Virus record (IMG/VR): IMGVR_UViG_3300020470_001313 | Span: 64,001 to 128,000 of that record | DNA length: 64,000 nucleotides | Strand: one strand, 5' to 3' | From: a virus | Shown here: positions 1-64,000 of the stretch, one piece after another | How positions within the stretch are numbered: the stretch's first letter is position 1 | Layout: each line of letters starts with the position of its first letter | The notes under the pieces: model-generated | What the model was told of the DNA's origin: nothing | The model's input: only the letters and a program-made list of their open reading frames with translations | Database searches by the model: none | Position numbers and translations under genes: made by a program

Positions 1-738
1 ATCTCTGCCTGGAACTTCAGACCAATGCACTTCTGTATTTACATACTCATTTTTTCCACGTTCTGAATCATGCCACAATTTGTAGAACATGTTCATACCA
101 TGTGGTGTGGATATAATTATAACCTTGGTTTTCTTACCAGAAGATATAGTAGGATATACAGAGGAGAAGAACTCATCTGCAATATGTGTAGGAACGAACG
201 CGAACTCATCTAAGAATATAACGTTGAATGACATACCACGAACAGCACTACTAGATGTAGATGCTGCCATGATCTTTGAACCATTCTCTAATTCTAGACT
301 ACCTCGGTTCCAATTTACCACCCCTTGCTGTAACCACTTCGGTAAGTGTTCGTATGATTTTTGTAACCTCCCCAACATCTCCCGCGACGTTGCCGCTTTG
401 TTGGCGAGGATCGCGACGTTAACCTCTTCATTAAATAATACGTACCATAGAAGGTAACTCGTAACAATAGTGGACTTCCCAGATTGCCTGGGTAGTTTTG
501 CAATGTTGAATCTGTGCTCATGAAATTTATTCACCATTTCCTCTTGGAAAGGATACATGTTAAAAGGAACAAGACCCTCATCAAGAGAAACAATTTGAAC
601 ATACTCACGAATGAAGTATGCAGGATCGCCAGCACATTTTAAAAATTCAGCAACCTGTTCTTTGGTAAAATTCTGAGCGACATTAGATCGCTTCAGATTG
701 GGATTACCTAAGTAAATATCATTTGGGGCGGTTGCCAT
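1..738 (-). CDS. gp17: Terminase large subunit (T4 gp17-like), 5' part; runs off the left edge
   Basis: Not in the ORF track; translated by hand from ATG at 738: MATAPNDIYLGNPNLKRSNV...YPFQ...KLPRQSGKST (Walker A)...RGMSFNVIFLDEFAF (Walker B). The start overlaps the upstream stop (TAATG). Confidence 0.97.
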   Translation of the reverse strand, partial: MATAPNDIYLGNPNLKRSNVAQNFTKEQVAEFLKCAGDPAYFIREYVQIVSLDEGLVPFNMYPFQEEMVNKFHEHRFNIAKLPRQSGKSTIVTSYLLWYVLFNEEVNVAILANKAATSREMLGRLQKSYEHLPKWLQQGVVNWNRGSLELENGSKIMAASTSSSAVRGMSFNVIFLDEFAFVPTHIADEFFSSVYPTISSGKKTKVIIISTPHGMNMFYKLWHDSERGKNEYVNTEVHWSEVPGRD

Positions 739-1337
739 TAGCTTAAAGGAAAAGGTCTTTCGTTTGGTAATTCTTGTTCTGCATGGGCAAGCATATCTTC
801 TTCTTGTCCAGGAGTAAACTGAAATACTGCACTGAATCTTGCTACACCACCGTGCTGACGGTTAGGAGCTTTACCTCCATGTGGTATTGATCCAGGAAAA
901 ATTACTACTCTACCAGGTTTGGGTACTATACAATCAGTTACTTCACCGTCTCTAACGAATACAGTTTCTCCACCCCATGATTCACACCAGTCAACGACTG
1001 GATATACCATAAAACTTAATGAGTCTTCAGACTCACCATCATGGTGCAAATTAGGAGAATCTCCGAATCGGAAACAATTATATACTACTCTATGAAAAGG
1101 TGGTACAGGAATGCCTGATCTATCTTGAAATGCTTGGGCACAAAATACATCAAACTCTCCAAAGTTAGGTTGGTCTATAACCTTACCTAAAGAATATGTA
1201 TTTAAACTTTGTGATGGATCGTCAAAGATTAGTTGCCATCCATCAAAGTGGACGAAGTATTCCTCCATCTGTTCCACTTCGCGTTTGGTGAAGAGGTCAT
1301 CTATAACCATGACCTGTTCACGTTTCATAATTTTCAT
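738..1337 (-). CDS. 2OG-Fe(II) oxygenase (prolyl-4-hydroxylase-like)
   Basis: HxD (HHDG), WGGETVF, PKPGRVVIFPGSIPHGG and distal RxS motifs. Confidence 0.9.
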   Translation of the reverse strand: MKIMKREQVMVIDDLFTKREVEQMEEYFVHFDGWQLIFDDPSQSLNTYSLGKVIDQPNFGEFDVFCAQAFQDRSGIPVPPFHRVVYNCFRFGDSPNLHHDGESEDSLSFMVYPVVDWCESWGGETVFVRDGEVTDCIVPKPGRVVIFPGSIPHGGKAPNRQHGGVARFSAVFQFTPGQEEDMLAHAEQELPNERPFPLS

Positions 1338-1342
1338 TGGAA

Positions 1343-1534
1343 TTACTTCTTAAGTTTTTTACAACCAAACTTAAGTATAGCACCTGCTGCTACTACACCC
1401 ACTACTATTCCTATTCCAAGTCCCCAACCAATACCTTGTGGTTCTGGTTCAATAAGTTCCTGTAAAGCAGGTACTTCTTCTAGAACCTGTTGTGCTTCCT
1501 TTGGTAGTGGAAGTCCTGTTGGTAGTTTATCCAT
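1343..1534 (-). CDS. Small membrane protein, hypothetical
   Basis: C-terminal Gly/Val/Ile-rich TM segment followed by a KKLKK tail; packed tightly between neighbours. Confidence 0.75.
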   Translation of the reverse strand: MDKLPTGLPLPKEAQQVLEEVPALQELIEPEPQGIGWGLGIGIVVGVVAAGAILKFGCKKLKK

Positions 1535-1536
1535 TG

Positions 1537-2007
1537 TTAACCTTCAAGTAGTGTACCGTGAGCACGACGTATCTCACGTAATGATTCAAAGTCTTTCTGC
1601 TTGGTTCCACCATCGTAGGCCCATGCATAACCTTCGTCAATCATTTTTTCGTTAAGGGACAATTGTTCATCCCCAATATATAGCCACCCAAGAAGCCTAC
1701 CATACTTCCCAACGCCGCCGTGAAGCTCAGTACGAACAATGAGCTCATCATCGCCAGCCAGAACATCTTCCAGTTTTTCTTTGAGCCAGTTTGTTGCATC
1801 TATTCCCAGTGCCTTTTCTTCCAAGTCTCTTGTTCTCTTCTCTGGCGTATCAACTCCTGCAACTCTAACTCTTTCTTTCTTGAATAAGTCAAAGCCAAGA
1901 TCAATGGTGACATCAATAGTATCGCCGTCAAGAACACGGTTAACCTCCGTCACTCGGAAGTTGTAGCAGCTCTTCCTGCTCGGTGGAACCATTGCTCCCA
2001 TTTTCAA
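1537..2007 (-). CDS. Thermonuclease (staphylococcal nuclease-like)
   Basis: RVLDGDTIDV, RVRVAGVDTPE, GKYGRLLG and LNEKMIDEGYA motifs; the true start may be the second Met (MGAM). Confidence 0.9.
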   Translation of the reverse strand: MKMGAMVPPSRKSCYNFRVTEVNRVLDGDTIDVTIDLGFDLFKKERVRVAGVDTPEKRTRDLEEKALGIDATNWLKEKLEDVLAGDDELIVRTELHGGVGKYGRLLGWLYIGDEQLSLNEKMIDEGYAWAYDGGTKQKDFESLREIRRAHGTLLEG

Positions 2008-2176
2008 ACTCCGTAAGTGATCTATTTATCATATCTTCAACTGGCTCCCGTTCTTTCCGATTCTGCCATTGTTGAATCTTATTAACTAGAGATTCTAGCT
2101 TATAAAATTCTCTGGCAGACTCAGACGGTATGGGAGTCGTTGCTATCAGAGATGTCATTAGGAGTGTGGGTATCAT
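1940..2176 (-). CDS. Hypothetical protein
   Basis: Hydrophobic N-terminus and hydrophilic body; overlaps both neighbours. Confidence 0.55.
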   Translation of the reverse strand: MIPTLLMTSLIATTPIPSESAREFYKLESLVNKIQQWQNRKEREPVEDMINRSLTEFENGSNGSTEQEELLQLPSDGG

Positions 2177-2260
2177 ATGTGAAGATCCAATAAATTAGAT
2201 ACCCTACTCCACTCAGTAAAGTACCTAGCATAATATTTATAGACCACAACATATCATTCA

Positions 2261-2261
<1 letters not shown>
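2121..2261 (-). CDS. Small single-TM protein (46 aa, MNDMLWSINIMLG...)
   Basis: Start re-assigned to the ATG at 2261, which overlaps the petF stop (TAATG); one TM helix. Confidence 0.7.
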
Positions 2262-2575
<314 letters not shown>

Positions 2576-2578
2576 TTA

Positions 2579-2794
2579 TTAGTCAGTTATACCATACTTT
2601 GTCAGATCATACTTAGCAACCTTTAAAGGTTCGTGTTTCACCACAATTGGTTTACCTATTATATCCTCAAGTTCAGATACTATCTTCTTCTTAGAGATAT
2701 GATATGGTGTTGGGGCATTTTGTAAACACACCCTTAAACATTGTAGTTGTTCATCATTAACTGTAAAGGTATGACTATCTGACATGTATGACAC
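2579..2794 (-). CDS. Hypothetical protein
   Basis: ORF fills the gap between petE and petF; the start may be the second Met. Confidence 0.7.
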   Translation of the reverse strand: MSYMSDSHTFTVNDEQLQCLRVCLQNAPTPYHISKKKIVSELEDIIGKPIVVKHEPLKVAKYDLTKYGITD

Positions 2795-3143
2795 CCTTCA
2801 TACCAGCACCAGCATGGGGTTCACATTGAAACTCATATTCACCTGCTTCATCAAATGTTACAGGGAATTGCTCACCACTCATAAATGCTAGATCAGGATG
2901 TGATAGTTCTTCATGTTCCAAGAAGACTACATTGTGAGGTGGCAAATCACCATTCACAAATGTAACTGTATCACCTACGCTAACTGTAAGTTCATTAGGT
3001 TCAAAAACTAAATTTCCTCCTGAACCCATTTGTATATCAGCAGCATATGCTTTTGCTGCTAATGTAAAAGATAAGAAAAGAGAAGTTAACATTATAGTTA
3101 ACCTTGACATCCACCACATAATTTCATGTTTGTAGTTATTCAT
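2775..3143 (-). CDS. petE: Plastocyanin
   Basis: Signal peptide ending AYA, then LVFEP, PHNVVF and YEFQCEPHAGAGMKG type-1 Cu ligands; the start may be a downstream Met. Confidence 0.96.
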   Translation of the reverse strand: MNNYKHEIMWWMSRLTIMLTSLFLSFTLAAKAYAADIQMGSGGNLVFEPNELTVSVGDTVTFVNGDLPPHNVVFLEHEELSHPDLAFMSGEQFPVTFDEAGEYEFQCEPHAGAGMKGVIHVR

Positions 3144-3315
3144 ATTTAGAGTCCATCTTCATGGCATAGTCAATAAAATGAGGATGCTCCCGTAGATATG
3201 GGACATCCTCTTTGCTGTGCTGTATTGCTTCGTATGCGTCATGGGCATACTCACAAATTTCTAAATGATGGTGTTCCGTATCGTGGTAACCTACGGTGTA
3301 CTTGGTCTGGGGCAT
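3136..3315 (-). CDS. His/Tyr-rich 59-aa hypothetical protein, picocyanobacterial type
   Basis: Below the ORF-track cutoff; hand translation MPQTKYTVGYHDTEHHHLEICEYAHDAYEAIQHSKEDVPYLREHPHFIDYAMKMDSKYE fills the gap. Confidence 0.8.
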   Translation of the reverse strand: MPQTKYTVGYHDTEHHHLEICEYAHDAYEAIQHSKEDVPYLREHPHFIDYAMKMDSKYE

Positions 3316-3385
3316 GATAGTTTCAATCCCAAATTAGGTAACTATTTATCTTTCAATGAGTAGAAATTACTAGTAATGTTCTGAG

Positions 3386-3712
3386 TCAAAGACCTGGGAC
3401 AAATCTCTTATATTTCTCTACTTGAGGTAGCATATCTCTCTCAACTCTATCAACTATATCATCTATTATATCAACGTCAATATCCATGAATGGTGGAATG
3501 ATACCAAGGATTCTCAACAAACCATCTACAAATAATGCTAGAACTGTAAACCCAAGTAGCATACTAATGATAGTAGCATCACGATTATGCTTAGCCATTG
3601 AGATGCGATCAATTTCTTGTGCTTCTTCAACAGCAGCACGTATCATAGCATCAACTTCTTTCTTGGTATAGAAATCCCCTAGTATGGGTATGTCGTGTCG
3701 GTCTGGTGTCAT
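3386..3712 (-). CDS. Hypothetical membrane protein (cyanophage type)
   Basis: TM segment IISMLLGFTVLALFVDGLLRILGIIPPF; lies directly downstream of the sigma70 promoter. Confidence 0.8.
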   Translation of the reverse strand: MTPDRHDIPILGDFYTKKEVDAMIRAAVEEAQEIDRISMAKHNRDATIISMLLGFTVLALFVDGLLRILGIIPPFMDIDVDIIDDIVDRVERDMLPQVEKYKRFVPGL

Positions 3713-3731
3713 GTTATATCTAGCCGTTCAC

Positions 3732-3760
3732 AGTATACCATAAGGTACAAATATTGTCAA
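3732..3760 (-). promoter_or_regulatory. Sigma70-type (early/host-like) promoter
   Basis: Minus strand TTGACA (3760-3755), 17-nt spacer, TATACT (3737-3732), with an extended -10 TG. Confidence 0.85.
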
Positions 3761-4026
3761 TTCATTTCATGAAGGTGTTTTCCTGATGATGCACGTTTTC
3801 CATCGTGCTGGTCTTTTTCTCTTTCCAGATCCTGAATCTTTTGAAGGAACTGTTGTTTCTTTTCAATATCCTCCAGTTTCTTTTGTAGCTGTTTAACTTC
3901 GTCGTTAATAGACATGGGTTCGTTTTTGGTAGAGATCCCCCAACTGAGACCAGCAATCCCTGCCACGATTATAATCAACCGTGCAAAGCCAGTGATTGCT
4001 AACACCAACATCAATTTTCTGTTCAT
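3757..4026 (-). CDS. Hypothetical TM plus coiled-coil protein
   Basis: N-terminal hydrophobic helix and C-terminal Q/K/E coiled coil. Confidence 0.7.
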   Translation of the reverse strand: MNRKLMLVLAITGFARLIIIVAGIAGLSWGISTKNEPMSINDEVKQLQKKLEDIEKKQQFLQKIQDLEREKDQHDGKRASSGKHLHEMN

Positions 4027-4042
4027 TATATAGGTGAGTTAT

Positions 4043-4786
4043 CTACTTGTTGTAATGATAACTTGGTTTGTTGGTCTTCTTCGGTAACTTACCACTACGC
4101 ACCTTCGTTCCAGATGTTTCTCCAGAAGATGATGGGTGTTTTCCTGCTTTGGACTTTCCTAATGTGACTGACTTACCAGGCTTTTTAGATTCTGTATCGT
4201 GCAGTTTTGCTGGTTTGTCTTTGTCTTTTGTAATAACTGATTCTTGGCCATGTTTCCGTCCTAGTCGTCGCATGATTTTACCAAAGCGACGTTTGGACAT
4301 CTTATCGGGTTTGGAGGTTTGGTATGATACTTCACGACCTTTTTTACCATCGCCGTACTTGTATTCACCTACACCTTTCTTGTGACCAATGCCTTTCTTT
4401 TTGAGATCTTTCTCTAGAGCGCGGCGTTTCTCACGGTTCTTTTTTTCAGAGTCCCCTCTATCAGCAGAAATATTTCCTGTTACTGAGGTCTTTGATTTAT
4501 GAAGCATACGAGAGGTTGGGTTACCCTCCATGAATTGAGAGAAGGTTATACCTTCTTTGTTTAGCTTACGTTTTTCAATTTTCTTTTTCTGCCAAGAGTC
4601 AAGTGCGTCTACTGGACGACCTCCCTTAGCGAGAACTGATGCTTTATGCTTCTTAAATGCATCAGCAGATTTGGCAGCCTTTGCTTTCTTAGCATCGGAT
4701 GCTGCCTTTTGTTTTGCAACGTTTGCCTTTGATTGACGATCAATACGTTCAGCAGGAGTTTCCTCCTTAAGATGATCAGTACTCAT
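4043..4786 (-). CDS. Very basic protein, putative internal head protein
   Basis: Lys/Arg-rich; HLKEE and TFSQFME segments resemble prohead-protease sites; has an ISADRGD...GRKHGQESV domain; GGAGG RBS upstream. Confidence 0.6.
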   Translation of the reverse strand: MSTDHLKEETPAERIDRQSKANVAKQKAASDAKKAKAAKSADAFKKHKASVLAKGGRPVDALDSWQKKKIEKRKLNKEGITFSQFMEGNPTSRMLHKSKTSVTGNISADRGDSEKKNREKRRALEKDLKKKGIGHKKGVGEYKYGDGKKGREVSYQTSKPDKMSKRRFGKIMRRLGRKHGQESVITKDKDKPAKLHDTESKKPGKSVTLGKSKAGKHPSSSGETSGTKVRSGKLPKKTNKPSYHYNK

Positions 4787-4787
4787 T

Positions 4788-5327
4788 TTAACCTCCTACT
4801 ACTTGTATTTCTTCTACAACAATCGCATTACCTGTTACTGCAATCTTAGTGCAACGTTTTACGATTGCTTGTTTACCAGATGCATAGGTATATGCAGAAC
4901 CTTGACCAGAAGCATCAATGTCTGATGTAATAGTTGCACCAGTAGTTGCGGTAATTTTCTTACCAGCTGTACCAGCACTCAAGAAAGCAGCATTGATAGC
5001 AGGAGCAGTTCCATCATCTATCACAGCGATGAAATCATCAACTGAGAATGGATGTGTATCTCGTGACATGTTTTCTTGCAGGCTATTACCTAAACTGTAA
5101 ACTGATCCATTGACATTAGTTGCTTTAACAACTTTTGCTGTACCAGGCTTACCGCCTTTCACAAGGATAGATTCATTATCAATTAAAGTTATTGCAGGAC
5201 CACCGTTGAATGCTACAGTAGCATCACCAGCATTTGCAATCACTCGGTAGAAACCAGTTTGCACAACTTGATACTCAGTAGCACCTGCGGCCACTGCGTT
5301 TGTGCTTAGAACATTTAGGACTGTCAT
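4788..5327 (-). CDS. Hypothetical (probably virion) protein downstream of gp16
   Basis: Ala/Gly/Thr-rich beta protein; late promoter motif upstream. Confidence 0.75.
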   Translation of the reverse strand: MTVLNVLSTNAVAAGATEYQVVQTGFYRVIANAGDATVAFNGGPAITLIDNESILVKGGKPGTAKVVKATNVNGSVYSLGNSLQENMSRDTHPFSVDDFIAVIDDGTAPAINAAFLSAGTAGKKITATTGATITSDIDASGQGSAYTYASGKQAIVKRCTKIAVTGNAIVVEEIQVVGG

Positions 5328-5340
5328 CGTCTTGTCGTGT

Positions 5341-5760
5341 TTAATCCTTATTATTTATGTTGTTTTGTTGCTTCAATAATTTTTGAAGCTCGGAAGTACT
5401 TCCTACAAACATAGCATTTGTTACGTTAGTTGGACCTTTCTTATCTTCTTTATCCAACTCTTTCATCTTACCTTGTAGGTCAATTAATTTATCTGCTACA
5501 TCCCCGACTGATTTAATGAGTTGACCTGCAACCTCATAAGCACGTGGATGATCGCTTGCTCGTGCCACATCAAGTATACCATCTACTGCCTCCTGCCCTT
5601 TCATAACCAAGTTATGTAGTTGAGCACGAGAAACCTCATAATCCTGTTGTATTTCAGGATTATCTGTGAGTTTGGTTATCTCCTTCTTTTTCTCAACGTG
5701 CTTTTGTAATTCAGATGGTTCATTACCAAAAACTTCATTCAACCCATCAAAGGTACTCAT
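5341..5760 (-). CDS. gp16: Terminase small subunit
   Basis: DYEVSRAQL...GQEAVDGIL...HPRAYEVAGQLIK...NAMFVGSTSELQKLL. Confidence 0.95.
   Translation of the reverse strand: MSTFDGLNEVFGNEPSELQKHVEKKKEITKLTDNPEIQQDYEVSRAQLHNLVMKGQEAVDGILDVARASDHPRAYEVAGQLIKSVGDVADKLIDLQGKMKELDKEDKKGPTNVTNAMFVGSTSELQKLLKQQNNINNKD
5352..5359 (-). promoter_or_regulatory. T4-type late promoter (CATAAATA)
   Basis: ATAAATA core about 25 nt upstream of the start at 5327. Confidence 0.6.
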
Positions 5761-5762
5761 AA

Positions 5763-6548
5763 TTAAATTGCCTCATCTTGACCGCTAGTAGGATTACGCT
5801 TCTTACCGTCACCAAAATCTTCCCATGTTTCACCGAATCCAAAATCATCATCTGCATCAGCAGTGATAGGATCTGGTTGTACAGTATAGCGAACTTCTCT
5901 TGGTGCAGTACCAACATTGGTACTTGTATAAGAATCGGTAATAACCTTCTTGATTGTAGAGGATTCTTGTACAGGACCGTAGATGTATGTCTTAGCAGTA
6001 AAACTTAAAGTGTAAATGATTGCGCGACGAGTGGCAAAATTACCCTCATACTCATCATCATAGTCAATATTATTAATAACGACAGGAACATCCTTTGTTT
6101 CATTGAGTCCTGGGACCAACTTGAGGGGTAAGTTATAACTTGGCTGGAAATAAGGTAAAATCTGTTCCAGAATTTCAAGGCCGTCATCTTGATTTTTAGA
6201 TATAATTGCTAACTCAAATCCTACACTATATGGAACTGGCATATATGCCACCTTACTCTTATCTGAAGTACTTGTTACTGTTATCTTCTGAGTAGGACTA
6301 ACCTTTCTTGTAGGATCATAATCAATACTAGTTATCTCAAATGAGATTCTAGGAAGAGTAATACCTACTCTTTTGTTTGTTGGATCAGGAGTCTGTTCCA
6401 AACGTGCTAAAAACTTTTGCTTAGGACCATAAGCTAGAGGCACTTTCATGACCTCACTGCCTTGTTTGATCTCTATATTATTAAACAGAGTACCAAATCC
6501 AACAACGGTCTTTCTAAAGACTTCGTGATAAAAATATTTTCCTAGCAT
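5763..6548 (-). CDS. gp15: Tail sheath stabiliser / tail terminator
   Basis: YFYHE...FGTLFNNI, VPLAYGPKQKFLARL, LPRISFE, EQILPYFQP; synteny. Confidence 0.95.
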   Translation of the reverse strand: MLGKYFYHEVFRKTVVGFGTLFNNIEIKQGSEVMKVPLAYGPKQKFLARLEQTPDPTNKRVGITLPRISFEITSIDYDPTRKVSPTQKITVTSTSDKSKVAYMPVPYSVGFELAIISKNQDDGLEILEQILPYFQPSYNLPLKLVPGLNETKDVPVVINNIDYDDEYEGNFATRRAIIYTLSFTAKTYIYGPVQESSTIKKVITDSYTSTNVGTAPREVRYTVQPDPITADADDDFGFGETWEDFGDGKKRNPTSGQDEAI

Positions 6549-7708
6549 TAGATTGTTAAGTCAGTAGTAGAACCAATGGATCCAAATGGATTACCTTCGG
6601 AGAAATCAATAATGTCATCATCAGCTGTCTCAAATGTGTAGTTCTGGTCAACTTCACTATTAGTATTATCTATAGTATTATAAGATTCAGGACTCCAGAG
6701 AGCACCAGATGATTGACCTTTAATATTCTCTCCAGTATTAAATGTACCTGTACGATTTATAACTTGAAGTGTTCTAGTGCCAGCATCCCAAGATTTGACC
6801 TCTGCTTGTGTATCCTTCGGTGAATTACCAAAGGTTACAGTTGGTGCTGAAGTATATCCAGTACCAGCAGTATTTATAGTAACTCCAGTTACCAATCCTC
6901 CAGCAGATATTACAGCAGTTCCAGCAGCACCAGATCCACCTCCACCACTGAATGTTACAGTAGGAGCAGAAGTATAAAACTCACCACCATCAGTAATGGT
7001 AACACTGTCAACACCATCACCAGATATAGTAGCAGATCCAACGGCAGTATTAAGATCCCCAATGACAATCTCACCAACTGTAAAAGCACCAGACCCACCA
7101 GTACCCATGACAAACGCCGTGGAGTTACTAAAGGCGTATTCAATAGCATCAATGTCAGCAATACCAGTATCAAGATCTTCATTAGAGTACTCAAATATTT
7201 CGCATTGCATTTCCCAGACGTATCCTTTACCTAACTGGTAAAATGGTCTTTCTGCTTCTACGAATTTAATTTCAAATAAATGTTTTGTTGTCGGGAACCA
7301 AACTAAATCTCCTTCATTAGGTCTACCTTCAACATTTAATGTAACGTTATTATCAACCTTCTCAGTAAACTTTTCACGGGAAACAATAAAGGTTGTCTTG
7401 TCTTCTATTCTAACACCAAATTTAGTTAGGAGTTCTCCTTGTCCTTCCCAACCTTCAACGTTGTTAACATATGCTCTGATAGGATATGCATTATTAAATG
7501 TACTAGTATCTATCTCATCTAGAACATTATCTCTTCCAACATAGGTTCTAGGTAGATAATAAACATCTTGTCCATACAACTCAATAGACTCCACAACAAG
7601 ATTCTCCATGAACTTACGTTCTTGATCAGAACCATTAATGTTCAATCTACAGGCAGAACTGTAATCTGACTGTACACAATCTTTTGCTGGAGTGTTTGAG
7701 TATGCCAT
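6548..7708 (-). CDS. gp14: Neck protein
   Basis: ESIELYGQDVYYLPR, RPNEGDLVWFP, PFYQLGK and C-terminal DFSEGNPFG; carries an inserted Gly-rich beta module. Confidence 0.95.
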   Translation of the reverse strand: MAYSNTPAKDCVQSDYSSACRLNINGSDQERKFMENLVVESIELYGQDVYYLPRTYVGRDNVLDEIDTSTFNNAYPIRAYVNNVEGWEGQGELLTKFGVRIEDKTTFIVSREKFTEKVDNNVTLNVEGRPNEGDLVWFPTTKHLFEIKFVEAERPFYQLGKGYVWEMQCEIFEYSNEDLDTGIADIDAIEYAFSNSTAFVMGTGGSGAFTVGEIVIGDLNTAVGSATISGDGVDSVTITDGGEFYTSAPTVTFSGGGGSGAAGTAVISAGGLVTGVTINTAGTGYTSAPTVTFGNSPKDTQAEVKSWDAGTRTLQVINRTGTFNTGENIKGQSSGALWSPESYNTIDNTNSEVDQNYTFETADDDIIDFSEGNPFGSIGSTTDLTI

Positions 7709-7709
7709 A

Positions 7710-8516
7710 TTAACCTACAAGATCTAGTGGTGGTATTTCATAACGATCTCTAATTTCTTCTTCCAATTGAACTTTACGAGTAGATGCATCCTCTAAGATC
7801 TGACGACCATTTAGAGTAACACCACCCAACATTTGTATACCATCATACTTACTTAGGTTACGACCCCATTGTTGCATGAAGATCGCTTCACAATAGTCTT
7901 TCAACCAGTTGTCATTATAAGCAGAAGTAAAGACTTCAGTATCAGTTCTCATAGTACAATCAACTAAAATATAGTTTCCTACTGTGAGTTCATCCCAACT
8001 GAAATCAAGATATAGTTTATTCTCAACCCTATTATATCTAATTCTACGATTAGCACGAGAGTTAGTTACCCAATCAAGTGTCTCAAGATATTGAGAAACC
8101 ATGTAGTAATGTAGGATTTGAGAGTTCGTGAATGCGTAAATATCATTCAAGAAAATCTGATACTTAATGTTGAACATGTTACCAGGTACAACACTACTGC
8201 TACTTAAATTAGCATATACCTGATTAATTCCTACCACGCCAGGAGGTAGATCAACACTAAGATTATTCTTTGTCCAGTCAGTTGAACCTACTTGAGTAGC
8301 ACCTTTTGCAAAAGTTTTAATATCTTCAGTAACTTCAATTTTAATCAACTGTTTTTGAGAACCATCGTAATGATACTCTTGCCAATAATCAATCGCTTCC
8401 TCCACCAGATCATCCAATTGTTCATCACATACGTTGATGTCAATGGCAGGATAACCTAGTCTTCTTAGAGCATAATTTTTTAGCTCGGTTTTACTTGCGG
8501 GTCTTGTAGCAGACAT
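7710..8516 (-). CDS. gp13: Neck protein
   Basis: LKNYALRRLGYPAIDINV, QWGRNLSKYDGIQMLGGVTLNG. Confidence 0.95.
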   Translation of the reverse strand: MSATRPASKTELKNYALRRLGYPAIDINVCDEQLDDLVEEAIDYWQEYHYDGSQKQLIKIEVTEDIKTFAKGATQVGSTDWTKNNLSVDLPPGVVGINQVYANLSSSSVVPGNMFNIKYQIFLNDIYAFTNSQILHYYMVSQYLETLDWVTNSRANRRIRYNRVENKLYLDFSWDELTVGNYILVDCTMRTDTEVFTSAYNDNWLKDYCEAIFMQQWGRNLSKYDGIQMLGGVTLNGRQILEDASTRKVQLEEEIRDRYEIPPLDLVG

Positions 8517-8522
8517 TTTTTA

Positions 8523-11500
8523 TTAAGCGAATGAGGATATAGTCAAAGTAGTTACATCATTAGCAGCGACAGCTTCTCCAACCTTGAAGAATCCATCAAC
8601 ATTATCAACAGTAATTAAACTCGTACCCATAGCAGTGATAACTCCAGTAGTACCAGAGGTTGCTCCAGTTACTGTTGCACCAACTTCCATCGTTGTGATA
8701 TCAGCAAGTGCGAAGGTTGCATGAGTGAATACTGTAGCAGTATTAATCGTTGCGTTAGCAAAGATTGTAGCAATATCAATAGTTGAACTATTACCATGAA
8801 TAGCAGATACAGGTATCGTTGCACTGTTACCATGAATTGCAGAAACAGGAATGGTAGCACCATTACCATGAATAGCACCAACAGACAGGGTAGCAGTGCT
8901 ACCGTGGATAGCACCAACCGTAGTTGTTGCATTACCATGAATAGCAGCAACACCAGTAACTGCGTTACCATCTCCAGATCCATCAATTGTGATAGTGTCA
9001 GAAGCAGCATATCCAGTACCATCATTATTAATTACAGCACTTACTACGTGTCCAGATGAATTGGTAGTAATATCAAGAGTCAATCCAGTACCAGAGTTAT
9101 TAGTAGTTGTAGAAACACCAGTTATAGTTTGACTAGCAGGGTATCCAGTACCAGCTACCATTATTGAATTAAGAGTCTCAACACCAGTTGCATTAGCATT
9201 AGTTAATGTGATTGTATCTGATGCAGCATAACCAGAACCATCGTTAACGATAGTCATTCCAGTTACAGAACCAGATCCATTAACAGCAACAGTAACTGTT
9301 AATCCAGAACCAGATCCACCTGTTGTAGTTGCAACTGTGCCAGCAGAATAACCTGAAGCAGCAGCAGTAATAGAACCAAGTGTAGCAACACCAGATGCGT
9401 TAGCATTGGTGATTGTAATTGAATCACTATTAGCATAATTCAAACCATCATTATTAACTGTTACTCCAGTTACTCCACCAGATCCATTAACTGTAATGTC
9501 AACAGTTAAACCAGTACCAGATCCACCTGATGTGGTGGCAATTGCAGATCCCGCAGAATAACCACTACCAGCAGCAGTGATAGTTCCAAGTGTATTAACA
9601 CCAGATGCATTAGCGTTAGCAATCGTAATTACTTCAGAAGCAGCATATCCTGATCCATCATTGTTAATTGAAACACCATCAACAACACCGTTAGTAACAG
9701 TAACGTCAACAGTCAATCCAGTACCTGAACCAGATGATGTTGTTGCAAGAGCAGTACCTGTACCATATCCAGTACCGCCAGATGCAATTGAACCAAGTGT
9801 CTTAACACCAGATGCATTGGCATTGGTAATTGTAATTGTCTCAGCATTAGCATAACCAGATCCATCATCATTAATAGTTACTCCAGTTACGGCACCATTT
9901 CCATCAACTGTAATGTCAGCAGTTAATCCAGTACCAGATCCAGATGCAGTTGTTGCTATTCCAGATCCAGCAGCATAACCTGTTCCAGCAGTTGCAATAG
10001 AACCAAGAGTTCTAACACCTGTTGCATTTGCGTTAACAATAGTGATTGTGTCATCTACAGCATATCCTGTACCAGCAGCATTAATTGCTGCGTTAGTTAC
10101 AACACCATTAGATGTTGTAAGATTAAGTGTTAAACCTGATCCACTTCCTCCAGTAGTTGCAATAGCAGTTCCATTCGCATATCCTGTACCACCAACGAGA
10201 GTATCAACAGTGGAAGCACCACCAGCATTAGCATTAACAACTGTAATTGTTTCTCCGTTAGCGTATCCTGTACCTGGTGCGTTAACTGCAATGTTTGTAA
10301 TATTACCATTTCCATCAACAGTAGTGTCAAAGGTTAATCCAGATCCACTTCCACCTGTTGTAGCAACTCCTGTAGCAGAACTAAATCCACCAACACCACC
10401 TGATAATGTACCCAAGTTCAAGGTAGAAACACCACCAAGGTTAGGGTTAGTGATTTGTAGATTATCTCCAATTAAATATCCTGAACCAGCACCATTTACA
10501 GCAAGAGCAGTTATAGCACCAGCAGCATTGACTGTAGTATCAACTGTCAATCCAGTACCAGTACCACCAGATGTGGCAACAGCAGTTCCAGCACTGAATC
10601 CACCAAGACCACTAGCAGTGATTGATCCAAGACTTACAACAGTTCCTGGTGTAGGATCTCCAGATAGATTAAGTGTTAATGTTGTAGAAGTAGCAAGGTT
10701 GTTTAACATAGCACTAAGTTGTGCGTATGCATTATCAAGTTTTGCTTGAACTCTTGCTTCTGTATAGTAAAGGTTAGTTCCCTCAGCAAGATCAGCAGTA
10801 TCATGGTTGTTAAGGTTTGCTGCCTGAGTAGCAGTTGCAGGAGTAATATCTCCAGTACCATCAAAGGCAGTACCACCAATATTTCTTGCGGTTGCTAAAG
10901 CAGTTGCAGTTGCAGCATTTCCAGAGGTATCCTGATTACCCGCTGTATTAACGCCAGGAAGGTTTATAGCAGCAGTACCATCAAATGATACTCCACCAAT
11001 GTTTCTTGCCGTTTCAAGGGCAGTAGCAGTGTCTGCGTTACCTGTAACATCACCAGTCAAATTACCAGTCACATTACCTGTTATTGTACCACCTGCTTCA
11101 ATATCATCCGTCCAGATCTTACTCCATCTATGAGTAGTCGTTCCTAAAGTATAAGAACTATCTGTGTCAGGTTTAATATTCTTAGAATCTGTAGTTGCAG
11201 CAAGAAGGTTACCAGTTACATTACCAGTAACAGATCCAGTTAGTGATGCTGTAATAACACCAGCAGCAAAGTTACCCGATGCGTCACGAATGACTAGGTT
11301 GTTTGCAGAATTAGCAGAGTTAGATGTAATTGTAATACTTGGATCACCAGCAACACCACCACCATTTGTAATACCAATACCACCACCAGATACCTGAATG
11401 GTACGTTGAGCATAAGTGTTGGCAGCTGTACGGGCAACCAGACCTGTTCCACTCATTCCTGCCAAAGCAGTTATATCTGCATCATCATAGGTAGTAGTAA

Positions 11501-14500
11501 CCGTAAAGTCTGCACTACCATTAACTGAAACCGAACCATTTACTACACCATCAATGGTGAGAGTTCTAGCAGTTTTCCAAACATCAGCAGAAGTTGCGTT
11601 ACCTTGAATACCTGCACCAGCTCCAGCAGCACTTTCAACAGTGATGATATGAGCAGAGAAGTCTCCAGAAGAGTCACGAGCAACAACTGTAGAGTTTGTA
11701 GCAGCAGTTGCAGTTGTCATTCCATCTAACAAGTCTGCGTTAAGGTTAGTAATCTTAACTGTGTTAGGAATAACTAAAGCAGGACCAGAGGAAACTTGTG
11801 AAATTAATTGTCCGTCAACAGTAATAGTACCATCAACGTTTACGTTGTTATCTACATCAAGAGCAGTACCAGCACCAGTAATATTAACTGCACCAACCTG
11901 TAAAGTACCATCAGTTCCACTAAATGTCTCAGCACTATTGGTTGCGTCAGTTAAAAGTCTAAATGTATTGAGGTTGTTATCCCATCCAAGGAATCCAATT
12001 CTTGCAGCAGTATCGTAGTATCTAAACTCAATACCACGATCTAAACCATCATTAGAAGTAGGAGCAGTAGCACCACCAAGAGTCATTACGGGATCTTCTA
12101 CCGTAGTGACCGTACTTTCAACAGTAGTTGTAGATCCTAGTACGGTGAGGTTTCCACCCACTTGGAAATTATTTCTTACTTCAGCATTACCTGAAGATGT
12201 ATCTACAAAGAAACTATTCTGAGTTCCAACAGTATCATATACAATGAAATCTCCACCAGTGTAAAGGTTCTTATCTACTCTTGCACCACCAGCAGTTGTT
12301 AATGATACCTGAGCATCAGCAAAGGATGTAATATCCTTAGTATCTGTGATAGTAATCTTACCAGCAAATGCTGCATCATCAGTCTGAGTTAAAGTTCCTG
12401 TAGTTTCTAAGTTACCATAAACTCTTGCACTACCACCAATAGCAGTGTCTCTAGCAATACCAACACCACCAGTTACTTGTAATGAACCATCAGCAGCATA
12501 AGATCCTGTTAAGGTTTGCTGTGTGTTGTTAGTAATAGATGTAATACCAGTAACACCTAGAGTGTTGTTAATACCAGCAGCAAGAGATACGTCTAGTGTA
12601 CCTGAGATATTTGTATTACCATTATCAGTATCTACTGTAAACTTATCTACAGCACCAGCAGTCTGAATCTTGAACATCTTATTATCAGACTTGACAATAA
12701 GATCATCTTGAATAGTTGTAGCACCATCAACATTTAATGTGCTATCAAAATCAACTGCATCCTGACCATTCAGTGTACCTTTAATAATTGTATTACCAGT
12801 TGAAGATGCAACTGTAAATTTATCAGTAGTTCCAGATCTAACTGCAAAGTCATTATCTACATCTACAGTTCCATTGAACTCTGAATTATTTGTAACTTCT
12901 AATGTTCCACCAATAGTTGTATTACTATCAACGTTAAGAGTTGAATTTAACTCAGTGTGTCCATCAGCAGTTAGAGTACCCTCAATATTAGTATTACCAG
13001 TTACGTTGTCAACAAAGAACTTATCAGTTGTACCATTTCTAACTGCAAAGTCTGCATCTACGTCAACAGTACTATTAAATTCTGTGGCACCAGTTACAGT
13101 TACGTCACCATCTATTTGTACATCTCTACCAAGAGTAGTATCACCATGAACTGTGAATGTACCTACAGTTGCTGAACCAGTTGAAGATATACCAACAACT
13201 GTATTACCAGTAGGACCATCAACACTAAACTTAACTGTATCTCCAGAGTTTTTCTTACCTACAAATAAACCTTCTCCAGTACCAGTACCACCAATGTGTA
13301 ATGAAGTATTAATACCAGCACCACCATATACTCTTAAGTTAGAAGTGTTATGGTTTGAGTAACTTGGAGTGTATGCAGAAACAGAACCAGTACGTAATTT
13401 ATAACGTATTGATAGGTAGTTCCTTAAACCGTAGTTCTCAGTTGCGTCTTCTTGCTGGTTAAAGTCACCGTTAAGATATAAATCACCATTGAATAATACA
13501 TTCTTATCAAAGTATGCACCACCATCTACTCTTAATGCACCATAATCATTATTCTGAATTGAGTGAGGAGCACCAGATAGAATATCAGGATTATCTGTAG
13601 ACTCAAAATGAACAAGACCAGCTACATTTAACTGTGCAGCAGCATCAATATTACCAGTTTGATTTAATACACCACCAATGTCAACATTACCTGTAGTGGT
13701 ATGAAGTGTAGTCTTAGTAGTTCCTGAACCATTCTTAAGTTCTAAAGTCTTAGAAGCACCTTGGAATACAATATTATCATCAAATCTACTTGTACCATGA
13801 GTACGGAAGTTAGTATCTACATCTAACGTACCACCAATATTTACATCTTGTGTAATACCAACACCACCTGCAACTACCAAATCTCCAGTAGTATTAGATG
13901 TTGAGTTAGTATTTGTTGTTAGTTTTAAGTTACCAGCGATGACCCCTGCATCTGTTCCAGAGAATACCTCTGAGGTATTTGTGGCATCGTAGAGGAATGT
14001 GAATGCTCCTGTATGGCCTCCAAGATCAGCGGCCGAATCGTCGTAACCAAAGAATCCAATTTTTGCGCTTGCGTCGTAATATCTGAATTCAACTCCTCTA
14101 TCCTTATTGTCGTCTGACGCAGGAGCAGTATCCCCGCCAAGAGTAACGATAGGATCATCAACAGCAAGAGTGGTTGAATTAACCGTTGTAGTTGTTCCAT
14201 CTACTTGTAAATCTCCACTTACTACTACGGTTCCAGTGATCGCACGATCATCACCTGGATCCAAATACATTGTTGCATTACTAGTAGCAATATAATTGGT
14301 TTGTATTTTTACATCTTCTATATGAACTTTACCAGTTGCTTCAGTAGCATCAATAGTTACAGTATCTTCTGCTTGAATAACAACATTACTTGTTCCAGCA
14401 CCAGTATTAGCAGCAACAAGTGTTAGGTTTCTAGCATTAGCACTGTTCTGAGATATTCCAAGGGTGAAGTTTCCATCACCTGTCTTGCTTATTGTCTGAT

Positions 14501-15881
14501 TAGTTGCTCCATCAAATGTTACATCGGGGTCACTGAAGTAAGATCTGACGTTAATATCAATCTCTCCACTGCCACTGTCGCCAGTATTATTAGCACCGAA
14601 TAGAAGATTCCCTGAAGTATCGTTAATTTTAACATAGTTTAAATAATCAAATCCATGATGTGAACCAGCTACAGTTAATTCCTGATCTAGTTCAAAGTGT
14701 TGTTGCGTGTTGTTATCAGAGAAGGATATTCTATTGTTTTGAAGTTGAGTATTATCAACACCCAAAGCACTGATGCTGACATGACCGTTATCATCAACAT
14801 CAAAATCTTCCTGTGCAAAGGAAGCGAGACCTTTCTGTTCCGTCTTCGCCGCAGCAAGATATCTCCATCCTCCAGTATCAGAAGCATCCGTATGAGTAGG
14901 TGCGCCACCTCCAGACGCAATGCCTGTAATAGCCTGATAAACCTTCGTAGCGTTCTCAATAATATCGTAACGTACATATGTTGTACCTGCATTATAAGCA
15001 GCATACTTACTACCTTCTATTGCAGTAGCAATAGGAATAGTTTCTGCTGAAGTAAATCTACCCCACTGATCAACTGTGAATTGTGTTGTGTTTACAGTTA
15101 TATCAGAGTTAGTTGGAAGATCATCACCACCAACTGAAATAAGAGCTGGAGCATTATATGCACCAACATTAGCAATGAACTCTGCTTCTGATGCAATAGT
15201 TGTATCAATAAGGTCAATAGTTGGGTTACCAGCTACACCACTACCATTAACAATAGAAATCTTACCAGAAGAACCCTGAAGAGTTCTAGGAATCATATTA
15301 CCTGCTGATGCCCTAGTAATCAAACCTGTTGCAGTCATTCCTGCAATAGATGTTAAGTCAGTATCTAATGGTTGTACGTCTGTTAAACCGAGATCAACAT
15401 AAGAAGAAGGTGAAGCACCTGTAGTAATCCTACCTTTCGCGTCTACTGTTACCTTTGTATATTGCCCTGAAGAAGTTGTTGTACCATCATAATGTGGTAA
15501 TGTAGTTAAGATCTGTAATTGTGCCGATATTGATAAGTTAGAAGATCCATCAAATGTGCCCGAACCTGCTAAGTCACTTGATAACTGTATCTGACGTGGG
15601 TTTGCTAGTCTGGATGCTGTAGCAGCATTACCGATAACAGTTGCGGTGATAGATCCTGCACTAAAATTACCGTCTGCGTCCCTTGCGACAAGAGTGTTTG
15701 CTGTGTTAGCAACTGACTCTATCGGTCTAGCATATGGCAGCGTGTTCCAACCCCTAACACCATCACCAATTTTGAATCGGTTTGTATCAAGTTCAATTCC
15801 AAGTTCACCTTGGGCTAACGTTGGGTTTTCGTTTGCCCACTCTTGAGCACCCCCTCGTCTTAGTTGAATTCTATTAGCCAT
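8523..15881 (-). CDS. Long fibre protein (2,452 aa) at the position just upstream of gp13
   Basis: Mtd/hyaluronidase-type N-terminus (RIQLRRG...W...NPTLAQGELGIELDT..FKIGDG); fibre repeats (GNLTV.GTTT.V.S...V.DP...DRG; GNA.TAT.L.TAR.IGG..FDG); C-terminal Gly-rich modules. Confidence 0.88.
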   Translation of the reverse strand: MANRIQLRRGGAQEWANENPTLAQGELGIELDTNRFKIGDGVRGWNTLPYARPIESVANTANTLVARDADGNFSAGSITATVIGNAATASRLANPRQIQLSSDLAGSGTFDGSSNLSISAQLQILTTLPHYDGTTTSSGQYTKVTVDAKGRITTGASPSSYVDLGLTDVQPLDTDLTSIAGMTATGLITRASAGNMIPRTLQGSSGKISIVNGSGVAGNPTIDLIDTTIASEAEFIANVGAYNAPALISVGGDDLPTNSDITVNTTQFTVDQWGRFTSAETIPIATAIEGSKYAAYNAGTTYVRYDIIENATKVYQAITGIASGGGAPTHTDASDTGGWRYLAAAKTEQKGLASFAQEDFDVDDNGHVSISALGVDNTQLQNNRISFSDNNTQQHFELDQELTVAGSHHGFDYLNYVKINDTSGNLLFGANNTGDSGSGEIDINVRSYFSDPDVTFDGATNQTISKTGDGNFTLGISQNSANARNLTLVAANTGAGTSNVVIQAEDTVTIDATEATGKVHIEDVKIQTNYIATSNATMYLDPGDDRAITGTVVVSGDLQVDGTTTTVNSTTLAVDDPIVTLGGDTAPASDDNKDRGVEFRYYDASAKIGFFGYDDSAADLGGHTGAFTFLYDATNTSEVFSGTDAGVIAGNLKLTTNTNSTSNTTGDLVVAGGVGITQDVNIGGTLDVDTNFRTHGTSRFDDNIVFQGASKTLELKNGSGTTKTTLHTTTGNVDIGGVLNQTGNIDAAAQLNVAGLVHFESTDNPDILSGAPHSIQNNDYGALRVDGGAYFDKNVLFNGDLYLNGDFNQQEDATENYGLRNYLSIRYKLRTGSVSAYTPSYSNHNTSNLRVYGGAGINTSLHIGGTGTGEGLFVGKKNSGDTVKFSVDGPTGNTVVGISSTGSATVGTFTVHGDTTLGRDVQIDGDVTVTGATEFNSTVDVDADFAVRNGTTDKFFVDNVTGNTNIEGTLTADGHTELNSTLNVDSNTTIGGTLEVTNNSEFNGTVDVDNDFAVRSGTTDKFTVASSTGNTIIKGTLNGQDAVDFDSTLNVDGATTIQDDLIVKSDNKMFKIQTAGAVDKFTVDTDNGNTNISGTLDVSLAAGINNTLGVTGITSITNNTQQTLTGSYAADGSLQVTGGVGIARDTAIGGSARVYGNLETTGTLTQTDDAAFAGKITITDTKDITSFADAQVSLTTAGGARVDKNLYTGGDFIVYDTVGTQNSFFVDTSSGNAEVRNNFQVGGNLTVLGSTTTVESTVTTVEDPVMTLGGATAPTSNDGLDRGIEFRYYDTAARIGFLGWDNNLNTFRLLTDATNSAETFSGTDGTLQVGAVNITGAGTALDVDNNVNVDGTITVDGQLISQVSSGPALVIPNTVKITNLNADLLDGMTTATAATNSTVVARDSSGDFSAHIITVESAAGAGAGIQGNATSADVWKTARTLTIDGVVNGSVSVNGSADFTVTTTYDDADITALAGMSGTGLVARTAANTYAQRTIQVSGGGIGITNGGGVAGDPSITITSNSANSANNLVIRDASGNFAAGVITASLTGSVTGNVTGNLLAATTDSKNIKPDTDSSYTLGTTTHRWSKIWTDDIEAGGTITGNVTGNLTGDVTGNADTATALETARNIGGVSFDGTAAINLPGVNTAGNQDTSGNAATATALATARNIGGTAFDGTGDITPATATQAANLNNHDTADLAEGTNLYYTEARVQAKLDNAYAQLSAMLNNLATSTTLTLNLSGDPTPGTVVSLGSITASGLGGFSAGTAVATSGGTGTGLTVDTTVNAAGAITALAVNGAGSGYLIGDNLQITNPNLGGVSTLNLGTLSGGVGGFSSATGVATTGGSGSGLTFDTTVDGNGNITNIAVNAPGTGYANGETITVVNANAGGASTVDTLVGGTGYANGTAIATTGGSGSGLTLNLTTSNGVVTNAAINAAGTGYAVDDTITIVNANATGVRTLGSIATAGTGYAAGSGIATTASGSGTGLTADITVDGNGAVTGVTINDDGSGYANAETITITNANASGVKTLGSIASGGTGYGTGTALATTSSGSGTGLTVDVTVTNGVVDGVSINNDGSGYAASEVITIANANASGVNTLGTITAAGSGYSAGSAIATTSGGSGTGLTVDITVNGSGGVTGVTVNNDGLNYANSDSITITNANASGVATLGSITAAASGYSAGTVATTTGGSGSGLTVTVAVNGSGSVTGMTIVNDGSGYAASDTITLTNANATGVETLNSIMVAGTGYPASQTITGVSTTTNNSGTGLTLDITTNSSGHVVSAVINNDGTGYAASDTITIDGSGDGNAVTGVAAIHGNATTTVGAIHGSTATLSVGAIHGNGATIPVSAIHGNSATIPVSAIHGNSSTIDIATIFANATINTATVFTHATFALADITTMEVGATVTGATSGTTGVITAMGTSLITVDNVDGFFKVGEAVAANDVTTLTISSFA
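8691..10649 (-). repeat. Eight ~70-aa Gly-rich beta modules followed by eight 11-12-aa closing segments (nested repeat)
   Basis: GVxTLGSI..AGTGY...TTxGSGTGLTVD...V..NDGSGY...TITI.NANAx x8, then NAxxxVxAIHG-like segments x8. Confidence 0.85.
13925..14200 (-). CDS. Candidate overprinted gene C (+1 frame in the fibre): TM anchor plus coiled coil, 91 aa
   Basis: MEQLQRLIQPLLLLMILSLLLAGILLLRQTTIRIEELNSDITTQAQKLDSLVTTI...; clean heptad pattern; GGAG 12 nt upstream; host-frame GC3 about 34% versus about 11-14% in flanks (hand count). Confidence 0.55.
   Translation of the reverse strand: MEQLQRLIQPLLLLMILSLLLAGILLLRQTTIRIEELNSDITTQAQKLDSLVTTIRPLILEAIQEHSHSSTMPQIPQRYSLEQMQGSSLVT
14519..14635 (-). 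CDS. Candidate overprinted gene B (+1 frame in the fibre): 38-aa single-TM peptide
   Basis: Hand translation MLKLTILQGIFYSVLIILATVAVERLILTSDLTSVTPM; host-frame GC3 13/39. Confidence 0.35.
   Translation of the reverse strand: MLKLTILQGIFYSVLIILATVAVERLILTSDLTSVTPM
14687..15004 (-). CDS. Candidate overprinted gene A (+1 frame in the fibre): amphipathic/basic N-region plus one TM, 105 aa
   Basis: LLRTLRRFIRLLQALRL...RRRRNRK...ILMLMITVMSASVLWVLIILNF; many Arg residues arise from rare GCG/ACG codons in the fibre frame; AAGGT/AGGT 7 nt before the ATGs at 15004 and 14977. Confidence 0.5.
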   Translation of the reverse strand: MLLIMQVQHMYVTILLRTLRRFIRLLQALRLEVAHLLIRMLLILEDGDILLRRRRNRKVSLPLHRKILMLMITVMSASVLWVLIILNFKTIEYPSLITTRNNTLN

Positions 15882-15919
15882 TTGTTATATATTCGTGATG
15901 GGCACAGATCTATCCTAGA

Positions 15920-15927
15920 TATTTATA
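15920..15927 (-). promoter_or_regulatory. T4-type late promoter TATAAATA
   Basis: Perfect gp55 consensus about 40 nt upstream of the fibre start. Confidence 0.85.
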
Positions 15928-15929
15928 AC

Positions 15930-15956
15930 AAAAAAAGAAGGGGTCATGTGACCCCT
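15930..15956 (-). terminator. Rho-independent terminator
   Basis: AGGGGTC-4nt-GACCCCT stem followed by TCTTTTTTT on the minus strand, just after the stop at 15962. Confidence 0.85.
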
Positions 15957-15961
15957 GACCT

Positions 15962-16186
15962 TTATTCTTCAGTTGTAACTTCATCTACTGCTGGAGGACC
16001 GTCCTCAAGATACTGCAAAGTCTCTAGCGCACCTTGCAATTTGAGAGCAGTAGTCTCATTTTCTTTAATTTTTGCTGCCAATTGATTGTTTTCATTAACC
16101 AATTTGGTTAGTCTCTCAGTGAATTGAGCTTTCAATTCTTCAGGAGATACCTTTTCAACTGGGTTCTCAGTTGGAGTTGCTGTCAT
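15962..16186 (-). CDS. Small coiled-coil protein, hypothetical (possible fibre chaperone)
   Basis: LTKLVNENNQLAAKIKENETTALKLQGALETL; GGAG RBS. Confidence 0.8.
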   Translation of the reverse strand: MTATPTENPVEKVSPEELKAQFTERLTKLVNENNQLAAKIKENETTALKLQGALETLQYLEDGPPAVDEVTTEE

Positions 16187-16436
16187 TTTCTTTATTAAGT
16201 AAGAGTTTCAGTAGGTCTTTGACATCGCCTATATCAGATTTTAACCCATCTACGTCATTTTGTAAAGTGGTAAAATCTTTTTTCTTAGCTTGTCTTGCTT
16301 CATATTGTGCCATGTACTCATCGTACTTGGCAACGTTGCAGTTAACAACTGCATTTGAATAAGGATCACGATACCACCCATCCTGTCCTTCAACAGGAAT
16401 GAGATCTTCGGTAAAGTTAATTTCGTTATCAATCAT
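16167..16436 (-). CDS. Conserved cyanophage hypothetical protein
   Basis: IPVEG..GWYRDP.SNAVVN...LKSDIGDVKDLLKLLL; ATGA overlap with the upstream stop. Confidence 0.8.
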   Translation of the reverse strand: MIDNEINFTEDLIPVEGQDGWYRDPYSNAVVNCNVAKYDEYMAQYEARQAKKKDFTTLQNDVDGLKSDIGDVKDLLKLLLNKENDSNSN

Positions 16437-19400
16437 TTAGCAAGTGCTATAGCACGGAAGTCAGAGATTAAAGGAACACGAGCTTGGTTTGTAGAACGCA
16501 TTACAATTTTAACTTGCATTGCGTTAAAGTTCAAACCTTTAACTTCATATTCATAGTCTTTCCAAAGTTCCTCTTCAGTAGCAGTTGAGTTATAGTTAGT
16601 CTGATAACCCATGTTGACCCACTGTTGCTCATCTATATTTCCAGTTGATCCAACAGGAACAACCTTATAATAGATTGAAATAGTAGTGTCAGGATGTCTA
16701 CTAGCAGCGAAAGAAACCGTCAAAGCAGTTGCCTTGGTTGCGAGTTTAGTAAGACGTGTAATGTATATAGCTTCGTTTGGATCGCCCTTCGCTACGGTTG
16801 ACCAGTCACTATTTGTACTGAATCCACTGTCACCACTTTGCATGAAATAACCTGATCCACTCGTACTAGAACTACTAATATTATTAATTCTATTAGAAGT
16901 AGTTATCAAAGAAGAACGGTCAAGGTCAATGACAGGTGATACGTTATCAGCTTCACTAGTTAATATACATTCCATAGTGAATGATTTATTACCACTTAAT
17001 TCATTGTCTTCATTGAGTTTAGAGCAAATCATACGAGGAGTTGGGAATACATTCTGTTCGTTTAGAATAACATCCTCAAATACACCATCGTTTATAAATG
17101 ATTGCTGAGTCATATTTGCTGCCTTACCATCATTCATGGAAGTACCAGTGACAGTATTACATCTAGCACGAATTGAGGTCTTAGGTAGAACCATAGTCTT
17201 CATGTTAGGTGTCAATACTTCAAACGGTAAGTTCTGAGTTGCAACACCGAATAAACCACCTGAACGTATGCCAGCAGTAGCAACAGAATCCAAGTGAAGC
17301 ATATAAGTGTCCATAGTAGGACAAGATATTGAGGTGTGAACCTTATTAATTTCTGTTAGAGGAACACCATCAATGTTGTAACAGAATACTGGTTCTGCAT
17401 TAGCATGAGCAGCAGCCGTAGTACCACCAGCACCTCTACCAGCAGCATTAGGTACTGTGACGGTCTTTCCATCAGAAGAAATTGCACTATACTGTATAAT
17501 TTCATCTTCAATTCTTAAGTAACCAGGATTACTTACAGAAATTGCAACACCATTAACTATCTGATGGAATACGCCAGCAGACTCAACACTAATTGAAAGT
17601 GCATCAGCAGCGAGAGCAGATGTTAATACGGTTGGAGCAATCTCAGATGTAATACCTGAAATTTCAACGTTGTTTGCACGATCATGCATACCGTGGTTCT
17701 GATGATAAATCCAGCACTCACGTTCTGCATTATTATATGTTGGTTGTGCAACTGGGTATGCGTTAACACTATCACCAACAGCAGTAACACCACCACTAGC
17801 ATGTCCAGTAGCAAATGCACCAGCAGCAGTACTATTTTCTTGGTCTATCTGATCGTTAGAAGGATCAAATACACCACTTACATAACGAACTGTTAGTTCT
17901 GAAGGAACACCTGATGAACCTTCAGTAAATCCTGTTATCTGTGCTCTAGTACCACTAGAAGATCCAACAACCCATCCACCTTCAACATTATTACCTGAAT
18001 CAGGAACAGTGAATGTACCTGTAACAGGGTGTGTTAGATATAAAGTAGCAGTAGCAGCAGAAGATACAATACCTTGAACTGTATTACCAGAGTTGTCTAT
18101 AGATCCTGATAACCAAGATCCTTTAATATCTGTAATCGTAATTGTGTCAGGATCAGTTGTACTGTTGAATGCTGTAACAGTTGCTTCAGCATTAGTAGTT
18201 TCCTGATACAGACGAGCACCAACTGATATAGTATAGTTAGTACCAGTAGCAAGTGTTAGAACCTGTTGTGGTTTCAATGTCTGAACTGGGTTCTCAACCA
18301 AAGTATGTGAACCAGCATTTGCTAATCCAAGTTCTGCATTTTCAAACTTAGCAAGACCACCAGCACTAGTATCAAACTTAGCACGGTAAATTGTAAACTT
18401 CAAATCTTCGTACTGGTCAGCAGTCCACGTAGATGCGTTCTGTGACTTGAATAGTACACCAGCATAAGGCTGTTCTGATATAGTTCTATCTCCACCAATT
18501 TCTAGGTCTCCCATTCGGGATATCCAAATAGTATATTCGTTAGAGTCTGATAGTAGAACGAAACAATATTCAGTTGACTGCTTAATATAAACAGGTGCTT
18601 GGAATGTAAACGTTGTAGATACAGCAGCATTATCAGAAATATCAACGTCCTCTGGGTTTAAACTAACGTCAGAGAAAGGTAGAATAACTTTAGAAGGATA
18701 ACCATTTTCCATAGCACGAATCTGCATGGAGATTGGAATGTTCTTATCCTTACTTCCAAAGTATACGTCAACCTTAGTTAGGAATACTCCACCCTCAGTG
18801 TCAACAATGAAGGATTGTGCAACAGGGTCATACCAACCAATCTGTCTAACCTCAGTTCTAGTAGATCTAACAGTACGACTATCTGTAACAGTATCCATAA
18901 CGACTTGAGCGTTACGTATTGAGTGGATAGTCTCTTGTACAGTAGTTAAAGTACCTCTTGCTGTAAAGTTTGCTTCAGCAGATGAATCAACTGTACCTGG
19001 AACTAGAGAGTTCTTTTCACTAGATGTAAATCTAATTTGTCTAATACCAGTTGCCCAACGTGGGTTTACGTTCTTAACTGGAGGTGGTATAAAGAAACAA
19101 CCTCTAGCATATCCACGCTTATCGGTAATAAGACGACGATCTTTAACAACTGCTTTTGCACCAGAAGTTAAACCAACTAATACTTCACCAACTGCAATGT
19201 TACCTCTTGCTTTATTGTTGGTAATCTTTGCCATCTGTGCAGCATTGTGGTTTAACAATGGTGTCTGAGATGAATAGGATGTTGGTAATGCCTCATCATC
19301 AGTTGAATATGGGTTAGTATCATATACACTGTTAGGTTTAAGAACTTTCAAACGACAGTCTGAAGTCATACCTTTAACAATCTCACCCACAACAAATGGA

Positions 19401-22400
19401 GTTTCATTTGTTCTAGCATCCTCAGTTGAGTTCTTAACTAACTCAATCAACTTAGGAGTAATATAATTACTAATCTTCTTCTTATCAAAGAAGGCATAAA
19501 GTCTTGTCTTAGGCTTAGCACGAGTAATAGTATAACGAATATTTCTGGATCTCATCCAAGGAATATTGGTTTGTGATAGAATTGTATCACCCTGTGACTG
19601 CCTTGTAATTCTAGGTACAACACGAGTTCTGATACCTAAACGAGTTTGGTTATTAGTAACTGTAAATTCACGACGTTGGTGTAAGAAGAATAGACCTTGC
19701 TGACGACCTGCGTGACCCAATCTACCTAATCTACGACCACCACCTAGGTTTGTTCTAGAACGGAAGTTACGACTAGATCTTAGTCTTTCACCAGTCCAGT
19801 TAGTTGTCCATCCAGTCCACTGAGTAGGAGCAAATCCATTCTTATCAACGTTAAGATCTCTTGCTACTTGTGAGAAGTCACCTTCAACGTTCTCAACACG
19901 AGCAGGTAGACGCTTAATGTCAACCCAGTCATCAGATGATGGAAGAAGGTCAACACGTCCAATGAATGTGAAAACGTTAAATGGGTTTACGTTCTCAAGT
20001 CTTGAAGCATATGGTTGTTCAATAATTGATTCACTCTCATAAGGAAGAGTAACAACTAATGCCTCTTCAATATCTTCAATATCAAATGGAGTCAATACTA
20101 CACCAGTTGAAGTAAGATGATTAAATTCTAATGGGCAGTTATTAGTATAATGAGAAGGTCTTAGATAACCATTCTCAATATCAATAGATGCTTTGTAATC
20201 TTCATTTAGAATATCACCAACAGTATGGTCAGTGAAATCATCTACAACATAACCATTCTTAAATCTGTTTAAACCATCCTCATCGTAAGTAGTAGCATTC
20301 TGTGTCTCAGTTTCTAAAAGAGATAGTGAAGTATAGTACTCAACGTTATCCAAGCGAGTTTCAATGTTACCAATGTCACGCATTGTGTAACGTCTGTTAT
20401 TTTCAGGCTCTACTAGAACATCTCTTTCTGGATCATAACAATATGGTTTATGTTCAAGAACTGCCAATAGCATTGCTGCATCCATATGGTCAGGTTCTTG
20501 AGGTTCTTCAGCAGACTTACCTTGAACAATAGTAAATTCTCCATCATGTGTGAGGAATAGTTTATCAATTCTTGGTAGGTAATAATCAAAGTCACAACGG
20601 AATGATGTACCAGTATCCATTATGTCAAAGACTGTTGAAGTAGCATCAAAGACACGAGATTCAAAGTCAAAACATGTACAAGTTACAAAGTATGGGTTAC
20701 CAACTGTACCAGAACCATTTGCAAGTTCTTTAACACCTGGTCTGAAATCAATGGTATCACGTAAGAACATAATACCGCCTTCTGGTTTCCAGTTAGGAAT
20801 TTCAGAATAATCTATACCAACGTATGACTGAGCATTAAAGTAATCTCCTGAAGACTCATGCTTGAAGTAGTCAAATACAATTGCTAATTGATGTCTTGGT
20901 TCTGAATATGATCTTCCACGAACAAGTCTTGATACATCATAGAAGTAAGAATCTTGTCCTGGTTGTAAATTAAACTGTACCGTAATATCAGTTGATCCAT
21001 TCTCAATAGCACCATCAGCATCAGAAACAAATGCTTGAATTGTTTCTGAATTACTATTAACACCTTGTATTAATTCACCAGGTATAAATGTTCCATCAAG
21101 AACTACATGATATAATTTTAGTGTTGATGATACAAAATCTACAACTGTAGCACGAGCACCTGATGTTTGACCTTCAATTATAGTACCAGTAGCAAAGAAT
21201 GCTGTTTCAACTAAAGTTACATAAGGAACCTTAGCAGCTTCACCATCTAGTGATTCATATACTGCATGGATCTTATAAACGTCATTTAAACCAAATGTAA
21301 TTTCCTCATCTTCAATACGAGTTCCATACTTGTTACTGTAACCCAATCCAAATAACTGTTGATCTTGCTTAGTTCTAGTCTTATTAACTGCTAGAACTTG
21401 CATTTTAGATGCAGTTTTAATTTTACGTTGGACTACAGACTTAGATAATGCAACTGTAGCTTTAATAGAAGTGATATTCTTAAGTCCAGTATTAGCACCA
21501 CCTGGAGATGTTAGCGTAGCAGTCTGTCTATCGGCACCAAATGTAATTGCAATAGTACCTGCATTAACAGCAGCTTCCATGTCAATTTTAGTACCTGGTC
21601 CAGCATAGTCGTTGTTACTACCACCACCTGTGTCAATGGTTACTACAAAGTTATCATTAGAGAATGTTTCAAACTGCTCATTCTCACCAAGAGTAATTGT
21701 TGTACCACCATTGTTAATACTGGTAGCATTGTAAGTTCTATAAACTGTGAAGGACTCGTCAGAAATTGACTTAATGGAGTGCTTCGGCATGTCAATGGTA
21801 AGGTTACCATTCTGATAGTTCTTAAGAAATACTCTAGGTCTCATACGACCTACTTGACTATAATCTCCATCTACAACAGTACCTATCTTATCTGCACCGT
21901 CGCATAATACAGTCTGAGCACCTGGTGTACCAAATATAACATTGGTTCCACTATTCTTATTAGAAGCATTGACGTTAATATCAGCCTGATTAACTTTTTC
22001 TACTCTAAATGTATTGTTACCTGTTTCATCAGATAGACCTACAGTTAGAACTTCACCTGGTCTTATATCAGCAGCATAGTTAGATGCAAATCCAGTCAAT
22101 TTTGTATTAGGTAATGAACCAGTTAATACAACATTATGAGTTGAACCTTCAATCTGTTCAACAGTATTCAATAGAAGATCAGCAGTAAATACTACTTGTG
22201 AGTTTAATGCTAAATCTGCACGTCCTACAACAGAACGAGTATCGGTAAATTCATATTGCCAAAGAGCACTAATAGAAGTTAATCCAACACCATCTAATTC
22301 AATAGTTTCTCCTTGTCTGAATGTACCCTTAACATCTGTTAATTGAATAGTAGTTGTACTAATGGCACGAATAGAACCAATAGCACCTGAAGAAGCACCC

Positions 22401-23887
22401 TTAACTATCATTCCAGTTTCATTAAGAGTTGCTGATACATCAGCAGCAGTATTCAATACTGTATACATTTGCACGTCAAAGACGTGTAACTCATGACCTT
22501 CAGTAGCACCAGCAATACCACCATTAGTGATATTGTTACTTAACTGAGCACATCTTGCAAAACCTATAATATTACCTTGAGGTGTACCTTCACCAGCAGC
22601 ATCCCAGTCATCACGTAATTCAAGAACCTGATAGTTATAAGTTACGTTTGGACCTGTAAGTAATGGCCAACCATATACGTTAGTAACAAGAACTGACTGT
22701 GCAAGTTCAAAAGGAATAATTGTGTTTTGAACTGCCTTAGTATCTCTTGCTTTTGGAATATCAACATAATTTGGTGCAAGAGTATGAAGTCTATAACCTC
22801 TTACATACGCTTTACCTGGAGCAATCTCAGCAGCAAGATATTCATCTGATGCTGCTAGTCCAGCATCAGAACTTTCATCCTGTTGATACACACCATTATT
22901 AAATCCATCATCCTTATGCTCACGCATAGTGATTTCAAAACTATCAAGAGCATAATCTCCAGACTCTTCGTAAGTACGAATCGCCATTGATCTTTCAAGT
23001 TCTGAGTATGCAGTCTTTTCAACAAACTCTTGTACCTTAGAGTTCTTAAGACGCAACAATTCTATAAAGTTCTTATCAGAGTCATCGTCTATAGCTTTCT
23101 TAACCAGAGAAGTTCTAATTCTAAATCTATGACCACCTGGAGCAGAATAGTTTGACGTACCTGCTGCGTTATCATTTAGAGATGGATCATCCTCAGAGGT
23201 AATAATAGATTCTGATACCTCAAGTCCTACTCTGTATGATGGAGTATTTGTGTACTGATCTAGAATAATATAACCAGTAGGAACATCTACAAAATATCCA
23301 CGAATGAAATATACACCTTCGTTAATATATGCTGCTGAAGCAACTGCTGTAGCATTATCTGGTAACATCTGAGCGAAAGGTGAACCCATCTCAATCAATG
23401 TAGTACCAAAAGTGATGTCAGCATCTGCCATCAATTGCTCATTATTTTTAAATTCCTTAACATCTGTATCAGAAGTAGAGTCAGCACTATCAATATACTT
23501 AACGTATAGTGTAATGTATCCTTTATCTGATGTACTTGATGATATAGAATATAATACCTTTGCCTTAATACCTGTCGTAACACCAGTAATTAACTTACCT
23601 GTCAACTGTTCTCTATACAACTCAACGTCAGCCCCTAAGAAGTTTTGTTGTAAAAGAATAGCAGAAACATTTAAGTCATAACCAATTTGACCAGGTATAA
23701 CCATCGCACCTTCTTTAAAGAAGTGCGTTCCCATGTTCTCAATCTGATTCTGCATGATTGATTGCATGGTCGTGAGTTCACGAGCCTGGATTGGAAACCC
23801 TGGTCGGAACAGCACCTTGTAAAAATTTTTATCCTTGTCAAAGTCGTCGTAATACGGCGTGACATTCAGGTTAGTATTCTGTGGCAT
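16433..23887 (-). CDS. Large virion structural protein, DUF4815/VrlC-like (2,484 aa)
   Basis: N-terminal NLNVTPYYDDFD...KVLFRPG.PIQARELT, NRFKNGYVVDDF, DPVAQSF, GVLFKSQNASTW and C-terminal P.ISDFRAIALA. Confidence 0.85.
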   Translation of the reverse strand: MPQNTNLNVTPYYDDFDKDKNFYKVLFRPGFPIQARELTTMQSIMQNQIENMGTHFFKEGAMVIPGQIGYDLNVSAILLQQNFLGADVELYREQLTGKLITGVTTGIKAKVLYSISSSTSDKGYITLYVKYIDSADSTSDTDVKEFKNNEQLMADADITFGTTLIEMGSPFAQMLPDNATAVASAAYINEGVYFIRGYFVDVPTGYIILDQYTNTPSYRVGLEVSESIITSEDDPSLNDNAAGTSNYSAPGGHRFRIRTSLVKKAIDDDSDKNFIELLRLKNSKVQEFVEKTAYSELERSMAIRTYEESGDYALDSFEITMREHKDDGFNNGVYQQDESSDAGLAASDEYLAAEIAPGKAYVRGYRLHTLAPNYVDIPKARDTKAVQNTIIPFELAQSVLVTNVYGWPLLTGPNVTYNYQVLELRDDWDAAGEGTPQGNIIGFARCAQLSNNITNGGIAGATEGHELHVFDVQMYTVLNTAADVSATLNETGMIVKGASSGAIGSIRAISTTTIQLTDVKGTFRQGETIELDGVGLTSISALWQYEFTDTRSVVGRADLALNSQVVFTADLLLNTVEQIEGSTHNVVLTGSLPNTKLTGFASNYAADIRPGEVLTVGLSDETGNNTFRVEKVNQADINVNASNKNSGTNVIFGTPGAQTVLCDGADKIGTVVDGDYSQVGRMRPRVFLKNYQNGNLTIDMPKHSIKSISDESFTVYRTYNATSINNGGTTITLGENEQFETFSNDNFVVTIDTGGGSNNDYAGPGTKIDMEAAVNAGTIAITFGADRQTATLTSPGGANTGLKNITSIKATVALSKSVVQRKIKTASKMQVLAVNKTRTKQDQQLFGLGYSNKYGTRIEDEEITFGLNDVYKIHAVYESLDGEAAKVPYVTLVETAFFATGTIIEGQTSGARATVVDFVSSTLKLYHVVLDGTFIPGELIQGVNSNSETIQAFVSDADGAIENGSTDITVQFNLQPGQDSYFYDVSRLVRGRSYSEPRHQLAIVFDYFKHESSGDYFNAQSYVGIDYSEIPNWKPEGGIMFLRDTIDFRPGVKELANGSGTVGNPYFVTCTCFDFESRVFDATSTVFDIMDTGTSFRCDFDYYLPRIDKLFLTHDGEFTIVQGKSAEEPQEPDHMDAAMLLAVLEHKPYCYDPERDVLVEPENNRRYTMRDIGNIETRLDNVEYYTSLSLLETETQNATTYDEDGLNRFKNGYVVDDFTDHTVGDILNEDYKASIDIENGYLRPSHYTNNCPLEFNHLTSTGVVLTPFDIEDIEEALVVTLPYESESIIEQPYASRLENVNPFNVFTFIGRVDLLPSSDDWVDIKRLPARVENVEGDFSQVARDLNVDKNGFAPTQWTGWTTNWTGERLRSSRNFRSRTNLGGGRRLGRLGHAGRQQGLFFLHQRREFTVTNNQTRLGIRTRVVPRITRQSQGDTILSQTNIPWMRSRNIRYTITRAKPKTRLYAFFDKKKISNYITPKLIELVKNSTEDARTNETPFVVGEIVKGMTSDCRLKVLKPNSVYDTNPYSTDDEALPTSYSSQTPLLNHNAAQMAKITNNKARGNIAVGEVLVGLTSGAKAVVKDRRLITDKRGYARGCFFIPPPVKNVNPRWATGIRQIRFTSSEKNSLVPGTVDSSAEANFTARGTLTTVQETIHSIRNAQVVMDTVTDSRTVRSTRTEVRQIGWYDPVAQSFIVDTEGGVFLTKVDVYFGSKDKNIPISMQIRAMENGYPSKVILPFSDVSLNPEDVDISDNAAVSTTFTFQAPVYIKQSTEYCFVLLSDSNEYTIWISRMGDLEIGGDRTISEQPYAGVLFKSQNASTWTADQYEDLKFTIYRAKFDTSAGGLAKFENAELGLANAGSHTLVENPVQTLKPQQVLTLATGTNYTISVGARLYQETTNAEATVTAFNSTTDPDTITITDIKGSWLSGSIDNSGNTVQGIVSSAATATLYLTHPVTGTFTVPDSGNNVEGGWVVGSSSGTRAQITGFTEGSSGVPSELTVRYVSGVFDPSNDQIDQENSTAAGAFATGHASGGVTAVGDSVNAYPVAQPTYNNAERECWIYHQNHGMHDRANNVEISGITSEIAPTVLTSALAADALSISVESAGVFHQIVNGVAISVSNPGYLRIEDEIIQYSAISSDGKTVTVPNAAGRGAGGTTAAAHANAEPVFCYNIDGVPLTEINKVHTSISCPTMDTYMLHLDSVATAGIRSGGLFGVATQNLPFEVLTPNMKTMVLPKTSIRARCNTVTGTSMNDGKAANMTQQSFINDGVFEDVILNEQNVFPTPRMICSKLNEDNELSGNKSFTMECILTSEADNVSPVIDLDRSSLITTSNRINNISSSSTSGSGYFMQSGDSGFSTNSDWSTVAKGDPNEAIYITRLTKLATKATALTVSFAASRHPDTTISIYYKVVPVGSTGNIDEQQWVNMGYQTNYNSTATEEELWKDYEYEVKGLNFNAMQVKIVMRSTNQARVPLISDFRAIALAK

Positions 23888-23901
23888 CTTAGGGACTTAT
23901 A

Positions 23902-25434
23902 TTAGAATTCAATAACAACTTTAATGTCTTCAATCTGGTCGTTAGCACGAGAAATCGTACGTCTATTATCTATGTAGATAAGGTTACCAGAGTTAGACTC
24001 TATCTCAGGTTTTGCATAACCAGAGGTAAATCTCATACCTAGGTCATATTCGGTATTGTTAATAACACGAGAAGAAGTGTTAGGAACAGCAGGGAAGTTC
24101 ACATCTGGGTCGCCAGAAGCACCAGAAGAAGAACCTTGAATGGCATTAGAACCATCAAACTCGTTCAGAGAACCAGTAACAGCAGGGAAAATACCATCAA
24201 CTCTATTTTGATAATACTTAAGAACCTTAGTTGTTGAGTTCCATGAAATAACCTTACCAGTTGCAGTAACAGACTGACCACCTACAATACGAGTTTGAGT
24301 AATTGTTTCGTCAGGAATAAAGTTACCTTGGAAGGTTGTTGGGAAGATAACTGCTCTTGCAGCAGATAATGTTAGGTCAGAAAGAAGTTCGGTAGTACCA
24401 TACTTCTTAGGATTAGTGCAAAGACCAATACGACGATAATCGTTATCAATCGGGAAGTCTCCAGCACCTTCATCATATGATAGCTTTGCGTTTACCATAA
24501 CACGGTAAGCACCCACTTCCACTACAGGGTCTTTACCATGACCACCAGGAGGTGGAATGATAACATCAATTTGTCCACCTGTTCCAGTACCAATACCAGA
24601 AACAGCGTTAACAGTTACTTTACCAAAGGAATATCCAGTACCACCAGATGTCACAGTAGCAGAAATAACACGTCCACCATCAACTACGATAGAAACACGA
24701 CCACCAGTTCCGTCTCCAGCAATTGCTACGTTATCGTATGTACCATTGTTATAACCTGAACCAGATGAAGTAATGACAACAGTGTCAATTTCACCAGCAA
24801 CAGCATTAGAACTTACTGAAGCATCACTGAATACAGGCATGTAATCAGCAGAGAAGAACTTCAGAACCTGTGCGACAGGAATAGTATACATATACTTCCA
24901 ACGATACCCGTCAGAAGTAGTGATGATGGATGTAGAAGTACCAGTAGGTTCAATGGTAGAAGGCTTACCATTAGGGTCAGCAGGACTAGTACCGTTATAG
25001 ATGCACTTATAAACTTGGTAATTGGAGTTAACGACATAGAAGTCAGAGTCATACAACTTGGTAGCACCAGATGATGCTGTGTTAGTTGGTGAATAGTCAT
25101 GACGATACATGTCATAAGTATAACCCAAACCACCAGTAGTTTGCTCTGGGGGAATCCAGTCAATACGACGTACAACTTGAATCGTGTCGGCAGCAAGAAC
25201 ACGCTTCAATGACATCATATCATCGTAAGCATCAGAGAACTCATCAAATGAGTCAACCGCCTGGGGTGGGGAATTTTCGTTGTCCCATTCTTGGGGACGA
25301 CCAATAAAGATGTAAAGACGATCCCTATCGTCACCAGCAACTGTGTCACTTGCCAGAGGATCTGGTCCTTCCAGTGACTTAATAAATTTTTGTGCTGTAA
25401 ATATTCTGAATTGATCAGTAAGTAGTGCTGCCAT
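23902..25434 (-). CDS. gp8: Baseplate wedge subunit
   Basis: LYIFIGRPQEW, YDMYRHDY, YQVYKCIYN, DGYRWKYMYTI, SGNLIYIDNR...EDIKVVIEF. Confidence 0.93.
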   Translation of the reverse strand: MAALLTDQFRIFTAQKFIKSLEGPDPLASDTVAGDDRDRLYIFIGRPQEWDNENSPPQAVDSFDEFSDAYDDMMSLKRVLAADTIQVVRRIDWIPPEQTTGGLGYTYDMYRHDYSPTNTASSGATKLYDSDFYVVNSNYQVYKCIYNGTSPADPNGKPSTIEPTGTSTSIITTSDGYRWKYMYTIPVAQVLKFFSADYMPVFSDASVSSNAVAGEIDTVVITSSGSGYNNGTYDNVAIAGDGTGGRVSIVVDGGRVISATVTSGGTGYSFGKVTVNAVSGIGTGTGGQIDVIIPPPGGHGKDPVVEVGAYRVMVNAKLSYDEGAGDFPIDNDYRRIGLCTNPKKYGTTELLSDLTLSAARAVIFPTTFQGNFIPDETITQTRIVGGQSVTATGKVISWNSTTKVLKYYQNRVDGIFPAVTGSLNEFDGSNAIQGSSSGASGDPDVNFPAVPNTSSRVINNTEYDLGMRFTSGYAKPEIESNSGNLIYIDNRRTISRANDQIEDIKVVIEF

Positions 25435-25457
25435 GGCCTATGGGGTTTCCTCCGTTT

Positions 25458-25465
25458 TATTTATA
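25458..25465 (-). promoter_or_regulatory. T4-type late promoter TATAAATA
   Basis: Perfect consensus upstream of gp8, followed by GGAGG. Confidence 0.85.
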
Positions 25466-25466
25466 C

Positions 25467-28400
25467 TCAGTCGTTGCGGATACTTGTATCATAGCTTATA
25501 CTCTTTATTCTCCAAGAAGCACCACCCGCACCAACGAGCTTCTCACCACCGAGGATAACCTCAGCAACTGCACCGCTTCCTGTAGTATCAATACCTGCAT
25601 TTGTAAAGGTCACAGTAGGGTGCAAAGTACCTGCTGTAACTACTTTCTTATATCCGTAACCACCATTAGTCACAGTTAAAGAACCAACCTGGTCACCGTC
25701 AGATGTCATATTAACAACTGCTTGTGCTTGTATCTCACCAGAATTTTCAATTACAACTGTTGGAGTTGCAGTATAATCAAGTCCTGGTTCCAGTACCCTA
25801 ACCTCTGTCACAGTAGAATCATCAGAGAACTCATAGAAATAACCATTAGTTCCGAGGTTTAGATTATTAGTAAAGTATGGAAGTGGGTTGATAAGAACGA
25901 GAGTTCTAGTTGCTTGTTCCCATGATTCCACGGTTGCTTGAATATTAGAACTTTGTCCTGTTACAGTCTCACCTACAACAAATGCTACACTATTAGTATC
26001 TGTTGATGCTAATTTTACTCTTATTCTAGCAGTATGCTCAACACCATCTCTTAATGCTCCAGCAGATTCAACCGTGGAATATTTAAATGGTATAGAAGCA
26101 TCTTTTACTTGGTCACCTATGGCAAAGATAGTAGTGTTTTGTCCACCAACGGTTTCTTCAATACCATATAATGAACTATGTATTCCACCATCAAGGTTAA
26201 TTTGGTCAGCATAATCTGTACCAGTATTAACAACATCAGGAATACCGTCACCAGCACCTGATGCCTCATCATCATCTTCAAACTTTTTATCAGTTAAAAT
26301 TAACTGATAAACTACAATTTGATCACCAATAGAATCAACTATAACATGTGGTAGTTGTGTGTTAGATGATGCATTAGGAGTACCACCATCAAAAGCAACT
26401 GTTCTATCTGATGTTGATGGGATACCAGCATCAATGAATGCCAACTCATCAACTTCAAATACAATTAACAGTTCTCTACTTACTGGGTTCCAGTCATAAA
26501 CTTTAGCAATCTTATTACTTGCACTCTCAACCCTACGAACTAATCTATCTCCAACATTAAATTCGTATGTTGATACACCATCAACGTTCTGAATACCATC
26601 AACTATAACTCTCTGGTCATATCTGAAGTTAGTACCTCTAGTACATCCTAAAAATTTCTTTTCATTTTTACTAGTATATTCAATAATCTCCTTACCGATC
26701 ATGAATTTACCAGAGCCAGGATAGGCATCAGTATTATGTACGACTACTTCATCATCGTTAGTATCAAGAGATTTTTGAAGACCAGTAATAAAGAAACTAG
26801 CAGCATTAAAAGACTGACGATTTCTAACCTTTCTTTTTACATTAACTAGTTTAGTGAATATAATATTAGGTGCTGAAGTATATCCTCTACCTGGATCAGT
26901 AACATCAATACCTACAACTTCACCTTGTTCAATTCTTGCAGTTGCTCTAGCACCGACTCCACCACCACCTTGAATATAAACATATGGTGGTTCTTGATAG
27001 AACCTACCTGGATTAGTAACAGCAATATTAGTAATAATACCACTATAATCAATGTTAGCAACACCCTCAGCATCTTGTCCACCACCACCTTGGAAGAAGA
27101 GAGTCGGAGGAGTTATATAACCAGAACCAGGATTATCTAATGATAGACCACTTATAGACTGTGTTACGGGAGTAGCAGCTGCACCAGTACCTTCACCACC
27201 AAGTATATCTGCTCTTGCTTCACCAAAATATCCATCACCACCAGCAATCATCCTAACATATTCTACCTGACCTGCATTAGTTTCACTAAGAACAACTTCT
27301 GCTCTAGCACCGCTAGGTACTTCAGCAGCTTGTACAGGAGGATCTTCACCCTTTCTAACCACTCCACCATAATAAGTGTTACCAATAGCATAAGGATACT
27401 CAGGAGTACTATCAGATGCTGTTGTCATAAAGTATGCATAAGTTCCATTTGGATACTCAGGAGTTACACAATACCTACCATTATGTTCATCAAGATCACC
27501 TTCAGTAGCATCCCAAATATAGTCTTGAATAAATGTACCAGCAGGATAATTTAGAATATTAGTCTTATTACCCATGTTAGGATGCATGTAACAGAAGTAA
27601 TGTAAATTAGCAGGTGCAAACCAAGGAACTGTAATTACAAGTTTTCTTGTTGTAGCAGAATTATAATTACTAACATACTGGGCATATGTTACTGCATTAC
27701 CATTAATATAATACGTAACACCACGTTCGTAAAGAACATCTTGATCATATAAAGTCTGACTATCTGCATGCCAACCTTGCTTACCTTCTTCACCAGCAAA
27801 ATCTGTTAGTAGTAATGTATGATCATCATTACTTGAATCATCTAAATTAAATGTAACTGTATCACCACGATTGATAAGTTCAATAGGTGCTTCAACTCCA
27901 TTAAGGAGGAACTTACCATTAGCAGCAGTTACAGTATAAGTTGTATTAGTAGGTGTATTGATCCCTACTCTATTACCATCAATCTCAACACCTGTTTTTA
28001 ATCTATAACCTGTATCAATTCTCTTAATAGCAGACTGATCATCTAATGGTGTAGTATAACCAAATGGTCCATATATTGGATAACCATCATAGGATATACC
28101 TAAAATCTTACTGTGACCATTAGCATGACGTGACTTATCTCCACCAAAATTAGATTCACTATAATAAGTCTTAATTGTAAATAAACTATTACTAGCAGAG
28201 AATGAATCAACTACTTTAGCATCTTGAAACAAATATAAGTGACTACTATTAGGATAACCATGATAAGCATCATGATCTCTATAATTTATCTTAATCTGAT
28301 CAAAATTAAATCCAACAGGAGGAGTACCATCTGATCCTGCATCTGGAGATATTAATGGTGAACCATTGGCAAGTAATCCAACCTGTTCTGGAAGACGATT

Positions 28401-28904
28401 TGGATTATCTTCAATAGGAACATCTTTACCACCACGATATACTATCGTATGTGAATAATCTTGAGCAAATATATTATTGTTATTAAATGTACTAGGAAAT
28501 ACTCCTGTTCTAGCAGGGTCTGGAAGATTGTTTGATACAAGTGTTAACCTGTCTCCAGCAAATGCTCCAGTAGTAATAGATGCTGTGGTACTACTTAAAA
28601 TACTTCTAATATCAAAAGAATCATTAGTTAAGTTATCATCCTGCTTGGCTGATATAACAACACGAAGAGGGTCATAACCTTTACCACCATCTAATACTCT
28701 TACATGAACAATTTTACCTGCTTCTATTATTGGATATAATATTGCTTCAACCTCTGGTGTGCCACAATTAGTCACATCCAACTTAGGAGGATCGGTAGCA
28801 ACATAGTCTTTACCACCGTCTTTAACGACAACAGCATCTACACCAAAGTCTTTATTAAAGATTGGTGTAATAACTGCTCCAGATCCAGGTATTGTTCTCG
28901 TCAT
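25467..28904 (-). CDS. Structural protein with a degenerate YHYH domain, an inserted cupredoxin-like domain and Gly-rich beta modules
   Basis: GHSKILGISYDGYPIYGPFG...DLDEHNGRYCVTPEYPNGTYAYF; H...YFCYMHPNMG. Confidence 0.8.
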   Translation of the reverse strand: MTRTIPGSGAVITPIFNKDFGVDAVVVKDGGKDYVATDPPKLDVTNCGTPEVEAILYPIIEAGKIVHVRVLDGGKGYDPLRVVISAKQDDNLTNDSFDIRSILSSTTASITTGAFAGDRLTLVSNNLPDPARTGVFPSTFNNNNIFAQDYSHTIVYRGGKDVPIEDNPNRLPEQVGLLANGSPLISPDAGSDGTPPVGFNFDQIKINYRDHDAYHGYPNSSHLYLFQDAKVVDSFSASNSLFTIKTYYSESNFGGDKSRHANGHSKILGISYDGYPIYGPFGYTTPLDDQSAIKRIDTGYRLKTGVEIDGNRVGINTPTNTTYTVTAANGKFLLNGVEAPIELINRGDTVTFNLDDSSNDDHTLLLTDFAGEEGKQGWHADSQTLYDQDVLYERGVTYYINGNAVTYAQYVSNYNSATTRKLVITVPWFAPANLHYFCYMHPNMGNKTNILNYPAGTFIQDYIWDATEGDLDEHNGRYCVTPEYPNGTYAYFMTTASDSTPEYPYAIGNTYYGGVVRKGEDPPVQAAEVPSGARAEVVLSETNAGQVEYVRMIAGGDGYFGEARADILGGEGTGAAATPVTQSISGLSLDNPGSGYITPPTLFFQGGGGQDAEGVANIDYSGIITNIAVTNPGRFYQEPPYVYIQGGGGVGARATARIEQGEVVGIDVTDPGRGYTSAPNIIFTKLVNVKRKVRNRQSFNAASFFITGLQKSLDTNDDEVVVHNTDAYPGSGKFMIGKEIIEYTSKNEKKFLGCTRGTNFRYDQRVIVDGIQNVDGVSTYEFNVGDRLVRRVESASNKIAKVYDWNPVSRELLIVFEVDELAFIDAGIPSTSDRTVAFDGGTPNASSNTQLPHVIVDSIGDQIVVYQLILTDKKFEDDDEASGAGDGIPDVVNTGTDYADQINLDGGIHSSLYGIEETVGGQNTTIFAIGDQVKDASIPFKYSTVESAGALRDGVEHTARIRVKLASTDTNSVAFVVGETVTGQSSNIQATVESWEQATRTLVLINPLPYFTNNLNLGTNGYFYEFSDDSTVTEVRVLEPGLDYTATPTVVIENSGEIQAQAVVNMTSDGDQVGSLTVTNGGYGYKKVVTAGTLHPTVTFTNAGIDTTGSGAVAEVILGGEKLVGAGGASWRIKSISYDTSIRND

Positions 28905-28907
28905 TTA

Positions 28908-30092
28908 TTAAGTTACGATTACGATTTGGTTGCCCATATTGGGATGCATGGTACACTGATAATATAATGTTGCTGGTGCATCCATAGGTACTACGAATGT
29001 AGTTGTACCAGAACCATCATTAGTCACTCCAGCAGTATAAGCATTACCACCATTTGATTGTCTTATTTCAAATGGATGAACAACATACTGAGAATCATTC
29101 TTAAATCTGTAAACTTGTCCTCTCGTCAAATAAAGAATAGGATCATTAGTAGCACTTACAAATCCTGAACCAGTAAATGTATAGTGAGAGTTAGTTCCAT
29201 CTTCACCTAAAGTCCATGTTATTGTTGGACCTGAAACTGGAATCCAGTCAAATCCATCATACATCAACATGTCTCCTTCAGATACACCTGTACCTGAATA
29301 TGAGAATCCACCAGAACCAGTATAGTTAATGGTTAAGGTGTCACCAGTAATACTGGTTGTTATAGATGTACCACCAGTAACAGTTAATGTATCAGTTGCT
29401 CCAAGAGCAGTTGTTGTACCAGTGTCAGCATTGATTGTAGCAAATATATTTCCACCACCAGCCCCGCCACCAGTTCCAGGTCTAAACTCACCGTTTGCTG
29501 CATTCCAGGTAGGAACTTCCCCGTCTGCATAGGTTGTACTTTGAACATTACCAATACTCTGTAATGTTGAAGTTGTGGTATCTAATATCTCACGCCATCC
29601 AGCAGATGCAGAATAATATGCTTTTGCTACGTCATTAACGTATGCAAACATTCCAGTATATGTTCCATGAGGAGGAAGATTAGCAGAAGCAACATAAGGA
29701 GCATTCCACTTTAAAAATCCATCAGCACCATCAATAATAGTATCGGTAGCATTAGTACCATTTCTTAAAGCAATATCTCCAGTACCATCAGACTGTATTA
29801 GAATATTACCATTATTAGATGATACAATGTTATATCCATTAACGTTTAAATTCTGTTCTAAAATTGCCTTATTAGTACCTTGCCCTGGAGCAAAAGCAGT
29901 ACCATTCCAAGTCAAAGAATCTCCTAAGTTAGGAGATGCAGTACTTACTAGAAGGTTGGTTGCACCAGAAGATCCACCTAATGAATCGTAGAGTTCAGTG
30001 AAATTATCATTGACTTTCGTACCACCAGCACGTAGTGAATCACCAGTGCCATCATTAGCGGTAGTACCAAGTGCTAGTAGTTGTTTTGCCAT
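28908..30092 (-). CDS. Baseplate/fibre-connector protein with a gp9/gp10-like N-terminus and a C-terminal cupredoxin-like domain
   Basis: MAKQ..LGT.ANDGTGDSLRAGG.KVN.NF.ELY; HPF...LYYQCTMHPNMG. Confidence 0.8.
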   Translation of the reverse strand: MAKQLLALGTTANDGTGDSLRAGGTKVNDNFTELYDSLGGSSGATNLLVSTASPNLGDSLTWNGTAFAPGQGTNKAILEQNLNVNGYNIVSSNNGNILIQSDGTGDIALRNGTNATDTIIDGADGFLKWNAPYVASANLPPHGTYTGMFAYVNDVAKAYYSASAGWREILDTTTSTLQSIGNVQSTTYADGEVPTWNAANGEFRPGTGGGAGGGNIFATINADTGTTTALGATDTLTVTGGTSITTSITGDTLTINYTGSGGFSYSGTGVSEGDMLMYDGFDWIPVSGPTITWTLGEDGTNSHYTFTGSGFVSATNDPILYLTRGQVYRFKNDSQYVVHPFEIRQSNGGNAYTAGVTNDGSGTTTFVVPMDAPATLYYQCTMHPNMGNQIVIVT

Positions 30093-30109
30093 TAGACTAA
30101 GTTTTTAAG

Positions 30110-30117
30110 TATTTATG
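30110..30117 (-). promoter_or_regulatory. Late promoter CATAAATA overlapping the upstream stop codon
   Basis: TCA-TAA-ATA, about 18 nt before the start at 30092. Confidence 0.6.
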
Positions 30118-30967
30118 AAGGTCTCTGTTCTTTAGTACTAGGACCAAAGATATATGGGTATACTGGCTTGTTATCCTCATCTAATGTGAGATAATAAGCA
30201 AATGTACCACTAGGAAATTCAGGAGTAACTGCGTATCTACCATTATAAACGTCCAAGTCTCCTAAACCGTTAACGTATTCATAATCTTGAATAAAAGTTC
30301 CAGCATTATATTGACTGTAACTATATGTTCTATTCGCAGGTGGAGTAGTCAATACTCTATATGAACTAGTGAGTCTTTTAGTTCCTTGTGAATTATCAGT
30401 TGAAACTTTATACCCAAATGGTCCATATATGGGATACCCATCAAAACATATACCAACGATCTTTGAATGACCATCAGGATGTCTAAAGAAGTTACCTTCA
30501 TAGTTAGAGTTTGAGAAGTATCCATTAGATTGAATTACTCCATTTGCCCAACAGTTAGTGAGAAAACTTCCTGAATGATAATGGTATGATCCATTCTGCT
30601 CTGGGTGCCCCCCACAAGGGTCTACACCGTACGCTGCTTCATTATATACTGCATTCCATTGAAAATTATCAGGTAGAGGATTAGTATCCCCAGGTAGAGG
30701 ACCACCAGCCGCAGAGGGGTTGGTAATCAAAACACCATTAAGTGCAATACCTATACCACCAAGACCAGTTGCTTGAGGGTTAGAAGTATTAGTTCCACCT
30801 CTATATGTAATATCAAAACTATAAGTCTGAGCAGAGATATTATTAGGATTATTGGGGAAATTCCCAGAACCTAAAGGATCTCCAGCTAGAGCAGGATCGG
30901 GAAGACCATTACTTGTTACAGTAAGAGTATTCCCATCAATAGTAGCAGTAGTATTTGAAGCTGGCAT
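30113..30967 (-). CDS. Stand-alone YHYH-domain protein
   Basis: SNGLP, GIGIALNGV, DPCGGHPEQNGSYHYH, HSKIVGICFDGYPIYGPFG, DLDVYNGR..VTPEFP.GT.AY. Confidence 0.88.
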   Translation of the reverse strand: MPASNTTATIDGNTLTVTSNGLPDPALAGDPLGSGNFPNNPNNISAQTYSFDITYRGGTNTSNPQATGLGGIGIALNGVLITNPSAAGGPLPGDTNPLPDNFQWNAVYNEAAYGVDPCGGHPEQNGSYHYHSGSFLTNCWANGVIQSNGYFSNSNYEGNFFRHPDGHSKIVGICFDGYPIYGPFGYKVSTDNSQGTKRLTSSYRVLTTPPANRTYSYSQYNAGTFIQDYEYVNGLGDLDVYNGRYAVTPEFPSGTFAYYLTLDEDNKPVYPYIFGPSTKEQRPS

Positions 30968-30984
30968 TGTTCAGAACTTTTTAA

Positions 30985-30992
30985 TATTTATG
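30985..30992 (-). promoter_or_regulatory. Late promoter CATAAATA overlapping the gp7 stop codon
   Basis: CCA-TAA-ATA, about 18 nt before the start at 30967. Confidence 0.6.
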
Positions 30993-33900
30993 GTGTACTT
31001 GACCATATGCTTGTTACAGCGAAGACTCCAAGTGTAGTACCTGTACCCGCTGGAGATGATCCTTGTCCAGGAATGTCTCCACTGTCCACATTAGCAAGAT
31101 TTTCAGGTGTTACATTAATAACATCACTATCAACAATCTCTTCTTTATAAAGAGCTTCTTCACCGTATGCACTTAAATCTGGAGCAGTCCAATCATCAGC
31201 AACCACTTGCGTGATAGTAACACCAGGATAATTGTAACCAGAACCAGGGGCGGTTGTATCTACACGAGAAACACCAACCAGTGCCTTAACTGCGCCATCA
31301 AAACCAGATGCACTGTCAACACGGATAACTGGACGTGCGCTAAATCCAGATCCAGGATTGGTTACCTGAACAGAATCAATTCTATTTTTAACGATAGTAG
31401 CATTACCTTGAGCATCACGACCAAATACAGATCCGATATACTCAAATGTTACTAGTGTGTTAGAAGATTCAATAACAGCAACTTCTCTATCCTCAGTTTC
31501 ACCTTGGATGTCTAGAAGGTCACCTGCCTCAATTGGAGGAACAACCTCAGACTGCGTAACGTCAGCGTCAGAACCAATATACGCGAAACCAACAAATGTA
31601 GATCCTACACGAGGAGTTTCTTTGAAGACGACACGAGAACCAACAAGTTCAAAACCGATTCCAGGTTGCTGAATAACACCGTTAAGTGATATAATGATGT
31701 TGTTGTCTGCGATAATAGACTCAGTTGCCTGTACACCTTCAGTAAGTGCGATAGAGTAGAATGTACCATCACGCTTGAGGTTGAAGGATGATCTCAATGA
31801 GTCAAACTCAAATGATATATCATCCAACTGTCTCATCTTACCTACGTAGAAACCAGTGAAGGAAGATCCAATAGTAGGTGCTTCGTTAAACTGTATGATA
31901 TCAGAGAATGCTGTGTATGAACCAGCTGCGCCTGGAGGTTGTAGAATACCATTCACAAAGATCATCATATGACCTTCAGGATCTGGGAAGTATGGAGTAC
32001 CGTTTTGCTCAGTTAGTTTGAACTGTGTTTGTGTACCATCAAATCCAACGAACCAGCGAGATGTACGTCCTACGACATCTATTTTCTCACTAGATGCTGC
32101 TTTATATCCATCATCAGAAATGATAGTATCATTTCCAGTAAATGTTCCAACAACATCGCTTAGATAAACACGATTTGTTAATCCAATTTCATCAATTCTA
32201 CTTACTGTACCGTAAGCAGTTGTAGTTGCGTTAACTGTAGTAGATACCTGACCATAAATTATTGGACTTGAAGTTTCACCTAATTGATATTGACCAATAT
32301 ATTGACCATTAGCGAATGCGGAAGATCCTATTGGTGACACGTACAAGTAATTATTTGAATCATCCCATCCAGTAACAATACCATATGCACCACCTTCAAT
32401 TATTGACTGGTTGTTATTTGCCTGATAAACATACTGACCAACTGTAAAGTCAAGAGTTGCGTTAGGACCTGTGAGAGTAACACCTAAGCGTGTATATCCA
32501 GTAGCAACAACCTTATCACCTGTAGCAATATTCGCTGCTATGGAAGGATGCTTAGTAACATCTAAGTAAATTCTAGTAGCATCTGGATAAACAATTGAAT
32601 TCTCTTCAAATGAACCTATAACACTTTCAGTATCAAGTGTAAGTTTACCACCTGTATTATCAAGAACAGCACCTTCATTCTTATTGAATGATACGATATC
32701 TGCCTTAGCACCACTACTATAACCCTTGAATGAATATCCAGGTTTCATCTCATTAACAAGATTAATAACTTGGAATCTATCAACGATAGTCTGAATACCA
32801 GCGTTAGTTAAAGTACCAACTTCAAATGTGATATTTGGAGCACCACCATTACCTAATAGTGCGTCAGGAAGTGTTAATACATCACTAACACCATATCCAG
32901 TACCACCATTAGCAATTGTAATGTTAGCAGCACCTTGATCATCAACAGTTACGTTGAATGTTGCGTTAGAACCATTACCACCTGTAGCAGCTATACCATC
33001 GTAAGAACCTTGAGTTCTATTTGCATTAGCACCAGCATTTGTTAGATTAGTGATAGATCCAACAAGGTTAGTACCACCTGCGAGAGCAGCACCAGAAGTT
33101 TGACCTGTAATTCCTAAGTATTGTGTGAATGTACCCGCACTGATTACAACATCCATATAACGGAAGTTATCATCAGATGATGTAGCATAAACAACACCTG
33201 TTATAGCAGCGTTACCAGTGATCTGTACAATTTCACCTAAAGCGAAGTCTGCATTACCACTACCTAGAGTAACCTGATCTGCCTTGAAACTAAATCTCTT
33301 AAAGATCTTAGCAATTCTTGCTTCGTTACTTGTAACTTTTTCAATTTCAGCATAACTGTCAGATCCAATACCATAGAAATGATCAGAACCAACTAACTTC
33401 TGTCCCAATCCAACTGGAATATTTCTAGAACCACCTGCAACATATGTTACTACTGGTAGAGTTACACCAACAAAACCAGTTTGCTGTTCATAGAAACTAT
33501 CATCTACAAGTTGTGACTTATAAAGTCTGATAGTATTCTTGATACGGAACATTACTTCAGGAGTATCATAGTATATGTTCAGTTCTGGTTTATATGCAGG
33601 TATTGTTCCAGAATCAGGAGCAGGATTAGTTAAATTATTATTGAGTTGTTCCTCAACAAAGTCCTCAAATTTATCAAGAATGTAGTTCTTAATATTAAAT
33701 TCATCAGAGATGTAGAACTTCTCACCAGCCTCAGACTGATAGATGTCTAGGAATCCCTTATTAAGTTTAGCACCCCAGATAAATGATCCAGAAGTACCAT
33801 CACCCTGAGAACCACCACCAGCTAAAGTACCAGTATTATTGAGCATATATTCCTTCATAGTAATAGAAGAAATACCGAATGGAACACGAATTGTGATGAA

Positions 33901-36900
33901 TGGGCGGAACCAACCAAATCCATATGGTTTAACACCCCAGAATGTTCCCTTCATATCATTTGAAGGTGAACCATCACCAACAACTACGTTACCGTTAATG
34001 AATAGTGAAGGACCAATCGCACCTGTTACAGCATCCCATGTAAATTCTGCCTGATCTGTAGCACTCCATGAAATGCTATGACGGAACTTGTAATACTCAT
34101 CCTGCTTAACAAAGCAACTGAATGTATATTCTTGATAAGATAGTGAAGAACCTTCGTCAAAGTTGTTATTAGTATCATCAAATGTGAGTGTAGCAGAGTC
34201 AAATGTATCAAATGTTGGTAGATTGAATGTTCTTTCAATTACTTTTGGATCAGTATTAACACCAGGAATATACTTGTCAGCAGTTGAAGTACCGTCTGGT
34301 GCAACACCTATATCATTAGAAATAGTACCACCACTTACAGTCCAACCACCAGCATCAAAAGTCTCTCTCTGTCCACTTGGCCAGATATTATCTGATTGAG
34401 TCTCAGATGAGACAGGTGATGTAATTAAACGTATATTCTGTAATGCTGCGGTATTATTGAGGTTTGCAGTGCTTACTGGACCTTCAATGCAACCTTCATC
34501 CGCACTAGTAAATGTATGAGTAAAGTCACCACCAGTTTGTATTGCATTAATGGCAGCTGCTTGTCCAGCAACGAATGTATGTGGATACTGGTCAGCAGAA
34601 GCTGCAACACCAACATTAATTATTATAGTTCCATCTTGCTTCTTAATACCATTAGGTTTACATGTTACGTAAGTATGTGTTGATGTATCAGGTGAAGCAC
34701 CAATATTAATACTAAACGAATCGTTATTAATAATTGTAGGTTCCAACCACTTCTGACTCTTAGGATCAGTTGCTCTTGGATATGCATGAACACTAATCTC
34801 ATTATCTAAAGCACACTTAAAGGTGATTGCACCATCATCAAGTTTAATTAAATCACCAGCAGAAATACCATGATTATTAATATTAAGTGTTAATATACCA
34901 TTATTAGGATTATATGTAGCATCATCAGGATCATCTACATTATCTGTACCTACTGATTTAATGTTAATTGACTTATTATAATATGGGTCAGTTGTACGTG
35001 GGTATGTTTGATTACCAGCACCCTGAGTACATGTAAATGTCAAACTATTAGGTGCAAGTCTAATGCTAGTACCAGCAAGCAATCTATGACCAGTCATAAC
35101 TGCTCCAGGTAGACTGGAAGCATATGTATGTGCGACTGGTACACTAATAGCACCGCCATTTGGATCATTAACATTAACTGTTATAGTTGTAGAACTAGTT
35201 GCTGTAATAGCAAGTCTATTCTTAGCAGCATAATCTATACCACCTACTGCACGAGAACCAGTTAATCTAGGATATGCAGATTGAGTTTGAGTTGATTGAC
35301 CAACATCAATAGTAACAGTTGTTGCGGTTACAGCATCAATTGGTAAAGTTTGACCTGAAGCAGGGTCAGAAGAACGAGGATAAGGGTGCTGTGTAGCATG
35401 GTTATCAGCGTCACAAGTAAAGATAACTGCTTGATCAGCAATCTCAACAGTATCACTAGTAGTATAACTATGAGATCCAATCTCAACTACTAGAAGTCCA
35501 GTTGCAGGATCATATGTTGTACCAGCAGCAGCAGTCTTTTGACTTAAAGTTCCACCAACATCAAATGTTAATCCATTAGTTGTACCAGTAACAAATGTAT
35601 GAGTACCTGTTGCAGCAGCACAAGTGAAGGTAATAGATTCTGGTTTAAGACCAATAGTATCATCAGTAGTCAATCCATGATTATTACCAACAGTTAACTC
35701 CATATCACCCGAAGTTGGGTTGTATGTTGCGTTACTTACATCAAGTGATCCAACTGTCAATTCCATATCACCAGTAATATGGTTGTAATCAGCAGCAGTA
35801 GGGGTATAAGTTCCAGCAGTTGATTTACCAACATCAACAGTAACAGTGTTAGTAGTTACTGCCTCAACAGCAATATCTTTCTTATAGAATGGGTCAGTAG
35901 GTCTTGGATATGAATGGTAACTACTATCATCATCCATTGCACAAGTAAATGTCAATGAATTAGGTTTGATTTGAATTACATCATTCTGTTTCTGGAGACA
36001 ATCACTAAGTGCTGTCTGGAAAGTATGAGCACTAGTGTTAGAAGATATTCCTACATTAACCTCAAAAGTATTTGTAGTTACTGCGGCAATAGTCAACCAT
36101 CTACCACTAGCAGGATCAGATGATCTTGGATAAGTCTTAGTTACACTATTATCTAAAGCACACTTGAATGTTAATGAATTATCATCTATTTTAATCTTAT
36201 CACCATTCTTAAATCCATGACCACTTAAAGTAATCACCATTGCACCTGTAGCAGGTGTAAAGGCAGCACCAGTTGGTGTATGCTTAGTATATGGTGTCAT
36301 TCCATGACCAGGAATGGTTAATACCAACTTACCTGTTGAAGGTGTATATGATACAGCAGTTGGAGTATAAGGAGTACCAATTAAATCAGATGTAGAAAGT
36401 AAATCATAAATTGCATCATCTTTAACCTGTTTTAGGAAAGCAGTTTCTTCTGCTTCTTCCCAAACTCCACCCCAGTCAGCGATGGTAGAAGATCTAATCT
36501 CTTCTTCAAAGTACTCATCACCAACAAGTATTTGTAATGCTGCTTCACGACCTTGCTTACCAGCAGGTACAAGGATCTCAATTATAGTTTCAATTAAAGT
36601 ATCAATAGCAGATTGAACATTAGCACAATCTTGAGCAGTATAATCAGTATTATAACCATCATCCTGAGAATCAGTTATAGTTAAATCTGTAACAGCAGGA
36701 TTGATGTTTTGATCACTAAATCTACCAACATAATGTTCTGGAGTTAATTGACCAGCACCAGTACTCTGAAGTAAGTTATTAACTGCTTTCTTACAAAGGA
36801 ATCCTGTTCTCTGAATTGCTTCAGCAGTTTGAGCAAGTTGATCTTCAACCTGTACAATATTATTAGATGTGTCAAGGAACTTCTTAGCAGCCTCTACAGA

Positions 36901-39900
36901 ACTGTAGTTACCACCAACAAGAAGGTCAGAAGCAATAGAGTCAACGATAAGAGTCATATCTCTGATACACTTATTCTTACCGTCAGTATCACCACCTGGG
37001 TAGTCAAATACTCTTATAGTGTTGCTACCAGCATCAATATAACTGAACTTCTCTTGCATCAGTCCAACTGCTTCAATAGCAATGTATTCTTTGTTAAAGA
37101 TCATCAAATCGGCAGCATCAGCAAATCTGTCACCAGTTGGTGAAAGAGTACTATTCATCAAATTAACAAGAGTGTCAATAGATGCCTTGACGTTTGCACA
37201 TCCACCACCATCAACAGTAATTCCAGCAGGAGGAATAATAACATTAGTAGAGTAATTAGCAACTAGAGTTCCGTCAATTGCTGCCTTAGCATAGAATGCT
37301 AGACGCTCATGAGCATATAGTGACTGTAGAAGTTGTAGTCTAATATGAAGTATCTCACCGTCAGAACCAAGATAGTATCTAAAGGCAGTAACAGTATTTG
37401 CATTACCACCAAACTCTAAGTCTTCTGCAATAGCATCAAGAATTAAACCAAGGTCAGTCTTACAACGTATTGTACCAAGACCAGAAGCACCACCTGCGTT
37501 TCTTGGCATATCCTGTACAAGATCAGGATAACGAGCAAGCATATCACCAGCAGTTTCATCAACAATAACAGTTGCATTAGCACGAATTAAATTCGCAGCA
37601 TCCTTATATCTGTTGAGTGCATCTGGATTTAATTGATTACTTACAAATAAATCATCATCTGGGAATTCTTTATCACAAGTCCATTCGCTAGTAACATAAG
37701 CATCAACTACACCACCACCAGTTTCACTGGTAGGAGCAGTTCTAGTTACAGTACCAAGATGGTCAGATGGTGTTAATGAATTTGCCTTATCAATAGTGTC
37801 AGATATAATACCTGTATAAGTTGTAATTGCAGAAGCAACATCCTGACAATAAGGATTAGCAGTATCTCTAGTGATTGTAGTATCAATTACCTGTTCATAT
37901 CCATGATCTCCAGTTATTGAGATTGCGTCTCCACGCATAACATTGATCATGAAATCACGAACCTTAGCAATTGCCCATACAGTCTCACCCTCTTCACCAG
38001 AAATATGGTTTATAGTAATATTATTAGTGTCTGAACGATCAACATAGTATAGAGCAGTATCCCAAGACTTACTATTTCCTTCATTACGTAAGTCATAGCA
38101 TATTGCCTTAACCCATTCTTTAGCATCTCTAACACACTTAGAGAATGATGGATGAGTTCTTTGAATAAAGTTAACCGAACTTGGATATTCAAGAGTTCTA
38201 TTAGCACCAGGATCAGATAAAGTATCTGTTACAATCTTCATCAAAGCATCAAGACGTGCATTTGCTTCAGGATATCCACCATAAACGAATGGAATATTTG
38301 AATTAGTTTGCTGAATTTCACCGTGAGAAGTAATTGCATTATCTTCAGAACTTACAAATGTATGTGCATAACCACCACCAGTCTTAACAGCACCAGCAGT
38401 AGCACTCTGGAATGTATGAGTGTAGTTACCACCAGCAATTACAGCACCAGCAGTAGCACCAATAAATGTATGGGCAGTAGGTGAACCTACAGAAGTAATT
38501 GGTTTTACATCAACTGTAATAGTTCCAGTTTGTGTCTCAAGACCATTAGATGTAGCACTTATAAAGATATGCTCAAAATCTCCAATAGTAGTTTGACCAA
38601 CCTGAACATCAAATGTATTGTCAGTTATATTACTGATTGCCATCCACTTATTACTAATAGGATCATTTCCTCTAGGATAAGTATGAAGTGTCTGATGTAA
38701 ATCCTTATTACATGTAAATGTTAATGAATTATCTAATATTCTAACCTTATCTTGATCAGTAAATCCATGATTAGCAATAGTTAGTTTTAATATACCAGTA
38801 GAAGCAGTATATGTAGCACCTGTTACTGTATGCTGATTCTTACCAACAGCAGTAATAGGAAGTGCTCTCTGCCAAGCATAGTCAGCACCAGCAGGTGTAC
38901 CACCAACATAACCAGAACCAGTTCCACGAGGATAAGCAACCTGTACAGGTGAACCACCATAAGTACACTGGAATGTTAATGAACTATCTGCTAGTTTAAT
39001 ACTTTGTGCTTCAATTAAATCATGAGCACCAATATTAAGTACTAAATCACCAGAAGTGAAGTTATAAGTTGCACCAGCAACATCATATAGAACTTGAGGT
39101 GATGCACCAACATTAACTGTAATTTCACCAGTCTGCTTCTTAAGAGCATTACCTACACAACTGTTAAAGGTATGAATAGAAGTATCTGGAGACTTACCAA
39201 TTTGTATATCAAATGTATGTGTTGTTAAGTTCTCAATTGGAATCCACTGAGATGCAGAAGGATCTTTTGGTCTTGGATATGAATGATATGTTGTATCATT
39301 ATCTAACTTACAAGTAAACTTCAATGCATCATTATCAAGTTTGACTTGATCTCCAGCAACCTTAATACCATTAGCAGCAGCACTCTGGAATGTATGAGTG
39401 TAATTACCACCAGTTCTAACAACAGAAGTTAAAATACTGTTATTAACAGCATTAACGAAGGTATGTGTATAATTACCACCACTTTGAACAGCATTAGAGG
39501 AAGTACCACCAACCCATGTGTGTGCTGATACGTTAGAAGAAATACCAACGTTAATAGTAATGGTTGTACGACTTACATCATCAACATAGATTGTTCTATC
39601 ATAGTATGGGTCTCTCTGAATTGAAATACCATTATTAGTAGCAGACTCAAATATATGAGTATCTGGGTTTGTAGAAGGTGCAAGATCTAGAACTTGAACT
39701 TTAAAGGTAGTTGAAGTTACATCAAAGATTGGTAACCATCTACCACTAGCATAATCACTTCCACGAGGATATGAGTGGTTAGTAGCATTACCATCCTTAG
39801 CACACTTGAATGTTAATGAATTATCTGCAATCTTAATCTTCTCACCATACTTGTAACCATGAAGAGGTACAGTCAATGTCAAATGTCCTGTAGCAGGATC

Positions 39901-42900
39901 ATATGATGCAGTATTAACTGTAGAAGTATCAATTGTATTTCTTGGATAGGTGTGAGTTGTTACACCATCTGGTTCTTGTGCAGTAGCATCTTGCTGACAC
40001 TTGAATGATAATGAGTTAGCAGCAATCTTAATACCTTGTCCTTTCTTAATTCCGTGGTTATGACCAACAGTAAGAACCATCTCACCTGTATTTGGTGTAT
40101 AGACTGCATTAGTTACATCATGGTTAACTATAGGTGTCTGACCAACAGGAACTGTAATTGTATTAGCATCTACAACAGTTACATCTAACCACTTGTTAGC
40201 AACTGGATCTGTTGAACGAGGATATGAATGAACAGTTTCATGATGATCCATGTCACATGTAAACTGAAGTGCATCCTCAGCAATCTTAATTCTACCAGTG
40301 GACTCAAGACCATGACCATTAATAGTCATCTGAAGAGTACCATTACCAGGATTGTAAGTTGCAGCACTAGGTGTTAATCCTACAGCAGGAACAAACTTGT
40401 GAGCAAACTGATTACCAGAAGATCCTACATTTACATTAATAGTAATAGTAGTTGCAGTAACTCCCTTAATATTCAATGCTGCATTATAAGCAGGATCAGT
40501 TGTTCTTGGATACTTATGAGTAGTAGCATAACCATCATTAGAACAAGTGAATACTAAAGATTCTTTTGCTAGTTTAATAGCAGTTCCAACCTTAAGATCG
40601 TGGTTACCAATCTCAAGTACCAAATCACCAGTTAGATGATCATAATCTGCATGAGCAACATGGAAGTCCTTAAGAGGTGACTTACCAACATTAACTTTGA
40701 ATACTGTAGTACTGTCAACATCAACATCTAACCACTCACCGAAGGTAGGATCACTCTTACGTGGATAGGTCTTATTACCAGAACCCATTGCACAACTGAA
40801 TGTAAATGCACCTTCTTCAAATCTTACACGAGCACCATTAGCAAGACCATGAACAGCAGTTGTAGTAACTGACAATTCACCAGTTGCAGGATCATATGTT
40901 GTACCAGAAGCACCAGTTAGATTAGTTGGTCCACTCCAACCATGATTCTGTATATCAAGAGTTAGAACACCTGTTTCAGGATTGTATCTAGTACCAGCAG
41001 TACCGATACCAACATTCATTGTAATATCGTTTCCAGACTTAGTAATTGGAATTACTCTACTCCAAGTAGCATCTGCTGTACCAGTTCCTAATGTAGTAAA
41101 GATTGGGTCAGTTGCTCTTGGATAAGCATGGTTTGTAGCATTATTGTCAAGGTCACAAGTCATTGTTAGTGAACTGACCTTCATTTGAACTTCATCACTA
41201 GCAGCAAGTGAATCTGTACCATCAGCACCAACAGTAAGAACTAAGTTACCAGTTTCAGCAGTATAAACTGCACCAGTTACAGTGTAAGTATTACCAGTAG
41301 CACTAGCATCTCTAATACCACCACTAAGAGCAGATACAAATGCATGGTTACCAGCAACTACTGTATGCTGAGTTTGACCAACAGCAGTAATAGGAATGGT
41401 AGTATTATGAACTGGATCAGTTGCACGAGGATAAGTCTTGTTAGTATTCTGACTATCCATGTTACACTGGAATGTCAAAGAATCAGTATCAATCTTAATA
41501 CCATTACCAACATTCATGTTGTGCTTACCAATATTAAGCACTAAGTTACCATCAGCAGGAGTATAGGTAGCAGCAGATACATCATGTCCAACTTCAGGAG
41601 AAGAACCAACATTAAATGTAATATTACCATCTTGTCCTAAGAGTCCATGTGGAGCATGGGACTTGAATACATGATTATAAGCACCACCATTGTAAACAAC
41701 TGCTCTTGTTAAACAATTGAATACAGCAGAAACGAATGTATGAACTGTATTATTAGAAGTAGGACCAACATTAATAGCAAATGTATCTGTAGTGACCTTA
41801 CCAATCTTCATCCACTTACCGCTAAATGGATCAGTCTCTCTTGGATAAGAATGCTGTGTCTTATTATCGTCAGTAGCACATGTGAATACTAAACCAGCAT
41901 CAGCAACCTTAATATATTCACCACTTGCAAATGTATGATCAGCAAGAGTTAGAGTCATCCAACCTGTAGCAGGATCATAATCAGCATCAGTTGGAGTATA
42001 CTGGTTGTTAGCATTAACAAATTGATGAGTACTTGTATTGGTTGGAGTAGTACCCTGTAATGCATTAACCTGAATAGTACCACTCTGATACTGAATACCG
42101 TTAGCAACAGCACTGTCAAATGAGTGAGTTGTAGTGTTAGAAGAAACTCCTACATTACACTTAAAGGTATCAGCATCTACTACCGTTACTGTAATCCACT
42201 TACCACTTATAGGGTCAGTAGATCTTGGATATGCATGAGTACCACCACCAGCAAGACATGTGAATACTATTGAACTGTCTACTATTTTAATTCTTTGACC
42301 AGAAACAAATCCATGAGCAGCAGATGTAATTGTTAATAAACCTGTAGTAGGTTCGTAAGTTGCACCAGTTGCTGTCTTAGAATTAGTTCCAATATCAGTA
42401 ATCTTAAGGAACTTATTATATGCAGGATCAGTTGTTCTTGGATATGACTTATTAGTGATGTAATTATCACTATTATGGTTACAAACAAAGTTTAGAGAAT
42501 TGTTTGCAATCTTAACATACTCACCAACAGAGAAGTCATGATCTCCAATAGTAAGTTCTAGAACTCCAGATGCAGGTGTATAAGATGCACCACTAACACT
42601 GAATCCTTCAACATTTTCACCAGTACCAGTTTCAATACAGTTATTATCAGCACGAACAAATGTATGTGCAGATGTGTTAGAGGATACTCCAACATTAACA
42701 GTAATCTTACTATCTCTTCTTATAATACCATTTGTAGCAACAGCAGTACAGTTATGATTTGAGGTATCTGAAGACTTACCTATCTGAACATCAAAACTAT
42801 TTGTAGCAACAGCATTAATACGTAACCACTGACCACTAGCAGGATCAGTTGGACGTGGATATAGATGATTACTACCGTAACTATCAGTATTACACTGGAA

Positions 42901-45900
42901 GGTTAAGGACTCATCAACAATCTTAACGTATTCACCGACAGTGAAATTATGACCTGTTTGACCAATTGTTAGGACACCTGTTGTAGGTTCATAGTCGGTA
43001 TCTGACTGAGCAGCAGTATATGGTGTACCTTCATACTTAATAGGAATTGAAGTATCATATACTTTGTCACGTTTCTGTTTAATACCATTAGCAGTACCAG
43101 AAACGAATGTATGAGTGTAGTTACCACCAGTCTCTACAGCACCAGCAGAAGCAGAAACGAATCTATGCTCTGTCTGATCTGTTGAAGGAGCAGATGGAAG
43201 AACCTGCATACTAATGGTCATGTCCTTACCAGTGACACATCCAGCAGTACAAGATACAAATGTATGAGCAGTTGTGTTAGTAGAAGGAACAGCAGGTAGA
43301 ATCTGAACAGTTACAGTATCAGGTGTTCTATTAAATACACTTAACCACTTACCACTTGCTTCATCAGTTGCTCTTGGATAAGAATGAACTGTGTCATGGT
43401 TATCATGATCACATGTAAAGCTAAGAGCATTGTTTGCAATCTTGATCTTATCACCATTCTGTATAGGATGATCCTTAATAGTTAAGGTCATATGACCTGT
43501 AGTAGGATTATAATCAGCAAATGTAGGTGTTAAAACAGCATCGCCAACAGCAGTGATAGCAATGGAAGTGTTGTATGTAACACTGTCATTACCATTACTT
43601 CTAGGATAAGTCTTAGTTGTTGAGTGATTATCGTTGTTATAATCACAAGTAAAGGTTAATGAATCTTGAGCAAGTTTAATTGCATCACCAACAACCATTC
43701 CATGAGTACCAATGGTAAGTTCCATGATACCTGTAGTTGGGTTGTAAGAAGCATCAGTTGGTGTATAATTTACAGCAGGAGACTTACCTACATTAACAGT
43801 AAATCTTGTAGTACTAGGAATACTCTCAACTTGTAACCACTTATCATATGTTGGGTCAGTCTGACGTGGATATGCCTTATTAGAACTACCACCATCCATT
43901 GTGCAATTAAATGTGATTGCACCTTCATCAAACTTGATCCAATCACCTACTTGCATACCATGTGTAGCAGCAGTAGTAACATCTAAAACACCAGTTAAAG
44001 GAGCATAGGTTGAACCAGATGCTGCCTGATGAGTGTCAATAGCTGTACGAGGATAAGTATGCTCAGTAGCATTACTATCTAAAGCACAAGTCCAAACTAA
44101 TGAATTAGGTTGAATCTTAATTGTCTGACCCGCAGCAAGACTATGTGTACCAATATCAAGTACCATATCTCCTGTAGTAGGATCATATGTACCATCAGTA
44201 GGAGTGAATGTGTAAGATAGACTCTTACCTACATTAACTTCAAAACTGTCTGGATTTGAATTAGAAATCTTTAACCAACGACCATTCCAAGGATCAGTTG
44301 TTCTTGGATAATTATGATCAGTATGATGATCATCTTGATCACATGTGAATACTAATGACTTACCAAGAATCTGAACACTATTACCATCTACAAATTTATG
44401 TCCAGGAACCCATAACTGAAGTATTCCAGTCTCAGGATCATAAGTTGCATTATCTATAGTATGAGATGTAATACCAACTTCTTTAACTGGATTCTTACGT
44501 AAATATGCTTGATCTTCAAGACGAGGATATGTGTGCTCAGACTTATTACCGTCCATTGCACAAGTAAACTTCAATGAGTTAGCAGTAACACATGCACTAC
44601 CATTAGAACGAGTAGAGTTAACTATAAAGTTGTGTGATTTACCAATATCTACTGTAAGATCACCAGATACAGGTTCATAAGTTGCATCAGATGCCTTGAA
44701 TCCATTATATTGAAGAACTGGAGAGTTGTTAATTACTCTCTTGGTAATGTCTCTGGCTTCGTTAAAGACACGAATTGAGAAACTTTCCTTGCCTTTAAGG
44801 TGGTCAAGTTTAGCATTATTGACATATAACTTAGCAGCATCATATGTTTTATTGTTGTAACCATATGTTAGGTTGTAAGAAATATTTCTGATAATATCTT
44901 TTACGTCATCCTTACAATCTATAGGACCAGTTCCTGGAGGTGGTTCTGGTGAAATACGATCATATGCTTCAGCAGCAATGAAATCTAAGTTACTTTGGAT
45001 GACATTATAGAATTCCTTACCGTAAGTAATAGGTACTTCAGTATCAGGATGAGGAATGTGTAATTTAACAAACTCTTTGTCAGTCTGATAGATTGCTTCA
45101 TTAGCAATCAATTCAACGTTGTTTAATATCTCAGTTGAAGCATCAAAGAATCTGAAGGTAGTATCACCAGTTAAGAACTGATCACCTTCGTTCCATGTAG
45201 GTACTCCAGACCAATCTTGGAAAGTAGTAGATAGGTTAGCACCATCAAAGTGTACTAGGAGAAGAGTGTTAGCATCTCCTTGATGCATATACGTTGCAAC
45301 AGTAAAGTTAGTAGTATAACGCTTATTATTAGATACCCTTAATTCATCAACATATCCTTGGAACTGGTTGGCAGCAGCATGATCTGCACCAATCTTAATT
45401 GGTTTTGTAGTACCATAATCAGTAGCATTAGTCCAAGTAGAACCTACCTGAGTTCCATCTAAGAACATTCTATGATTGTTTCCGTCTCTAGAAACTGCTA
45501 CATGATGCCATGTATTTTGAGTTACAGTACCACCAGTAATTACGTCAGCACCACTAACATGGAATTCTAATCCAGTACCATCAAGTCTTATACAAGGTGA
45601 TGCTTCTGAAGCTTGAGTTCTAAAGTCAATTAAATGCTGAGTACCAGTAACACTAGCAGCATAGAACCAACACTCAACTGTCCATTCACCATTTCCAAAA
45701 CCAAATTCAGTTGAAGTTGGAACTGAAACATAAGCAGAACCATTCAAATATAGAGATGCACTACCAAATTTCTTTTGTAGAGTTGCATTAATAGCACCAC
45801 TTTGAGCAACAGGAACGTGTAAATCTGTACTACGACGTGCTACCTTACCAAGATAAAGATATTTACGTGCATAGTTAGTACCAATTACTTGAGCAGTACC

Positions 45901-48900
45901 ATTCTCACTACGGATAATATCACCAGATAGGATTAAACCATCTGGAGTAACTTTAGGTTCATCATATGCAAGTTTGTATAGACGAACTGTTTCTCCATCA
46001 ATTAAATCACCTGAGATATTAGAGTAGTTAACAATATGGTTACGAATATCTTCATCAACTGTAAATGTACCAGCAGCATTATTATATTCTAGAATTAGGT
46101 TACTTACAACCTCAGAATTAGGGAACTTACTGTTAAATTCTGCATTAACATCATTGATATCAGTTAGTTGTAACTGAGTCTGTGAAATATTATCAAGAAC
46201 AACGTTTTGGAAGTTAATATTAGTAATTCTGTTGAACACTAATCCTTGGAAAGTAGATCCTTCAGAAATAATAACTTGGTTGTTTGGTTCATTAGTTACT
46301 GGGTCTCTATATGCAGAAATACCAACAACTTCAGCAACAATAGCACTCTGCTGACCTATGATTATATCACCAATGACAATATCAAATAAACCAGCAGTAG
46401 ACTGATAAGTACCAGCAGTCTTACTTAATAATACTGTATCTCCAATCTCAATAGTTGTTCCAAAGACATTACTATCAGTTTGGTGACCTACAACAGTAGT
46501 TCCATCAACACCTCTGTTAGCAGTAACAGTGTTACCAATAATACTTGATACTTCAAATCTCTCAGAATCAATCTGATAAACTCCACCAGCATTAGCAACA
46601 ATAGTAACAGTAGCATCTTGGTTACCACCACCACTAATTGTGACTACATCTCCAAGAGAATATCCTGTGCCACGTTCCTTAATCTTAACAGAAGTTATAA
46701 CTCCACTACCATCTGCTTCAACTTCAACAGTCATTCCAGTACCAGATCCACCAGTTGTTGTTACACCATCAATATTATCAATATATCCAGTACCAGCAGT
46801 AGTTAAAGTTACCTTAGCAAGTGCATATCCAGAAGCAACATCAAATGTGTTACCAGATGCAGAAAGACCAGCAGGAACAGTAGTTAAAACCTGACCATTA
46901 TCACCTTCTAGGTTAACTCTTTCAATCTTAGCATTGTCCCCTCTAAGGTTCTCAATGTCTTCTTTAAATTGGAATAGGTTAGTATTTGTAAGTGTAGTAA
47001 TACTATCAACATTTGCAGTAAATCCTGTAGCACTAGAAGTGATTGCTTCACCTTCATATGTAAGAGTTGTAGAAGGATCATCAGTCTGGAAAGGTTGACC
47101 AGCAGTAGTCTTATAGTAGAAATCAACACTTGTTAAACCAGTAGCAACAACAATTGCCTCATAATCAGTTACAATACCTCTAATAGTACCACCGATAAGT
47201 GGGAAAATACCAGAAATAGTACTTAAATTCGCTCTATGGATAGTCTTAAACTCTAATGTAGCATTTGAATACTGAACATTAGCAGGAGGTTGAGGTGGTG
47301 ATGAGAATACAATATTAGATCCCTGAACAGTAAATGCATCTCCAGGAGACTGTACAATACCATTCAAACTAATTAAGAGTTGATTAGCAGATGCAATAAC
47401 AGGTTCTGTTACAACATTACCATCTTGGTTAATATTTTGAACAGTTAATGGGAATGAGATCTTCTCACCATCAAATTGATCTGAAATATCATTAATCTTC
47501 TGAACAGTAGAAGTTAGAATCTGCTCGGAAGAAGTCAAATTCTTCTGTCTGAAACGAACCTCAGTGTTATCAAATTCTGTATAAACTGGTTCAACTAAAG
47601 TAAAGTTCTGTAGATTTGGAACAATTGCAGATTCTGCTAAGTTAACTGACTTAGTAAGTTCAAATGCAGTCTCTTTATTCTCAATAGTTGATTTTTCAAC
47701 TAATCCCAATTCACCAAATACCTTAAATCCAGCAGGGTGAACGTTAGTAATAAGGATGTCTCTCCAGTCAGATATTGAAACAGGAGCCTTAACACTATAG
47801 GAGAAGTCCTGATAGAAGTAAGAGTCTTGAATCTTCTGAATAATTTCACTAGGTTTACCTACATCATCAACGAATCTACCTGGAGTTGTTGTTATAGCAC
47901 CAACTTCCAAAACACCCTTAGCAATACTAAAGTTGTCAATTGTACCAGATGCCTTAGAAATAGTACCAGTAACAATCTGATTCTTACTGAATGTACCAGT
48001 ATAATCAACAATCTTAAGGATTCTAGGTCCAATTTGCCAACCATCATTCTCTGAAACGTATCCAGTTGCAGTTGCAGTTTCTAATGAATCACCTTGATAT
48101 AGTAATTCTCCAGCAAGGAAACGACCAGTAACAACGTTTGCAGTAGCAGCACCACCGAATGAATCGGTTAAAACAACCTGTCTACCAGTACCAGCATTAG
48201 TATATGAGATATAATCACCAATTGCAGCATTATCTTTAGTAATTGCTAAACGTAATTGATCATTTTCTAATGAATTAGTAATACCAGAAATAGCATAATA
48301 TGTTGTATTAGCATTCAATCTACCGAAAGATGAGATTGGTAGTTCTGGATCATCTCCACTACCATCATCATTAGCAGTTAATGTTACAGCAGAACCATTT
48401 ACAATACCATGTGGGAACGAGAATTGTAGTAAATTAAGGTCAAGGTTAACAACATAGTTGAAGGATGACTTCAAAGTTACATCAGGTTGAGAGGAGTAAC
48501 CTGCACCTGGATCCTTAACTTCAATAGCATCAATACGTCCGTTCTTAATAGATGCCTCAGCAGTTGCACCAGTACCTCCACCACCAGCAATAATAACAGC
48601 AGGAGGTGTAGCATATCCAGAACCTGGGTCAGTAACGGTAATACTATCCAGTATGTTTGTACTAGTTAACTGAACGTTGACTGGGAATGTGATTTCAGGA
48701 CGTAATGTATAGTCATGAGTATAATCAAAACCGAAGTTGTTGTTCTTAAGTTTCTTAATCTTACCGATCTTATCTGCTTTAACAAATACAGATGCACCAG
48801 ATCCATTAGGAGGAATAACAACATCTAATTCTGCACCAGAACCAGTAAGTCCAGCACCTAAAATACCAGTGATAGACTCAATATCAATAGTTGCAGTAGT

Positions 48901-51900
48901 ATAATTCTTACCTGGATCAGTAACGATTACCTCAGAAATCTGTCCTGGAATGTTGTTACCATCCTCATCCTCACCATCAGCAACAGTAATATTAACTTTA
49001 CCACCTTCACCGTCACCAGCAATAGGTACTCCAGTGTATTCTCCTACAGCATATTCAGTACCTGGTTCAGTAATTGCAACTCTTTCAATCTTACGATTGG
49101 AAACAATATTTGAAATGACTGGTAACTTCTTGTAGAATCCACCACCATTTACTAGACGAATATCTCCAATTGGTCCAACTGCTTTCTCTGAGAATGTTGT
49201 ATATTTAACTAAACTTGCTTGAGCAGTACCTTCTGGTTCTGATGTTAATGGGAATTTAAAGATTGTATCACCAGTAGTAATAGTACCACCACTAGTAGAA
49301 TAAATTACAAAATTACCGTGATATGGAGTAGTTACAACGTCCATATAGGTACTATCATCAACTGGAGATGTATCACCAGTTCTTGATGGGTCAAAGTAAT
49401 ATGATATATTTGTTACATCATTATTAATAGAAATCTGAACATAAGGTTCTGGTTGGTTTCCAACCTGATAACCTGGAGTTCCAACACGAGTAATTGAGTT
49501 AAATGAATATTCTAACTTAAATAGATTATCCTTAGAGAAGGACATGAAATATCCCTGTAAGGATTCATCACCAAGCATAAACTTATACTTGTGCTGATAG
49601 TACATCTTAAGTACAGGATGCTTGGCATATATGTCTATTAACGAAGCAGCAACAGGTAAACCAACAGCAGTTCCTCTTAATCCAACAATAAATGATCTAG
49701 TACTTAAAACATTAGTAACATTGAATGATCCATTAAATTCATCAAGATCATTACCAGAAATTAACAGATTATCTCCAACTGAATGACGATGTGCTTCAGC
49801 AGTAGTGAAGTAAATCTTATCAGTGTTTGCAGCATCATCAAGAACTATAATCTTCTCAAGATTAGTAATTAGAGTAATCTGAGTTACAGCAGTTAATTGA
49901 TTAGGTGAAGCACCAATTGTTAACTCAGTCTTATCTGCATTCCAACTAACAGTATCAGAAGTTGGAGTAATAACACTTCCAACAATATATGGTGATCCAG
50001 CAGGTGCAGTAGCATCAATTCTTACAGTATAATCATTAATGTTATAATCTTTAAATCTAGCAGATAATCCACCAGGAATGTTGAATATGAATGTACCTTG
50101 TCCAGCAGTAGCATCAAAATCTTGGTTAGCAAAGGTTTGTGATGGAATTTCGTTAACTTCAGTTCCAGTAGATACAATTTCTCCAGTATCTTCCCAACCT
50201 ACCCAATCAGTAGCATTACCGTAACTTGCAACATATACACCAGTATCATCAGTCTCTACAATAGTAGCAGTTCCTATAACCTGTCCACCAGCATTCTTTT
50301 GTTGTAATTGAGATCCAACATTAAAGGTTGCAGGTTGATTGAATGTAAATTTAAGAATGTTATCTGCTTGTATAGCATCAACAGTCTGAATATAGAACTT
50401 ACCCCAAGTTTCTGGAGTTGCTTTAACTTTTCTACCACCAATAGCAGGTATAGTCGCAGTTCTAGTAGACCATACATCTGTAGTTGATGATATAGTTAAA
50501 GAATCAAGTACAAGAGTTGAGTTTACATCATTATAATCTAGAACCTGTAAACCTTCGCCAGCAAGTGTTAATGATCCTGAATTAATTACTTGATCAGTAA
50601 CATTACTGTAAGTATATGCAGCAGTATTGAATTGCCACTTAGTATTAGTTCCAGTAAAGTCTCCTTGACGAGATGTATCAACATTCTTATCAGTCTTAAG
50701 TATTAAACCACAATCAACAGCGTAAGTATATTTCTGAAGATAAGTGTTGAAATCAGCAGTTGTAGATGGAACAATAACCTGAATTACACGGTCAGTAATC
50801 TTAAATCCATCAACGTTAAATGATCCAGCAGTGGTAACAGCCACACCTGTTGCAGCACCAGTCCAGTTGGGTGAGTTACCCATGTAAATCTTAGCAGTAG
50901 TTGCAATATTACTGTTTCCTGGAAGAGTTCCTGTACCTACCTGAATTCCATTAGCATATAAGGTATAAACATTACCTGCTTTAGTTAATGCAACATGAAC
51001 ATAACCAACGTTGTTAATTAAAACATTATCAACACTAGAAATAGCACCAGCAGTTCTTTGAGTAGTAGCAGAAGCAAACATCTCAAGTCTCTTATTACTA
51101 CGGTTTAACATGACCGTAATACCTGGTTCATTACCATGTCCTACACCAAATAGGATATGATGAGTAGATCCAACAGCACCTAATCTAGTATCTTGTTGAT
51201 CATTAGTTTCATCAACTGAGTAGAATCCTTCTATTGTCCAGTCACCATTAATATCAAAGGAATCTCCAAATCCCCAAATACCTGTATTATTACCTGGTTC
51301 TAATTCTAGGTGGGTGTCTGACCATGCAGATCCATCCCAAGCATCAATCATTAAACCACCAGTACTACCCTTACCATTTGGAGCACCAGAAGTAATATTA
51401 GAACCTTTATAATAATCTCCAATGAGTTGTCTATTAGTAATGTTACCTGTTGTATCTACAGGTTCAGTTTCACTAGTTTGTTCAAAATTAAAGAGTCCAA
51501 TGACTTCATTACGGAATGCTTGTCCTACAACAACTGGATCACCAGAAGCATCTGAAATGAATGCGTTAATTTCAAATCCAGTGATATTTCTAGTAAACTT
51601 AATTACATTGGTAGAAATCAGTGTTCCATCATACTTAATCTTACTTACTTCACTTTGTTTACGATATGAATCATATTCAGCAGTAGATTCGTTAACTTCA
51701 TAGTTACATGCAACATTATACTGTCCAAATACGTCAATATTACCACCAATTGCTTTTAAGTTTCTCCAAGTGGTTCCTCCAGTAGGAGTCCAACGCTTAC
51801 CCCAAACAACATCATCATCAACAGTTACTTTAGTAACAATTATTGAATTTGAGTTAGATCCAGAGTATGCAGTACCAGAAACATAGAAATCTCCAAATTC

Positions 51901-54900
51901 ATCAATATCAAACCTAGGATCCCAAATATTATAACTGGTTGCAGTGAAGTTAGTAACTTTGTGTACAGCAAGTTGGAATTGCTGTGCTTCACAATGTGCA
52001 ATAGCAAATGTCTTTTGAGGACTGTTACTAGTAGGTGCAACTTCTAAAAGTGCATAGAATCTACCATTATCAGGATTATATTTGATATCTGTTACTTTTT
52101 CAGAAGAATCGGTACTAGCGATCTTTCTCTTTTGTTGAATAATGAGGTTTTCATTAAATACAATCAAGAAAGCATCATAAGGATTAGAAGTGTTAGTATT
52201 GGTATAACCACCTATACAGAACTTATTCTCACCAACCTTAGTGATTGCAGTTACTATGTCTGCACGAGTAGAACCTGAAATACCAGCAATTTCCTTTTGA
52301 TATTGAATTCCAACATTAGCACCACCTGAAGATTGATTGAACTTCATCAAAACAACATCAGGGTTGTAGTTAATATTAAGTGAATTTGGTTTTGTAGTAC
52401 CAGTTACGTATACATCTTGAGTGTCAGAAGTAATGTCAACATATATTGCAGAAAAATCACAATAAGTATCTTGACCACTTGGTTGTTCTGATCTAGCAGT
52501 CTTAGACCAAATTAAGTCTCCAGACTGAGAATACTTGGCAGCAAAACCTACTCTGTTGTTAAATTCATCTAATGTATTACCACAAACATAGTAATCTTTA
52601 GTACTATCATCTGTAAATATAGCATTAGAAACACTATTTTTTAAATTATTTGTATTATTGAGGAAATACTCTGCCTTCTTAAATGACTGAGGATGTGATA
52701 TTACTAATTTTGGAGCACTAGTAAACCCATTACCAGATCTAACAATATTAAATTCTGATACAGTACCATTACCAGTATCAATTATTGGAGTAATAGCAGC
52801 ATGTTGTCCTACACCATCAATTTCAACTGAAATAGGAACATCATCATTATATCCAGTACCTACTTGAGTTACATTGATTTTTTCAATACCATCAACTACT
52901 TTAACCTTATAAGTCTCTAATTCACTTGCTGAGTTTGGAGTATAATCAATAAGAACTCTATCAGTAGCAAGAAGATCATGAGGTTCAGCACATTCTACAA
53001 CACCATGAGGAACATCATCAATTAACTCATAACTATAAGAACTAACAGATTTACCTTCAATTGTTCTAACAACAGCAGATATACCATATCCTTCAGTATC
53101 AGTATTATCAAAGACTAAACGGTCATTAACCTGATAACTATCACCTGGATTCTCTACAACAAATGATGAAACCGCAGCATCTTCAAATTTAGTTGTTGTT
53201 TCAACTTCAATATCAACTTTAGAGTCAAATCTAACTTTAGGGAAGTAATCAAAGAGTTCTAACTTGTTTTCTTCAAGTAAAGATCCAACATCTGTAAGTT
53301 CTTCAGCAGTTGTTTCAGTATTAGTGATTTCATAGGTAGCGCGGAAACCGACATACTCAATGTCAGTAATATTTGCACTTTGTGAAGTTCCATTATTATC
53401 ATAAGTAAAATCTAAACCAATATATTGATCATAAGTGCCATCAAATGCCTTATGGAAATTTTCATTAGAAATTGCTCTTACTAAAGCAGTATTAACTCCA
53501 AGTCCGTTATGAAGAACTTGTACAGTAATTGCAGAAGTGCTAGGAGCAAATTGAGCATTATTGGTAACAAATGCAGGTACAACATACTGTTGACCTTCTG
53601 CCATTGCAATGGTAGACTGATCGTATGTTAACCTGAATACTCTATCATCTTGACGAGTTGCTAAACGATTTCCGTTTTGTTGGTAATTAGTATCAATTAC
53701 TTGGTCACCATCAGCATCTTCCCAAATTGGGTCAAATGTTAACTCTAAACCATCTTCTGTAGTTAAGAGATCAGCAGTTGCGTTAGGTGTACGTTCAACA
53801 TCAATGTCAACATTCTCATATGGGTCTCTATAACGAATAACACCAGTAGGAATATTTTGCTGTACAGCAGTTGCAGCAAGGTTCCATTTATCTACACTGG
53901 AGTTAAAACTAGGACCAATAATGTATGGGAATACTGGGTTACCATCTTCAGTAGCGTCAATAGTAATGAAATAACCATAAACACCTTCTGGGAACTCAGG
54001 AGTTTTACCAAAACGACCATTATAACGGTCTAAATCACCAACACCGAAGTTATAAGTATAATCTTCTACAAAAGTACCAGCAGGGAATGTATTAGTAGGT
54101 GGAGTTCCATAATATGAATCTGGAATACCATCATCATCACTATCAGTTAAAATTACAGTTTCTCTACCAAATGCATCAATTGGAGGTAATAATGGACCAC
54201 CAGTTCTAACTGGAATTGTATTAGTTACCTCATTATAAACTAATTCTGGTTTAAGACTATAACTAGGTTCTAGACGACGTACATTTGAAGATTGATCAGT
54301 AGGATCAGAATATCCATAAGGACCATAAATTGGGTTACCATCAAACGCCCATCCAAGGATAGGAGAGTGTGTAATATTAGAAGTTGCTTCAGTTAACTTA
54401 CCATTAGCATCTTCAATTAAATTATCACCAAGAACGTATCTAAGTCTCTTAGGATTGCTTAAGTGAGCATATTCACCACCATATTGGTTGTTTAAACCAG
54501 AGAAAACAGATCCTTGAGCATCATCAAGAACAGTAGTAGGAATATACCCACCTCTTGTCTCATTTCCAACTTGTAATGGTTTTTGCTCAGGACCAGCAAG
54601 GTTATAGTTCCAATCTTGAACAGAAGCAGTAAATTTAGCATCTTTACCAACTGAACTTAGAACAATAATTGTAGTTCCTGATTCGTAGTTAATACCACGG
54701 TTACTGATAGTAATACTTGTAACACGACCAGCATTTTCTCCATCAGTATCAATAATTGCTTTTGCAACAGCACCAAATCCAGTACCATAGATTTCTACAG
54801 TAGGAGGTGTTGTATATCCATTACCAGCGTTAATAACAGCAATTGAGATAATTCGTCCATTATTTACAATTGCTTGTGCCTGGGCACCTTCACCAGAGCT

Positions 54901-57900
54901 TAGAGTAGCAGTTGGAGATGAAGTATACTCAGAACCAGCAGAAGTTATGTTAACAGTCTTAATTGGACCTCTAACAGATGCTTCTGCAAGTGCTCCTGAT
55001 CCACCACCACCTACAATAGTGATTTCTGGCTTAGATGTATATCCAGTACCACCATCGTTGATTAGAACTCTTGAAACTGCCTTATTAACAACAACAGCAG
55101 TTGCAGATGCTCCAGATCCACCTCCACCAACAATAGAGACTAGAGGAGGTTCTGTATAACCAGATCCAGCAGCACTTAGATCAATTGCAGTAATAGAACC
55201 GTTAACAACGACATTACCTGTTGCTCCTGTACCGCCACCACCAGAAAGTGTTAAATTTGGAGGTGCAGCAGCATCATATTCAGATCCAGCACTATCAATG
55301 CTAATAGCAGTAACTTTACCAAATATTTTCTTTAAATCTGACTTATAAGACCATACAGAAACACCATTTACCCAGGAACCAGTTGCACCTGGGTTAATTG
55401 CATCTTTTGTTGAAATTGTTTGAGAATTTCTTGGAAAACGAAGTAATTTACGCTGGTTTCCTGGAATAAGTGCCTGACCTTCAAATGGACCTACTTTATA
55501 GTTGGGAATACCTGATGCAGCAACATAAACGTAGTCATCATTGAAGAATGTGTTCTGAATGTTAGTAGTATAGATGCTAATAACGTTGTTAACAGATTCA
55601 ACGTCAGATTTACCTCTATTAAGGTCAACAGAGATCAAAATGTTACCTTGAGGAATTGTAGAACCAGGTTGTGGTAATTGATACTTAAATACGGTTGCAG
55701 ATTCCCTAGATTGAACCAAATAGGTTCCATTGTATACAATTGGGTTTGCACCATAGATGGTTACCTGATCTCCTACCAAAAGTCCATGTGGATTACCACA
55801 AGTAACAGTTGCAGTCTGATTATTCAGTCCACCGTACTCAATACTAGTAACAGAAACTAATTTCTTAACATTATAGTTCCAAGTATCAAGTAATTTGGCA
55901 TCTTCAGAAGCACCTAACTTAGAAACTGTTAATTTATCTCCAGGAAGGTAATAACTACCATCATCGGTCAAAGTTGTGTTTTCTGCCTTAACAATACCAA
56001 CTAATTTGATAGTAACTTGAGTTTCTTGTCCGTAGTTAACATAAACATAGAAATTAGACGTTACTTCAGTAGCAGAATCCCAATCTTCTACAACACTGTT
56101 AACTGAACGAGTACATTCAATGAACTGGTTAAGTGATTTCTCTTTATAACGTATTAATTCATTTCCTACAAGGATTTCACCGTTTCTTTCTGGCCAACCA
56201 ATAGTAGAGTCAACTGTAATAACACTATCAGTTGTACTAATACCTTCAGCAAGTTTTGTCTTATATGGAATTGTAAATTCACCAGTAATAGTCTCTTCTG
56301 ACAATACAATTTCAAATATTTCTAATTCTGAGGTCTTAATTGAGATAAAGTTCTCAATTAGAGCAGATGCATCCTTAATATTGGGATCTACATTGTCAGA
56401 AAACTGTTGAATTAGACCATCAGAAAGATTTGCAGCACTACCTTCAGTAATTACACAACGAAGGATAGTATCAACCTGCCAAGTAGCAGCAGATGGTTTA
56501 ACAATCTGTTCTTTAGGGTAAGATACACTTACATCCTCACCATAAAGAATTTTGAACAAATATGCAATAGATTTTGGAGTTCCTTTCGCAGAATAGAACG
56601 TTCTAATGTTCTTAATAACAGTATTGATGTTAATCGTATTAAGATCAATCTTAGGAATGTCTGGAAGATACTGTTCTGTAAATTTAGACAACATCTTCTC
56701 AATGAAGACACCATCTAAACATTTAACGGTACTTGTAAGAACAGGATGAACTGCTGGATAGGTCTTATTCTCAAATATAGCATTTCCGTCTTTGTCATAT
56801 CCTACAAGACCAGAAACACCACGAGCACAACCAATAAATTGTGCTTTAGTATAAGCAGAACCTGATTCTATAACTTTAAATCCAGTAACTTCACCAAATC
56901 CTACTTCAGCAGAGGCAGTAGCAGAAGGTGGTCTCTGAATAATGATTGTTGGAGGTTCAGTGATACTATAACCAGTACCAAAGTTGGTAATATTAATATC
57001 AGTGATTTGACCGTTGAATATTGAAGCAACAGCAGTTGCACCAGTACCACCTATAAATTGACCTGAATTATCCTTCCTATTATCTACAATGTAAATTGAA
57101 GGAATATCAACATAACCAGAACCACCAGAAAGTAGTTCAATATCAACTACACGTCCAGTAGTGTCAACAGTAACATCAAGAATTTGAGCAGCACCTGGGT
57201 CAATTATAGCGATTCTAGGAGGACTTGTATATCCTCTACCCCTGTTAACAACACTAAACCCACTTACAGCACCATCTGTTATTTCAGCAGTAATTTCTGC
57301 CTGTACAGGATCAGCACCAGTAGGAGGATCAACAAATACAGTAGGAGGAACAGTATAACCTACACCACCCGATAAAACGCTAATAGAAGCAGGATCTACA
57401 CCATTATTAGCATCAAGAGTACAAGAACTTAATTTACCTCCACCTGGATCCTTAAAGACGATTCTAGGAGTAAACGTATAGTTACTACCAGAGTTTGTTA
57501 ATTCAATTGCAGTAACAGCTCCATTCTTAACTGTTGCTTTTGCAAGAGCAGAAACACCACCCGCAGCAGTTGGAACCTGAATATCTACGATAGGTGGTTG
57601 TAAATCACTATATCCTGCACCACCATCTAGTAGAGTTAAATTCTTAATACCATTTACAAGTGATTCAGCAGATGCACCACCACCAGAAGTAGTTGTAACT
57701 ACAGTAACAGCAGGAGGATTAGTTAACCTATAATCTCTACCACCATTCTTTACTTTAATACCAGAAAGCTTTCCAACATTATCAATTTGGGCAACAGCAG
57801 TTGCTCCAGTACCAAAACTGGTAATAGGTGCCTCAATTGATCCAATATACGCCCTTTCATCAGCAGTAGGGGCAGTTTTAAGTTTTAAAGTCTGTTTAAG

Positions 57901-58716
57901 TCCATCACTAACAACAGAATAGTCAATATAAGGAATAAGCAGTTTATCACCAATAATAACGTTCAAATATACCGTTAAAACTGGAGTATAACTAACTTCT
58001 GACTTTTCTAGGTCAAATTCAGTCTTAGAACTGTTAAATTGACTAGAAATTGGGTCTAAAACCTGTACAGAATCCTGTAAAAATCCTTTTAAGTAGAAAA
58101 TCGCAGTTTCTTCTACAGAGTCGGAAGGGTTAGGTGATCTTGGAGGATCTTGGAATACTATGTCTGTTCCACTAATAGTGAAATCTACTGTTGGAATTAG
58201 ATACTTACCAAATAATCTTACTACAATATGATCAGCACTTGGAGGTGCAATTGGAGCATTTTCTGAAGCTAACGGAAATGACCTCTGAACACCGTTAAAA
58301 GTCAAATATGGACTCTGTAACTCAATCCACTTTTCCCTGAACTCTGGATAGGATACACCGTCTGTTAAAGAGATTTCTGGTGATTTATCTGCCCTTTCAT
58401 AGTAAATAATCTCATCATTTACCAAGAGCGAACCATTACTCTCAGCAAAATCATCAACACTCTCTACAGTTATAACATCTGCCTTACTAGTAACCTCTTC
58501 AAGTAAAGATGTTTCACTTTGAATTAGGTTAAAGTCATACTCGTCTATATTCAGGTAATCCCTGAACTCATTTACAATATTTTGGGGTTGACCAGTCTTT
58601 TCCTGACCCTTATAGTAATATTGTAAGAACTTCTCAAATGCTGGATAATCAGACCTGATAAAATCAGGCAACTGATTAAGGACATTCTGCGATACCTTAT
58701 TAGTTGTACTTGTCAT
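30988..58716 (-). CDS. gp7: Giant baseplate wedge initiator (gp7-like), 9,242 aa, multi-domain
   Basis: Lies between gp6 and gp8; NKVS...QLPDFIR...F.KFL.YYY, IKNIRTFYSAKGT...LFKILYG and KIQDSYFYQDFSY...HPAGFKVFG motifs; contains a YHYH domain, beta-propeller-like repeats, two LamG-like domains, helical repeats and 26 YPR modules. Confidence 0.88.
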   Translation of the reverse strand: MTSTTNKVSQNVLNQLPDFIRSDYPAFEKFLQYYYKGQEKTGQPQNIVNEFRDYLNIDEYDFNLIQSETSLLEEVTSKADVITVESVDDFAESNGSLLVNDEIIYYERADKSPEISLTDGVSYPEFREKWIELQSPYLTFNGVQRSFPLASENAPIAPPSADHIVVRLFGKYLIPTVDFTISGTDIVFQDPPRSPNPSDSVEETAIFYLKGFLQDSVQVLDPISSQFNSSKTEFDLEKSEVSYTPVLTVYLNVIIGDKLLIPYIDYSVVSDGLKQTLKLKTAPTADERAYIGSIEAPITSFGTGATAVAQIDNVGKLSGIKVKNGGRDYRLTNPPAVTVVTTTSGGGASAESLVNGIKNLTLLDGGAGYSDLQPPIVDIQVPTAAGGVSALAKATVKNGAVTAIELTNSGSNYTFTPRIVFKDPGGGKLSSCTLDANNGVDPASISVLSGGVGYTVPPTVFVDPPTGADPVQAEITAEITDGAVSGFSVVNRGRGYTSPPRIAIIDPGAAQILDVTVDTTGRVVDIELLSGGSGYVDIPSIYIVDNRKDNSGQFIGGTGATAVASIFNGQITDINITNFGTGYSITEPPTIIIQRPPSATASAEVGFGEVTGFKVIESGSAYTKAQFIGCARGVSGLVGYDKDGNAIFENKTYPAVHPVLTSTVKCLDGVFIEKMLSKFTEQYLPDIPKIDLNTININTVIKNIRTFYSAKGTPKSIAYLFKILYGEDVSVSYPKEQIVKPSAATWQVDTILRCVITEGSAANLSDGLIQQFSDNVDPNIKDASALIENFISIKTSELEIFEIVLSEETITGEFTIPYKTKLAEGISTTDSVITVDSTIGWPERNGEILVGNELIRYKEKSLNQFIECTRSVNSVVEDWDSATEVTSNFYVYVNYGQETQVTIKLVGIVKAENTTLTDDGSYYLPGDKLTVSKLGASEDAKLLDTWNYNVKKLVSVTSIEYGGLNNQTATVTCGNPHGLLVGDQVTIYGANPIVYNGTYLVQSRESATVFKYQLPQPGSTIPQGNILISVDLNRGKSDVESVNNVISIYTTNIQNTFFNDDYVYVAASGIPNYKVGPFEGQALIPGNQRKLLRFPRNSQTISTKDAINPGATGSWVNGVSVWSYKSDLKKIFGKVTAISIDSAGSEYDAAAPPNLTLSGGGGTGATGNVVVNGSITAIDLSAAGSGYTEPPLVSIVGGGGSGASATAVVVNKAVSRVLINDGGTGYTSKPEITIVGGGGSGALAEASVRGPIKTVNITSAGSEYTSSPTATLSSGEGAQAQAIVNNGRIISIAVINAGNGYTTPPTVEIYGTGFGAVAKAIIDTDGENAGRVTSITISNRGINYESGTTIIVLSSVGKDAKFTASVQDWNYNLAGPEQKPLQVGNETRGGYIPTTVLDDAQGSVFSGLNNQYGGEYAHLSNPKRLRYVLGDNLIEDANGKLTEATSNITHSPILGWAFDGNPIYGPYGYSDPTDQSSNVRRLEPSYSLKPELVYNEVTNTIPVRTGGPLLPPIDAFGRETVILTDSDDDGIPDSYYGTPPTNTFPAGTFVEDYTYNFGVGDLDRYNGRFGKTPEFPEGVYGYFITIDATEDGNPVFPYIIGPSFNSSVDKWNLAATAVQQNIPTGVIRYRDPYENVDIDVERTPNATADLLTTEDGLELTFDPIWEDADGDQVIDTNYQQNGNRLATRQDDRVFRLTYDQSTIAMAEGQQYVVPAFVTNNAQFAPSTSAITVQVLHNGLGVNTALVRAISNENFHKAFDGTYDQYIGLDFTYDNNGTSQSANITDIEYVGFRATYEITNTETTAEELTDVGSLLEENKLELFDYFPKVRFDSKVDIEVETTTKFEDAAVSSFVVENPGDSYQVNDRLVFDNTDTEGYGISAVVRTIEGKSVSSYSYELIDDVPHGVVECAEPHDLLATDRVLIDYTPNSASELETYKVKVVDGIEKINVTQVGTGYNDDVPISVEIDGVGQHAAITPIIDTGNGTVSEFNIVRSGNGFTSAPKLVISHPQSFKKAEYFLNNTNNLKNSVSNAIFTDDSTKDYYVCGNTLDEFNNRVGFAAKYSQSGDLIWSKTARSEQPSGQDTYCDFSAIYVDITSDTQDVYVTGTTKPNSLNINYNPDVVLMKFNQSSGGANVGIQYQKEIAGISGSTRADIVTAITKVGENKFCIGGYTNTNTSNPYDAFLIVFNENLIIQQKRKIASTDSSEKVTDIKYNPDNGRFYALLEVAPTSNSPQKTFAIAHCEAQQFQLAVHKVTNFTATSYNIWDPRFDIDEFGDFYVSGTAYSGSNSNSIIVTKVTVDDDVVWGKRWTPTGGTTWRNLKAIGGNIDVFGQYNVACNYEVNESTAEYDSYRKQSEVSKIKYDGTLISTNVIKFTRNITGFEINAFISDASGDPVVVGQAFRNEVIGLFNFEQTSETEPVDTTGNITNRQLIGDYYKGSNITSGAPNGKGSTGGLMIDAWDGSAWSDTHLELEPGNNTGIWGFGDSFDINGDWTIEGFYSVDETNDQQDTRLGAVGSTHHILFGVGHGNEPGITVMLNRSNKRLEMFASATTQRTAGAISSVDNVLINNVGYVHVALTKAGNVYTLYANGIQVGTGTLPGNSNIATTAKIYMGNSPNWTGAATGVAVTTAGSFNVDGFKITDRVIQVIVPSTTADFNTYLQKYTYAVDCGLILKTDKNVDTSRQGDFTGTNTKWQFNTAAYTYSNVTDQVINSGSLTLAGEGLQVLDYNDVNSTLVLDSLTISSTTDVWSTRTATIPAIGGRKVKATPETWGKFYIQTVDAIQADNILKFTFNQPATFNVGSQLQQKNAGGQVIGTATIVETDDTGVYVASYGNATDWVGWEDTGEIVSTGTEVNEIPSQTFANQDFDATAGQGTFIFNIPGGLSARFKDYNINDYTVRIDATAPAGSPYIVGSVITPTSDTVSWNADKTELTIGASPNQLTAVTQITLITNLEKIIVLDDAANTDKIYFTTAEAHRHSVGDNLLISGNDLDEFNGSFNVTNVLSTRSFIVGLRGTAVGLPVAASLIDIYAKHPVLKMYYQHKYKFMLGDESLQGYFMSFSKDNLFKLEYSFNSITRVGTPGYQVGNQPEPYVQISINNDVTNISYYFDPSRTGDTSPVDDSTYMDVVTTPYHGNFVIYSTSGGTITTGDTIFKFPLTSEPEGTAQASLVKYTTFSEKAVGPIGDIRLVNGGGFYKKLPVISNIVSNRKIERVAITEPGTEYAVGEYTGVPIAGDGEGGKVNITVADGEDEDGNNIPGQISEVIVTDPGKNYTTATIDIESITGILGAGLTGSGAELDVVIPPNGSGASVFVKADKIGKIKKLKNNNFGFDYTHDYTLRPEITFPVNVQLTSTNILDSITVTDPGSGYATPPAVIIAGGGGTGATAEASIKNGRIDAIEVKDPGAGYSSQPDVTLKSSFNYVVNLDLNLLQFSFPHGIVNGSAVTLTANDDGSGDDPELPISSFGRLNANTTYYAISGITNSLENDQLRLAITKDNAAIGDYISYTNAGTGRQVVLTDSFGGAATANVVTGRFLAGELLYQGDSLETATATGYVSENDGWQIGPRILKIVDYTGTFSKNQIVTGTISKASGTIDNFSIAKGVLEVGAITTTPGRFVDDVGKPSEIIQKIQDSYFYQDFSYSVKAPVSISDWRDILITNVHPAGFKVFGELGLVEKSTIENKETAFELTKSVNLAESAIVPNLQNFTLVEPVYTEFDNTEVRFRQKNLTSSEQILTSTVQKINDISDQFDGEKISFPLTVQNINQDGNVVTEPVIASANQLLISLNGIVQSPGDAFTVQGSNIVFSSPPQPPANVQYSNATLEFKTIHRANLSTISGIFPLIGGTIRGIVTDYEAIVVATGLTSVDFYYKTTAGQPFQTDDPSTTLTYEGEAITSSATGFTANVDSITTLTNTNLFQFKEDIENLRGDNAKIERVNLEGDNGQVLTTVPAGLSASGNTFDVASGYALAKVTLTTAGTGYIDNIDGVTTTGGSGTGMTVEVEADGSGVITSVKIKERGTGYSLGDVVTISGGGNQDATVTIVANAGGVYQIDSERFEVSSIIGNTVTANRGVDGTTVVGHQTDSNVFGTTIEIGDTVLLSKTAGTYQSTAGLFDIVIGDIIIGQQSAIVAEVVGISAYRDPVTNEPNNQVIISEGSTFQGLVFNRITNINFQNVVLDNISQTQLQLTDINDVNAEFNSKFPNSEVVSNLILEYNNAAGTFTVDEDIRNHIVNYSNISGDLIDGETVRLYKLAYDEPKVTPDGLILSGDIIRSENGTAQVIGTNYARKYLYLGKVARRSTDLHVPVAQSGAINATLQKKFGSASLYLNGSAYVSVPTSTEFGFGNGEWTVECWFYAASVTGTQHLIDFRTQASEASPCIRLDGTGLEFHVSGADVITGGTVTQNTWHHVAVSRDGNNHRMFLDGTQVGSTWTNATDYGTTKPIKIGADHAAANQFQGYVDELRVSNNKRYTTNFTVATYMHQGDANTLLLVHFDGANLSTTFQDWSGVPTWNEGDQFLTGDTTFRFFDASTEILNNVELIANEAIYQTDKEFVKLHIPHPDTEVPITYGKEFYNVIQSNLDFIAAEAYDRISPEPPPGTGPIDCKDDVKDIIRNISYNLTYGYNNKTYDAAKLYVNNAKLDHLKGKESFSIRVFNEARDITKRVINNSPVLQYNGFKASDATYEPVSGDLTVDIGKSHNFIVNSTRSNGSACVTANSLKFTCAMDGNKSEHTYPRLEDQAYLRKNPVKEVGITSHTIDNATYDPETGILQLWVPGHKFVDGNSVQILGKSLVFTCDQDDHHTDHNYPRTTDPWNGRWLKISNSNPDSFEVNVGKSLSYTFTPTDGTYDPTTGDMVLDIGTHSLAAGQTIKIQPNSLVWTCALDSNATEHTYPRTAIDTHQAASGSTYAPLTGVLDVTTAATHGMQVGDWIKFDEGAITFNCTMDGGSSNKAYPRQTDPTYDKWLQVESIPSTTRFTVNVGKSPAVNYTPTDASYNPTTGIMELTIGTHGMVVGDAIKLAQDSLTFTCDYNNDNHSTTKTYPRSNGNDSVTYNTSIAITAVGDAVLTPTFADYNPTTGHMTLTIKDHPIQNGDKIKIANNALSFTCDHDNHDTVHSYPRATDEASGKWLSVFNRTPDTVTVQILPAVPSTNTTAHTFVSCTAGCVTGKDMTISMQVLPSAPSTDQTEHRFVSASAGAVETGGNYTHTFVSGTANGIKQKRDKVYDTSIPIKYEGTPYTAAQSDTDYEPTTGVLTIGQTGHNFTVGEYVKIVDESLTFQCNTDSYGSNHLYPRPTDPASGQWLRINAVATNSFDVQIGKSSDTSNHNCTAVATNGIIRRDSKITVNVGVSSNTSAHTFVRADNNCIETGTGENVEGFSVSGASYTPASGVLELTIGDHDFSVGEYVKIANNSLNFVCNHNSDNYITNKSYPRTTDPAYNKFLKITDIGTNSKTATGATYEPTTGLLTITSAAHGFVSGQRIKIVDSSIVFTCLAGGGTHAYPRSTDPISGKWITVTVVDADTFKCNVGVSSNTTTHSFDSAVANGIQYQSGTIQVNALQGTTPTNTSTHQFVNANNQYTPTDADYDPATGWMTLTLADHTFASGEYIKVADAGLVFTCATDDNKTQHSYPRETDPFSGKWMKIGKVTTDTFAINVGPTSNNTVHTFVSAVFNCLTRAVVYNGGAYNHVFKSHAPHGLLGQDGNITFNVGSSPEVGHDVSAATYTPADGNLVLNIGKHNMNVGNGIKIDTDSLTFQCNMDSQNTNKTYPRATDPVHNTTIPITAVGQTQHTVVAGNHAFVSALSGGIRDASATGNTYTVTGAVYTAETGNLVLTVGADGTDSLAASDEVQMKVSSLTMTCDLDNNATNHAYPRATDPIFTTLGTGTADATWSRVIPITKSGNDITMNVGIGTAGTRYNPETGVLTLDIQNHGWSGPTNLTGASGTTYDPATGELSVTTTAVHGLANGARVRFEEGAFTFSCAMGSGNKTYPRKSDPTFGEWLDVDVDSTTVFKVNVGKSPLKDFHVAHADYDHLTGDLVLEIGNHDLKVGTAIKLAKESLVFTCSNDGYATTHKYPRTTDPAYNAALNIKGVTATTITINVNVGSSGNQFAHKFVPAVGLTPSAATYNPGNGTLQMTINGHGLESTGRIKIAEDALQFTCDMDHHETVHSYPRSTDPVANKWLDVTVVDANTITVPVGQTPIVNHDVTNAVYTPNTGEMVLTVGHNHGIKKGQGIKIAANSLSFKCQQDATAQEPDGVTTHTYPRNTIDTSTVNTASYDPATGHLTLTVPLHGYKYGEKIKIADNSLTFKCAKDGNATNHSYPRGSDYASGRWLPIFDVTSTTFKVQVLDLAPSTNPDTHIFESATNNGISIQRDPYYDRTIYVDDVSRTTITINVGISSNVSAHTWVGGTSSNAVQSGGNYTHTFVNAVNNSILTSVVRTGGNYTHTFQSAAANGIKVAGDQVKLDNDALKFTCKLDNDTTYHSYPRPKDPSASQWIPIENLTTHTFDIQIGKSPDTSIHTFNSCVGNALKKQTGEITVNVGASPQVLYDVAGATYNFTSGDLVLNIGAHDLIEAQSIKLADSSLTFQCTYGGSPVQVAYPRGTGSGYVGGTPAGADYAWQRALPITAVGKNQHTVTGATYTASTGILKLTIANHGFTDQDKVRILDNSLTFTCNKDLHQTLHTYPRGNDPISNKWMAISNITDNTFDVQVGQTTIGDFEHIFISATSNGLETQTGTITVDVKPITSVGSPTAHTFIGATAGAVIAGGNYTHTFQSATAGAVKTGGGYAHTFVSSEDNAITSHGEIQQTNSNIPFVYGGYPEANARLDALMKIVTDTLSDPGANRTLEYPSSVNFIQRTHPSFSKCVRDAKEWVKAICYDLRNEGNSKSWDTALYYVDRSDTNNITINHISGEEGETVWAIAKVRDFMINVMRGDAISITGDHGYEQVIDTTITRDTANPYCQDVASAITTYTGIISDTIDKANSLTPSDHLGTVTRTAPTSETGGGVVDAYVTSEWTCDKEFPDDDLFVSNQLNPDALNRYKDAANLIRANATVIVDETAGDMLARYPDLVQDMPRNAGGASGLGTIRCKTDLGLILDAIAEDLEFGGNANTVTAFRYYLGSDGEILHIRLQLLQSLYAHERLAFYAKAAIDGTLVANYSTNVIIPPAGITVDGGGCANVKASIDTLVNLMNSTLSPTGDRFADAADLMIFNKEYIAIEAVGLMQEKFSYIDAGSNTIRVFDYPGGDTDGKNKCIRDMTLIVDSIASDLLVGGNYSSVEAAKKFLDTSNNIVQVEDQLAQTAEAIQRTGFLCKKAVNNLLQSTGAGQLTPEHYVGRFSDQNINPAVTDLTITDSQDDGYNTDYTAQDCANVQSAIDTLIETIIEILVPAGKQGREAALQILVGDEYFEEEIRSSTIADWGGVWEEAEETAFLKQVKDDAIYDLLSTSDLIGTPYTPTAVSYTPSTGKLVLTIPGHGMTPYTKHTPTGAAFTPATGAMVITLSGHGFKNGDKIKIDDNSLTFKCALDNSVTKTYPRSSDPASGRWLTIAAVTTNTFEVNVGISSNTSAHTFQTALSDCLQKQNDVIQIKPNSLTFTCAMDDDSSYHSYPRPTDPFYKKDIAVEAVTTNTVTVDVGKSTAGTYTPTAADYNHITGDMELTVGSLDVSNATYNPTSGDMELTVGNNHGLTTDDTIGLKPESITFTCAAATGTHTFVTGTTNGLTFDVGGTLSQKTAAAGTTYDPATGLLVVEIGSHSYTTSDTVEIADQAVIFTCDADNHATQHPYPRSSDPASGQTLPIDAVTATTVTIDVGQSTQTQSAYPRLTGSRAVGGIDYAAKNRLAITATSSTTITVNVNDPNGGAISVPVAHTYASSLPGAVMTGHRLLAGTSIRLAPNSLTFTCTQGAGNQTYPRTTDPYYNKSINIKSVGTDNVDDPDDATYNPNNGILTLNINNHGISAGDLIKLDDGAITFKCALDNEISVHAYPRATDPKSQKWLEPTIINNDSFSINIGASPDTSTHTYVTCKPNGIKKQDGTIIINVGVAASADQYPHTFVAGQAAAINAIQTGGDFTHTFTSADEGCIEGPVSTANLNNTAALQNIRLITSPVSSETQSDNIWPSGQRETFDAGGWTVSGGTISNDIGVAPDGTSTADKYIPGVNTDPKVIERTFNLPTFDTFDSATLTFDDTNNNFDEGSSLSYQEYTFSCFVKQDEYYKFRHSISWSATDQAEFTWDAVTGAIGPSLFINGNVVVGDGSPSNDMKGTFWGVKPYGFGWFRPFITIRVPFGISSITMKEYMLNNTGTLAGGGSQGDGTSGSFIWGAKLNKGFLDIYQSEAGEKFYISDEFNIKNYILDKFEDFVEEQLNNNLTNPAPDSGTIPAYKPELNIYYDTPEVMFRIKNTIRLYKSQLVDDSFYEQQTGFVGVTLPVVTYVAGGSRNIPVGLGQKLVGSDHFYGIGSDSYAEIEKVTSNEARIAKIFKRFSFKADQVTLGSGNADFALGEIVQITGNAAITGVVYATSSDDNFRYMDVVISAGTFTQYLGITGQTSGAALAGGTNLVGSITNLTNAGANANRTQGSYDGIAATGGNGSNATFNVTVDDQGAANITIANGGTGYGVSDVLTLPDALLGNGGAPNITFEVGTLTNAGIQTIVDRFQVINLVNEMKPGYSFKGYSSGAKADIVSFNKNEGAVLDNTGGKLTLDTESVIGSFEENSIVYPDATRIYLDVTKHPSIAANIATGDKVVATGYTRLGVTLTGPNATLDFTVGQYVYQANNNQSIIEGGAYGIVTGWDDSNNYLYVSPIGSSAFANGQYIGQYQLGETSSPIIYGQVSTTVNATTTAYGTVSRIDEIGLTNRVYLSDVVGTFTGNDTIISDDGYKAASSEKIDVVGRTSRWFVGFDGTQTQFKLTEQNGTPYFPDPEGHMMIFVNGILQPPGAAGSYTAFSDIIQFNEAPTIGSSFTGFYVGKMRQLDDISFEFDSLRSSFNLKRDGTFYSIALTEGVQATESIIADNNIIISLNGVIQQPGIGFELVGSRVVFKETPRVGSTFVGFAYIGSDADVTQSEVVPPIEAGDLLDIQGETEDREVAVIESSNTLVTFEYIGSVFGRDAQGNATIVKNRIDSVQVTNPGSGFSARPVIRVDSASGFDGAVKALVGVSRVDTTAPGSGYNYPGVTITQVVADDWTAPDLSAYGEEALYKEEIVDSDVINVTPENLANVDSGDIPGQGSSPAGTGTTLGVFAVTSIWSSTP
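34480..36378 (-). repeat. Cluster 2 of ~105-aa YPR modules in gp7 (6 copies, nested)
   Basis: Six YPR motifs; module ATYxPxTG...FTC...YPR.TDP...VNVG.S...HTF. Confidence 0.85.
38325..44710 (-). repeat. Cluster 1 of ~105-aa YPR modules in gp7 (20 copies, nested and branched)
   Basis: Twenty YPR motifs in about 2,130 aa. Confidence 0.9.
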
Positions 58717-58735
58717 TGATTATTTTGGTTCAGGC

Positions 58736-60709
58736 TCAGAAACACGCCATATTATTGAGGTCACCAGCGTTATCAATAGTAACTGGGGTAACCACAGCAG
58801 GGACTACGGCATACTGCTCAGGGTTAAGATTATTTAGCGGAATTGTAGCAGGTGGAAGGGTTCCAATCGGTACAACCGTGATATCAGGTGTCGGAAGTGA
58901 AATAATAGTACCAGGGGTATCTGGTCTTACTTCCGATGGGTTTTGTGGAATAACTTGAACTGGTAATTTACCGCCACCAGGAGGATTATCTATAGCAACA
59001 GGTCCGAAACAAACCTTTCCTGTCAGATAATTAATGCTTCCAGCAGCATTATTGGTATAAATCTTGCTTGAACCACTATTATAGTAAGTTCTCAAATTAC
59101 CAAATCCATCATCTTCAAAATATTGAACTACAGTTGGTCTATCTGTAGTAATAAATTCTCCAGATCTAATGATTGGTTCTTTATAACAAGTAGAACCGCT
59201 ACCACCAGTTCCATCACCACTATCATTAGAAGGATTTGAATCATACAATGGTTGTCCAAAGTCAATACAGTAAGTGTCAACTGCACTGGTATTGGCATTC
59301 ATTATCATATAACGCATCAATGTAGTTTGTACAGATGCTGAGTCAATAGAAGAATCTGCTAATCCGATTGCTTTATTGAATTTAGATAATGAGAATGAAG
59401 ATTCAAAGTTGTTAATATTCTCCTGAGCAGCATATTGCTCAATAGCACCTAACACAAGAGACTGTAATTCTGAAATACTCTTACTGGTCTTAGTTGGGTC
59501 GTAGAGTACAAATAAGTTATTGGAGACATAAAGGAATGATGGGTCAATAATGACTGGTTCAATGGATGCCATTGAATATGCCCTTAAATCCTTTGCAATT
59601 GACAATTTTGTCGCATTATTGAGTAAATTTCCCGTTTTTGTCTTAATTGCGACGTAAACTTTACCATAAACAGGTGGATCTAGCTCATCTCCACCAAAAG
59701 CAATGACACTTTCGGCATTTGAGTAAACTTTTTTGGTAATAATTGAATAATCTTGTGATGTTACCGCCCTAAGTTGGGTCGTATAGTCCCTAGGAGCAGT
59801 GTATTTGATAGACTCAATGGATTCAACAGAATCACCAAATTGAGACCTCTCATTGACCGTTAGACCTGTTTCTACGATGCTATCAATTGTTCTACCATAC
59901 TGGTCTTCAAGTTCTCCAACAAAATCAAAATCCTGAACGTCATTAGCAGCAGCTTCATGACTCTTGACATAGGAAATGTTAATAACTTCACCATCTTGGA
60001 GTTTTCTTCCAATGACTCCATCACCAAAAATGATCTCATACCTTTGATCTTCAGTTTCACTAAGGAAATAGACCCTAGAGTCTGCTTTAATGTTCGTTAC
60101 GTCCTCACCAAGCACATAAACGTCCTCTTGGGTGGACTGAGCATTAGGTTTAACAGTAATCCTAAGTGTAGAAGTATCAACTTTATCAGTTGGGATCAAA
60201 TATTTCTGTTTTTTGAAGGATGACACCGTATATCTATAAGTTAAGATGCTTCCTTCGTAAATTACGGTCTTATTGAACGTTGCAACCCCATTAATGTCAG
60301 TAGTAGCATTAACATCCTCAAGTACATTGAATGTATATGCTCCACCAGTTGCCGTAATACCTTTTTTTAGTGACACATACTGAGGATAGGCATCATTCAA
60401 CAATTCTGTTTGTACAGTGAACGATACACACGCTTTTGCTGCCCTAGAAGACCTTGGAGTATAATTTAGTGTCTTTGCTAAACTTACAACGTTATCCCTG
60501 ACTGTAGCGGATGAGAGAAAGGTCTCATTAACCGCCATGTTAGCATTAAATGCTGTATAGTAAGTATTATAAGCAAGAACATCAACCAAATACGACAGAG
60601 TAGACCCCTCAAAGTCATAATCCGTAAACTCATCACGAGTCCTTAGATAATCTTTGATTGAACTCTTAATAGAGTCAAAATCCATTGCTGTAAGGTTATT
60701 TGGAATCAT
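58736..60709 (-). CDS. gp6: Baseplate wedge subunit
   Basis: DFDSIKSSIKDYL...FTDYDFEGS...LAYNTYY, FGDGVIG, RAVTSQDY, YGKVYVAIK. Confidence 0.96.
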   Translation of the reverse strand: MIPNNLTAMDFDSIKSSIKDYLRTRDEFTDYDFEGSTLSYLVDVLAYNTYYTAFNANMAVNETFLSSATVRDNVVSLAKTLNYTPRSSRAAKACVSFTVQTELLNDAYPQYVSLKKGITATGGAYTFNVLEDVNATTDINGVATFNKTVIYEGSILTYRYTVSSFKKQKYLIPTDKVDTSTLRITVKPNAQSTQEDVYVLGEDVTNIKADSRVYFLSETEDQRYEIIFGDGVIGRKLQDGEVINISYVKSHEAAANDVQDFDFVGELEDQYGRTIDSIVETGLTVNERSQFGDSVESIESIKYTAPRDYTTQLRAVTSQDYSIITKKVYSNAESVIAFGGDELDPPVYGKVYVAIKTKTGNLLNNATKLSIAKDLRAYSMASIEPVIIDPSFLYVSNNLFVLYDPTKTSKSISELQSLVLGAIEQYAAQENINNFESSFSLSKFNKAIGLADSSIDSASVQTTLMRYMIMNANTSAVDTYCIDFGQPLYDSNPSNDSGDGTGGSGSTCYKEPIIRSGEFITTDRPTVVQYFEDDGFGNLRTYYNSGSSKIYTNNAAGSINYLTGKVCFGPVAIDNPPGGGKLPVQVIPQNPSEVRPDTPGTIISLPTPDITVVPIGTLPPATIPLNNLNPEQYAVVPAVVTPVTIDNAGDLNNMACF

Positions 60710-61128
60710 TATTCCGCCCGTTGTAAAATAAAGTCTATAGTCTGCGTTAGAGGTTGACCGACAATACGATATTCAACGTCTACTCGTAGTTCATGATAAT
60801 CATCTAGTGCTGTTATCTCAACACTAATAACTTCTACCCTAGGTTCAAAGTTCCTAAGAGTATTGGTAATTTCATCTTGTAGTGTATCAACTGTAAATGC
60901 ATCTAAAGGTTCAAACAATAATTGATATACTTTAGAACCAACCTCTGATTGAAATAATTTCTCTCCTGGTGATGTTAGAACTAAGTTTTTCATTGCTTGT
61001 TTAATGGCATTAGCATTCTTCAAAACAATAAGGTCTTTCGTAACTGGATTCTTTGCAAAAGAGTTTGCAAGATCCTGAAAACTACGAGAGACCTTAAGGT
61101 TCTTTGATGTTATTGTCTTTAGTGCCAC
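60709..61128 (-). CDS. gp25: Baseplate wedge subunit / sheath initiator
   Basis: AIKQAMKNLVLTSPGEKLF...G...LLFEP...NFEPRV. Confidence 0.95.
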   Translation of the reverse strand: MALKTITSKNLKVSRSFQDLANSFAKNPVTKDLIVLKNANAIKQAMKNLVLTSPGEKLFQSEVGSKVYQLLFEPLDAFTVDTLQDEITNTLRNFEPRVEVISVEITALDDYHELRVDVEYRIVGQPLTQTIDFILQRAE

Positions 61129-61415
61129 TATACGCTATAAAATGTATACTTTAAAGTTAACTCCTCCATTGGACCTATCGGTTTTATTACTTGTATAAAG
61201 TATCTTCCATTCTCAAATTCATACTTTGCACAATTAGGATTATCACTGTGATTAATAAAACCACCTAACGGAGTGCGTATAATTTCATCATCTAATATAA
61301 TGTGAGATAAACCAAGATTGGTTCCAATTGCAAGGTCTTTTCTTGTGAAAATTCCTTGACCAGCAACAGGACTCTCCTTAACGAAGAGCCCATCTGGTAA
61401 AGCTTGATATGTCAC
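61128..61415 (-). CDS. Minimal SET-domain protein (putative lysine methyltransferase)
   Basis: S..AGQGIF (motif I), FINHSDNPNC (NHS), I.PMEELTLKY (pseudoknot EELxxxY). Confidence 0.85.
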   Translation of the reverse strand: MTYQALPDGLFVKESPVAGQGIFTRKDLAIGTNLGLSHIILDDEIIRTPLGGFINHSDNPNCAKYEFENGRYFIQVIKPIGPMEELTLKYTFYSV

Positions 61416-61435
61416 TTTATCATTATATCTCTTTT

Positions 61436-61443
61436 TATTTATG
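61436..61443 (-). promoter_or_regulatory. Late promoter CATAAATA overlapping a stop codon
   Basis: GCA-TAA-ATA, about 21 nt before the SET gene's GTG start. Confidence 0.6.
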
Positions 61444-61573
61444 CACCTTGCCCACGATACTTCTTTTTTGCATGATTTCTACTTGTTGCAGCAAGTTTAG
61501 TATTCTTAGATTTGCCCTGCCTAGTCTTTTTCGCTGGAGGTGCTGAATAAGTTGAATTGTTATAAAGTGCCAT
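61439..61573 (-). CDS. 44-aa Lys/Arg-rich peptide
   Basis: Below the ORF-track cutoff; MALYNNSTYSAPPAKKTRQGKSKNTKLAATSRNHAKKKYRGQGA exactly fills the gap between PAAR and SET. Confidence 0.8.
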   Translation of the reverse strand: MALYNNSTYSAPPAKKTRQGKSKNTKLAATSRNHAKKKYRGQGA

Positions 61574-61576
61574 TAA

Positions 61577-62071
61577 TTAAGGACCGATCATTACGTTTGG
61601 ACTACCCTGAGCAATAACAGAAAGGCATGGTGGACCTAATTGATCACCAACCTTACCCATTGCTAATTTATTAGCAAAAACTGTCTTTGTGGTGGCATGC
61701 ATAACCCTTGTATGACCAATACCTTTCTTATCTTCAGAAGCAAGCATACTACAATTACATGTTTTAGGTCTAGGTGGTGTTTTACCACAAGGACCAACCA
61801 TAATAATGTTAGTACTAGATGCTCTATGCACTGTTAATACGTCCTTATCCAATATTGGTAAGATACCATTAACAAAAACATTTCTCACATAAGGGGCAAA
61901 TGGTGCTAATACAGTAGGTGGCCAAAAACAAACAGCATTCTTAACCGCTACAGATTTAGTGCTACATGTTAAACAAGTAGTACCACAACCAAACCAACCA
62001 TGAATGTGTCCACTAATGGCTACACCATGACCAGAACAGTTTCCTCTATAAATCGCCGCAGGGACTCCCAT
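61577..62071 (-). CDS. PAAR / T4 gp5.4-like spike-tip protein with Cys-rich insertions
   Basis: GHG...WPPTV...VFVNG...D.LTVH...GH...TVFAN...VGD...C..VIAQGSPNVMIG. Confidence 0.85.
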   Translation of the reverse strand: MGVPAAIYRGNCSGHGVAISGHIHGWFGCGTTCLTCSTKSVAVKNAVCFWPPTVLAPFAPYVRNVFVNGILPILDKDVLTVHRASSTNIIMVGPCGKTPPRPKTCNCSMLASEDKKGIGHTRVMHATTKTVFANKLAMGKVGDQLGPPCLSVIAQGSPNVMIGP

Positions 62072-62080
62072 ATTATACTC

Positions 62081-64000
62081 CTAGGTACACTTAAAGTCAA
62101 ATGGATTACCAGCTTTGTCACAAGCTTGTCCAAATAGATAAGCACTATTAGTCAAATCGTTATAGACTTTGATTGATCCTTCAACATTAAAAGCTTTACA
62201 TCCTTCACCAAATGGACCACTTATAGTTGAACTATATGTGGTATTTCCACTATTACCTGGTTGTCCAGATGTACCAAAACAATCACCCTGAGTATTATCA
62301 CCACAACCACGAGGATTTAATGGTTCCCATGCTAACTTGACGTTTATATTAGCAGTTACTCTGGAATCGGGTATATATTGCCTCAATAGGTATTTAGTAT
62401 ACGCAGAGGCACATGGAAGGTCATAGAAACTACCATGAACAGTACGTACTTCCTCTTTATCAAATTTGACTAATTTCTTGCCTGAAGACGTTACTTCGGG
62501 TGATTCTGAGTTTAATTCTATGAATTCATCCTTACGAATCTTGTCAGCATCAACAAAATCTTGCATTGTACTTGCTTGAGACGCAAATCCACCTGCTCTG
62601 AGTCCTTCTCCCATTCTTTCATCCAAAGTTCGCCATCTTAAATCTTCCATGTCCTCTCTATCAGGCAAAGCACGTCCTACTCGCTCAGTTCTGATCACAT
62701 TTGGTAAGCGTTTTAGGTCTTTTACCTCATTTTGTTGGTATTGATGCGTAACATCAGTGTAAGGAGCTTGCGCCATACCCTTTCTAATGTCTTCCATCGT
62801 CAAATTTGTCTGAAAATACAGTCTGTCTAGTCCATCTGGCATATCATCTGCGGCACGTTGCATTATTCTCTTGTAATGCTCGTAATCATTGACCTCAACA
62901 CCCTCAGTATTGTAATCTTTTGGTGATAATCCACTCGCAGTCACACTATCAACGAAGACTTTATCGCTAAAACGTGGTATTGACGTAATTTCTGGCCGTG
63001 CTAACGCTTCATTTAGCGGTTCATTAGCAGGATCTTCCTCATATGTGGTACTTGCTGAGTAAAGTTTCTGTTTTATCTCCTTATGAGTCATCGGAATTGC
63101 AATATCAATCTGTTCACCTTGCGGATACATGGATCCACTGGATTTAACCTCTAAAGATGATAAAACTCCATTACTAAATTCATAGTCTATGACTGCATCT
63201 ATCCCAGTTTCCTTTAAAGGAGTAGCAATTGTTACTATTGGTTTGCTATTTAACTTATTCCAACCCATACCACCATCAGCAATCTTCATAGATTTGATTT
63301 GTCCATTCACAATTTCTATATTAGTGATATCTGCTCTTGTTTTTATTGCTGGACCTGTGTTAGTTCCTGTACATGTACTGCTAACTGTGAAAGAAGTACC
63401 ATTAACTGCGGTAATATATGAGTTTTCCGCAAAAAATGCTGCTCTAAAATTGTATCCTACCTTAATCCACTGCGTATCTCCACCATTGACTAGTGTAACT
63501 GTACTACTTCCTTGAGTAACCATTACATCAACTGTCTTTTTACACGAAGGTTGGCGGTAATCATTGAAAGAATTAGGTTGTCTATTCAAGTCTGCGGTCA
63601 TATATTGCATAGACTTGTTACGAAATTCAAAGAGACCACCTAAAAATGCGCGATCTGGAATGCCAAATCCCGCTAAAACCGTAATTTGATTGCCTCTTGA
63701 GGTCGTATATGTGGTATCTTTCGCAAAATCACTACCATCTCCGCTTATTTCCGCAATATGATAGTTAAAATTGAGATCCATGTGCTTCACTTTCTCAATA
63801 ATATGCCCATTTACGGTATCTGCTGCGTTTAAAAGCGCATAATTTGCGTAAGGATTACTTGTTTGTATGTCACCAATAGCAGTAACTGCGAAATTAAAGT
63901 CAATACTACCAGCACCACCTATAGGTATAGACAAATTAAAGTTATCACCTACCTGATAATTAACACCAGCATTCATTAATTCGTCAATATAGATTGTACT
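62081..64000 (-). CDS. Large putative structural protein, partial (starts beyond the right edge)
   Basis: Frame stays open from 63976 to 64000; Gly-rich beta modules and a Cys-containing C-terminus; directly upstream of PAAR. Confidence 0.75.
   Translation of the reverse strand, partial: STIYIDELMNAGVNYQVGDNFNLSIPIGGAGSIDFNFAVTAIGDIQTSNPYANYALLNAADTVNGHIIEKVKHMDLNFNYHIAEISGDGSDFAKDTTYTTSRGNQITVLAGFGIPDRAFLGGLFEFRNKSMQYMTADLNRQPNSFNDYRQPSCKKTVDVMVTQGSSTVTLVNGGDTQWIKVGYNFRAAFFAENSYITAVNGTSFTVSSTCTGTNTGPAIKTRADITNIEIVNGQIKSMKIADGGMGWNKLNSKPIVTIATPLKETGIDAVIDYEFSNGVLSSLEVKSSGSMYPQGEQIDIAIPMTHKEIKQKLYSASTTYEEDPANEPLNEALARPEITSIPRFSDKVFVDSVTASGLSPKDYNTEGVEVNDYEHYKRIMQRAADDMPDGLDRLYFQTNLTMEDIRKGMAQAPYTDVTHQYQQNEVKDLKRLPNVIRTERVGRALPDREDMEDLRWRTLDERMGEGLRAGGFASQASTMQDFVDADKIRKDEFIELNSESPEVTSSGKKLVKFDKEEVRTVHGSFYDLPCASAYTKYLLRQYIPDSRVTANINVKLAWEPLNPRGCGDNTQGDCFGTSGQPGNSGNTTYSSTISGPFGEGCKAFNVEGSIKVYNDLTNSAYLFGQACDKAGNPFDFKCT

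What the first reader, a model, noticed from the sequence alone, without database searches (positions are those of the whole stretch)
8523..10690. Russian-doll fibre tip: 8 modules nested inside one another, with their closing strands stacked at the end
Eight ~70-aa modules run in series. Seven end at TITI.NANAx (QITNPNLG in the first) with no final strand; only the eighth closes normally (TITIDGSGDG-NAVTGVAAIHG). Exactly seven more 11-12-aa segments follow: NATTTVGAIHG, STATLSVGAIHG, NGATIPVSAIHG, NSATIPVSAIHG, NSSTIDIATIFA, NATINTATVFT, HATFALADITT. An intact copy of the module in gp7 (about 46590-46830) ends VTISGGGNQ-DATVTIV, which identifies these segments as the missing last strands. The last three closers are the most divergent, mirroring the more divergent modules 1-3, as expected for reverse-order pairing. 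The stack also interrupts an outer barrel domain (TLTLNLSG...MEVGATVTGATSG). Inference: the chain goes out through 8 domains and returns as one long strand, giving a doubly tethered rod that grows by insertion into the same loop rather than by tandem duplication.
Basis: partly seen in the sequence, partly recalled or inferred. Interest (0 to 1): 0.85.

Follow-up and report, generated by a model that had tools for sequence, protein, structure and literature searches.

The report
Eight-deep nested-domain rod in cyanophage fibre
The last 722 residues of a marine cyanophage fibre protein most likely form a rod of eight small domains nested one inside the next, each completed by a strand from the returning chain; this is deeper and more regular than any nesting I found described.

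Summary
The C-terminal 722 aa of a 2452-aa T4-like cyanophage fibre (window 8523-15881, minus strand) holds 8 modules of 67-72 aa. Eight 11-12-aa segments ("closers") and a 55-aa end domain follow.

- **Counts.** Module number equals closer number in 178 of 179 homologues with 3 to 8 modules. Separately seen 1- and 2-module forms also match. The one exception (P0054) is a metagenome sequence, and its nearest relative (P0271) has the missing closer.
- **Order.** Module and closer types correspond in mirror order. One special third module predicts one special third-from-last closer, 100 of 100 against 0 of 79.
- **Fold.** A 3-module homologue folds as a monomer with pLDDT 87.9. Its first strand and last 51 aa align together to single small beta-barrels, so the chain returns to its start.
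- **Binding.** The three closers alone, as a separate 38-aa chain, dock on the three modules (ipSAE 0.80, best control 0.02). Each lies between the first and fifth strand of a module, antiparallel.

Not shown: the 8-module protein itself did not fold (pLDDT 44), the oligomeric state is untested, and how the two arrays grow in step is unknown. Nested insertion is known from sheath proteins and cyanobacterial RNA polymerase Si3. A same-domain nest of variable depth is a new variant. The scan also noted this stretch in an overlapping window of the same genome.

The parts
8523..15881 (-). Whole fibre gene, 2452 aa (P0001). It has an Mtd_N-like N-terminus and lies between a DUF4815 giant protein and the gp13/gp14/gp15 neck genes.
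   Evidence: ORF. Pfam PF18454 E 9.4e-13. phrog_697 'structural protein'. Homologue named 'fiber [Cyanophage P-RSM3]'. Neighbours.
10644..10691 (-). Lead strand TSTTLTLNLSGDPTPG. It is the first strand of the outer barrel, after which the chain leaves for the module array.
   Evidence: Coordinates. The homologous strand is E8-12 in the model. Small barrels align 55-70 residues spanning model 1-317.
10431..10643 (-). Module 1 (outermost, type A; GGF in place of GTGY; ends NPNLGG). Inferred partner is closer c1.
   Evidence: In the homologue, M1 strands 1 and 5 (residues 17-35 and 74-84) touch the closer chain.
10218..10430 (-). Module 2 (type B). Inferred partner is closer c2.
   Evidence: In the homologue, residues 87-94 and 146-151 pair antiparallel with closer residues 250-243 at 0.4-0.5 A expected error.
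10017..10217 (-). Module 3 (type C, ASTVDTLVGGTGY...). Inferred partner is closer c3 (NSSTIDIATIFA).
   Evidence: A type C module is present if and only if the third-from-last closer is the non-His type: 100 of 100 against 0 of 79.
9183..10016 (-). Modules 4-7 (type D, 61-71% identical to one another). Boundaries: M4 9807-10016, M5 9600-9806, M6 9390-9599, M7 9183-9389. Inferred partners are the His-type closers c4-c7.
   Evidence: M6/M7 and c6/c7 are the extra units relative to 6-module relatives.
8967..9182 (-). Module 8 (type E, the innermost unit and so the distal tip). It is followed directly by its own closer.
   Evidence: In the homologue the last module plus the first closer strand (model 160-238) aligns as one domain to T4 gp18 domain I at Z 4.7.
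8691..8966 (-). Eight stacked closers, read c8 to c1: c8 8934-8966, c7 8901-8933, c6 8865-8900, c5 8829-8864, c4 8793-8828, c3 8757-8792, c2 8724-8756, c1 8691-8723. Together they form the return strand.
   Evidence: Homologous closers have pLDDT 87-95 and strand state. They dock on the modules with ipSAE 0.80 against a best control of 0.02.
8526..8690 (-). C-terminal 55 aa (MEVGATVTG...SFA). This is the rest of the outer beta-barrel, closed together with the lead strand.
   Evidence: F1-ATPase N-terminal barrel 1fx0_A Z 4.8, eIF2-gamma 1s0u_A Z 5.0, YgfZ 1nrk_A Z 5.1 and phage KP1 9f4a_AY Z 6.6 each align 56-71 residues over model range 1/4 to 307/317.

Best explanation
The fibre ends in a recursively nested rod.

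**Path of the chain.** After the lead strand of a small beta-barrel, the chain runs outward through eight homologous modules of about 70 aa. Each module is left open: it lacks a strand between its first and fifth strands. At module 8, the distal tip, the chain turns. It runs back as one nearly continuous extended strand of eight 11-12-aa segments. Each segment slots antiparallel into one module, in reverse order (first closer into module 8, last closer into module 1). The chain then completes the outer barrel at the base. Topologically, module k+1 is inserted in the same loop of module k, and the whole array is inserted in the barrel. That makes nine levels.

**Inferred consequences.**
- The rod is stapled by a continuous spine.
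- Both chain ends are anchored at the base.
- The tip is a loop-bearing module with no free terminus.
- Rod length is set by nesting depth. About 11.5 residues at 3.3 A gives roughly 3.8 nm per level, so about 30 nm here.
- The innermost module plus its closer is one contiguous DNA cassette and can be exchanged.

**Status of the steps.** Shown here: the counts, the mirror correspondence and the predicted contacts in a 3-module homologue. Inferred: transfer to the 8-module protein, the dimensions and the function.
For: **Counts**
- Modules equal closers in 178 of 179 homologues: 3:3 x28, 4:4 x31, 5:5 x57, 6:6 x48, 7:7 x3, 8:8 x11.
- These comprise 110 distinct architectures.
- 2:2 forms (P0125-P0127) and a 1:1 form (P0147) also exist.
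- The tail after the last module grows by about 11 aa per module.

**Mirror order**
- Modules read A B C D..D E/F. Closers read backwards give 1 f f h..h h.
- A type C module predicts a non-His third-from-last closer, 100 of 100 against 0 of 79. This also holds within 5-module proteins, 38 against 19.
- An M1 subtype ending NANAGK goes with c2 'TVAT' plus c1 'NATL' in 12 of 12, against 0 of 103. The tip type E/F assorts with both.
- Distance matrices correlate in mirror fashion: end domain with M1 0.57, c2 with M2 0.32, first closer with last module 0.71.
- In the window protein, module and closer similarity matrices correlate at 0.68 in reverse order (permutation p 0.0025) and 0.28 in forward order.
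- Mutual information between module and closer clusters is 3.31 bits for reverse pairing with no shift. It is 2.64-2.72 when shifted by one and 2.80 for forward pairing.
- Indexed from the outside, M1-M4 and c1-c4 map one-to-one between 8-module and 6- or 7-module proteins (P0008, P0007); against 4- and 5-module relatives only the outermost two or three levels do.

**Predicted structure**
- AF2 monomer of the 3-module homologue P0122: pLDDT 87.9, pTM 0.68, closers at pLDDT 87-95. The strands are broken only by 3-residue gaps.
- Small barrels align 55-70 residues spanning model 1-317.
- Split prediction, modules against closers only: ipSAE 0.80 (runs 0.80, 0.73, 0.80), best of 3 controls 0.02, partner pLDDT at least 84, contact agreement at least 95%. 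By the tool's calibration this mark was reached by 58 of 80 solved complexes and 2 of 110 mismatched pairs; those counts hold only roughly here because my own alignment was used.
- The interface covers strands 1 and 5 of each of the three modules. The best pairs are 87-94 with 250-244 and 146-151 with 246-243.
- No similar solved complex was found, so a pass from memory is unlikely.

**Relatives with local closure**
- The single module in the giant ORF is followed by its own strand.
- P0223 has four modules, each followed at once by GSGFSVPVATV.
Against: - The 8-module window protein did not fold (pLDDT 44, 18-row alignment). The structure is transferred from a homologue that is 69% identical over the aligned columns.
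- No coordinates could be inspected. The explicit low-error pairs listed are all for the middle module. For M1 and M3 the pairing rests on the interface residue list, the strand direction and chain continuity.
- Phage fibres are normally trimers, and only a monomer and a split monomer were modelled. A trimer in which closers complete modules of a neighbouring chain would fit the same counts.
- The homologues are related, so the type associations are not independent events.
- P0054 shows 4 modules with 3 closers.
Confidence: 0.8

Rival explanations
1. Same out-and-back topology, but in an intertwined homotrimer. The returning strands complete modules of a neighbouring chain (domain swap) or line a central three-fold core, as in the needle of the T4 long tail fibre tip.
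For: - Fibres of this kind are usually trimeric (general knowledge).
- The gene sits where I recall T4 carrying genes 12 and wac, both of which encode trimers (neighbours; T4 gene order from memory).
- Equal counts and mirror order would hold equally well.
- His is conserved in the inner closers, and axial His sites occur in T4 fibres (from memory).
Against: - The monomer alone reaches pLDDT 87.9 and pTM 0.68.
- The closer chain docks on a single copy of the modules at 0.80.
- His alternates with Phe, Tyr, Trp or Ala at the same position. That looks like a packing residue rather than a metal ligand.
- There is no HxH motif.
- A trimer was not modelled, so this rival is not excluded.
Confidence: 0.12
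2. The short segments form an independent beta-solenoid or beta-meander shaft after a plain tandem array of complete domains. This is the usual reading of short repeats in fibres.
For: - Repeats of 11-12 aa with Gly/Asn spacers resemble fibre shaft repeats.
- The DSSP pattern of 8-9-residue strands with 3-residue breaks is not by itself incompatible with a meander.
Against: - A solenoid gives no reason for equal counts over 1 to 8 or for mirror-order types.
- The Gly-Asn-Gly junctions are in strand state, and the breaks fall at VSA and LST.
- All closer residues 230-261 contact module strands 1 and 5.
- The 1:1 form has a single closer, which cannot form a sheet alone.
Confidence: 0.04
3. The closers merely lie alongside complete modules as a length-matched strap. 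The modules would then be autonomous domains, and the protein would not be a true nest.
For: Length matching alone would explain equal counts. Folding of a module without its closer was not tested.
Against: - The closer sits between strands 1 and 5 of each module, so it is internal to the sheet.
- Relatives always supply one such strand per module, either locally or at a distance.
- The last module plus its closer strand aligns as one domain to gp18 domain I.
Confidence: 0.04

Closest known systems
'Russian doll' domain organisation of contractile sheath proteins (T4 gp18, diffocin CD1363, pyocin and T6SS sheaths)
   Same: Domains are inserted one into another in a phage structural protein (PMC6088184, which cites Aksyuk 2009 and 2011). 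The module plus its closer (model 160-238) aligns weakly to gp18 domain I: 3fo8_D residues 99-188, Z 4.7, 73 aligned, rmsd 2.9. One ESM Atlas 'tail sheath monomer' cluster matches the whole model at TM 0.53.
   Different: Sheaths have 2 to 4 levels of unlike domains with fixed depth. Here the same module is nested 8 times, plus a barrel. Depth varies from 1 to 8 among close relatives, and the returning strands form one continuous stacked array.
Si3 insertion of cyanobacterial RNA polymerase (nested sandwich-barrel hybrid motifs)
   Same: This is a recursive nest of homologous small beta domains forming an elongated body. Several motifs are built from distant parts of the chain (PMC10895346). 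A survey of 2.7 million domains presents it as a six-level nest, the only case of that depth it describes (PMC13114784).
   Different: The fold is different and no sequence relation was found; the Foldseek row for 8emb_F is insignificant (E 0.21). Si3 has an irregular, branched nest of fixed architecture. The fibre is a regular linear nest, deeper (9 levels inferred), with a simple count rule.
Needle domain of the T4 long tail fibre tip (gp37), recalled from memory and not tested here
   Same: The chain runs out to the distal tip and folds back, so the C-terminus is not at the tip.
   Different: gp37 is an intertwined trimer of extended strands with HxH iron sites and no globular modules. Here there is one His per repeat, replaceable by Phe/Tyr/Trp, with globular modules and a confident monomer model.
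Donor-strand complementation in chaperone-usher pili, recalled from memory as an analogy only
   Same: An incomplete beta fold is completed by a strand supplied from elsewhere.
   Different: In pili the strand comes from the next subunit, in trans. Here it comes from a distant part of the same chain.

Membership tests
Recursive (nested) domain-insertion architecture | A host domain is discontinuous in sequence, and its two parts fold together around an inserted domain. | tested here: met
   Small barrels align 55-70 residues spanning model 1/4 to 307/317. Closers supplied as a separate chain fill the gap between strands 1 and 5 of each module. This is predicted structure only.
Recursive (nested) domain-insertion architecture | An inserted domain is itself host to a further insertion (depth above 1). 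| tested here: met
   Three module levels plus the barrel in the P0122 model and complex. Depth of 8 plus 1 in the window protein is inferred from counts and mirror order.
Beta-solenoid or triple beta-helix fibre shaft | Short repeats stack on one another as an autonomous shaft, with a number unrelated to other domains. | tested here: not met
   The number equals the module number in 178 of 179. All closer residues contact modules.
T4 gp37-type needle | HxH motifs forming axial metal sites in an intertwined trimer. | tested here: not met
   No HxH is present. There is one His per repeat, and it alternates with F/Y/W/A. The trimeric state was not tested.
Cyanophage fibre family (phrog_697, Mtd_N N-terminus) | Sequence match to the family profile and to the N-terminal Mtd_N domain. 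| tested here: met
   phrog_697 at 2886.7 bits. PF18454 E 9.4e-13, above its cut-off. 387 homologues, including the P-RSM3 'fiber'. 242 cyanophage genome records.
T4 gp18 domain I-like beta-barrel (fold of one module plus closer) | Structural superposition over most of the domain with a clear Z-score. | tested here: inconclusive
   3fo8_D Z 4.7 (73 aligned, rmsd 2.9), 9ev2_S1 Z 4.7 (75 aligned) and 3foa_A Z 4.3. These lie within the range the tool calls common for unrelated matches.

The most novel reading that the evidence does not exclude
The module family may obey a general 'balanced brackets' rule. Every open module is closed later by exactly one strand, so proteins can be written as bracket words.

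Three kinds of word were seen:
- Closed tandems, ()()()().
- Linear nests from ( ) up to (((((((( )))))))).
- Branched nests.

This cyanophage fibre would then be the deepest regular recursive nest known (9 levels). It would be a length-tunable rod whose tip cassette (innermost module plus closer) can be swapped as one contiguous DNA piece. Depth would change through paired duplications in two distant arrays. That poses a real evolutionary and folding puzzle, because the first module cannot finish folding until the last closer has been made.
Probability: 0.55. Interest if true: 0.85.

Novelty: new variant of a known kind. Interest (0 to 1): 0.72.

Why it matters
- **Depth.** If the model holds, this is a natural protein in which one small domain is nested inside itself eight times. 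That is deeper than the six-level Si3 nest of cyanobacterial RNA polymerase, the only case of that depth described in a 2026 survey of 2.7 million domains (PMC13114784). Close relatives supply a ready-made series of depths 1 to 8.
- **Tests it opens.** How does a chain fold when the outermost domain can close only after everything inside it has been made? How do two distant repeat arrays stay equal in number? Does a continuous spine strand stiffen a fibre?
- **Phage biology.** The distal end of an abundant marine cyanophage fibre would move from the C-terminus to the innermost module. That is where host-recognition variation and cassette exchange should be sought. These proteins are annotated today only as 'structural protein', 'fiber', 'YadA domain-containing' or 'hypothetical'.

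Tried and rejected
- **AF2 of the window's own 722 aa.** With an 18-row alignment it gave mean pLDDT 44, which is unusable. Nothing is concluded from it.
- **Searches with no clear result.** Pfam gave no hit on the modules. A sequence search of the PDB gave only two chance-level rows at E 0.4. Foldseek against the PDB gave nothing at E <= 0.001. A missing match does not prove a new fold.
- **Module splitting by regular expressions.** These over- or under-split the modules. They were replaced by HMM-based splitting. Apparent 5:4 and 6:5 cases were parsing artefacts.
- **Tail length as a proxy for closer number.** Replaced by explicit parsing.
- **A trimer prediction.** Considered but not run, because the single complex job went to the split test.
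- **Literature searches.** Searches for a described nested cyanophage fibre found none. The library is incomplete.
- **Earlier scan notes.** They held only another first-stage read of this same stretch, made in an overlapping window.
Full report
**What is there.** The finding lies in the last 722 codons of a 2452-aa ORF on the minus strand (window 8523-15881).
- The protein has an Mtd_N-like N-terminus (PF18454, E 9.4e-13) and matches phrog_697 'structural protein'.
- It has 387 homologues in a word-indexed search. One of them is named 'fiber [Cyanophage P-RSM3]'.
- Its neighbours form a T4-like structural block: gp8, gp9/10, a DUF4815 giant protein, then this gene, then the gp13, gp14 and gp15 neck genes.
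- In the T4 gene order as I recall it, this is the slot of genes 12 and wac.
- Relatives occur in 242 cultured Synechococcus and Prochlorococcus myovirus records. They are annotated only as 'structural protein', 'fiber', 'YadA domain-containing structural protein' or 'hypothetical protein'.

**Check of the observation.**
- A 16-aa lead strand.
- Eight modules of 67-72 aa.
- Eight segments of 11-12 aa.
- A 55-aa end domain.

An HMM of the modules recovers all eight at i-E 2e-24 to 4e-31. It also finds single copies elsewhere in the window. One is the copy in the 9242-aa ORF (aa 3971-4031), which is followed at once by GGGNQ-DATVTIV.

**Test 1: do the counts match in homologues?** I parsed 120 proteins and 80 IMG/VR loci. 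Modules were split by HMM, and closers were stepped back from the ME[VI]G anchor.
- Of the 179 sequences with both anchors, 178 have equal numbers: 3:3 x28, 4:4 x31, 5:5 x57, 6:6 x48, 7:7 x3, 8:8 x11. They comprise 110 distinct architectures.
- An exhaustive search of 1.84 billion representatives added 2:2 fibres (P0125-P0127) and a 1:1 fibre (P0147). The series therefore runs from 1 to 8.
- The one exception, P0054 (4:3), has the modules of one lineage and the tail of another.
- The only other member of its 90% cluster, P0271, has the same four modules and four closers. It is exactly 12 aa longer.
- I read P0054 as a probable assembly collapse or chimera. I cannot prove that.

**Test 2: is the correspondence in reverse order?**
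- *Types.* Modules fall into types A B C D..D E/F from N to C. Closers read backwards fall into 1 f f h..h h.
- *Third position.* The special third module (type C) is present exactly when the third-from-last closer is the non-His 'TIFA' type: 100 of 100 against 0 of 79. This also holds among proteins of the same size (five modules: 38 with, 19 without).
- *Outermost pair.* An M1 subtype ending NANAGK always goes with c2 'TVAT' and c1 'NATL' (12 of 12, against 0 of 103). The tip module type E or F occurs with both.
- *Distance matrices.* Across 115 distinct tails the end domain tracks M1 (0.57) and M2 (0.49). It tracks the sequence-nearer last module less (0.24). The first closer tracks the last module (0.71).
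- *Within the window protein.* Module and closer similarity matrices correlate at 0.68 in reverse order (permutation p 0.0025) and 0.28 in forward order.
- *Mutual information.* It peaks at reverse pairing with no shift: 3.31 bits, against 2.64-2.72 when shifted by one and 2.80 for forward pairing.
- *Orthology.* Indexed from the outside, M1-M4 and c1-c4 map one-to-one between the 8-module protein and its 6- and 7-module relatives (P0008, P0007). Against 4- and 5-module relatives only the outermost two or three levels map cleanly. The extra units in the 8-module protein are M6/M7 and c6/c7, just under the conserved tip.

These sequences are related, so the associations are not independent events. 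Even so, only the mirror pairing gives one consistent code across all sizes.

**Test 3: structure prediction.**
- *The 8-module protein.* It failed with a shallow alignment (pLDDT 44).
- *A 3-module homologue.* P0122 is the last 317 aa of P0077. With a 75-row alignment it gave mean pLDDT 87.9 and pTM 0.68.
- *The closers in that model.* They score pLDDT 87-95 and are in strand state: E230-237, E241-249 and E253-260. The strands run through the HG|NG junctions and are broken only by three residues. That fits an extended return strand better than hairpins.
The first was an all-against-all structural search. In it, many small beta-barrels align 56-71 residues while spanning model residues 1/4 to 307/317. 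Examples are the F1-ATPase N-terminal domain 1fx0_A (Z 4.8), eIF2-gamma 1s0u_A (Z 5.0), YgfZ 1nrk_A (Z 5.1) and a phage KP1 baseplate protein 9f4a_AY (Z 6.6). This is possible only if the lead strand and the last 51 aa form one barrel, so the chain returns to its start.
- *The module fold.* In the same search, T4 sheath gp18 domain I aligns to model 160-238, which is the last module plus the first closer strand (3fo8_D, Z 4.7). That match is weak.
- *The split test.* The second readout was a complex prediction with modules 1-229 as one chain and the three closers alone (230-267) as the partner.
  - ipSAE was 0.80 (runs 0.80, 0.73, 0.80), and the best of three controls was 0.02.
  - Partner pLDDT was at least 84, and contact agreement between runs was at least 95%.
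  - By the tool's calibration, 58 of 80 solved complexes and 2 of 110 mismatched pairs reach this mark. The counts hold only roughly here, because my own alignment was used.
  - The interface covers strands 1 and 5 of each module: 17-35 and 74-84, 86-104 and 141-153, 155-169 and 215-223. It also covers every partner residue from 230 to 261.
  - The lowest-error pairs (87-94 with 250-244, and 146-151 with 246-243) put the middle closer antiparallel between strands 1 and 5 of module 2.
  - With that direction and chain continuity, the last closer goes with module 1 and the first with module 3.
  - No like complex is solved, so the pass is unlikely to be recalled from memory. It remains a model's confidence, not a measurement.

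**Relatives outside the fibre family.** The module is widespread, with 537 representative hits.
- In P0223, four modules are each followed at once by their own GSGFSVPVATV strand.
- P0200 and P0186 have two modules followed by two strands.
- In P0131, a simple motif count gives the bracket word (((()(((()))))))(. Its first 11 opens and 11 closes balance exactly.
- P0197, counted by eye, gives 6 and 6.
- These counts rest on motifs only. They suggest that 'one closing strand per module, locally or at a distance' is a general rule of the family.

**What is not shown.**
- The oligomeric state is untested. A trimer with swapped closers fits the counts equally well.
- The mechanism of growth is unknown. 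Module DNA identities are at most 0.79 and closer DNA identities at most 0.81, so no recent event is visible. The extra units lie below a conserved tip in two separate arrays.
- Function is inferred only. The tip module comes in two very different types that assort with the same outer shell. This fits an exchangeable recognition cassette.

**Comparison with what is known.**
- Nested insertion is established for sheath proteins, where it is called a 'Russian doll' (PMC6088184).
- It is also established for the Si3 insertion of cyanobacterial RNA polymerase (PMC10895346). A 2026 survey of 2.7 million domains presents Si3 as a six-level nest, the only case of that depth it describes (PMC13114784).
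- The fibre differs in three ways. It is a regular nest of one domain type. It has a continuous stack of return strands. Its depth varies from 1 to 8 among close relatives, which gives 9 levels here when the barrel is counted.
- I therefore class it as a new variant of a known kind.
- I found no paper describing it, but the library is incomplete.

Noticed in passing
window 30988-58716 (minus strand), 9242-aa ORF; aa 3971-4031, 3356-3417 and 1125-1330: The giant gp7-position protein carries single, locally closed copies of the same module. It also has a tandem run of about 38-aa units (GGGGSGA, hairpin, GSGY, TxxP, strand) that look like the core of the 70-aa module.
   Followed up: partly
window 6548-7708 (minus strand), 386-aa gp14-like neck protein, aa 239-298: The neck protein (PF11649, E 1.3e-30) has one copy of the module family after its conserved part (i-E 7.9e-06). 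The same building block therefore decorates neck, baseplate and fibre proteins of this phage.
   Followed up: no
P0131 (1604 aa) and P0197 (1182 aa), distant representatives: Motif counts give balanced bracket words, 11 modules to 11 closers and 6 to 6. The closers come in several stacks, which suggests branched nests in unrelated proteins.
   Followed up: partly
P0054 against P0271 (same 90% cluster): P0054 is the only 4-module, 3-closer sequence. It differs from its cluster-mate by one missing 12-aa closer. It may be an assembly collapse of the 36-nt repeat, or a real mismatch intermediate.
   Followed up: partly
P0128 (278 aa): An odd protein. It has an unrelated N-terminal 120 aa joined to the last strand of an F-type module, six closers and the end domain, with no module array. 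It may be a chimeric assembly or a truncated recombinant.
   Followed up: no
window 10692-10793 (minus strand), just upstream of the lead strand: The conserved stretch EGTNLYYTEARVQAKLDNAYAQLSAMLNNLA looks like a short helical, possibly coiled-coil, segment that could hold three chains together at the base of the rods. It was not modelled.
   Followed up: no
window 25467-28904 and 30113-30967 (minus strand): Two baseplate-region proteins carry YHYH domains (PF14240, E 2.8e-23 and 1.3e-38). This is unusual for T4-like structural blocks.
   Followed up: no

Follow-up and report, generated by a model that had tools for sequence, protein, structure and literature searches.

The three open reading frames that lie in the +1 frame of a large fibre gene in this phage genome do not, in our judgement, form a three-gene cassette: A and B look accidental, and we lean towards reading C as non-coding as well. 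C stands apart in one respect, which is that the absence of stops in the lineage carrying it exceeds what drift would predict, and we retain it as a candidate overprinted small gene to which we give a serious but minority chance. The window, by which we mean the whole stretch of 64,000 nucleotides that was analysed, had earlier been given a sequence-only reading in which A, B and C were proposed to be a hidden membrane-protein cassette for lysis or exclusion. Recomputing the open reading frames places all three in the fibre's +1 frame as that reading described, but A is broken in relatives, B loses its start, and C is the only one open across related phages. The features referred to throughout are as follows.

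8523..15881, (-) strand: fibre or 'YadA-domain structural protein' gene, 2452 aa, which hosts ORFs A, B and C
15920..15927, (-) strand: T4-type late-promoter motif TATAAATA, 39 nt upstream of the fibre ATG
14687..15004, (-) strand: ORF A, +1 frame, 105 codons, apparently a private accidental open frame
14519..14635, (-) strand: ORF B, +1 frame, 38 codons, an open frame of chance length
13925..14200, (-) strand: ORF C, +1 frame, 91 codons, a clade-conserved and unproven candidate small ORF
14697..15050, (+) strand: codon-aligned antisense ORF of 117 codons, overlying the patch on which A sits
13700..14200, (-) strand: mosaic high-identity module, from the identity table and the best hits by segment
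11880..12140, (-) strand: paralogous second copy of the fibre domain that carries ORF C, used as an internal control

The first 744 aa of the fibre match phrog_697 over its full length (1371 bits), with an Mtd_N domain at residues 5-42, and in 20 Kyanoviridae the homologues carry the annotation structural protein or tail fibre. Upstream of the gene lie two small ORFs followed by a 2484-aa ORF. The late motif that had been noted at 15920 is present there, upstream of the fibre ATG; the window holds four copies of TATAAATA against 6.6 expected by chance, so that the motif alone is weak evidence, and no copy occurs inside the fibre gene upstream of A, B or C.

Codon composition and chance expectation

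The GC3 values counted by hand in the sequence-only reading are borne out by a recount in the fibre frame, which gives 31/107 over A, 13/40 over B and 31/93 over C, with 15/107 in the gap between B and C and 428/2453 for the whole gene. The clustering of rare codons is also visible for glycine, which is encoded by GGC or GGG at 4/12 positions over C, 2/10 over A and 3/5 over B, and at 6/308 elsewhere; that unusual codon usage falls where C lies is a point for reading C as a gene. It is likewise true that the NTA codons are followed by a pyrimidine, but this holds by construction in any open +1 frame. A +1 stop would require a Val, Ile, Leu or Met codon ending in TA or TG and then a codon that begins with a purine, so any local shift away from A-ending codons would open the +1 frame. 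The GC3-rich patch and the long +1 open frame are the same thing seen from two sides, so their coincidence is no evidence of coding. An explanation in which GC3 tracks protein conservation was considered and rejected, there being no per-site effect and none outside A, B and C; a correlation is seen at the level of windows only (Spearman 0.41 in the query and 0.50 in the others).

Given the fibre protein and the codon usage of the gene, the chance that the +1 frame is free of stops comes to 0.011 over A, 0.18 over B and 0.0036 over C, and a fourth +1 open stretch in the same gene (9031-8669, 120 codons) has a probability of 0.008. In the whole 150.6-kb phage genome the +1 frame stays open for 60 codons or more in 61 stretches, among which C ranks 15th and A 23rd in improbability, 14 being less probable than C. 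On the single genome alone, none of A, B and C is an outlier. Across 20 reference Kyanoviridae the observed and expected numbers of +1 stops are 49 and 54.3 for A (0.90) and 59 and 61.3 for C (0.96). Similar long +1 and antisense open frames are found in other clades, in neighbouring conserved segments of the fibre, which indicates that this gene generates long open frames readily and counts against reading C as a gene. The products are rich in Leu, Ile, Val and Gln, and hydrophobic Leu-rich products are what the +1 reading of ACT/GTT/ATT-rich fibre codons is expected to give.

Alternative-frame shadow ORFs have been treated by single-genome tests of ORF length (Schlub, Buchmann and Holmes 2018, PMC6188560). 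Like these, A, B and C are long +1 frames set by host residues and third-position composition, they are no outliers among the 61 stretches, and two of them, A and B, are lost in relatives; unlike a plain shadow ORF, C is open clade-wide despite substantial synonymous turnover.

Open frames A and B

Two to three in-frame stops interrupt A in each of the five distinct close relatives (82-86% identity), and synonymous divergence over A is raised rather than lowered, both of which speak against A as a real gene. The third-position difference between the query and the relative L021 is 0.31 over A, compared with 0.125 over B, 0.14 over C and 0.175 gene-wide, and GC3 over A is 0.29 in the query as against 0.11-0.14, the background level, in the five relatives. 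Of the 21 query-specific third-position changes in A, 18 are W-to-S, and about half of the W-to-S changes match the base found in GC3-richer Synechococcus phages (7/11 for S-SSM4 and 7/14 for Syn19). The patch is a run of synonymous W-to-S changes unique to the query genome, and a GC3-richer fibre allele is its probable source, by recombination. This bears on a condition that the sequence-only reading had named as one that would refute it, a GC3 rise due to a recombined patch: the private patch in A agrees with that condition, while no donor was found (the closest sequence is 86% identical) and recombination is our interpretation. The antisense frame is open at 14697..15050, which means that the fibre frame there lacks TTA, CTA and TCA codons, and an open antisense frame over A points to codon composition as the cause of A. 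ORF A thus appears to be an accidental shadow ORF, and a private patch of this kind can create a 105-codon ORF at one stroke.

ORF B is too short, at 38 codons and a probability of 0.18, to need an explanation. Its ATG is absent from three of the five relative types, with ATT/ATA-type codons in its place in L101/L102, L103 and L105, and the corresponding region of P-SSM4 has six stops. As a member of a cassette B fares poorly, being an open frame of chance length whose start is so often lost, and it too is best regarded as an accidental shadow ORF.

Open frame C in one fibre clade

A reading that we entertain tentatively takes A and B as accidents and only C as a true overprinted gene, belonging to one clade of cyanomyovirus fibre alleles. 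It would have internal initiation on the late fibre mRNA give a protein of 86-91 aa with an N-terminal hydrophobic helix and a polar helical segment, of which the exact sequence would matter little, and possibly with a membrane-associated role late in infection. The case for it begins with the distribution of the open state. Of 131 unique relatives, 78 have C open over 85-91 codons, and these make up what is essentially a single clade of P-SSM7, P-SSM4 and S-RIM8 types. Grouped by nucleotide identity, the unique relatives have C open in 44/44 (84-100%), 4/4 (78-84%) and 6/22 (72-78%); in the last bin the frame is open for at least 85 codons in 20/22, and most of those scored as not open end about five codons early. 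The numbers expected from codon usage in the three bins are 3.6, 0.5 and 1.2. Close homologues with stops, which would count against a gene, are not seen for C, the frame being open in all 48 unique relatives of at least 78% nucleotide identity. Beyond the clade the picture is different, and 13 of 20 reference genera have the region broken by 2-6 internal stops, at the expected rate, which weighs against the gene.

The second argument is that stop-making alleles are avoided. Among relatives of at least 84% identity, the synonymous alleles seen in C number 59 out of a possible 199, and all 13 stop-making ones are missing (P=0.0087), whereas downstream of C 6 of 12 stop-making alleles are seen. 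Over the open group of 78 unique sequences, 114 of 183 synonymous alleles (62%) are seen and none of the 11 stop-making ones (nominal P=1.3e-5). The group was defined by openness, which left out few sequences, since the tree of all 131 shows just two changes between the open and the broken state. The representatives of the open group have diverged at 4-fold sites by a mean of 0.37 and a maximum of 0.81. A-ending codons make up 45% of the 4-fold non-NTN codons in C and are absent from the at-risk Val, Ile and Leu codons, while one 'safe' Val codon is GTA in 25/25 sequences. The avoidance is specific to the frame, since the +2 frame over C has eight stops, and the paralogous copy of the domain at 11880..12140 is not open in +1, having eight stops in 110 codons. 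A site-specific codon preference at the at-risk Val, Ile and Leu columns was tried and rejected, as NTA occurs in these columns 27 times, against 24.2 expected, in the phages whose frame is broken. Parsimony counts of third-position changes gave much smaller P values, which are inflated by recombination and on which we place no reliance.

Against these observations stands the behaviour of the sequence under the frame. Constraint on a second product should depress synonymous divergence in the fibre frame, and no depression is seen: clade synonymous diversity is 0.169 in C and 0.188 farther downstream in the module, where stops occur, and fibre-frame pS is 0.252 against 0.286. The 4-fold divergence over C is equal in representatives of the open clade (0.37) and the broken clade (0.36). 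The +1-frame pN/pS is 0.75 in C and 0.94-1.05 in the flanks, identity across clade representatives is 58% for the +1 product and 54% for the +2 frame, and only 2 of 91 columns of the C product alignment are invariant. No purifying selection on the +1 product was detected, and C evolves like a non-coding frame; for a gene, undepressed synonymous divergence and free +1 residue change would be unusual at 4-fold divergence of up to 0.8. A BLOSUM62 test for conservative +1 replacements gave P=0.009-0.010 in coarse strata, a significance that was lost on stratification by codon degeneracy (P=0.074). The same test also gave P<0.001 on the columns of A in reference phages, which is an unclean control as that frame is largely open there, and we give it no weight either way.

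The start signals tell a similar story. The ATG of C derives from an Asp-Gly pair of the fibre (GAT GG) and is equally common in the broken clade (44/53) and the open clade (69/78), so that 9 of the 78 open sequences are without it. No conserved Shine-Dalgarno sequence for C was found and no internal promoter precedes it, both of which count against a gene.

Predicted product of C and competing readings

A hydrophobic segment is kept in the predicted product, a point in favour of a gene: the maximum 19-residue hydropathy is 2.04-2.57 in all clade products at 84% identity or more. The segment is dictated, however, by a conserved Thr/Val run of the fibre, so that it, like the start codon, is set by residues of the host protein, and a charged residue falls inside the hydrophobic window in 16 of 25 clade products. 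AlphaFold2 predicts a single long helix over residues 2-67 followed by a disordered tail, with a mean pLDDT of 88-95 in blocks covering residues 11-60. The helix would suit the gene reading, although a predicted single helix of this sort is uninformative as to function.

Searches of PHROG, Pfam and the PDB used both single sequences and alignments. C has no Pfam match above threshold and no PDB match, and PHROG returned only noise-level spanin and holin-like matches; A and B have no matches in Pfam or PHROGs. For C the comparison with the Rz-like i-spanin families (739, 214 and 89) is at noise level, the query giving a best E of 0.006 (17.8 bits), and its relatives reach E=0.0004 against PHROG spanin families, with matches in 13 of 38 members that span the hydrophobic helix and about 30 further residues. 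Ten other shadow ORFs of the window give no PHROG spanin matches, a contrast that counts for the gene reading. Profile searches of 5.8 and 1.84 billion proteins found no free-standing homologue of C, a result that counts against it; four of the seven profile matches are the same embedded frame (three by contig and one by sequence), called on short contigs or in fragmented or frameshifted fibre assemblies.

On balance, we infer that C is non-coding, chiefly because the predicted protein bears no sign of selection. C sits in a fibre module that appears to be exchanged among cyanomyoviruses by recombination. The module at 13700..14200 has 84-98% nucleotide identity to phages that are otherwise 60-70% identical, and it extends beyond the end of C, in some relatives as far as about 13230. 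The lineage of alleles represented in this genome has a +1 frame that is open at C, and its descendants have retained it.

It is possible, although less likely than not, that C is instead an overprinted gene of a Prochlorococcus/Synechococcus myovirus fibre clade that includes the cultured P-SSM7 and P-SSM4 as well as S-RIM8-like phages, encoding a single-helix membrane protein on the late fibre transcript. Three known systems offer a measure of what such a gene may look like. Lambda Rz1 lies in the +1 frame of Rz, with which it forms a two-component spanin; it is a lipoprotein with a lipobox Cys, and Rz/Rz1 sit in a lysis cassette beside the holin and endolysin genes. C resembles Rz1 in being a small ORF that lies entirely within a larger late gene, in its +1 frame, and its predicted product may resemble i-spanins in having an N-terminal hydrophobic helix and then a helical polar part. 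It differs from i-spanins in that the polar part after the hydrophobic stretch is only about 60 residues long, and from Rz/Rz1 in that its host gene is a fibre, it has no Cys and no partner gene among the three ORFs, and the similarity is at noise level. The E gene of phiX174, within gene D, has demonstrated expression and a genetic phenotype. As with E, C would encode one small membrane protein in the +1 frame within an essential gene, but no constraint was detected on its predicted product. A parallel in kind of evidence is HIV-1 asp, an antisense overlapping gene argued for mainly from clade-specific avoidance of stop codons, the product of which is reported to have been independently detected. 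C is similarly stop-free in just one clade, with little or no constraint at the amino-acid level, and differs in being a sense +1 frame, in a phage rather than a retrovirus, with a product that is so far a predicted one.

If this were true, C would be the first gene to be described as lying within a structural gene of a cyanomyovirus, and it would become a candidate for an envelope-disruption or exclusion function in these phages. In T4-like cyanophages the lysis-inhibition r genes of T4 are reported to be missing (PMC2984593). Translation of C would add an overprinted gene to the T4-like cyanophages; if C is not translated, it is a calibration case for non-coding avoidance of stops in recombining, compositionally patchy fibre genes.

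A programmed +1 frameshift at C, yielding a truncated fibre of about 560 fibre residues and up to 91 alternative residues, is purely speculative and in our view very unlikely. It would explain how stops can be avoided with no start signal of its own and with little constraint on the +1 product. In most clade members, though, a +1 stop (GTA|G) stands directly before the ATG, so any frameshift would have to take place within C; a search for known slippery motifs turned up none, and synonymous diversity is uniform, with no sign of a conserved nucleotide element.

The original proposal, in which A, B and C together are three N-in single-pass membrane proteins for lysis or superinfection exclusion, we hold to be extremely improbable, and for A and B it is already refuted by stops in close relatives. 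It had in its favour a single shared frame on a late transcript, hydrophobic stretches in the products and the spanin matches of C. A role in lysis or exclusion finds no significant family match, lipoprotein partner or lysis-gene context: there is no Cys in any of the three translations, which rules all of them out as o-spanin lipoproteins and leaves no partner with a lipobox Cys among them, and C lies wholly inside the fibre gene rather than in a holin/endolysin cassette. With the permissive cut-off of the genome search (E up to 10), the spanin model phrog_739 found matches in all 14 of the control genomes, and the hydrophobic, Leu-rich character of the products is what the fibre codons would give in this frame.

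The fibre gene and its +1 open frames

The three open frames are found in the 5' third of a fibre gene belonging to a 150.6-kb IMG/VR virus genome, whose bases 64001-128000 make up the window. Residues 1-744 of the fibre protein align with the whole of PHROG 697 and include an Mtd_N domain. Homologues occur in the T4-like cyanophages (Kyanoviridae) under the labels 'structural protein', 'YadA-domain protein' and 'tail fibre', the closest isolate having a DNA identity of only ~72% to the gene. A TATAAATA motif is located 39 nt upstream of the fibre start.

15931-15957, minus strand, terminator-like element (G+C-rich hairpin, then T-run) directly upstream of the TATAAATA motif
15881..8523, minus strand, fibre gene (7.4 kb, product 2452 aa)
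15004-14687, minus strand, ORF A, fibre +1 frame
14635-14519, minus strand, ORF B, fibre +1 frame, 38 codons
14200-13925, minus strand, ORF C, fibre +1 frame, 91 codons

Recounting confirmed the description given by the sequence-only reading, namely the coordinates and common +1 frame of the ORFs, a rise in fibre-frame third-position G/C share (GC3; A 31/107, B 13/40, C 31/93, compared with 15/107 between B and C and 428/2453 over the whole gene) and a concentration of the rare codons GGC and GGG in this region. A +1 stop requires an NTA or NTG codon with a purine as the next base; having fewer A-ending Val, Ile and Leu codons therefore opens the +1 frame, and a peak in GC3 will go together with a +1 ORF no matter which causes the other. 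With the fibre protein and its gene's codon usage taken as fixed, a frame free of +1 stops has a probability of 0.011 for A, 0.18 for B and 0.0036 for C. The genome has 61 +1 stretches of 60 codons or more, of which C is the 15th and A the 23rd least probable. Judged from this genome alone, all three are unremarkable. Within the fibre gene, no +1 stretch stays open for longer than one in the repeat-rich C-terminal part (9031-8669, minus strand, 120 codons, P=0.008). Outside the window, several other genes contain +1 frames that stay open for 107-152 codons (sequence G000:C1, 13720-13264, 43162-42841 and 59196-58857), and the codon-usage null makes these far less probable than A or C (P below 2e-4); either over-dispersion affects this null or some of these frames are worth the same comparative test as C.

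ORFs A and B among relatives

Five distinct close relatives came out of scans of IMG/VR and metagenomes. Over A they are 82-86% identical and have a GC3 of 0.11-0.14, and each has two or three in-frame stops, one of them where the query phage has the 'RRRR' run. At 21 third positions the query phage has a base that none of the five has; it is G or C at 18 of these, and in around half of the cases it is the base found in GC3-richer Synechococcus phages. Measured against the nearest relative, third positions diverge by 0.31 over A and by 0.175 over the gene, the reverse of what dual-coding constraint would give. Over the same interval a codon-aligned antisense frame of 117 codons is also open, as expected if A-ending Leu and Ser codons are merely absent there. 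From these alignments, ORF A is an accident private to this genome, its patch probably recombined in from an unsampled GC3-richer fibre allele; sequence searches did not find a donor.

ORF B, 38 codons long and with its ATG missing in three of the five close-relative types, calls for no explanation, and with A stopped in every relative the proposed hidden cassette of three overprinted membrane proteins is not supported. At the family level (20 reference phages, protein identity 63-73%), the +1 stops number 49 over A (54.3 expected) and 59 over C (61.3 expected), and most reference genera have two to six internal stops in C.

ORF C within one allele clade

ORF C begins a module (~14200-13700, minus strand, reaching ~13230 in some phages) which continues well past its stop and has 84-98% DNA identity to phages that are 60-70% identical elsewhere. 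Over 14200-13230 this level of identity is shared with ~20 IMG/VR contigs and P-SSM7, falling to just 60-70% upstream; the module is mosaic and its right-hand boundary varies by phage, the mark of a fibre domain exchanged by recombination. At the module start, 46 nt (~14173-14218, minus strand) have 91% identity to a tail-fibre gene of Pelagibacter phage Kolga, which hints at a motif common to phages of unrelated hosts.

With all fetched loci pooled, the 93-codon interval is represented by 131 unique sequences. At >=84% identity 44/44 have a fully open +1 frame, as do 4/4 at 78-84% and 6/22 at 72-78%, against 3.6, 0.5 and 1.2 predicted from codon usage; most others in the last bin end five codons early, so that 20/22 stay open for 85 codons or more. 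At identities under 72% the frame is broken (open in 1/24, then 0/37), and on a tree of all the sequences its state changes only twice. The open group (n=78, including P-SSM7, P-SSM4, S-RIM50/8, S-B64 and S-RIM14 types) contains 114 of 183 possible synonymous alleles and none of the 11 that make a stop (nominal P=1.3e-5), while the broken group contains five of eight. When the group is defined by identity (>=84%), stop-making alleles number 0/13 vs 59/199 overall (P=0.0087), and 6/12 are present downstream of C in the same test. A-ending codons make up 45% of C's 4-fold non-NTN codons, one 'safe' Val codon is GTA throughout, and broken-frame phages use NTA at the at-risk columns at the expected rate. 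Eight stops interrupt the +2 frame over C, and eight the +1 frame of a paralogous second copy of its fibre domain in the same gene (11880..12140, minus strand). Stop avoidance in this one clade appears real and frame-specific.

The sequences give no sign of constraint on a C product. Depressed synonymous divergence was not borne out: synonymous diversity is 0.169 in C and 0.188 in the rest of the module, which contains stops, and the mean 4-fold difference is 0.37 in the open and 0.36 in the broken group, with no reduction in the former. For pS the values are 0.252 in C vs 0.286, and for +1 pN/pS 0.75 vs about 1. Across clade representatives, conservation of the +1 product (identity 0.58) does not exceed that of the +2 reading (0.54) to any real degree, and only two alignment columns are invariant. 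The ATG is fibre Asp-Gly (GAT GG), equally frequent in the broken clade, and the hydrophobic stretch is what a Thr/Val run of the fibre gives when read in the +1 frame. No Shine-Dalgarno sequence ahead of C is conserved among clade sequences, and the fibre gene has no internal late-promoter motif.

Database matches, readings and other long frames

Profile searches with C had two hits among 5.8 billion proteins and seven among 1.84 billion. Three, checked on their contigs, are C's own embedded frame, and a fourth mixes fibre and +1 frames; these come from short contigs or fragmented or frameshifted fibre-gene assemblies (e.g. LC629465.1). Some public assemblies (LC629465.1, entry L265, is one; proteins P0003 and P0004 are examples of the products) split the fibre gene into many small ORFs, giving database 'proteins' that are chimeras alternating between the two frames, and records of this kind can pass for separate homologues of a shadow ORF. 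AlphaFold2 models C as a single long helix. The suggested lysis role found no support, as C matches PHROG Rz-like spanins only at E=0.006-0.0004, with a model that matched 14/14 control genomes at a lax threshold; ten other shadow ORFs of the window gave no matches in that search.

We lean towards there being no gene at all in the A/B/C region, A and B being refuted, through their relatives, by the criteria that the sequence-only reading itself set. That C is a genuine small ORF with a loosely constrained sequence is a tentative reading that we consider rather unlikely; its openness within the clade speaks for it and the constraint tests against it. Even taken together, a frameshift product and the complete cassette are very improbable.

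Long alternative frames are a habit of this gene, since its conserved core in Synechococcus phages holds two +1 frames of ~100 codons together with antisense ORFs. Three loci (L005:986-1585, L019:968-1603 and L009:950-1576) are homologous to ~15030-14400 of the window, the A and B region, in which WH25-B, S-RIM2 and S-CAM8 have two adjacent stop-to-stop +1 frames of ~98-109 codons, and WH25-B and S-CAM8 also a codon-aligned antisense frame of ~103 codons. Across the 20 reference phages +1 stops are depleted over those two frames (13 vs 34.1 expected; 13 vs 53.0), and the one stop separating them is conserved.

Follow-up and report, generated by a model that had tools for sequence, protein, structure and literature searches.

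A candidate membrane-protein gene overprinted on the tail-fibre gene of T4-like marine cyanophages

The window analysed here is a stretch of 64,000 nucleotides (positions 64,001 to 128,000) from the IMG/VR record IMGVR_UViG_3300020470_001313, a 150.6-kb record of an uncultured virus that is estimated to be 85% complete. The virus is a relative of the T4-like cyanomyoviruses that infect Prochlorococcus and Synechococcus. The minus strand of the window carries, at positions 8523–15881, a gene for a tail-fibre or structural protein of 2452 aa, which corresponds to T4-GC 402 in the relatives and is annotated in cultured relatives as a 'YadA domain-containing structural protein' or 'fiber'. This fibre gene stands among virion-structural genes, and a match to the T4-type late-promoter consensus, TATAAATA, is located at 15920–15927 on the same strand, 39 nt upstream of the fibre ATG. 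None of the cultured relatives has an inner ORF annotated within the gene. In the window, the +1 frame of the fibre gene contains two ORFs that are considered in this study: ORF C, which is our subject, and ORF A (14687–15004, minus strand; 105 aa), a longer ORF that was used as an internal control.

ORF C occupies positions 13925–14200 of the minus strand and consists of 91 codons followed by a TAA stop (13925–13927), all in frame +1 relative to the 2452-aa fibre ORF. Its ATG (14198–14200) is made by the consecutive fibre codons GAT and GGA (Asp-Gly). Across the clade of relatives that possess ORF C (hereafter the ORF clade), all 48 of 48 tips have GAT for this Asp, and most other Asp codons nearby alternate between GAT and GAC. 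Immediately upstream, within 14201–14227, the frame contains the stops TAG TAG TAA (14219–14227) and a further TAG (14201–14203) that adjoins the ATG, so that read-in from upstream is excluded in this frame. A Shine-Dalgarno-like tetramer, GGAG, lies at 14213–14216, 12 nt 5' of the ATG. The ORF, its start and stop, the upstream stops and the GGAG had all been described in the initial annotation of this DNA and were confirmed here. The tetramers GGAG, GGGG, AGGA, GAGG or GGTG are found at the same position in all 69 unique sequences of the ORF clade, where they arise through a purine at the wobble position of a Gly codon; in other clades this codon is mostly GGT, and 28 of 41 sequences have such a tetramer and 13 have none. 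Because its spacing to the ATG is long, the motif lends weak support to initiation of ORF C at this site. No late-promoter motif was found in front of ORF C, so that the late mRNA of the fibre gene would also have to serve as the message for ORF C.

Much of what first strikes the eye in ORF C is also expected from the composition of its host gene. Third codon positions of the fibre gene are 55% T. Each of these bases becomes the middle base of a +1 codon, with the result that the entire +1 frame is rich in leucine (29% Leu, with 11% Val and 7% Ile) and that 28 TM-like segments occur in it. With so many such runs in the frame, neither a TM-like run nor leucine content was accepted as evidence for a gene. 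Likewise, 49% of synonymous-codon shuffles had 91 or more +1 codons in a row without a stop at some place in the fibre gene, and the ORF C stretch itself was open in 0.9% of the shuffles, with 3.7 stops expected. The fibre protein sequence does not force the ORF C frame open, because the paralogous copy of the fibre domain (11870–12131, minus strand), which served as a negative control, is closed in its +1 frame by seven stops, in agreement with what the initial annotation had pointed out.

To follow the frame among relatives, we collected 160 homologous fibre-domain segments from IMG/VR and from GenBank phages, of which 117 are unique, and a tree of the region was constructed. The ATG is present and premature stops are absent in all 69 unique sequences of one clade, which includes P-SSM7, P-SSM4, P-SSM3 and P-RSM1, with ORF C open in all four of these phages; the conservation of the ORF, left by the initial annotation as a point to be checked, therefore holds throughout the clade. 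Within subclade B, ORF C is shorter by 5–6 codons, since the sequence ATA|A creates a stop there. In the sister group, of the S-RIM8/S-RIM50 type (seven unique sequences), the ORF C ATG is lost (GAC), and the frame is open for 130–146 codons from an upstream ATG of its own, giving a version with two predicted TM segments; in one sister sequence, L067, the frame is broken. The frame contains two to five stops in all 41 sequences of the remaining clades. All open sequences thus belong to one clade and its sister, and the signal rests on a single origin followed by retention. The control ORF A is open in only three of 23 clade A relatives and in none of 18 clade B relatives. ORF C has evolved more quickly than the fibre, its TM region varies among variants, and the most divergent variants (subclade B, the pair L030/L031, L061/L063, and L059) are 44–59% identical to the ORF C of the window.

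In this phase, a stop can be made in the +1 frame only at Val, Ile or Leu codons that end in A before a purine or in G before A. Within the ORF clade, wobble A occurs in any sequence at just two of the 10 stop-capable Val/Ile/Leu sites inside ORF C, as against 106 of 114 outside it (Fisher P=5e-7), where 32% of the codons at stop-capable sites have wobble A. Of the two inside sites, one makes no stop where it stands, and the second corresponds to the truncation of subclade B. At the two Val/Leu sites inside ORF C that are incapable of making a stop, wobble A amounts to 56%. Parsimony gave a ratio of T/C-to-A to T/C-to-T/C wobble changes of 1:42 at the stop-capable sites inside ORF C and 139:220 outside. 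We then simulated wobble evolution on the local tree from an open ancestor, using rates that bracket the local rate at 4-fold sites. Stop alleles would be expected at 5.8–7.9 of the 10 sites, with 29–50% of the tips still open; the alignment has a stop allele at one site, and 100% of the tips are open to codon 86 (P<=0.002). These comparisons indicate that ORF C has been kept open beyond the expectation from the tree simulation and from control sites of the same gene. A dN/dS estimate of the OLGenie type was rejected, because almost no sites are synonymous in both frames in this phase.

Synonymous variation of the host gene is reduced and patterned over ORF C, with a weaker signal in subclade B. 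For clade A, synonymous diversity over 1170 aligned codons reaches its lowest value, 0.203, in the 91-codon window that begins at codon index 537, and the first codon of ORF C has index 540; among windows clear of ORF C, the minimum is 0.279 and the median 0.365. In subclade B the dip is weaker, within the lowest 9% of windows. The closed clade C also has a slight dip at the same place (0.402 against a median of 0.438), and at the protein level no stretch in this part of the gene is more conserved than the fibre domain that contains ORF C, so that part of the synonymous dip is not due to ORF C. The base composition of the wobble positions is more specific. Over ORF residues 29–91, wobble A reaches 57% of 4-fold codons in clade A and 53% in clade B, compared with 32–36% elsewhere, and the wobble-A maximum of the fibre gene in both clades is the window over the post-TM part of ORF C (the maximal 63-codon windows start at codon indices 572 and 578). 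The same stretch in clade C has 15% wobble A and 71% wobble T and is the lowest wobble-A window of the gene. Over the TM part of ORF C, the fibre wobble positions stay T or C across the ORF clade. A fibre wobble base takes the middle position of an ORF C codon, and this pattern therefore writes a hydrophobic and then a hydrophilic protein: wobble A is enriched where polar residues result in ORF C and is absent where a stop would result. From the alignments at hand, we cannot explain the wobble-A pattern other than by selection on the +1 frame.

The protein that ORF C would encode was modelled with AlphaFold2 from an alignment of 33 ORF C variants. The model is a single helix from residue 2 to residue 69, with pLDDT above 90 for about residues 11–60. 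Its predicted TM segment, LLLLMILSLLLAGILLL (residues 11–27; 14120–14170, minus strand), lies within this well-predicted helix, has a KD peak of 2.57, and bears out the short N-tail and hydrophobic run reported in the initial annotation. A polar, heptad-like helix of net negative charge follows (residues 31–69; 13994–14110, minus strand), predicted to be periplasmic, and the C-terminal tail (residues 70–91; 13928–13993, minus strand) is predicted to be disordered (pLDDT below 50) with an invariant Pro73; subclade B lacks its last 5–6 residues. About 61 residues lie beyond the TM segment. The heptad, which the initial annotation had called regular, is upheld in its spacing; the a/d positions are 64% LIVMF compared with 18% elsewhere, a regularity that is only borderline against shuffles (P=0.05). 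In all 33 variants, the net charge ranges from 0 to +4 in the N-tail and from −1 to −8 in the C-terminal part, an asymmetry that fits an N-in/C-out orientation.

Database searches placed ORF C at its own locus and nowhere else with confidence. A word-indexed search of 5.8 billion proteins found no homologue. A profile search of 1.84 billion protein representatives returned six matches, four of which come plainly from the ORF C locus: a clean 91-aa call, a 141-aa call of the sister type, and two chimeric calls in which the frame changes from that of the fibre to that of ORF C or back, probably because of assembly indels. Of the remaining two matches, one is a chimeric-looking call of 100 aa and one a more distant, +1-frame-like ORF of 133 aa; neither stand-alone ORF C homologues nor spanins were found in this search. 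A feature search of the ESM Atlas with ORF C gave no usable match, and a profile search of the PDB gave one match at chance level (E=0.19). Pfam had nothing above cut-off for ORF C and the surrounding fibre segment, and at E<=1 ORF C matched only DUF4083 and DUF4577, both sub-threshold, and no Rz, FtsL or DivIC family. Against PHROG, 22 of the 33 variants matched PHROG 739 'Rz-like spanin' (best E=4e-4) and four of the 33 matched PHROG 214. The matches listed cover profile positions 6–56 only and score 14.5–19 bits, below any safe threshold. They are absent for the sequences tested from subclade B (L003) and of the P-SSM4 type (L059). None of nine control alternative-frame ORFs of the fibre gene had a PHROG match, nor had ORF A. 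We regard this weak likeness as a lead and not as membership of the family. A literature search on overlapping genes, spanins and ribosome profiling in cyanophages found nothing relevant.

An open frame of this kind need not have a function, and ORF C could be a by-product of T-rich wobble positions, kept free of stops only by the youth of this conserved fibre module or by recombination that made it uniform within the clade. The composition of the +1 frame, with its leucine content, its many TM-like runs and its frequent long open runs in shuffles, agrees with this account, as do the fibre protein diversity, which is also lowest at ORF C, the local tree, which is about 40% shorter than those of other blocks, and the single origin of all open sequences. 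A shorter tree, however, lowers all changes equally, and here only the stop-making changes are missing: wobble A is common in the same stretch, at 46% of 4-fold codons and at the majority of the Val/Leu codons that cannot make a stop, and the simulation that gave P<=0.002 was run on the local tree at local rates. Furthermore, the control ORF A has decayed in the same genomes, and the flip from the lowest to the highest wobble A of the gene coincides with the soluble part of ORF C. We therefore hold a non-functional frame to be unlikely. A real constraint of another nature seems very improbable, be it an RNA element or a +1 frameshift yielding a short fibre isoform with a tail encoded by ORF C. 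Synonymous diversity is indeed lowered over the stretch, and the sister clade keeps the frame open without the ORF C ATG, but an RNA element would not selectively remove stops in one phase, the region has no Rfam match, and its RNA fold is no better than that of shuffles (z=−0.2). As for frameshifting, stops lie one to seven codons 5' of the ATG, the codon table of the clade contains no conserved slippery run, the ATG is kept in every one of the 48 tips, and the sister clade has an upstream ATG of its own.

If ORF C is a gene, its product might still be assigned to a known class, and the initial annotation had seen in it the architecture of an inner spanin or of FtsL. The architecture stands as a prediction: a type II topology with one TM segment followed by a helical, heptad-like part, N-in and C-out, would be shared with the Rz-type i-spanins (PHROG 739 and 214; PF03245) and, with its short cytoplasmic tail, with the bitopic FtsL, FtsB and DivIC. 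The PHROG matches, absent from all nine control ORFs, may point the same way, and the role would be vacant, as no known spanin or T-type holin family (PF03245, Rz; PF11031, T-holin) was found in the 150.6-kb record. The identity did not hold up. Pfam has no match to Rz, FtsL or DivIC, and the part beyond the TM segment is about half the usual length of a spanin periplasmic part, its roughly 61 residues comparing with Rz-like PHROG profiles of 122 and 176 positions in all. ORF C is located within a fibre gene and not in a lysis cassette with holin and endolysin. No o-spanin is encoded in the other frame at ORF C, which is full of stops, and, as the initial annotation had noticed for the neighbourhood, no lipobox partner is evident: none was found between 8 and 24 kb of the window, and a scan of the whole 150.6-kb record gave only one embedded ORF of 38 aa (7519–7635), 6.5 kb away, which would have a mature part of 18 aa and was judged spurious. 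Compared with FtsL, FtsB and DivIC, the heptad regularity of ORF C is borderline and most clade A variants have a conserved Pro in the helix. On these grounds, an Rz-like inner-membrane spanin or a mimic of FtsL/FtsB is unsupported and quite unlikely. T4 antiholin RI (97 aa) and the single-TM (class III) holins are likewise small, late proteins in which an N-terminal membrane helix is joined to a periplasmic domain that is mostly helical, but they have no sequence match to ORF C, and PF11031 is absent from the record.

The closest parallels in arrangement are gene E of phiX174, which lies within D and encodes a protein of 91 aa with an N-terminal TM helix, and lambda Rz1, which lies within Rz. 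As in ORF C, the whole small ORF is in the +1 frame of its host gene, the hydrophobic segment is written by T at wobble positions of the host gene, and the product is small, membrane-targeted and made late, as is predicted for ORF C. In contrast to these systems, ORF C is hosted by a tail-fibre gene 7.4 kb long, in a myovirus of roughly 170 kb on which genome compaction exerts no pressure. ORF C has no sequence similarity to E or Rz1 and is known from sequence alone; because it is limited to one clade, it would be evolutionarily young, unlike E and Rz1.

We propose, with a probability of around 0.65–0.7, and of about 0.65 for the explanation as a whole, that ORF C is a genuine gene of recent origin, which came about by overprinting and encodes a small bitopic membrane protein. 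The comparative statistics indicate that it arose in the ancestor of a single cyanomyovirus clade, within the +1 frame of a conserved fibre domain, and that purifying selection has maintained it ever since. Given the conserved ATG, the SD-like purines, the nearby upstream stops and the lack of a promoter of its own, we infer that ribosomes would initiate internally on the late fibre mRNA, at the ATG of ORF C. Its predicted product is a bitopic inner-membrane protein of 86–92 aa, whose short basic N-tail would lie in the cytoplasm; a single TM helix would lead to the outer part, made up of an acidic helix of some 40 residues and a floppy tail. The protein would be made late, together with virion proteins, as is the case for most small membrane proteins of the late phase in phages. 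Our best guess is that it acts late at the membrane, in the timing of lysis or the disruption of the envelope, in a holin-, antiholin- or spanin-like way, for which the expected synthesis with virion proteins, the weak likeness to Rz-type profiles and the architecture may speak. The fuller statement, that marine T4-like cyanophages gained in ORF C a de novo lysis or envelope protein (holin-, antiholin- or spanin-like) through the overprinting of a tail-fibre domain, is tentative, and we think it rather doubtful at present.

T4-like cyanomyoviruses kill a large share of the Prochlorococcus and Synechococcus in the ocean, and to our knowledge their genes for lysis and envelope disruption are largely unidentified. 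ORF C is absent from every annotation; if the fuller statement is true, it would fill part of the lysis machinery of these phages. As a selected gene, it would also be one of the few overprinted genes documented in large dsDNA phages, here within the model phages P-SSM4, P-SSM7, P-SSM3 and P-RSM1, and an example of a de novo gene written through the wobble positions of an older gene. ORF C is a concrete candidate that is open to knockout by changes silent in the fibre, and the hidden frames of T-wobble-rich phage genes merit comparative screening instead of dismissal as artefacts of composition.

ORF C, the candidate overprinted gene of 91 aa at 13925-14200 (-) in the +1 frame of the fibre gene, already exists among public gene calls, where P0002 is a clean call of it, also 91 aa long. 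Some of the other calls matched by the ORF C profile (P0003, P0004 and P0006) are chimeric, following the fibre frame in one part and that of ORF C in another, and most likely stem from indel errors in metagenome assemblies.

A domain of ~90 aa with the motif …DDP[IV][VM]TLGG.TAP…RG[VI]EFRYYD… occurs twice in the fibre gene, as paralogous copies at 13800-14321 (-) and at about 11870-12131 (-). This domain has no Pfam match, and it represents the highest protein conservation in this part of the fibre gene (>500 viral contigs). The start of the fibre gene is preceded, 39 nt upstream, by the T4-type late promoter consensus TATAAATA at 15920-15927 (-), and three further matches to the consensus lie at 2234, 6871 and 25458 (-), the total across the window being no higher than chance expects.

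ORF A (14687-15004 (-), 105 aa), a longer ORF in the same +1 frame that served as an internal control, is unconserved, being open in three of 23 clade A relatives and in none of the 18 from clade B. It has no match in PHROG, and its behaviour is that of a composition artefact. A strict lipobox pattern applied to the whole 150.6-kb record matched a single ORF of 38 aa at 7519-7635 (-), lying out of frame within a 386-aa gene (6548-7708), whose mature part after the lipobox would be 18 aa; this ORF is probably spurious.

The sister clade, of the S-RIM8 and S-RIM50 type, has lost the start of ORF C. Despite this loss, its +1 frame stays open for 130-146 codons from an ATG further upstream (locus positions ~1380-1900 in the homologous fibre-domain segments L017, L020, L024, L144 and L146), and the sister-clade product is thus predicted to be a variant that has two TM segments and a basic loop.

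What the first reader, a model, noticed from the sequence alone, without database searches (positions are those of the whole stretch)
38325..44710. Recursively nested, branching (dendritic) array of 20 YPR modules in gp7
Module segments are a (ATYxPxTGxLxLxIxxH), b (GxxIKIxxxSLxFxC..HxYPR), c (xDP...I..V), d (FxVNVGxS) and e (HTFxSA..NxI). Read by eye, the 2,130 aa parse as fully balanced brackets: U1abc[U2abcd[U3ab[U4abcd[U5abc[U6]de]e]c[U7]de][U8abc[U9]de[U10]]e]d[U11abc[U12[U13 permuted]a[U14abcd[U15abcde[U16abcd[U17ab[U18]cde]e]]e]bcde]d[U19abc[U20]de]e]e. There are twenty YPR motifs, no orphan segments, depth 8, at least six insertion loops, and several modules with two children. The runs of GGNYTHTF are stacked closing strands. 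Inference: one polypeptide folds into a tree-shaped multivalent structure, in which the first module's ends are about 2,100 residues apart and inner modules can complete before outer ones. I know no description of this architecture, but cannot search to confirm novelty. The conserved Cys, His, YPR and Asp may form a ligand or metal site.
Basis: partly seen in the sequence, partly recalled or inferred. Interest (0 to 1): 0.92.

Follow-up and report, generated by a model that had tools for sequence, protein, structure and literature searches.

The report
Self-nested barrel-domain tree in cyanophage gp7
A 9,242-residue baseplate protein of a T4-like marine cyanophage carries 20 copies of one small beta-barrel domain spliced into each other's loops up to seven deep, forming a branched protein "tree"; this build is otherwise described for cyanobacterial RNA polymerase, and I found no paper describing it for a virus particle.

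Summary
Window 30988-58716 (-) is one 9,242-aa gp7-like baseplate wedge ORF. Residues 4674-6797 hold exactly 20 YPR motifs.

- **Parse.** A profile-based "peel" (excise complete modules, rescan) recovers all 20 modules as complete ~100-aa units, with balanced last-in-first-out closure. Depth is 7, not 8. This array uses four insertion loops, not six.
- **Local ambiguity.** U11-U13 has two balanced parses.
- **Structure.** Two AlphaFold2 models (pLDDT 91 and 84) support discontinuous folding. Solved single beta-barrel domains superpose on the split modules U4, U5 and U16 over exactly the predicted nested ranges, as well as on contiguous leaves. The other split modules were not shown directly, and U14's closing segment is poorly modelled.
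- **Fold.** It resembles the phage endosialidase insert barrel and the E1 FCCH barrel (Z 7-8).
- **Family.** The build is family-wide: 120 homologous giant proteins, at least 447 split modules, depth up to 11.
- **Function.** Host-surface adhesion and a His-Cys-His metal clasp are inferences only.
- **Precedent.** The closest known architecture is the Si3 insertion of cyanobacterial RNA polymerase. This scan has already found the same build in gp7 of other cyanophage genomes.

The parts
30988..58716 (-). 9,242-aa gp7-like giant baseplate wedge ORF
   Evidence: Single open frame. Pfam Baseplate_wedge at residues 692-738, YHYH at 1410-1588, Laminin_G_3 at 4325-4464. phrog_701 and phrog_2885 hits.
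38326..44697 (-). Array 1 and root module U1. U1 pieces: aa 4674-4750 (abc), 5691-5710 (d), 6779-6797 (e)
   Evidence: Recovered in peel round 7. The spliced U1 scores 85.6 bits over profile columns 6-102.
41647..44466 (-). U2: aa 4751-4835 (abcd) + 5673-5690 (e). Children U3, U8 and U10 sit in the d|e loop
   Evidence: The spliced module scores 117 bits.
42628..44211 (-). U3: aa 4836-4897 (ab) + 5219-5236 (c) + 5339-5363 (de). Children U4 (b|c loop) and U7 (c|d loop)
   Evidence: All pieces have pLDDT 83-96 in model 1. Barrel closure is not directly shown by the alignment lists.
43063..44025 (-). U4: aa 4898-4982 (abcd) + 5196-5218 (e, GGNYTHTF)
   Evidence: Single barrels align over model range 55-386 with 66-90 residues at rmsd 2.6-4.1. 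The best row is UBA1 FCCH 9mc4_A: Z 8.0, rmsd 2.9, 82 aa.
43132..43770 (-). U5: aa 4983-5062 (abc) + 5168-5195 (de)
   Evidence: Phage N4 tail domain (9lc0_I: Z 6.1, rmsd 3.5, 85 aa) and aIF2-gamma domain II align over model range 146-362.
43216..43530 (-). U6: contiguous leaf, aa 5063-5167
   Evidence: 125 bits. Model range 224-330 matches the endosialidase barrel (3gvj_A: Z 7.0, rmsd 2.3, 82 aa).
42703..43008 (-). U7: contiguous leaf, aa 5237-5338
   Evidence: Model range 395-503 matches FNR-type barrels at Z 5-6.2.
42007..42600 (-). U8: aa 5373-5445 (abc) + 5549-5570 (de), holding leaf U9 (aa 5446-5548)
   Evidence: 90 and 120 bits.
41704..42006 (-). U10: contiguous leaf, aa 5571-5671
   Evidence: 132 bits.
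41308..41586 (-). U11: aa 5711-5803, contiguous in my parse.
   Evidence: 177 against 190 bits for the two parses.
38383..41289 (-). U12: aa 5810-5906 (abcd) + 6761-6778 (e).
   Evidence: Unresolved.
39121..40998 (-). U13: aa 5907-5935 (a) + 6453-6532 (bcde), an a|b split enclosing five modules
   Evidence: 103 bits after peeling. pLDDT 71-85 in model 2. Closure not directly shown.
39361..40911 (-). U14: aa 5936-6018 (abcd) + 6430-6452 (e). Children U15 (leaf, aa 6019-6112) and U16 in tandem
   Evidence: U15 matches barrels over model range 109-203. U14's closing segment is poorly modelled (pLDDT 59-73, with 527-532 below 50).
39430..40374 (-). U16: aa 6115-6197 (abcd) + 6412-6429 (e)
   Evidence: Barrels align over model range 205-532. 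The best row is phi92 endosialidase 4hiz_B: Z 7.5, rmsd 2.4, 81 aa.
39484..40125 (-). U17: aa 6198-6263 (ab) + 6368-6411 (cde), holding leaf U18 (aa 6264-6367)
   Evidence: pLDDT 78-94. U18 corresponds to model range 355-464, Z 7.5-7.8. The two halves folded as separate chains gave only weak support.
38437..39084 (-). U19: aa 6545-6626 (abc) + 6735-6760 (de), holding leaf U20 (aa 6627-6734)
   Evidence: 56 and 128 bits.

Best explanation
Residues 4674-6797 of the gp7-like protein are a self-nested array of 20 copies of one ~100-aa beta-barrel domain, the 'YPR barrel'. Its segments are a to e, with conserved Y11, G16, H25, F42, C44, Y55-P56-R57, D60 and H90.

Shown:
- Whole further copies are spliced into four surface loops of the barrel (a|b, b|c, c|d, d|e).
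- The chain therefore lays down the N-terminal parts of successive modules on the way out and their C-terminal parts, in reverse order, on the way back.
- The result is a branched tree, seven levels deep, hanging from one root barrel (U1) that sits between helical segments.
- In silico, split modules fold into the same barrel as contiguous ones.

Inferred:
- Each parent-child junction is a double linker, which would make a compact, fairly rigid, shear-resistant bush whose two chain ends stay together at the baseplate.
- Leaves can fold during translation, while outer barrels close only when their last strands emerge. For U1 that is about 2,100 residues later.
- The conserved His-Cys-His set, spread over segments a, b and e, may clasp the separated pieces around a metal.
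- By position (periphery of the baseplate wedge protein) and by fold likeness to the sugar-binding insert barrel of phage endosialidases, the tree most likely serves multivalent attachment to the cyanobacterial surface.

The confidence given is for the architecture. For the adhesion role I would say about 0.5, and for the metal clasp about 0.35.
For: Grammar:
- All 20 modules are recovered by automatic peeling. Spliced U1 and U2 score 86 and 117 bits.
- 0 of 1,000,000 random piece orders parse, and first-in-first-out matching fails.

Structure:
- AlphaFold2 model of U3-U7: pLDDT 91.3, pTM 0.67. The short closing pieces score 83-95.
- AlphaFold2 model of U13-U18: pLDDT 84.3.
- Solved single barrels align to nested model ranges 224-330 (U6), 146-362 (U5), 55-386 (U4) and 205-532 (U16). 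The range ends fall within about 10 residues of the predicted module limits, mostly within 5.
- The same reference domains fit split and contiguous modules equally well: UBA1 FCCH, endosialidase barrel, aIF2-gamma domain II.

Fold:
- Endosialidase barrel Z 7-8, rmsd 2.2-2.4, 81-83 aa.
- One of the eight modules scanned gave a weak hit to Pfam End_beta_barrel (E 0.008).

Family and constraint:
- 1,550 b-segments in 120 homologues, 998 peeled modules, 447 of them split. Several proteins are fully accounted for (18/18, 19/19, 29/30). Insertion points fall in four discrete peaks.
- Orthologues at 95% and 74% identity are collinear with only 1-2-aa indels. pN/pS is 0.21 and 0.45.
Against: - No coordinates were available. 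Domain closure is inferred from alignment ranges, not from measured contacts.
- It is shown for three of the eleven split modules in my parse. U14's closing strand is poorly modelled (pLDDT 59-73).
- U1, U2, U8, U12 and U19 were not modelled.
- The multiple alignments contain paralogous modules, so AlphaFold2 may lean towards completing barrels.
- A control that shuffled pieces and re-ran the HMM peel recovered 9-17 modules against 18 observed. That statistic is weak on its own.
- Barrel matches of Z 5-8 are in the range that common folds reach.
- Function, metal binding and folding order have no direct evidence here.
Confidence: 0.85

Rival explanations
1. The nested tree is real, but it acts only as an inert structural element, such as a strut, spacer or shield of the baseplate. 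It would not bind the host.
For: No binding site was identified. Leaves and inner modules diverge at similar rates between 74%-identical orthologues, so there is no obvious fast-evolving tip. pTM 0.67 suggests fixed inter-domain packing.
Against: Tree topology varies greatly among related phages, as expected for host-interaction parts. The fold resembles the endosialidase insert barrel. Sullivan et al. 2005 regarded the P-SSM2 and P-SSM4 homologues as tail-fibre-like (PMC1079782).
Confidence: 0.3
2. The open N-terminal parts are completed by closing strands from another copy of the protein. This would be domain swapping among the copies of gp7 in a baseplate, so the bracket grammar would reflect inter-chain rather than intra-chain pairing.
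For: Sequence grammar alone cannot tell intra-chain from inter-chain complementation. T4 baseplates contain several copies of gp7 (my own knowledge, not tested here).
Against: Monomer models close U4, U5 and U16 within one chain at high confidence. Strict last-in-first-out order is what intra-chain hairpin-like return predicts and is not needed for swapping.
Confidence: 0.06
3. There are no discontinuous domains. The region is a linear fibre built from two interleaved repeat types, 'ab(cd)' units and 'HTF' units, and their equal numbers are incidental.
For: Runs of GGNYTHTF look like an ordinary short tandem repeat. HMM-level shuffles still recover many modules.
Against: Closing pieces match, type for type, the state of the last opened module. 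Peeling makes every parent a full-length, high-scoring module. The models and structural alignments show whole barrels over split ranges. The same holds in 120 homologues.
Confidence: 0.03

Closest known systems
Si3 insertion of cyanobacterial RNA polymerase beta' (RpoC2); crystal structure of Thermosynechococcus Si3, PMC10895346
   Same: Copies of one small beta domain (SBHM) are not in simple tandem. Four of the eight are built from distant parts of the chain, as the chain runs out and folds back over itself. The whole insertion starts and ends at one point of the host protein.
   Different: The fold family differs or is at best unproven: Foldseek matched 8emb_D at E 3e-4 with probability 0.11, and it was not among the listed VIA-align rows. 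Si3 has 8 domains against 20, and the host protein is an RNA polymerase trigger loop rather than a virion baseplate protein. The paper passages I read do not describe branching, whereas here four loops serve as insertion points, several modules carry several children, and depth reaches 7.
Beta-barrel insert domain of phage endosialidases (phi92 4hiz; K1F endoNF 3gvk, 3gvj, 1v0e; Pfam PF12195)
   Same: Best structural match to single modules: Z 6.8-8.1, rmsd 2.2-2.4, 81-83 residues. One of the eight modules scanned gave a weak Pfam hit (E 0.008). It is itself a domain inserted into another domain of a phage host-recognition protein (my knowledge).
   Different: It occurs as a single copy and is not self-nested. 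No significant sequence relation was found by a profile search of PDB sequences. Sugar-binding residues were not compared.
FCCH barrel of ubiquitin-activating enzymes (UBA1, UBA6; Pfam PF16190)
   Same: Equally good structural match: Z 7.4-8.0, rmsd 2.6-2.9, 73-82 residues. PF16190 is precomputed on some homologues and on one ESM Atlas cluster.
   Different: No Pfam hit in this protein at E 0.01. The biology is unrelated. This is probably a shared common barrel fold.
T4 gp7 baseplate wedge protein
   Same: The N-terminal part carries Pfam Baseplate_wedge (39 bits against a cutoff of 27). Gene neighbours are virion genes.
   Different: To my knowledge T4 gp7 is far smaller and carries no such array (not compared here). 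The cyanophage versions were noted in 2005 only as very large gp7 fusions.

Membership tests
T4 gp7-like baseplate wedge protein | Pfam Baseplate_wedge (PF23786) above the gathering score | tested here: met
   39.2 bits against a cutoff of 27 at residues 692-738. phrog_2885 and phrog_701 hits.
Recursive domain-in-domain insertion (architecture class) | Every opened module is closed in reverse order by the segment types it lacks | tested here: met
   Automatic peel recovers 20 of 20 modules. 0 of 1,000,000 random orders parse, and first-in-first-out matching fails.
Recursive domain-in-domain insertion (architecture class) | Split modules adopt the same compact fold as contiguous ones | tested here: met
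   Met in silico only, for U4, U5 and U16. U3 and U17 are confident but were not directly shown. U13 and U14 have moderate or low confidence.
Recursive domain-in-domain insertion (architecture class) | Experimental structure showing discontinuous domains | not testable with these tools
   Needs cryo-EM or crystallography.
SBHM / Si3 of RNA polymerase | Sandwich-barrel hybrid motif fold | tested here: inconclusive
   Foldseek matched 8emb_D at E 3e-4, probability 0.11, TM about 0.07. It is not among the 50 listed VIA-align rows.
SBHM / Si3 of RNA polymerase | Located in the trigger loop of RNA polymerase beta' | tested here: not met
   The host protein is a virion baseplate protein.
Endosialidase beta-barrel (PF12195) | Sequence membership above the Pfam threshold | tested here: not met
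   Only 1 of 8 modules matched, at E 0.008. There were no hits in the whole-protein scan.
Endosialidase beta-barrel (PF12195) | Same barrel fold | tested here: met
   Z 6.8-8.1, rmsd 2.2-2.4, 81-83 aligned residues. Z values in this range can also arise from common folds.
Metal-binding domain (His/Cys site) | Conserved ligands close together in space and a bound metal | not tested
   Only conservation is shown: H25 96%, C44 99%, H53 75%, H90 97% of 288 modules. No coordinates were available.

The most novel reading that the evidence does not exclude
The YPR barrel is a dedicated self-nesting building block of marine cyanomyovirus baseplates. A His-Cys-His metal clasp would tie together chain segments that may lie up to 2,100 residues apart. 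The tree would fold from the inside out during translation. Gain, loss and duplication of whole sub-trees would retune a multivalent glycan-binding bush that sets host range.
Probability: 0.3. Interest if true: 0.88.

Novelty: new variant of a known kind. Interest (0 to 1): 0.8.

Why it matters
- **Protein architecture.** One- or two-level domain insertion is common. Seven levels (eleven in a homologue) with branching, using one domain 20-30 times, is the most extreme natural case of recursive insertion I could document. It raises testable questions. How does a barrel whose strands are 2,100 residues apart fold? Does the build protect inner domains from force or proteases?
- **Phage biology.** The largest genes of abundant ocean viruses were known only as 'gp7 fusions'. 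This reading gives them a concrete, parseable structure and a unit of evolution, the sub-tree, for host-range studies.
- **Annotation.** The module has no Pfam family. About 700 clusters at 50% identity carry it.

Tried and rejected
A degenerate HxYPRxxDPxxxxW DNA pattern scan supplied the loci instead.
- The HMM-level shuffle of pieces recovered 9-17 modules against 18 observed, so it discriminates only weakly. I replaced it with the symbolic grammar test.
- The test that indels should be whole sub-trees could not be run. The 74-95% orthologues have no module-scale indels. At 45% identity or less, pairwise alignments merely match segments, with gaps of ~28, 45, 57, 85 and 105 aa, so positional orthology is lost. 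The balanced parses of homologues are the indirect substitute.
- Self-insertion by recent duplication is not supported. Parent-child pairs are no more alike than other pairs (34.9% against 37.3%). Modules in equivalent tree positions are the most alike (U4 and U14, 57%). In that script one stray residue wrongly made U10 a child of U8.
- Leaves do not evolve faster than inner modules.
- Complex prediction on the two halves of U17 as separate chains gave weak support only: ipSAE 0.32 against a best control of 0.00. In the tool's calibration 58 of 80 solved complexes and 2 of 110 mismatched pairs reached the mark, but scores of 0.60 or less came from only 7 of those 80 and from both mismatches. 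The three runs shared at least 87% of their contacts, and the partner's pLDDT was at least 54. I do not lean on this result.
- A PDB sequence search with the module profile found nothing significant.
- Nine literature searches found no description of nested barrels in phage virion proteins. The library lacks most subscription journals.


Full report
**What is there.** Window 30988-58716 (minus strand) is one uninterrupted ORF of 9,242 codons. Its N-terminal part carries Pfam Baseplate_wedge. Further along are YHYH and Laminin_G_3 domains. It matches the PHROG families of giant cyanophage 'virion structural / baseplate wedge' proteins. Homologues at about 30% identity over the flagged region include the P-SSM2 'baseplate wedge initiator'. 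Sullivan et al. 2005 noted these genes of more than 15 kb only as gp7 fusions, possibly tail-fibre-like (PMC1079782). The finding covers residues ~4670-6797.

**The observation.**
- There are exactly 20 YPR motifs between residues 4730 and 6680, and six more in a second array at 7529-7979.
- Eight copies are contiguous and align as a ~105-aa module.
- A profile built from them hits the rest of the region only in part. Hits stop at profile columns ~28, 57-63, 74-79 or 85-88, and orphan C-terminal hits start at the same columns.
- To test the bracket reading without hand parsing, I excised every complete module, rescanned the shortened sequence, and repeated. With a profile from this protein alone, 18 modules emerged in six rounds. 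The last two (U2, U1) score 117 and 86 bits once spliced as the nested reading predicts.
- With a family profile built from 288 contiguous modules of other phage contigs, all 20 are recovered automatically as one tree of depth 7.
- The root module has its pieces at 4674-4750, 5691-5710 and 6779-6797.
- Closing pieces match, type for type, the state of the most recently opened module. None of 1,000,000 random orders of the 36 pieces parses. None of 1,000,000 reshuffles of only the 16 continuation pieces parses. A first-in-first-out rule fails. The piece types were derived from the parse, so this measures how special the order is rather than acting as an independent test.
- A cruder control, shuffling pieces and re-running the HMM peel, recovered 9-17 modules against 18, which is weak.

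- Depth is 7, not 8.
- This array uses four insertion points, not six.
- Around U11-U13 two balanced parses exist. Mine needs no permuted module but leaves a canonical 'd' segment (6529-6543) unused, and totals 177 bits. I cannot decide between them.

**Does it fold that way?**
- I collected collinear homologous stretches from viral metagenome contigs.
- The AlphaFold2 model of residues 4836-5366 (U3-U7, five modules, three of them split) has mean pLDDT 91.3 and pTM 0.67. The short closing pieces score 83-95.
- The model of residues 5907-6533 (U13-U18) has pLDDT 84.3 and pTM 0.49.
- Coordinates are not exposed, so I used the structural-alignment ranges. Solved single barrels, mostly about 80-100 residues, align with 63-90 residues at rmsd 2.2-4.1 A to these model ranges: 224-330 (leaf U6), 395-503 (leaf U7), 146-362 (U5; predicted pieces 148-227 and 333-361) and 55-386 (U4; predicted 60-147 and 362-384) in model 1; and 355-464 (U18), 109-203 (U15) and 205-532 (U16; predicted 209-291 and 506-523) in model 2.
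- The ranges are nested. Their ends fall within about 10 residues of the predicted module limits, mostly within 5. The same reference domains fit split and contiguous modules equally.
- This shows discontinuous barrels for three split modules. U3 and U17 are confidently modelled but were not displayed in the lists. U13 is moderate. U14's closing strand is poor (pLDDT 59-73).
- Folding the two halves of U17 as separate chains gave only weak support: 0.32 against a best control of 0.00, with the calibration caveats given under Tried and rejected.

**The fold.**
- The best matches are the insert barrel of phage endosialidases (phi92 4hiz, K1F endoNF; Z 6.8-8.1, rmsd 2.2-2.4) and the FCCH barrel of E1 enzymes (Z 7.4-8.0).
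- Next come tail-tip and tail proteins of lambda, N4, Chi and JBD30, FNR-type FAD-binding barrels and translation-factor domain II.
- One module gives a weak Pfam hit to End_beta_barrel (E 0.008). No Pfam family covers the module, and no PDB sequence relative was found.
- Z values of 5-8 can reflect a common barrel, so I claim fold likeness, not homology.

**Family and constraint.**
- Across 120 giant homologues I counted 1,550 'b' segments and peeled 998 complete modules, 447 of them split. Depth reaches 11. Several proteins are fully accounted for (for example 18/18, 19/19, 29/30).
- Insertion points form four sharp peaks at profile columns ~28-35, 60-66, 76 and 84-92.
- Tree shapes differ widely. 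One protein repeats a four-deep nest five or six times.
- In this protein, modules at equivalent tree positions are the most alike (U4 and U14, 57%), while parent and child are not. This pattern suggests growth by duplication of whole nests.
- About 713 clusters at 50% identity carry the module.
- Orthologues at 95% and 74% identity are collinear over the whole array with only 1-2-residue indels. pN/pS is 0.21 and 0.45.
- The most conserved positions are Y11, G16, H25, F42, C44, Y55-P56-R57, D60 and H90.

**Mechanism (inferred).**
- A barrel whose ends lie together can be dropped into a loop of another copy without disturbing it. Repetition gives a tree in which each junction is a double linker and both chain ends return to the root.
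- The whole 2,124-residue excursion is thus a plug-in on the baseplate protein between helical segments.
- Leaves can fold as they are made, whereas outer barrels must wait for their last strands.
- The His-Cys-His set spans segments a, b and e and could act as a metal clasp for separated pieces.
- The baseplate location, the variable topology among phages and the endosialidase-like barrel point to multivalent host-surface binding. None of this was tested.

**Comparison and novelty.**
- The closest described architecture is the Si3 insertion of cyanobacterial RNA polymerase. It has eight SBHMs, four of them assembled from distant chain segments as the chain folds back (PMC10895346). I reached it through a Foldseek hit.
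- A fold relation between the YPR barrel and SBHM is unproven.
- Here the host protein, the scale (20 modules), the branching and the depth differ.
- Nine literature searches found no description for phage virions.
- This scan has already reported the same build in gp7 of other cyanophage genomes, with the same closest analogue. My tests were independent of those notes.
- I rate it a new variant of a known kind, and of high interest.

Noticed in passing
window 34477-36369 (-), aa 7450-8080: A second array of six YPR modules. Segment hits fit V1a[V2]bcd[V3a'[V4ab'[V5]YPRcde]a''bc[V6]de]e. It has extra insertion points inside segment a and inside the FTC...YPR loop. One module (aa ~7705-7808) has its 'e' segment before its 'a' segment, a circular permutation that is needed for the counts to balance. 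My automatic peel recovers only the two contiguous leaves.
   Followed up: partly
window 37507-37602 (-), aa ~7039-7070, and flanks aa ~4560-4670 and 6800-7440: The tree sits between helical repeats of the type C(K/R)xD...AIxxDLxxGGN...YY. One gives a Pfam Phycobilisome (PF00502) hit of 21.8 bits, just under the 22.2 cutoff (E 2e-4). PF00502 is also precomputed on many homologues.
   Followed up: partly
proteins P0002 and P0006 (homologues): P0002 parses to depth 11 with 29 of 30 modules accounted for. P0006 carries five or six repeats of the same four-deep nest '((()))', which suggests duplication of whole sub-trees.
   Followed up: partly
window 8523-15881, 16433-23887 and 25467-28904 (-): Three further very large ORFs (2,452, 2,484 and 1,145 aa) lie downstream of gp7 on the same strand, presumably other baseplate or fibre proteins. 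The PHROG tail-fibre family phrog_5342 also matches the YPR region.
   Followed up: no
window 45325-45744 and 53953-54489 (-): Laminin_G_3 (aa 4325-4464, 103 bits) and YHYH (aa 1410-1588, 92 bits) domains lie within the same giant protein.
   Followed up: no
BFVD entries: Small viral proteins of 148-151 aa consist of a single YPR barrel (TM 0.65-0.68, rmsd 1.4-1.7). A Synechococcus virus S-PRM1 protein annotated 'Endosialidase' also matches the model.
   Followed up: no
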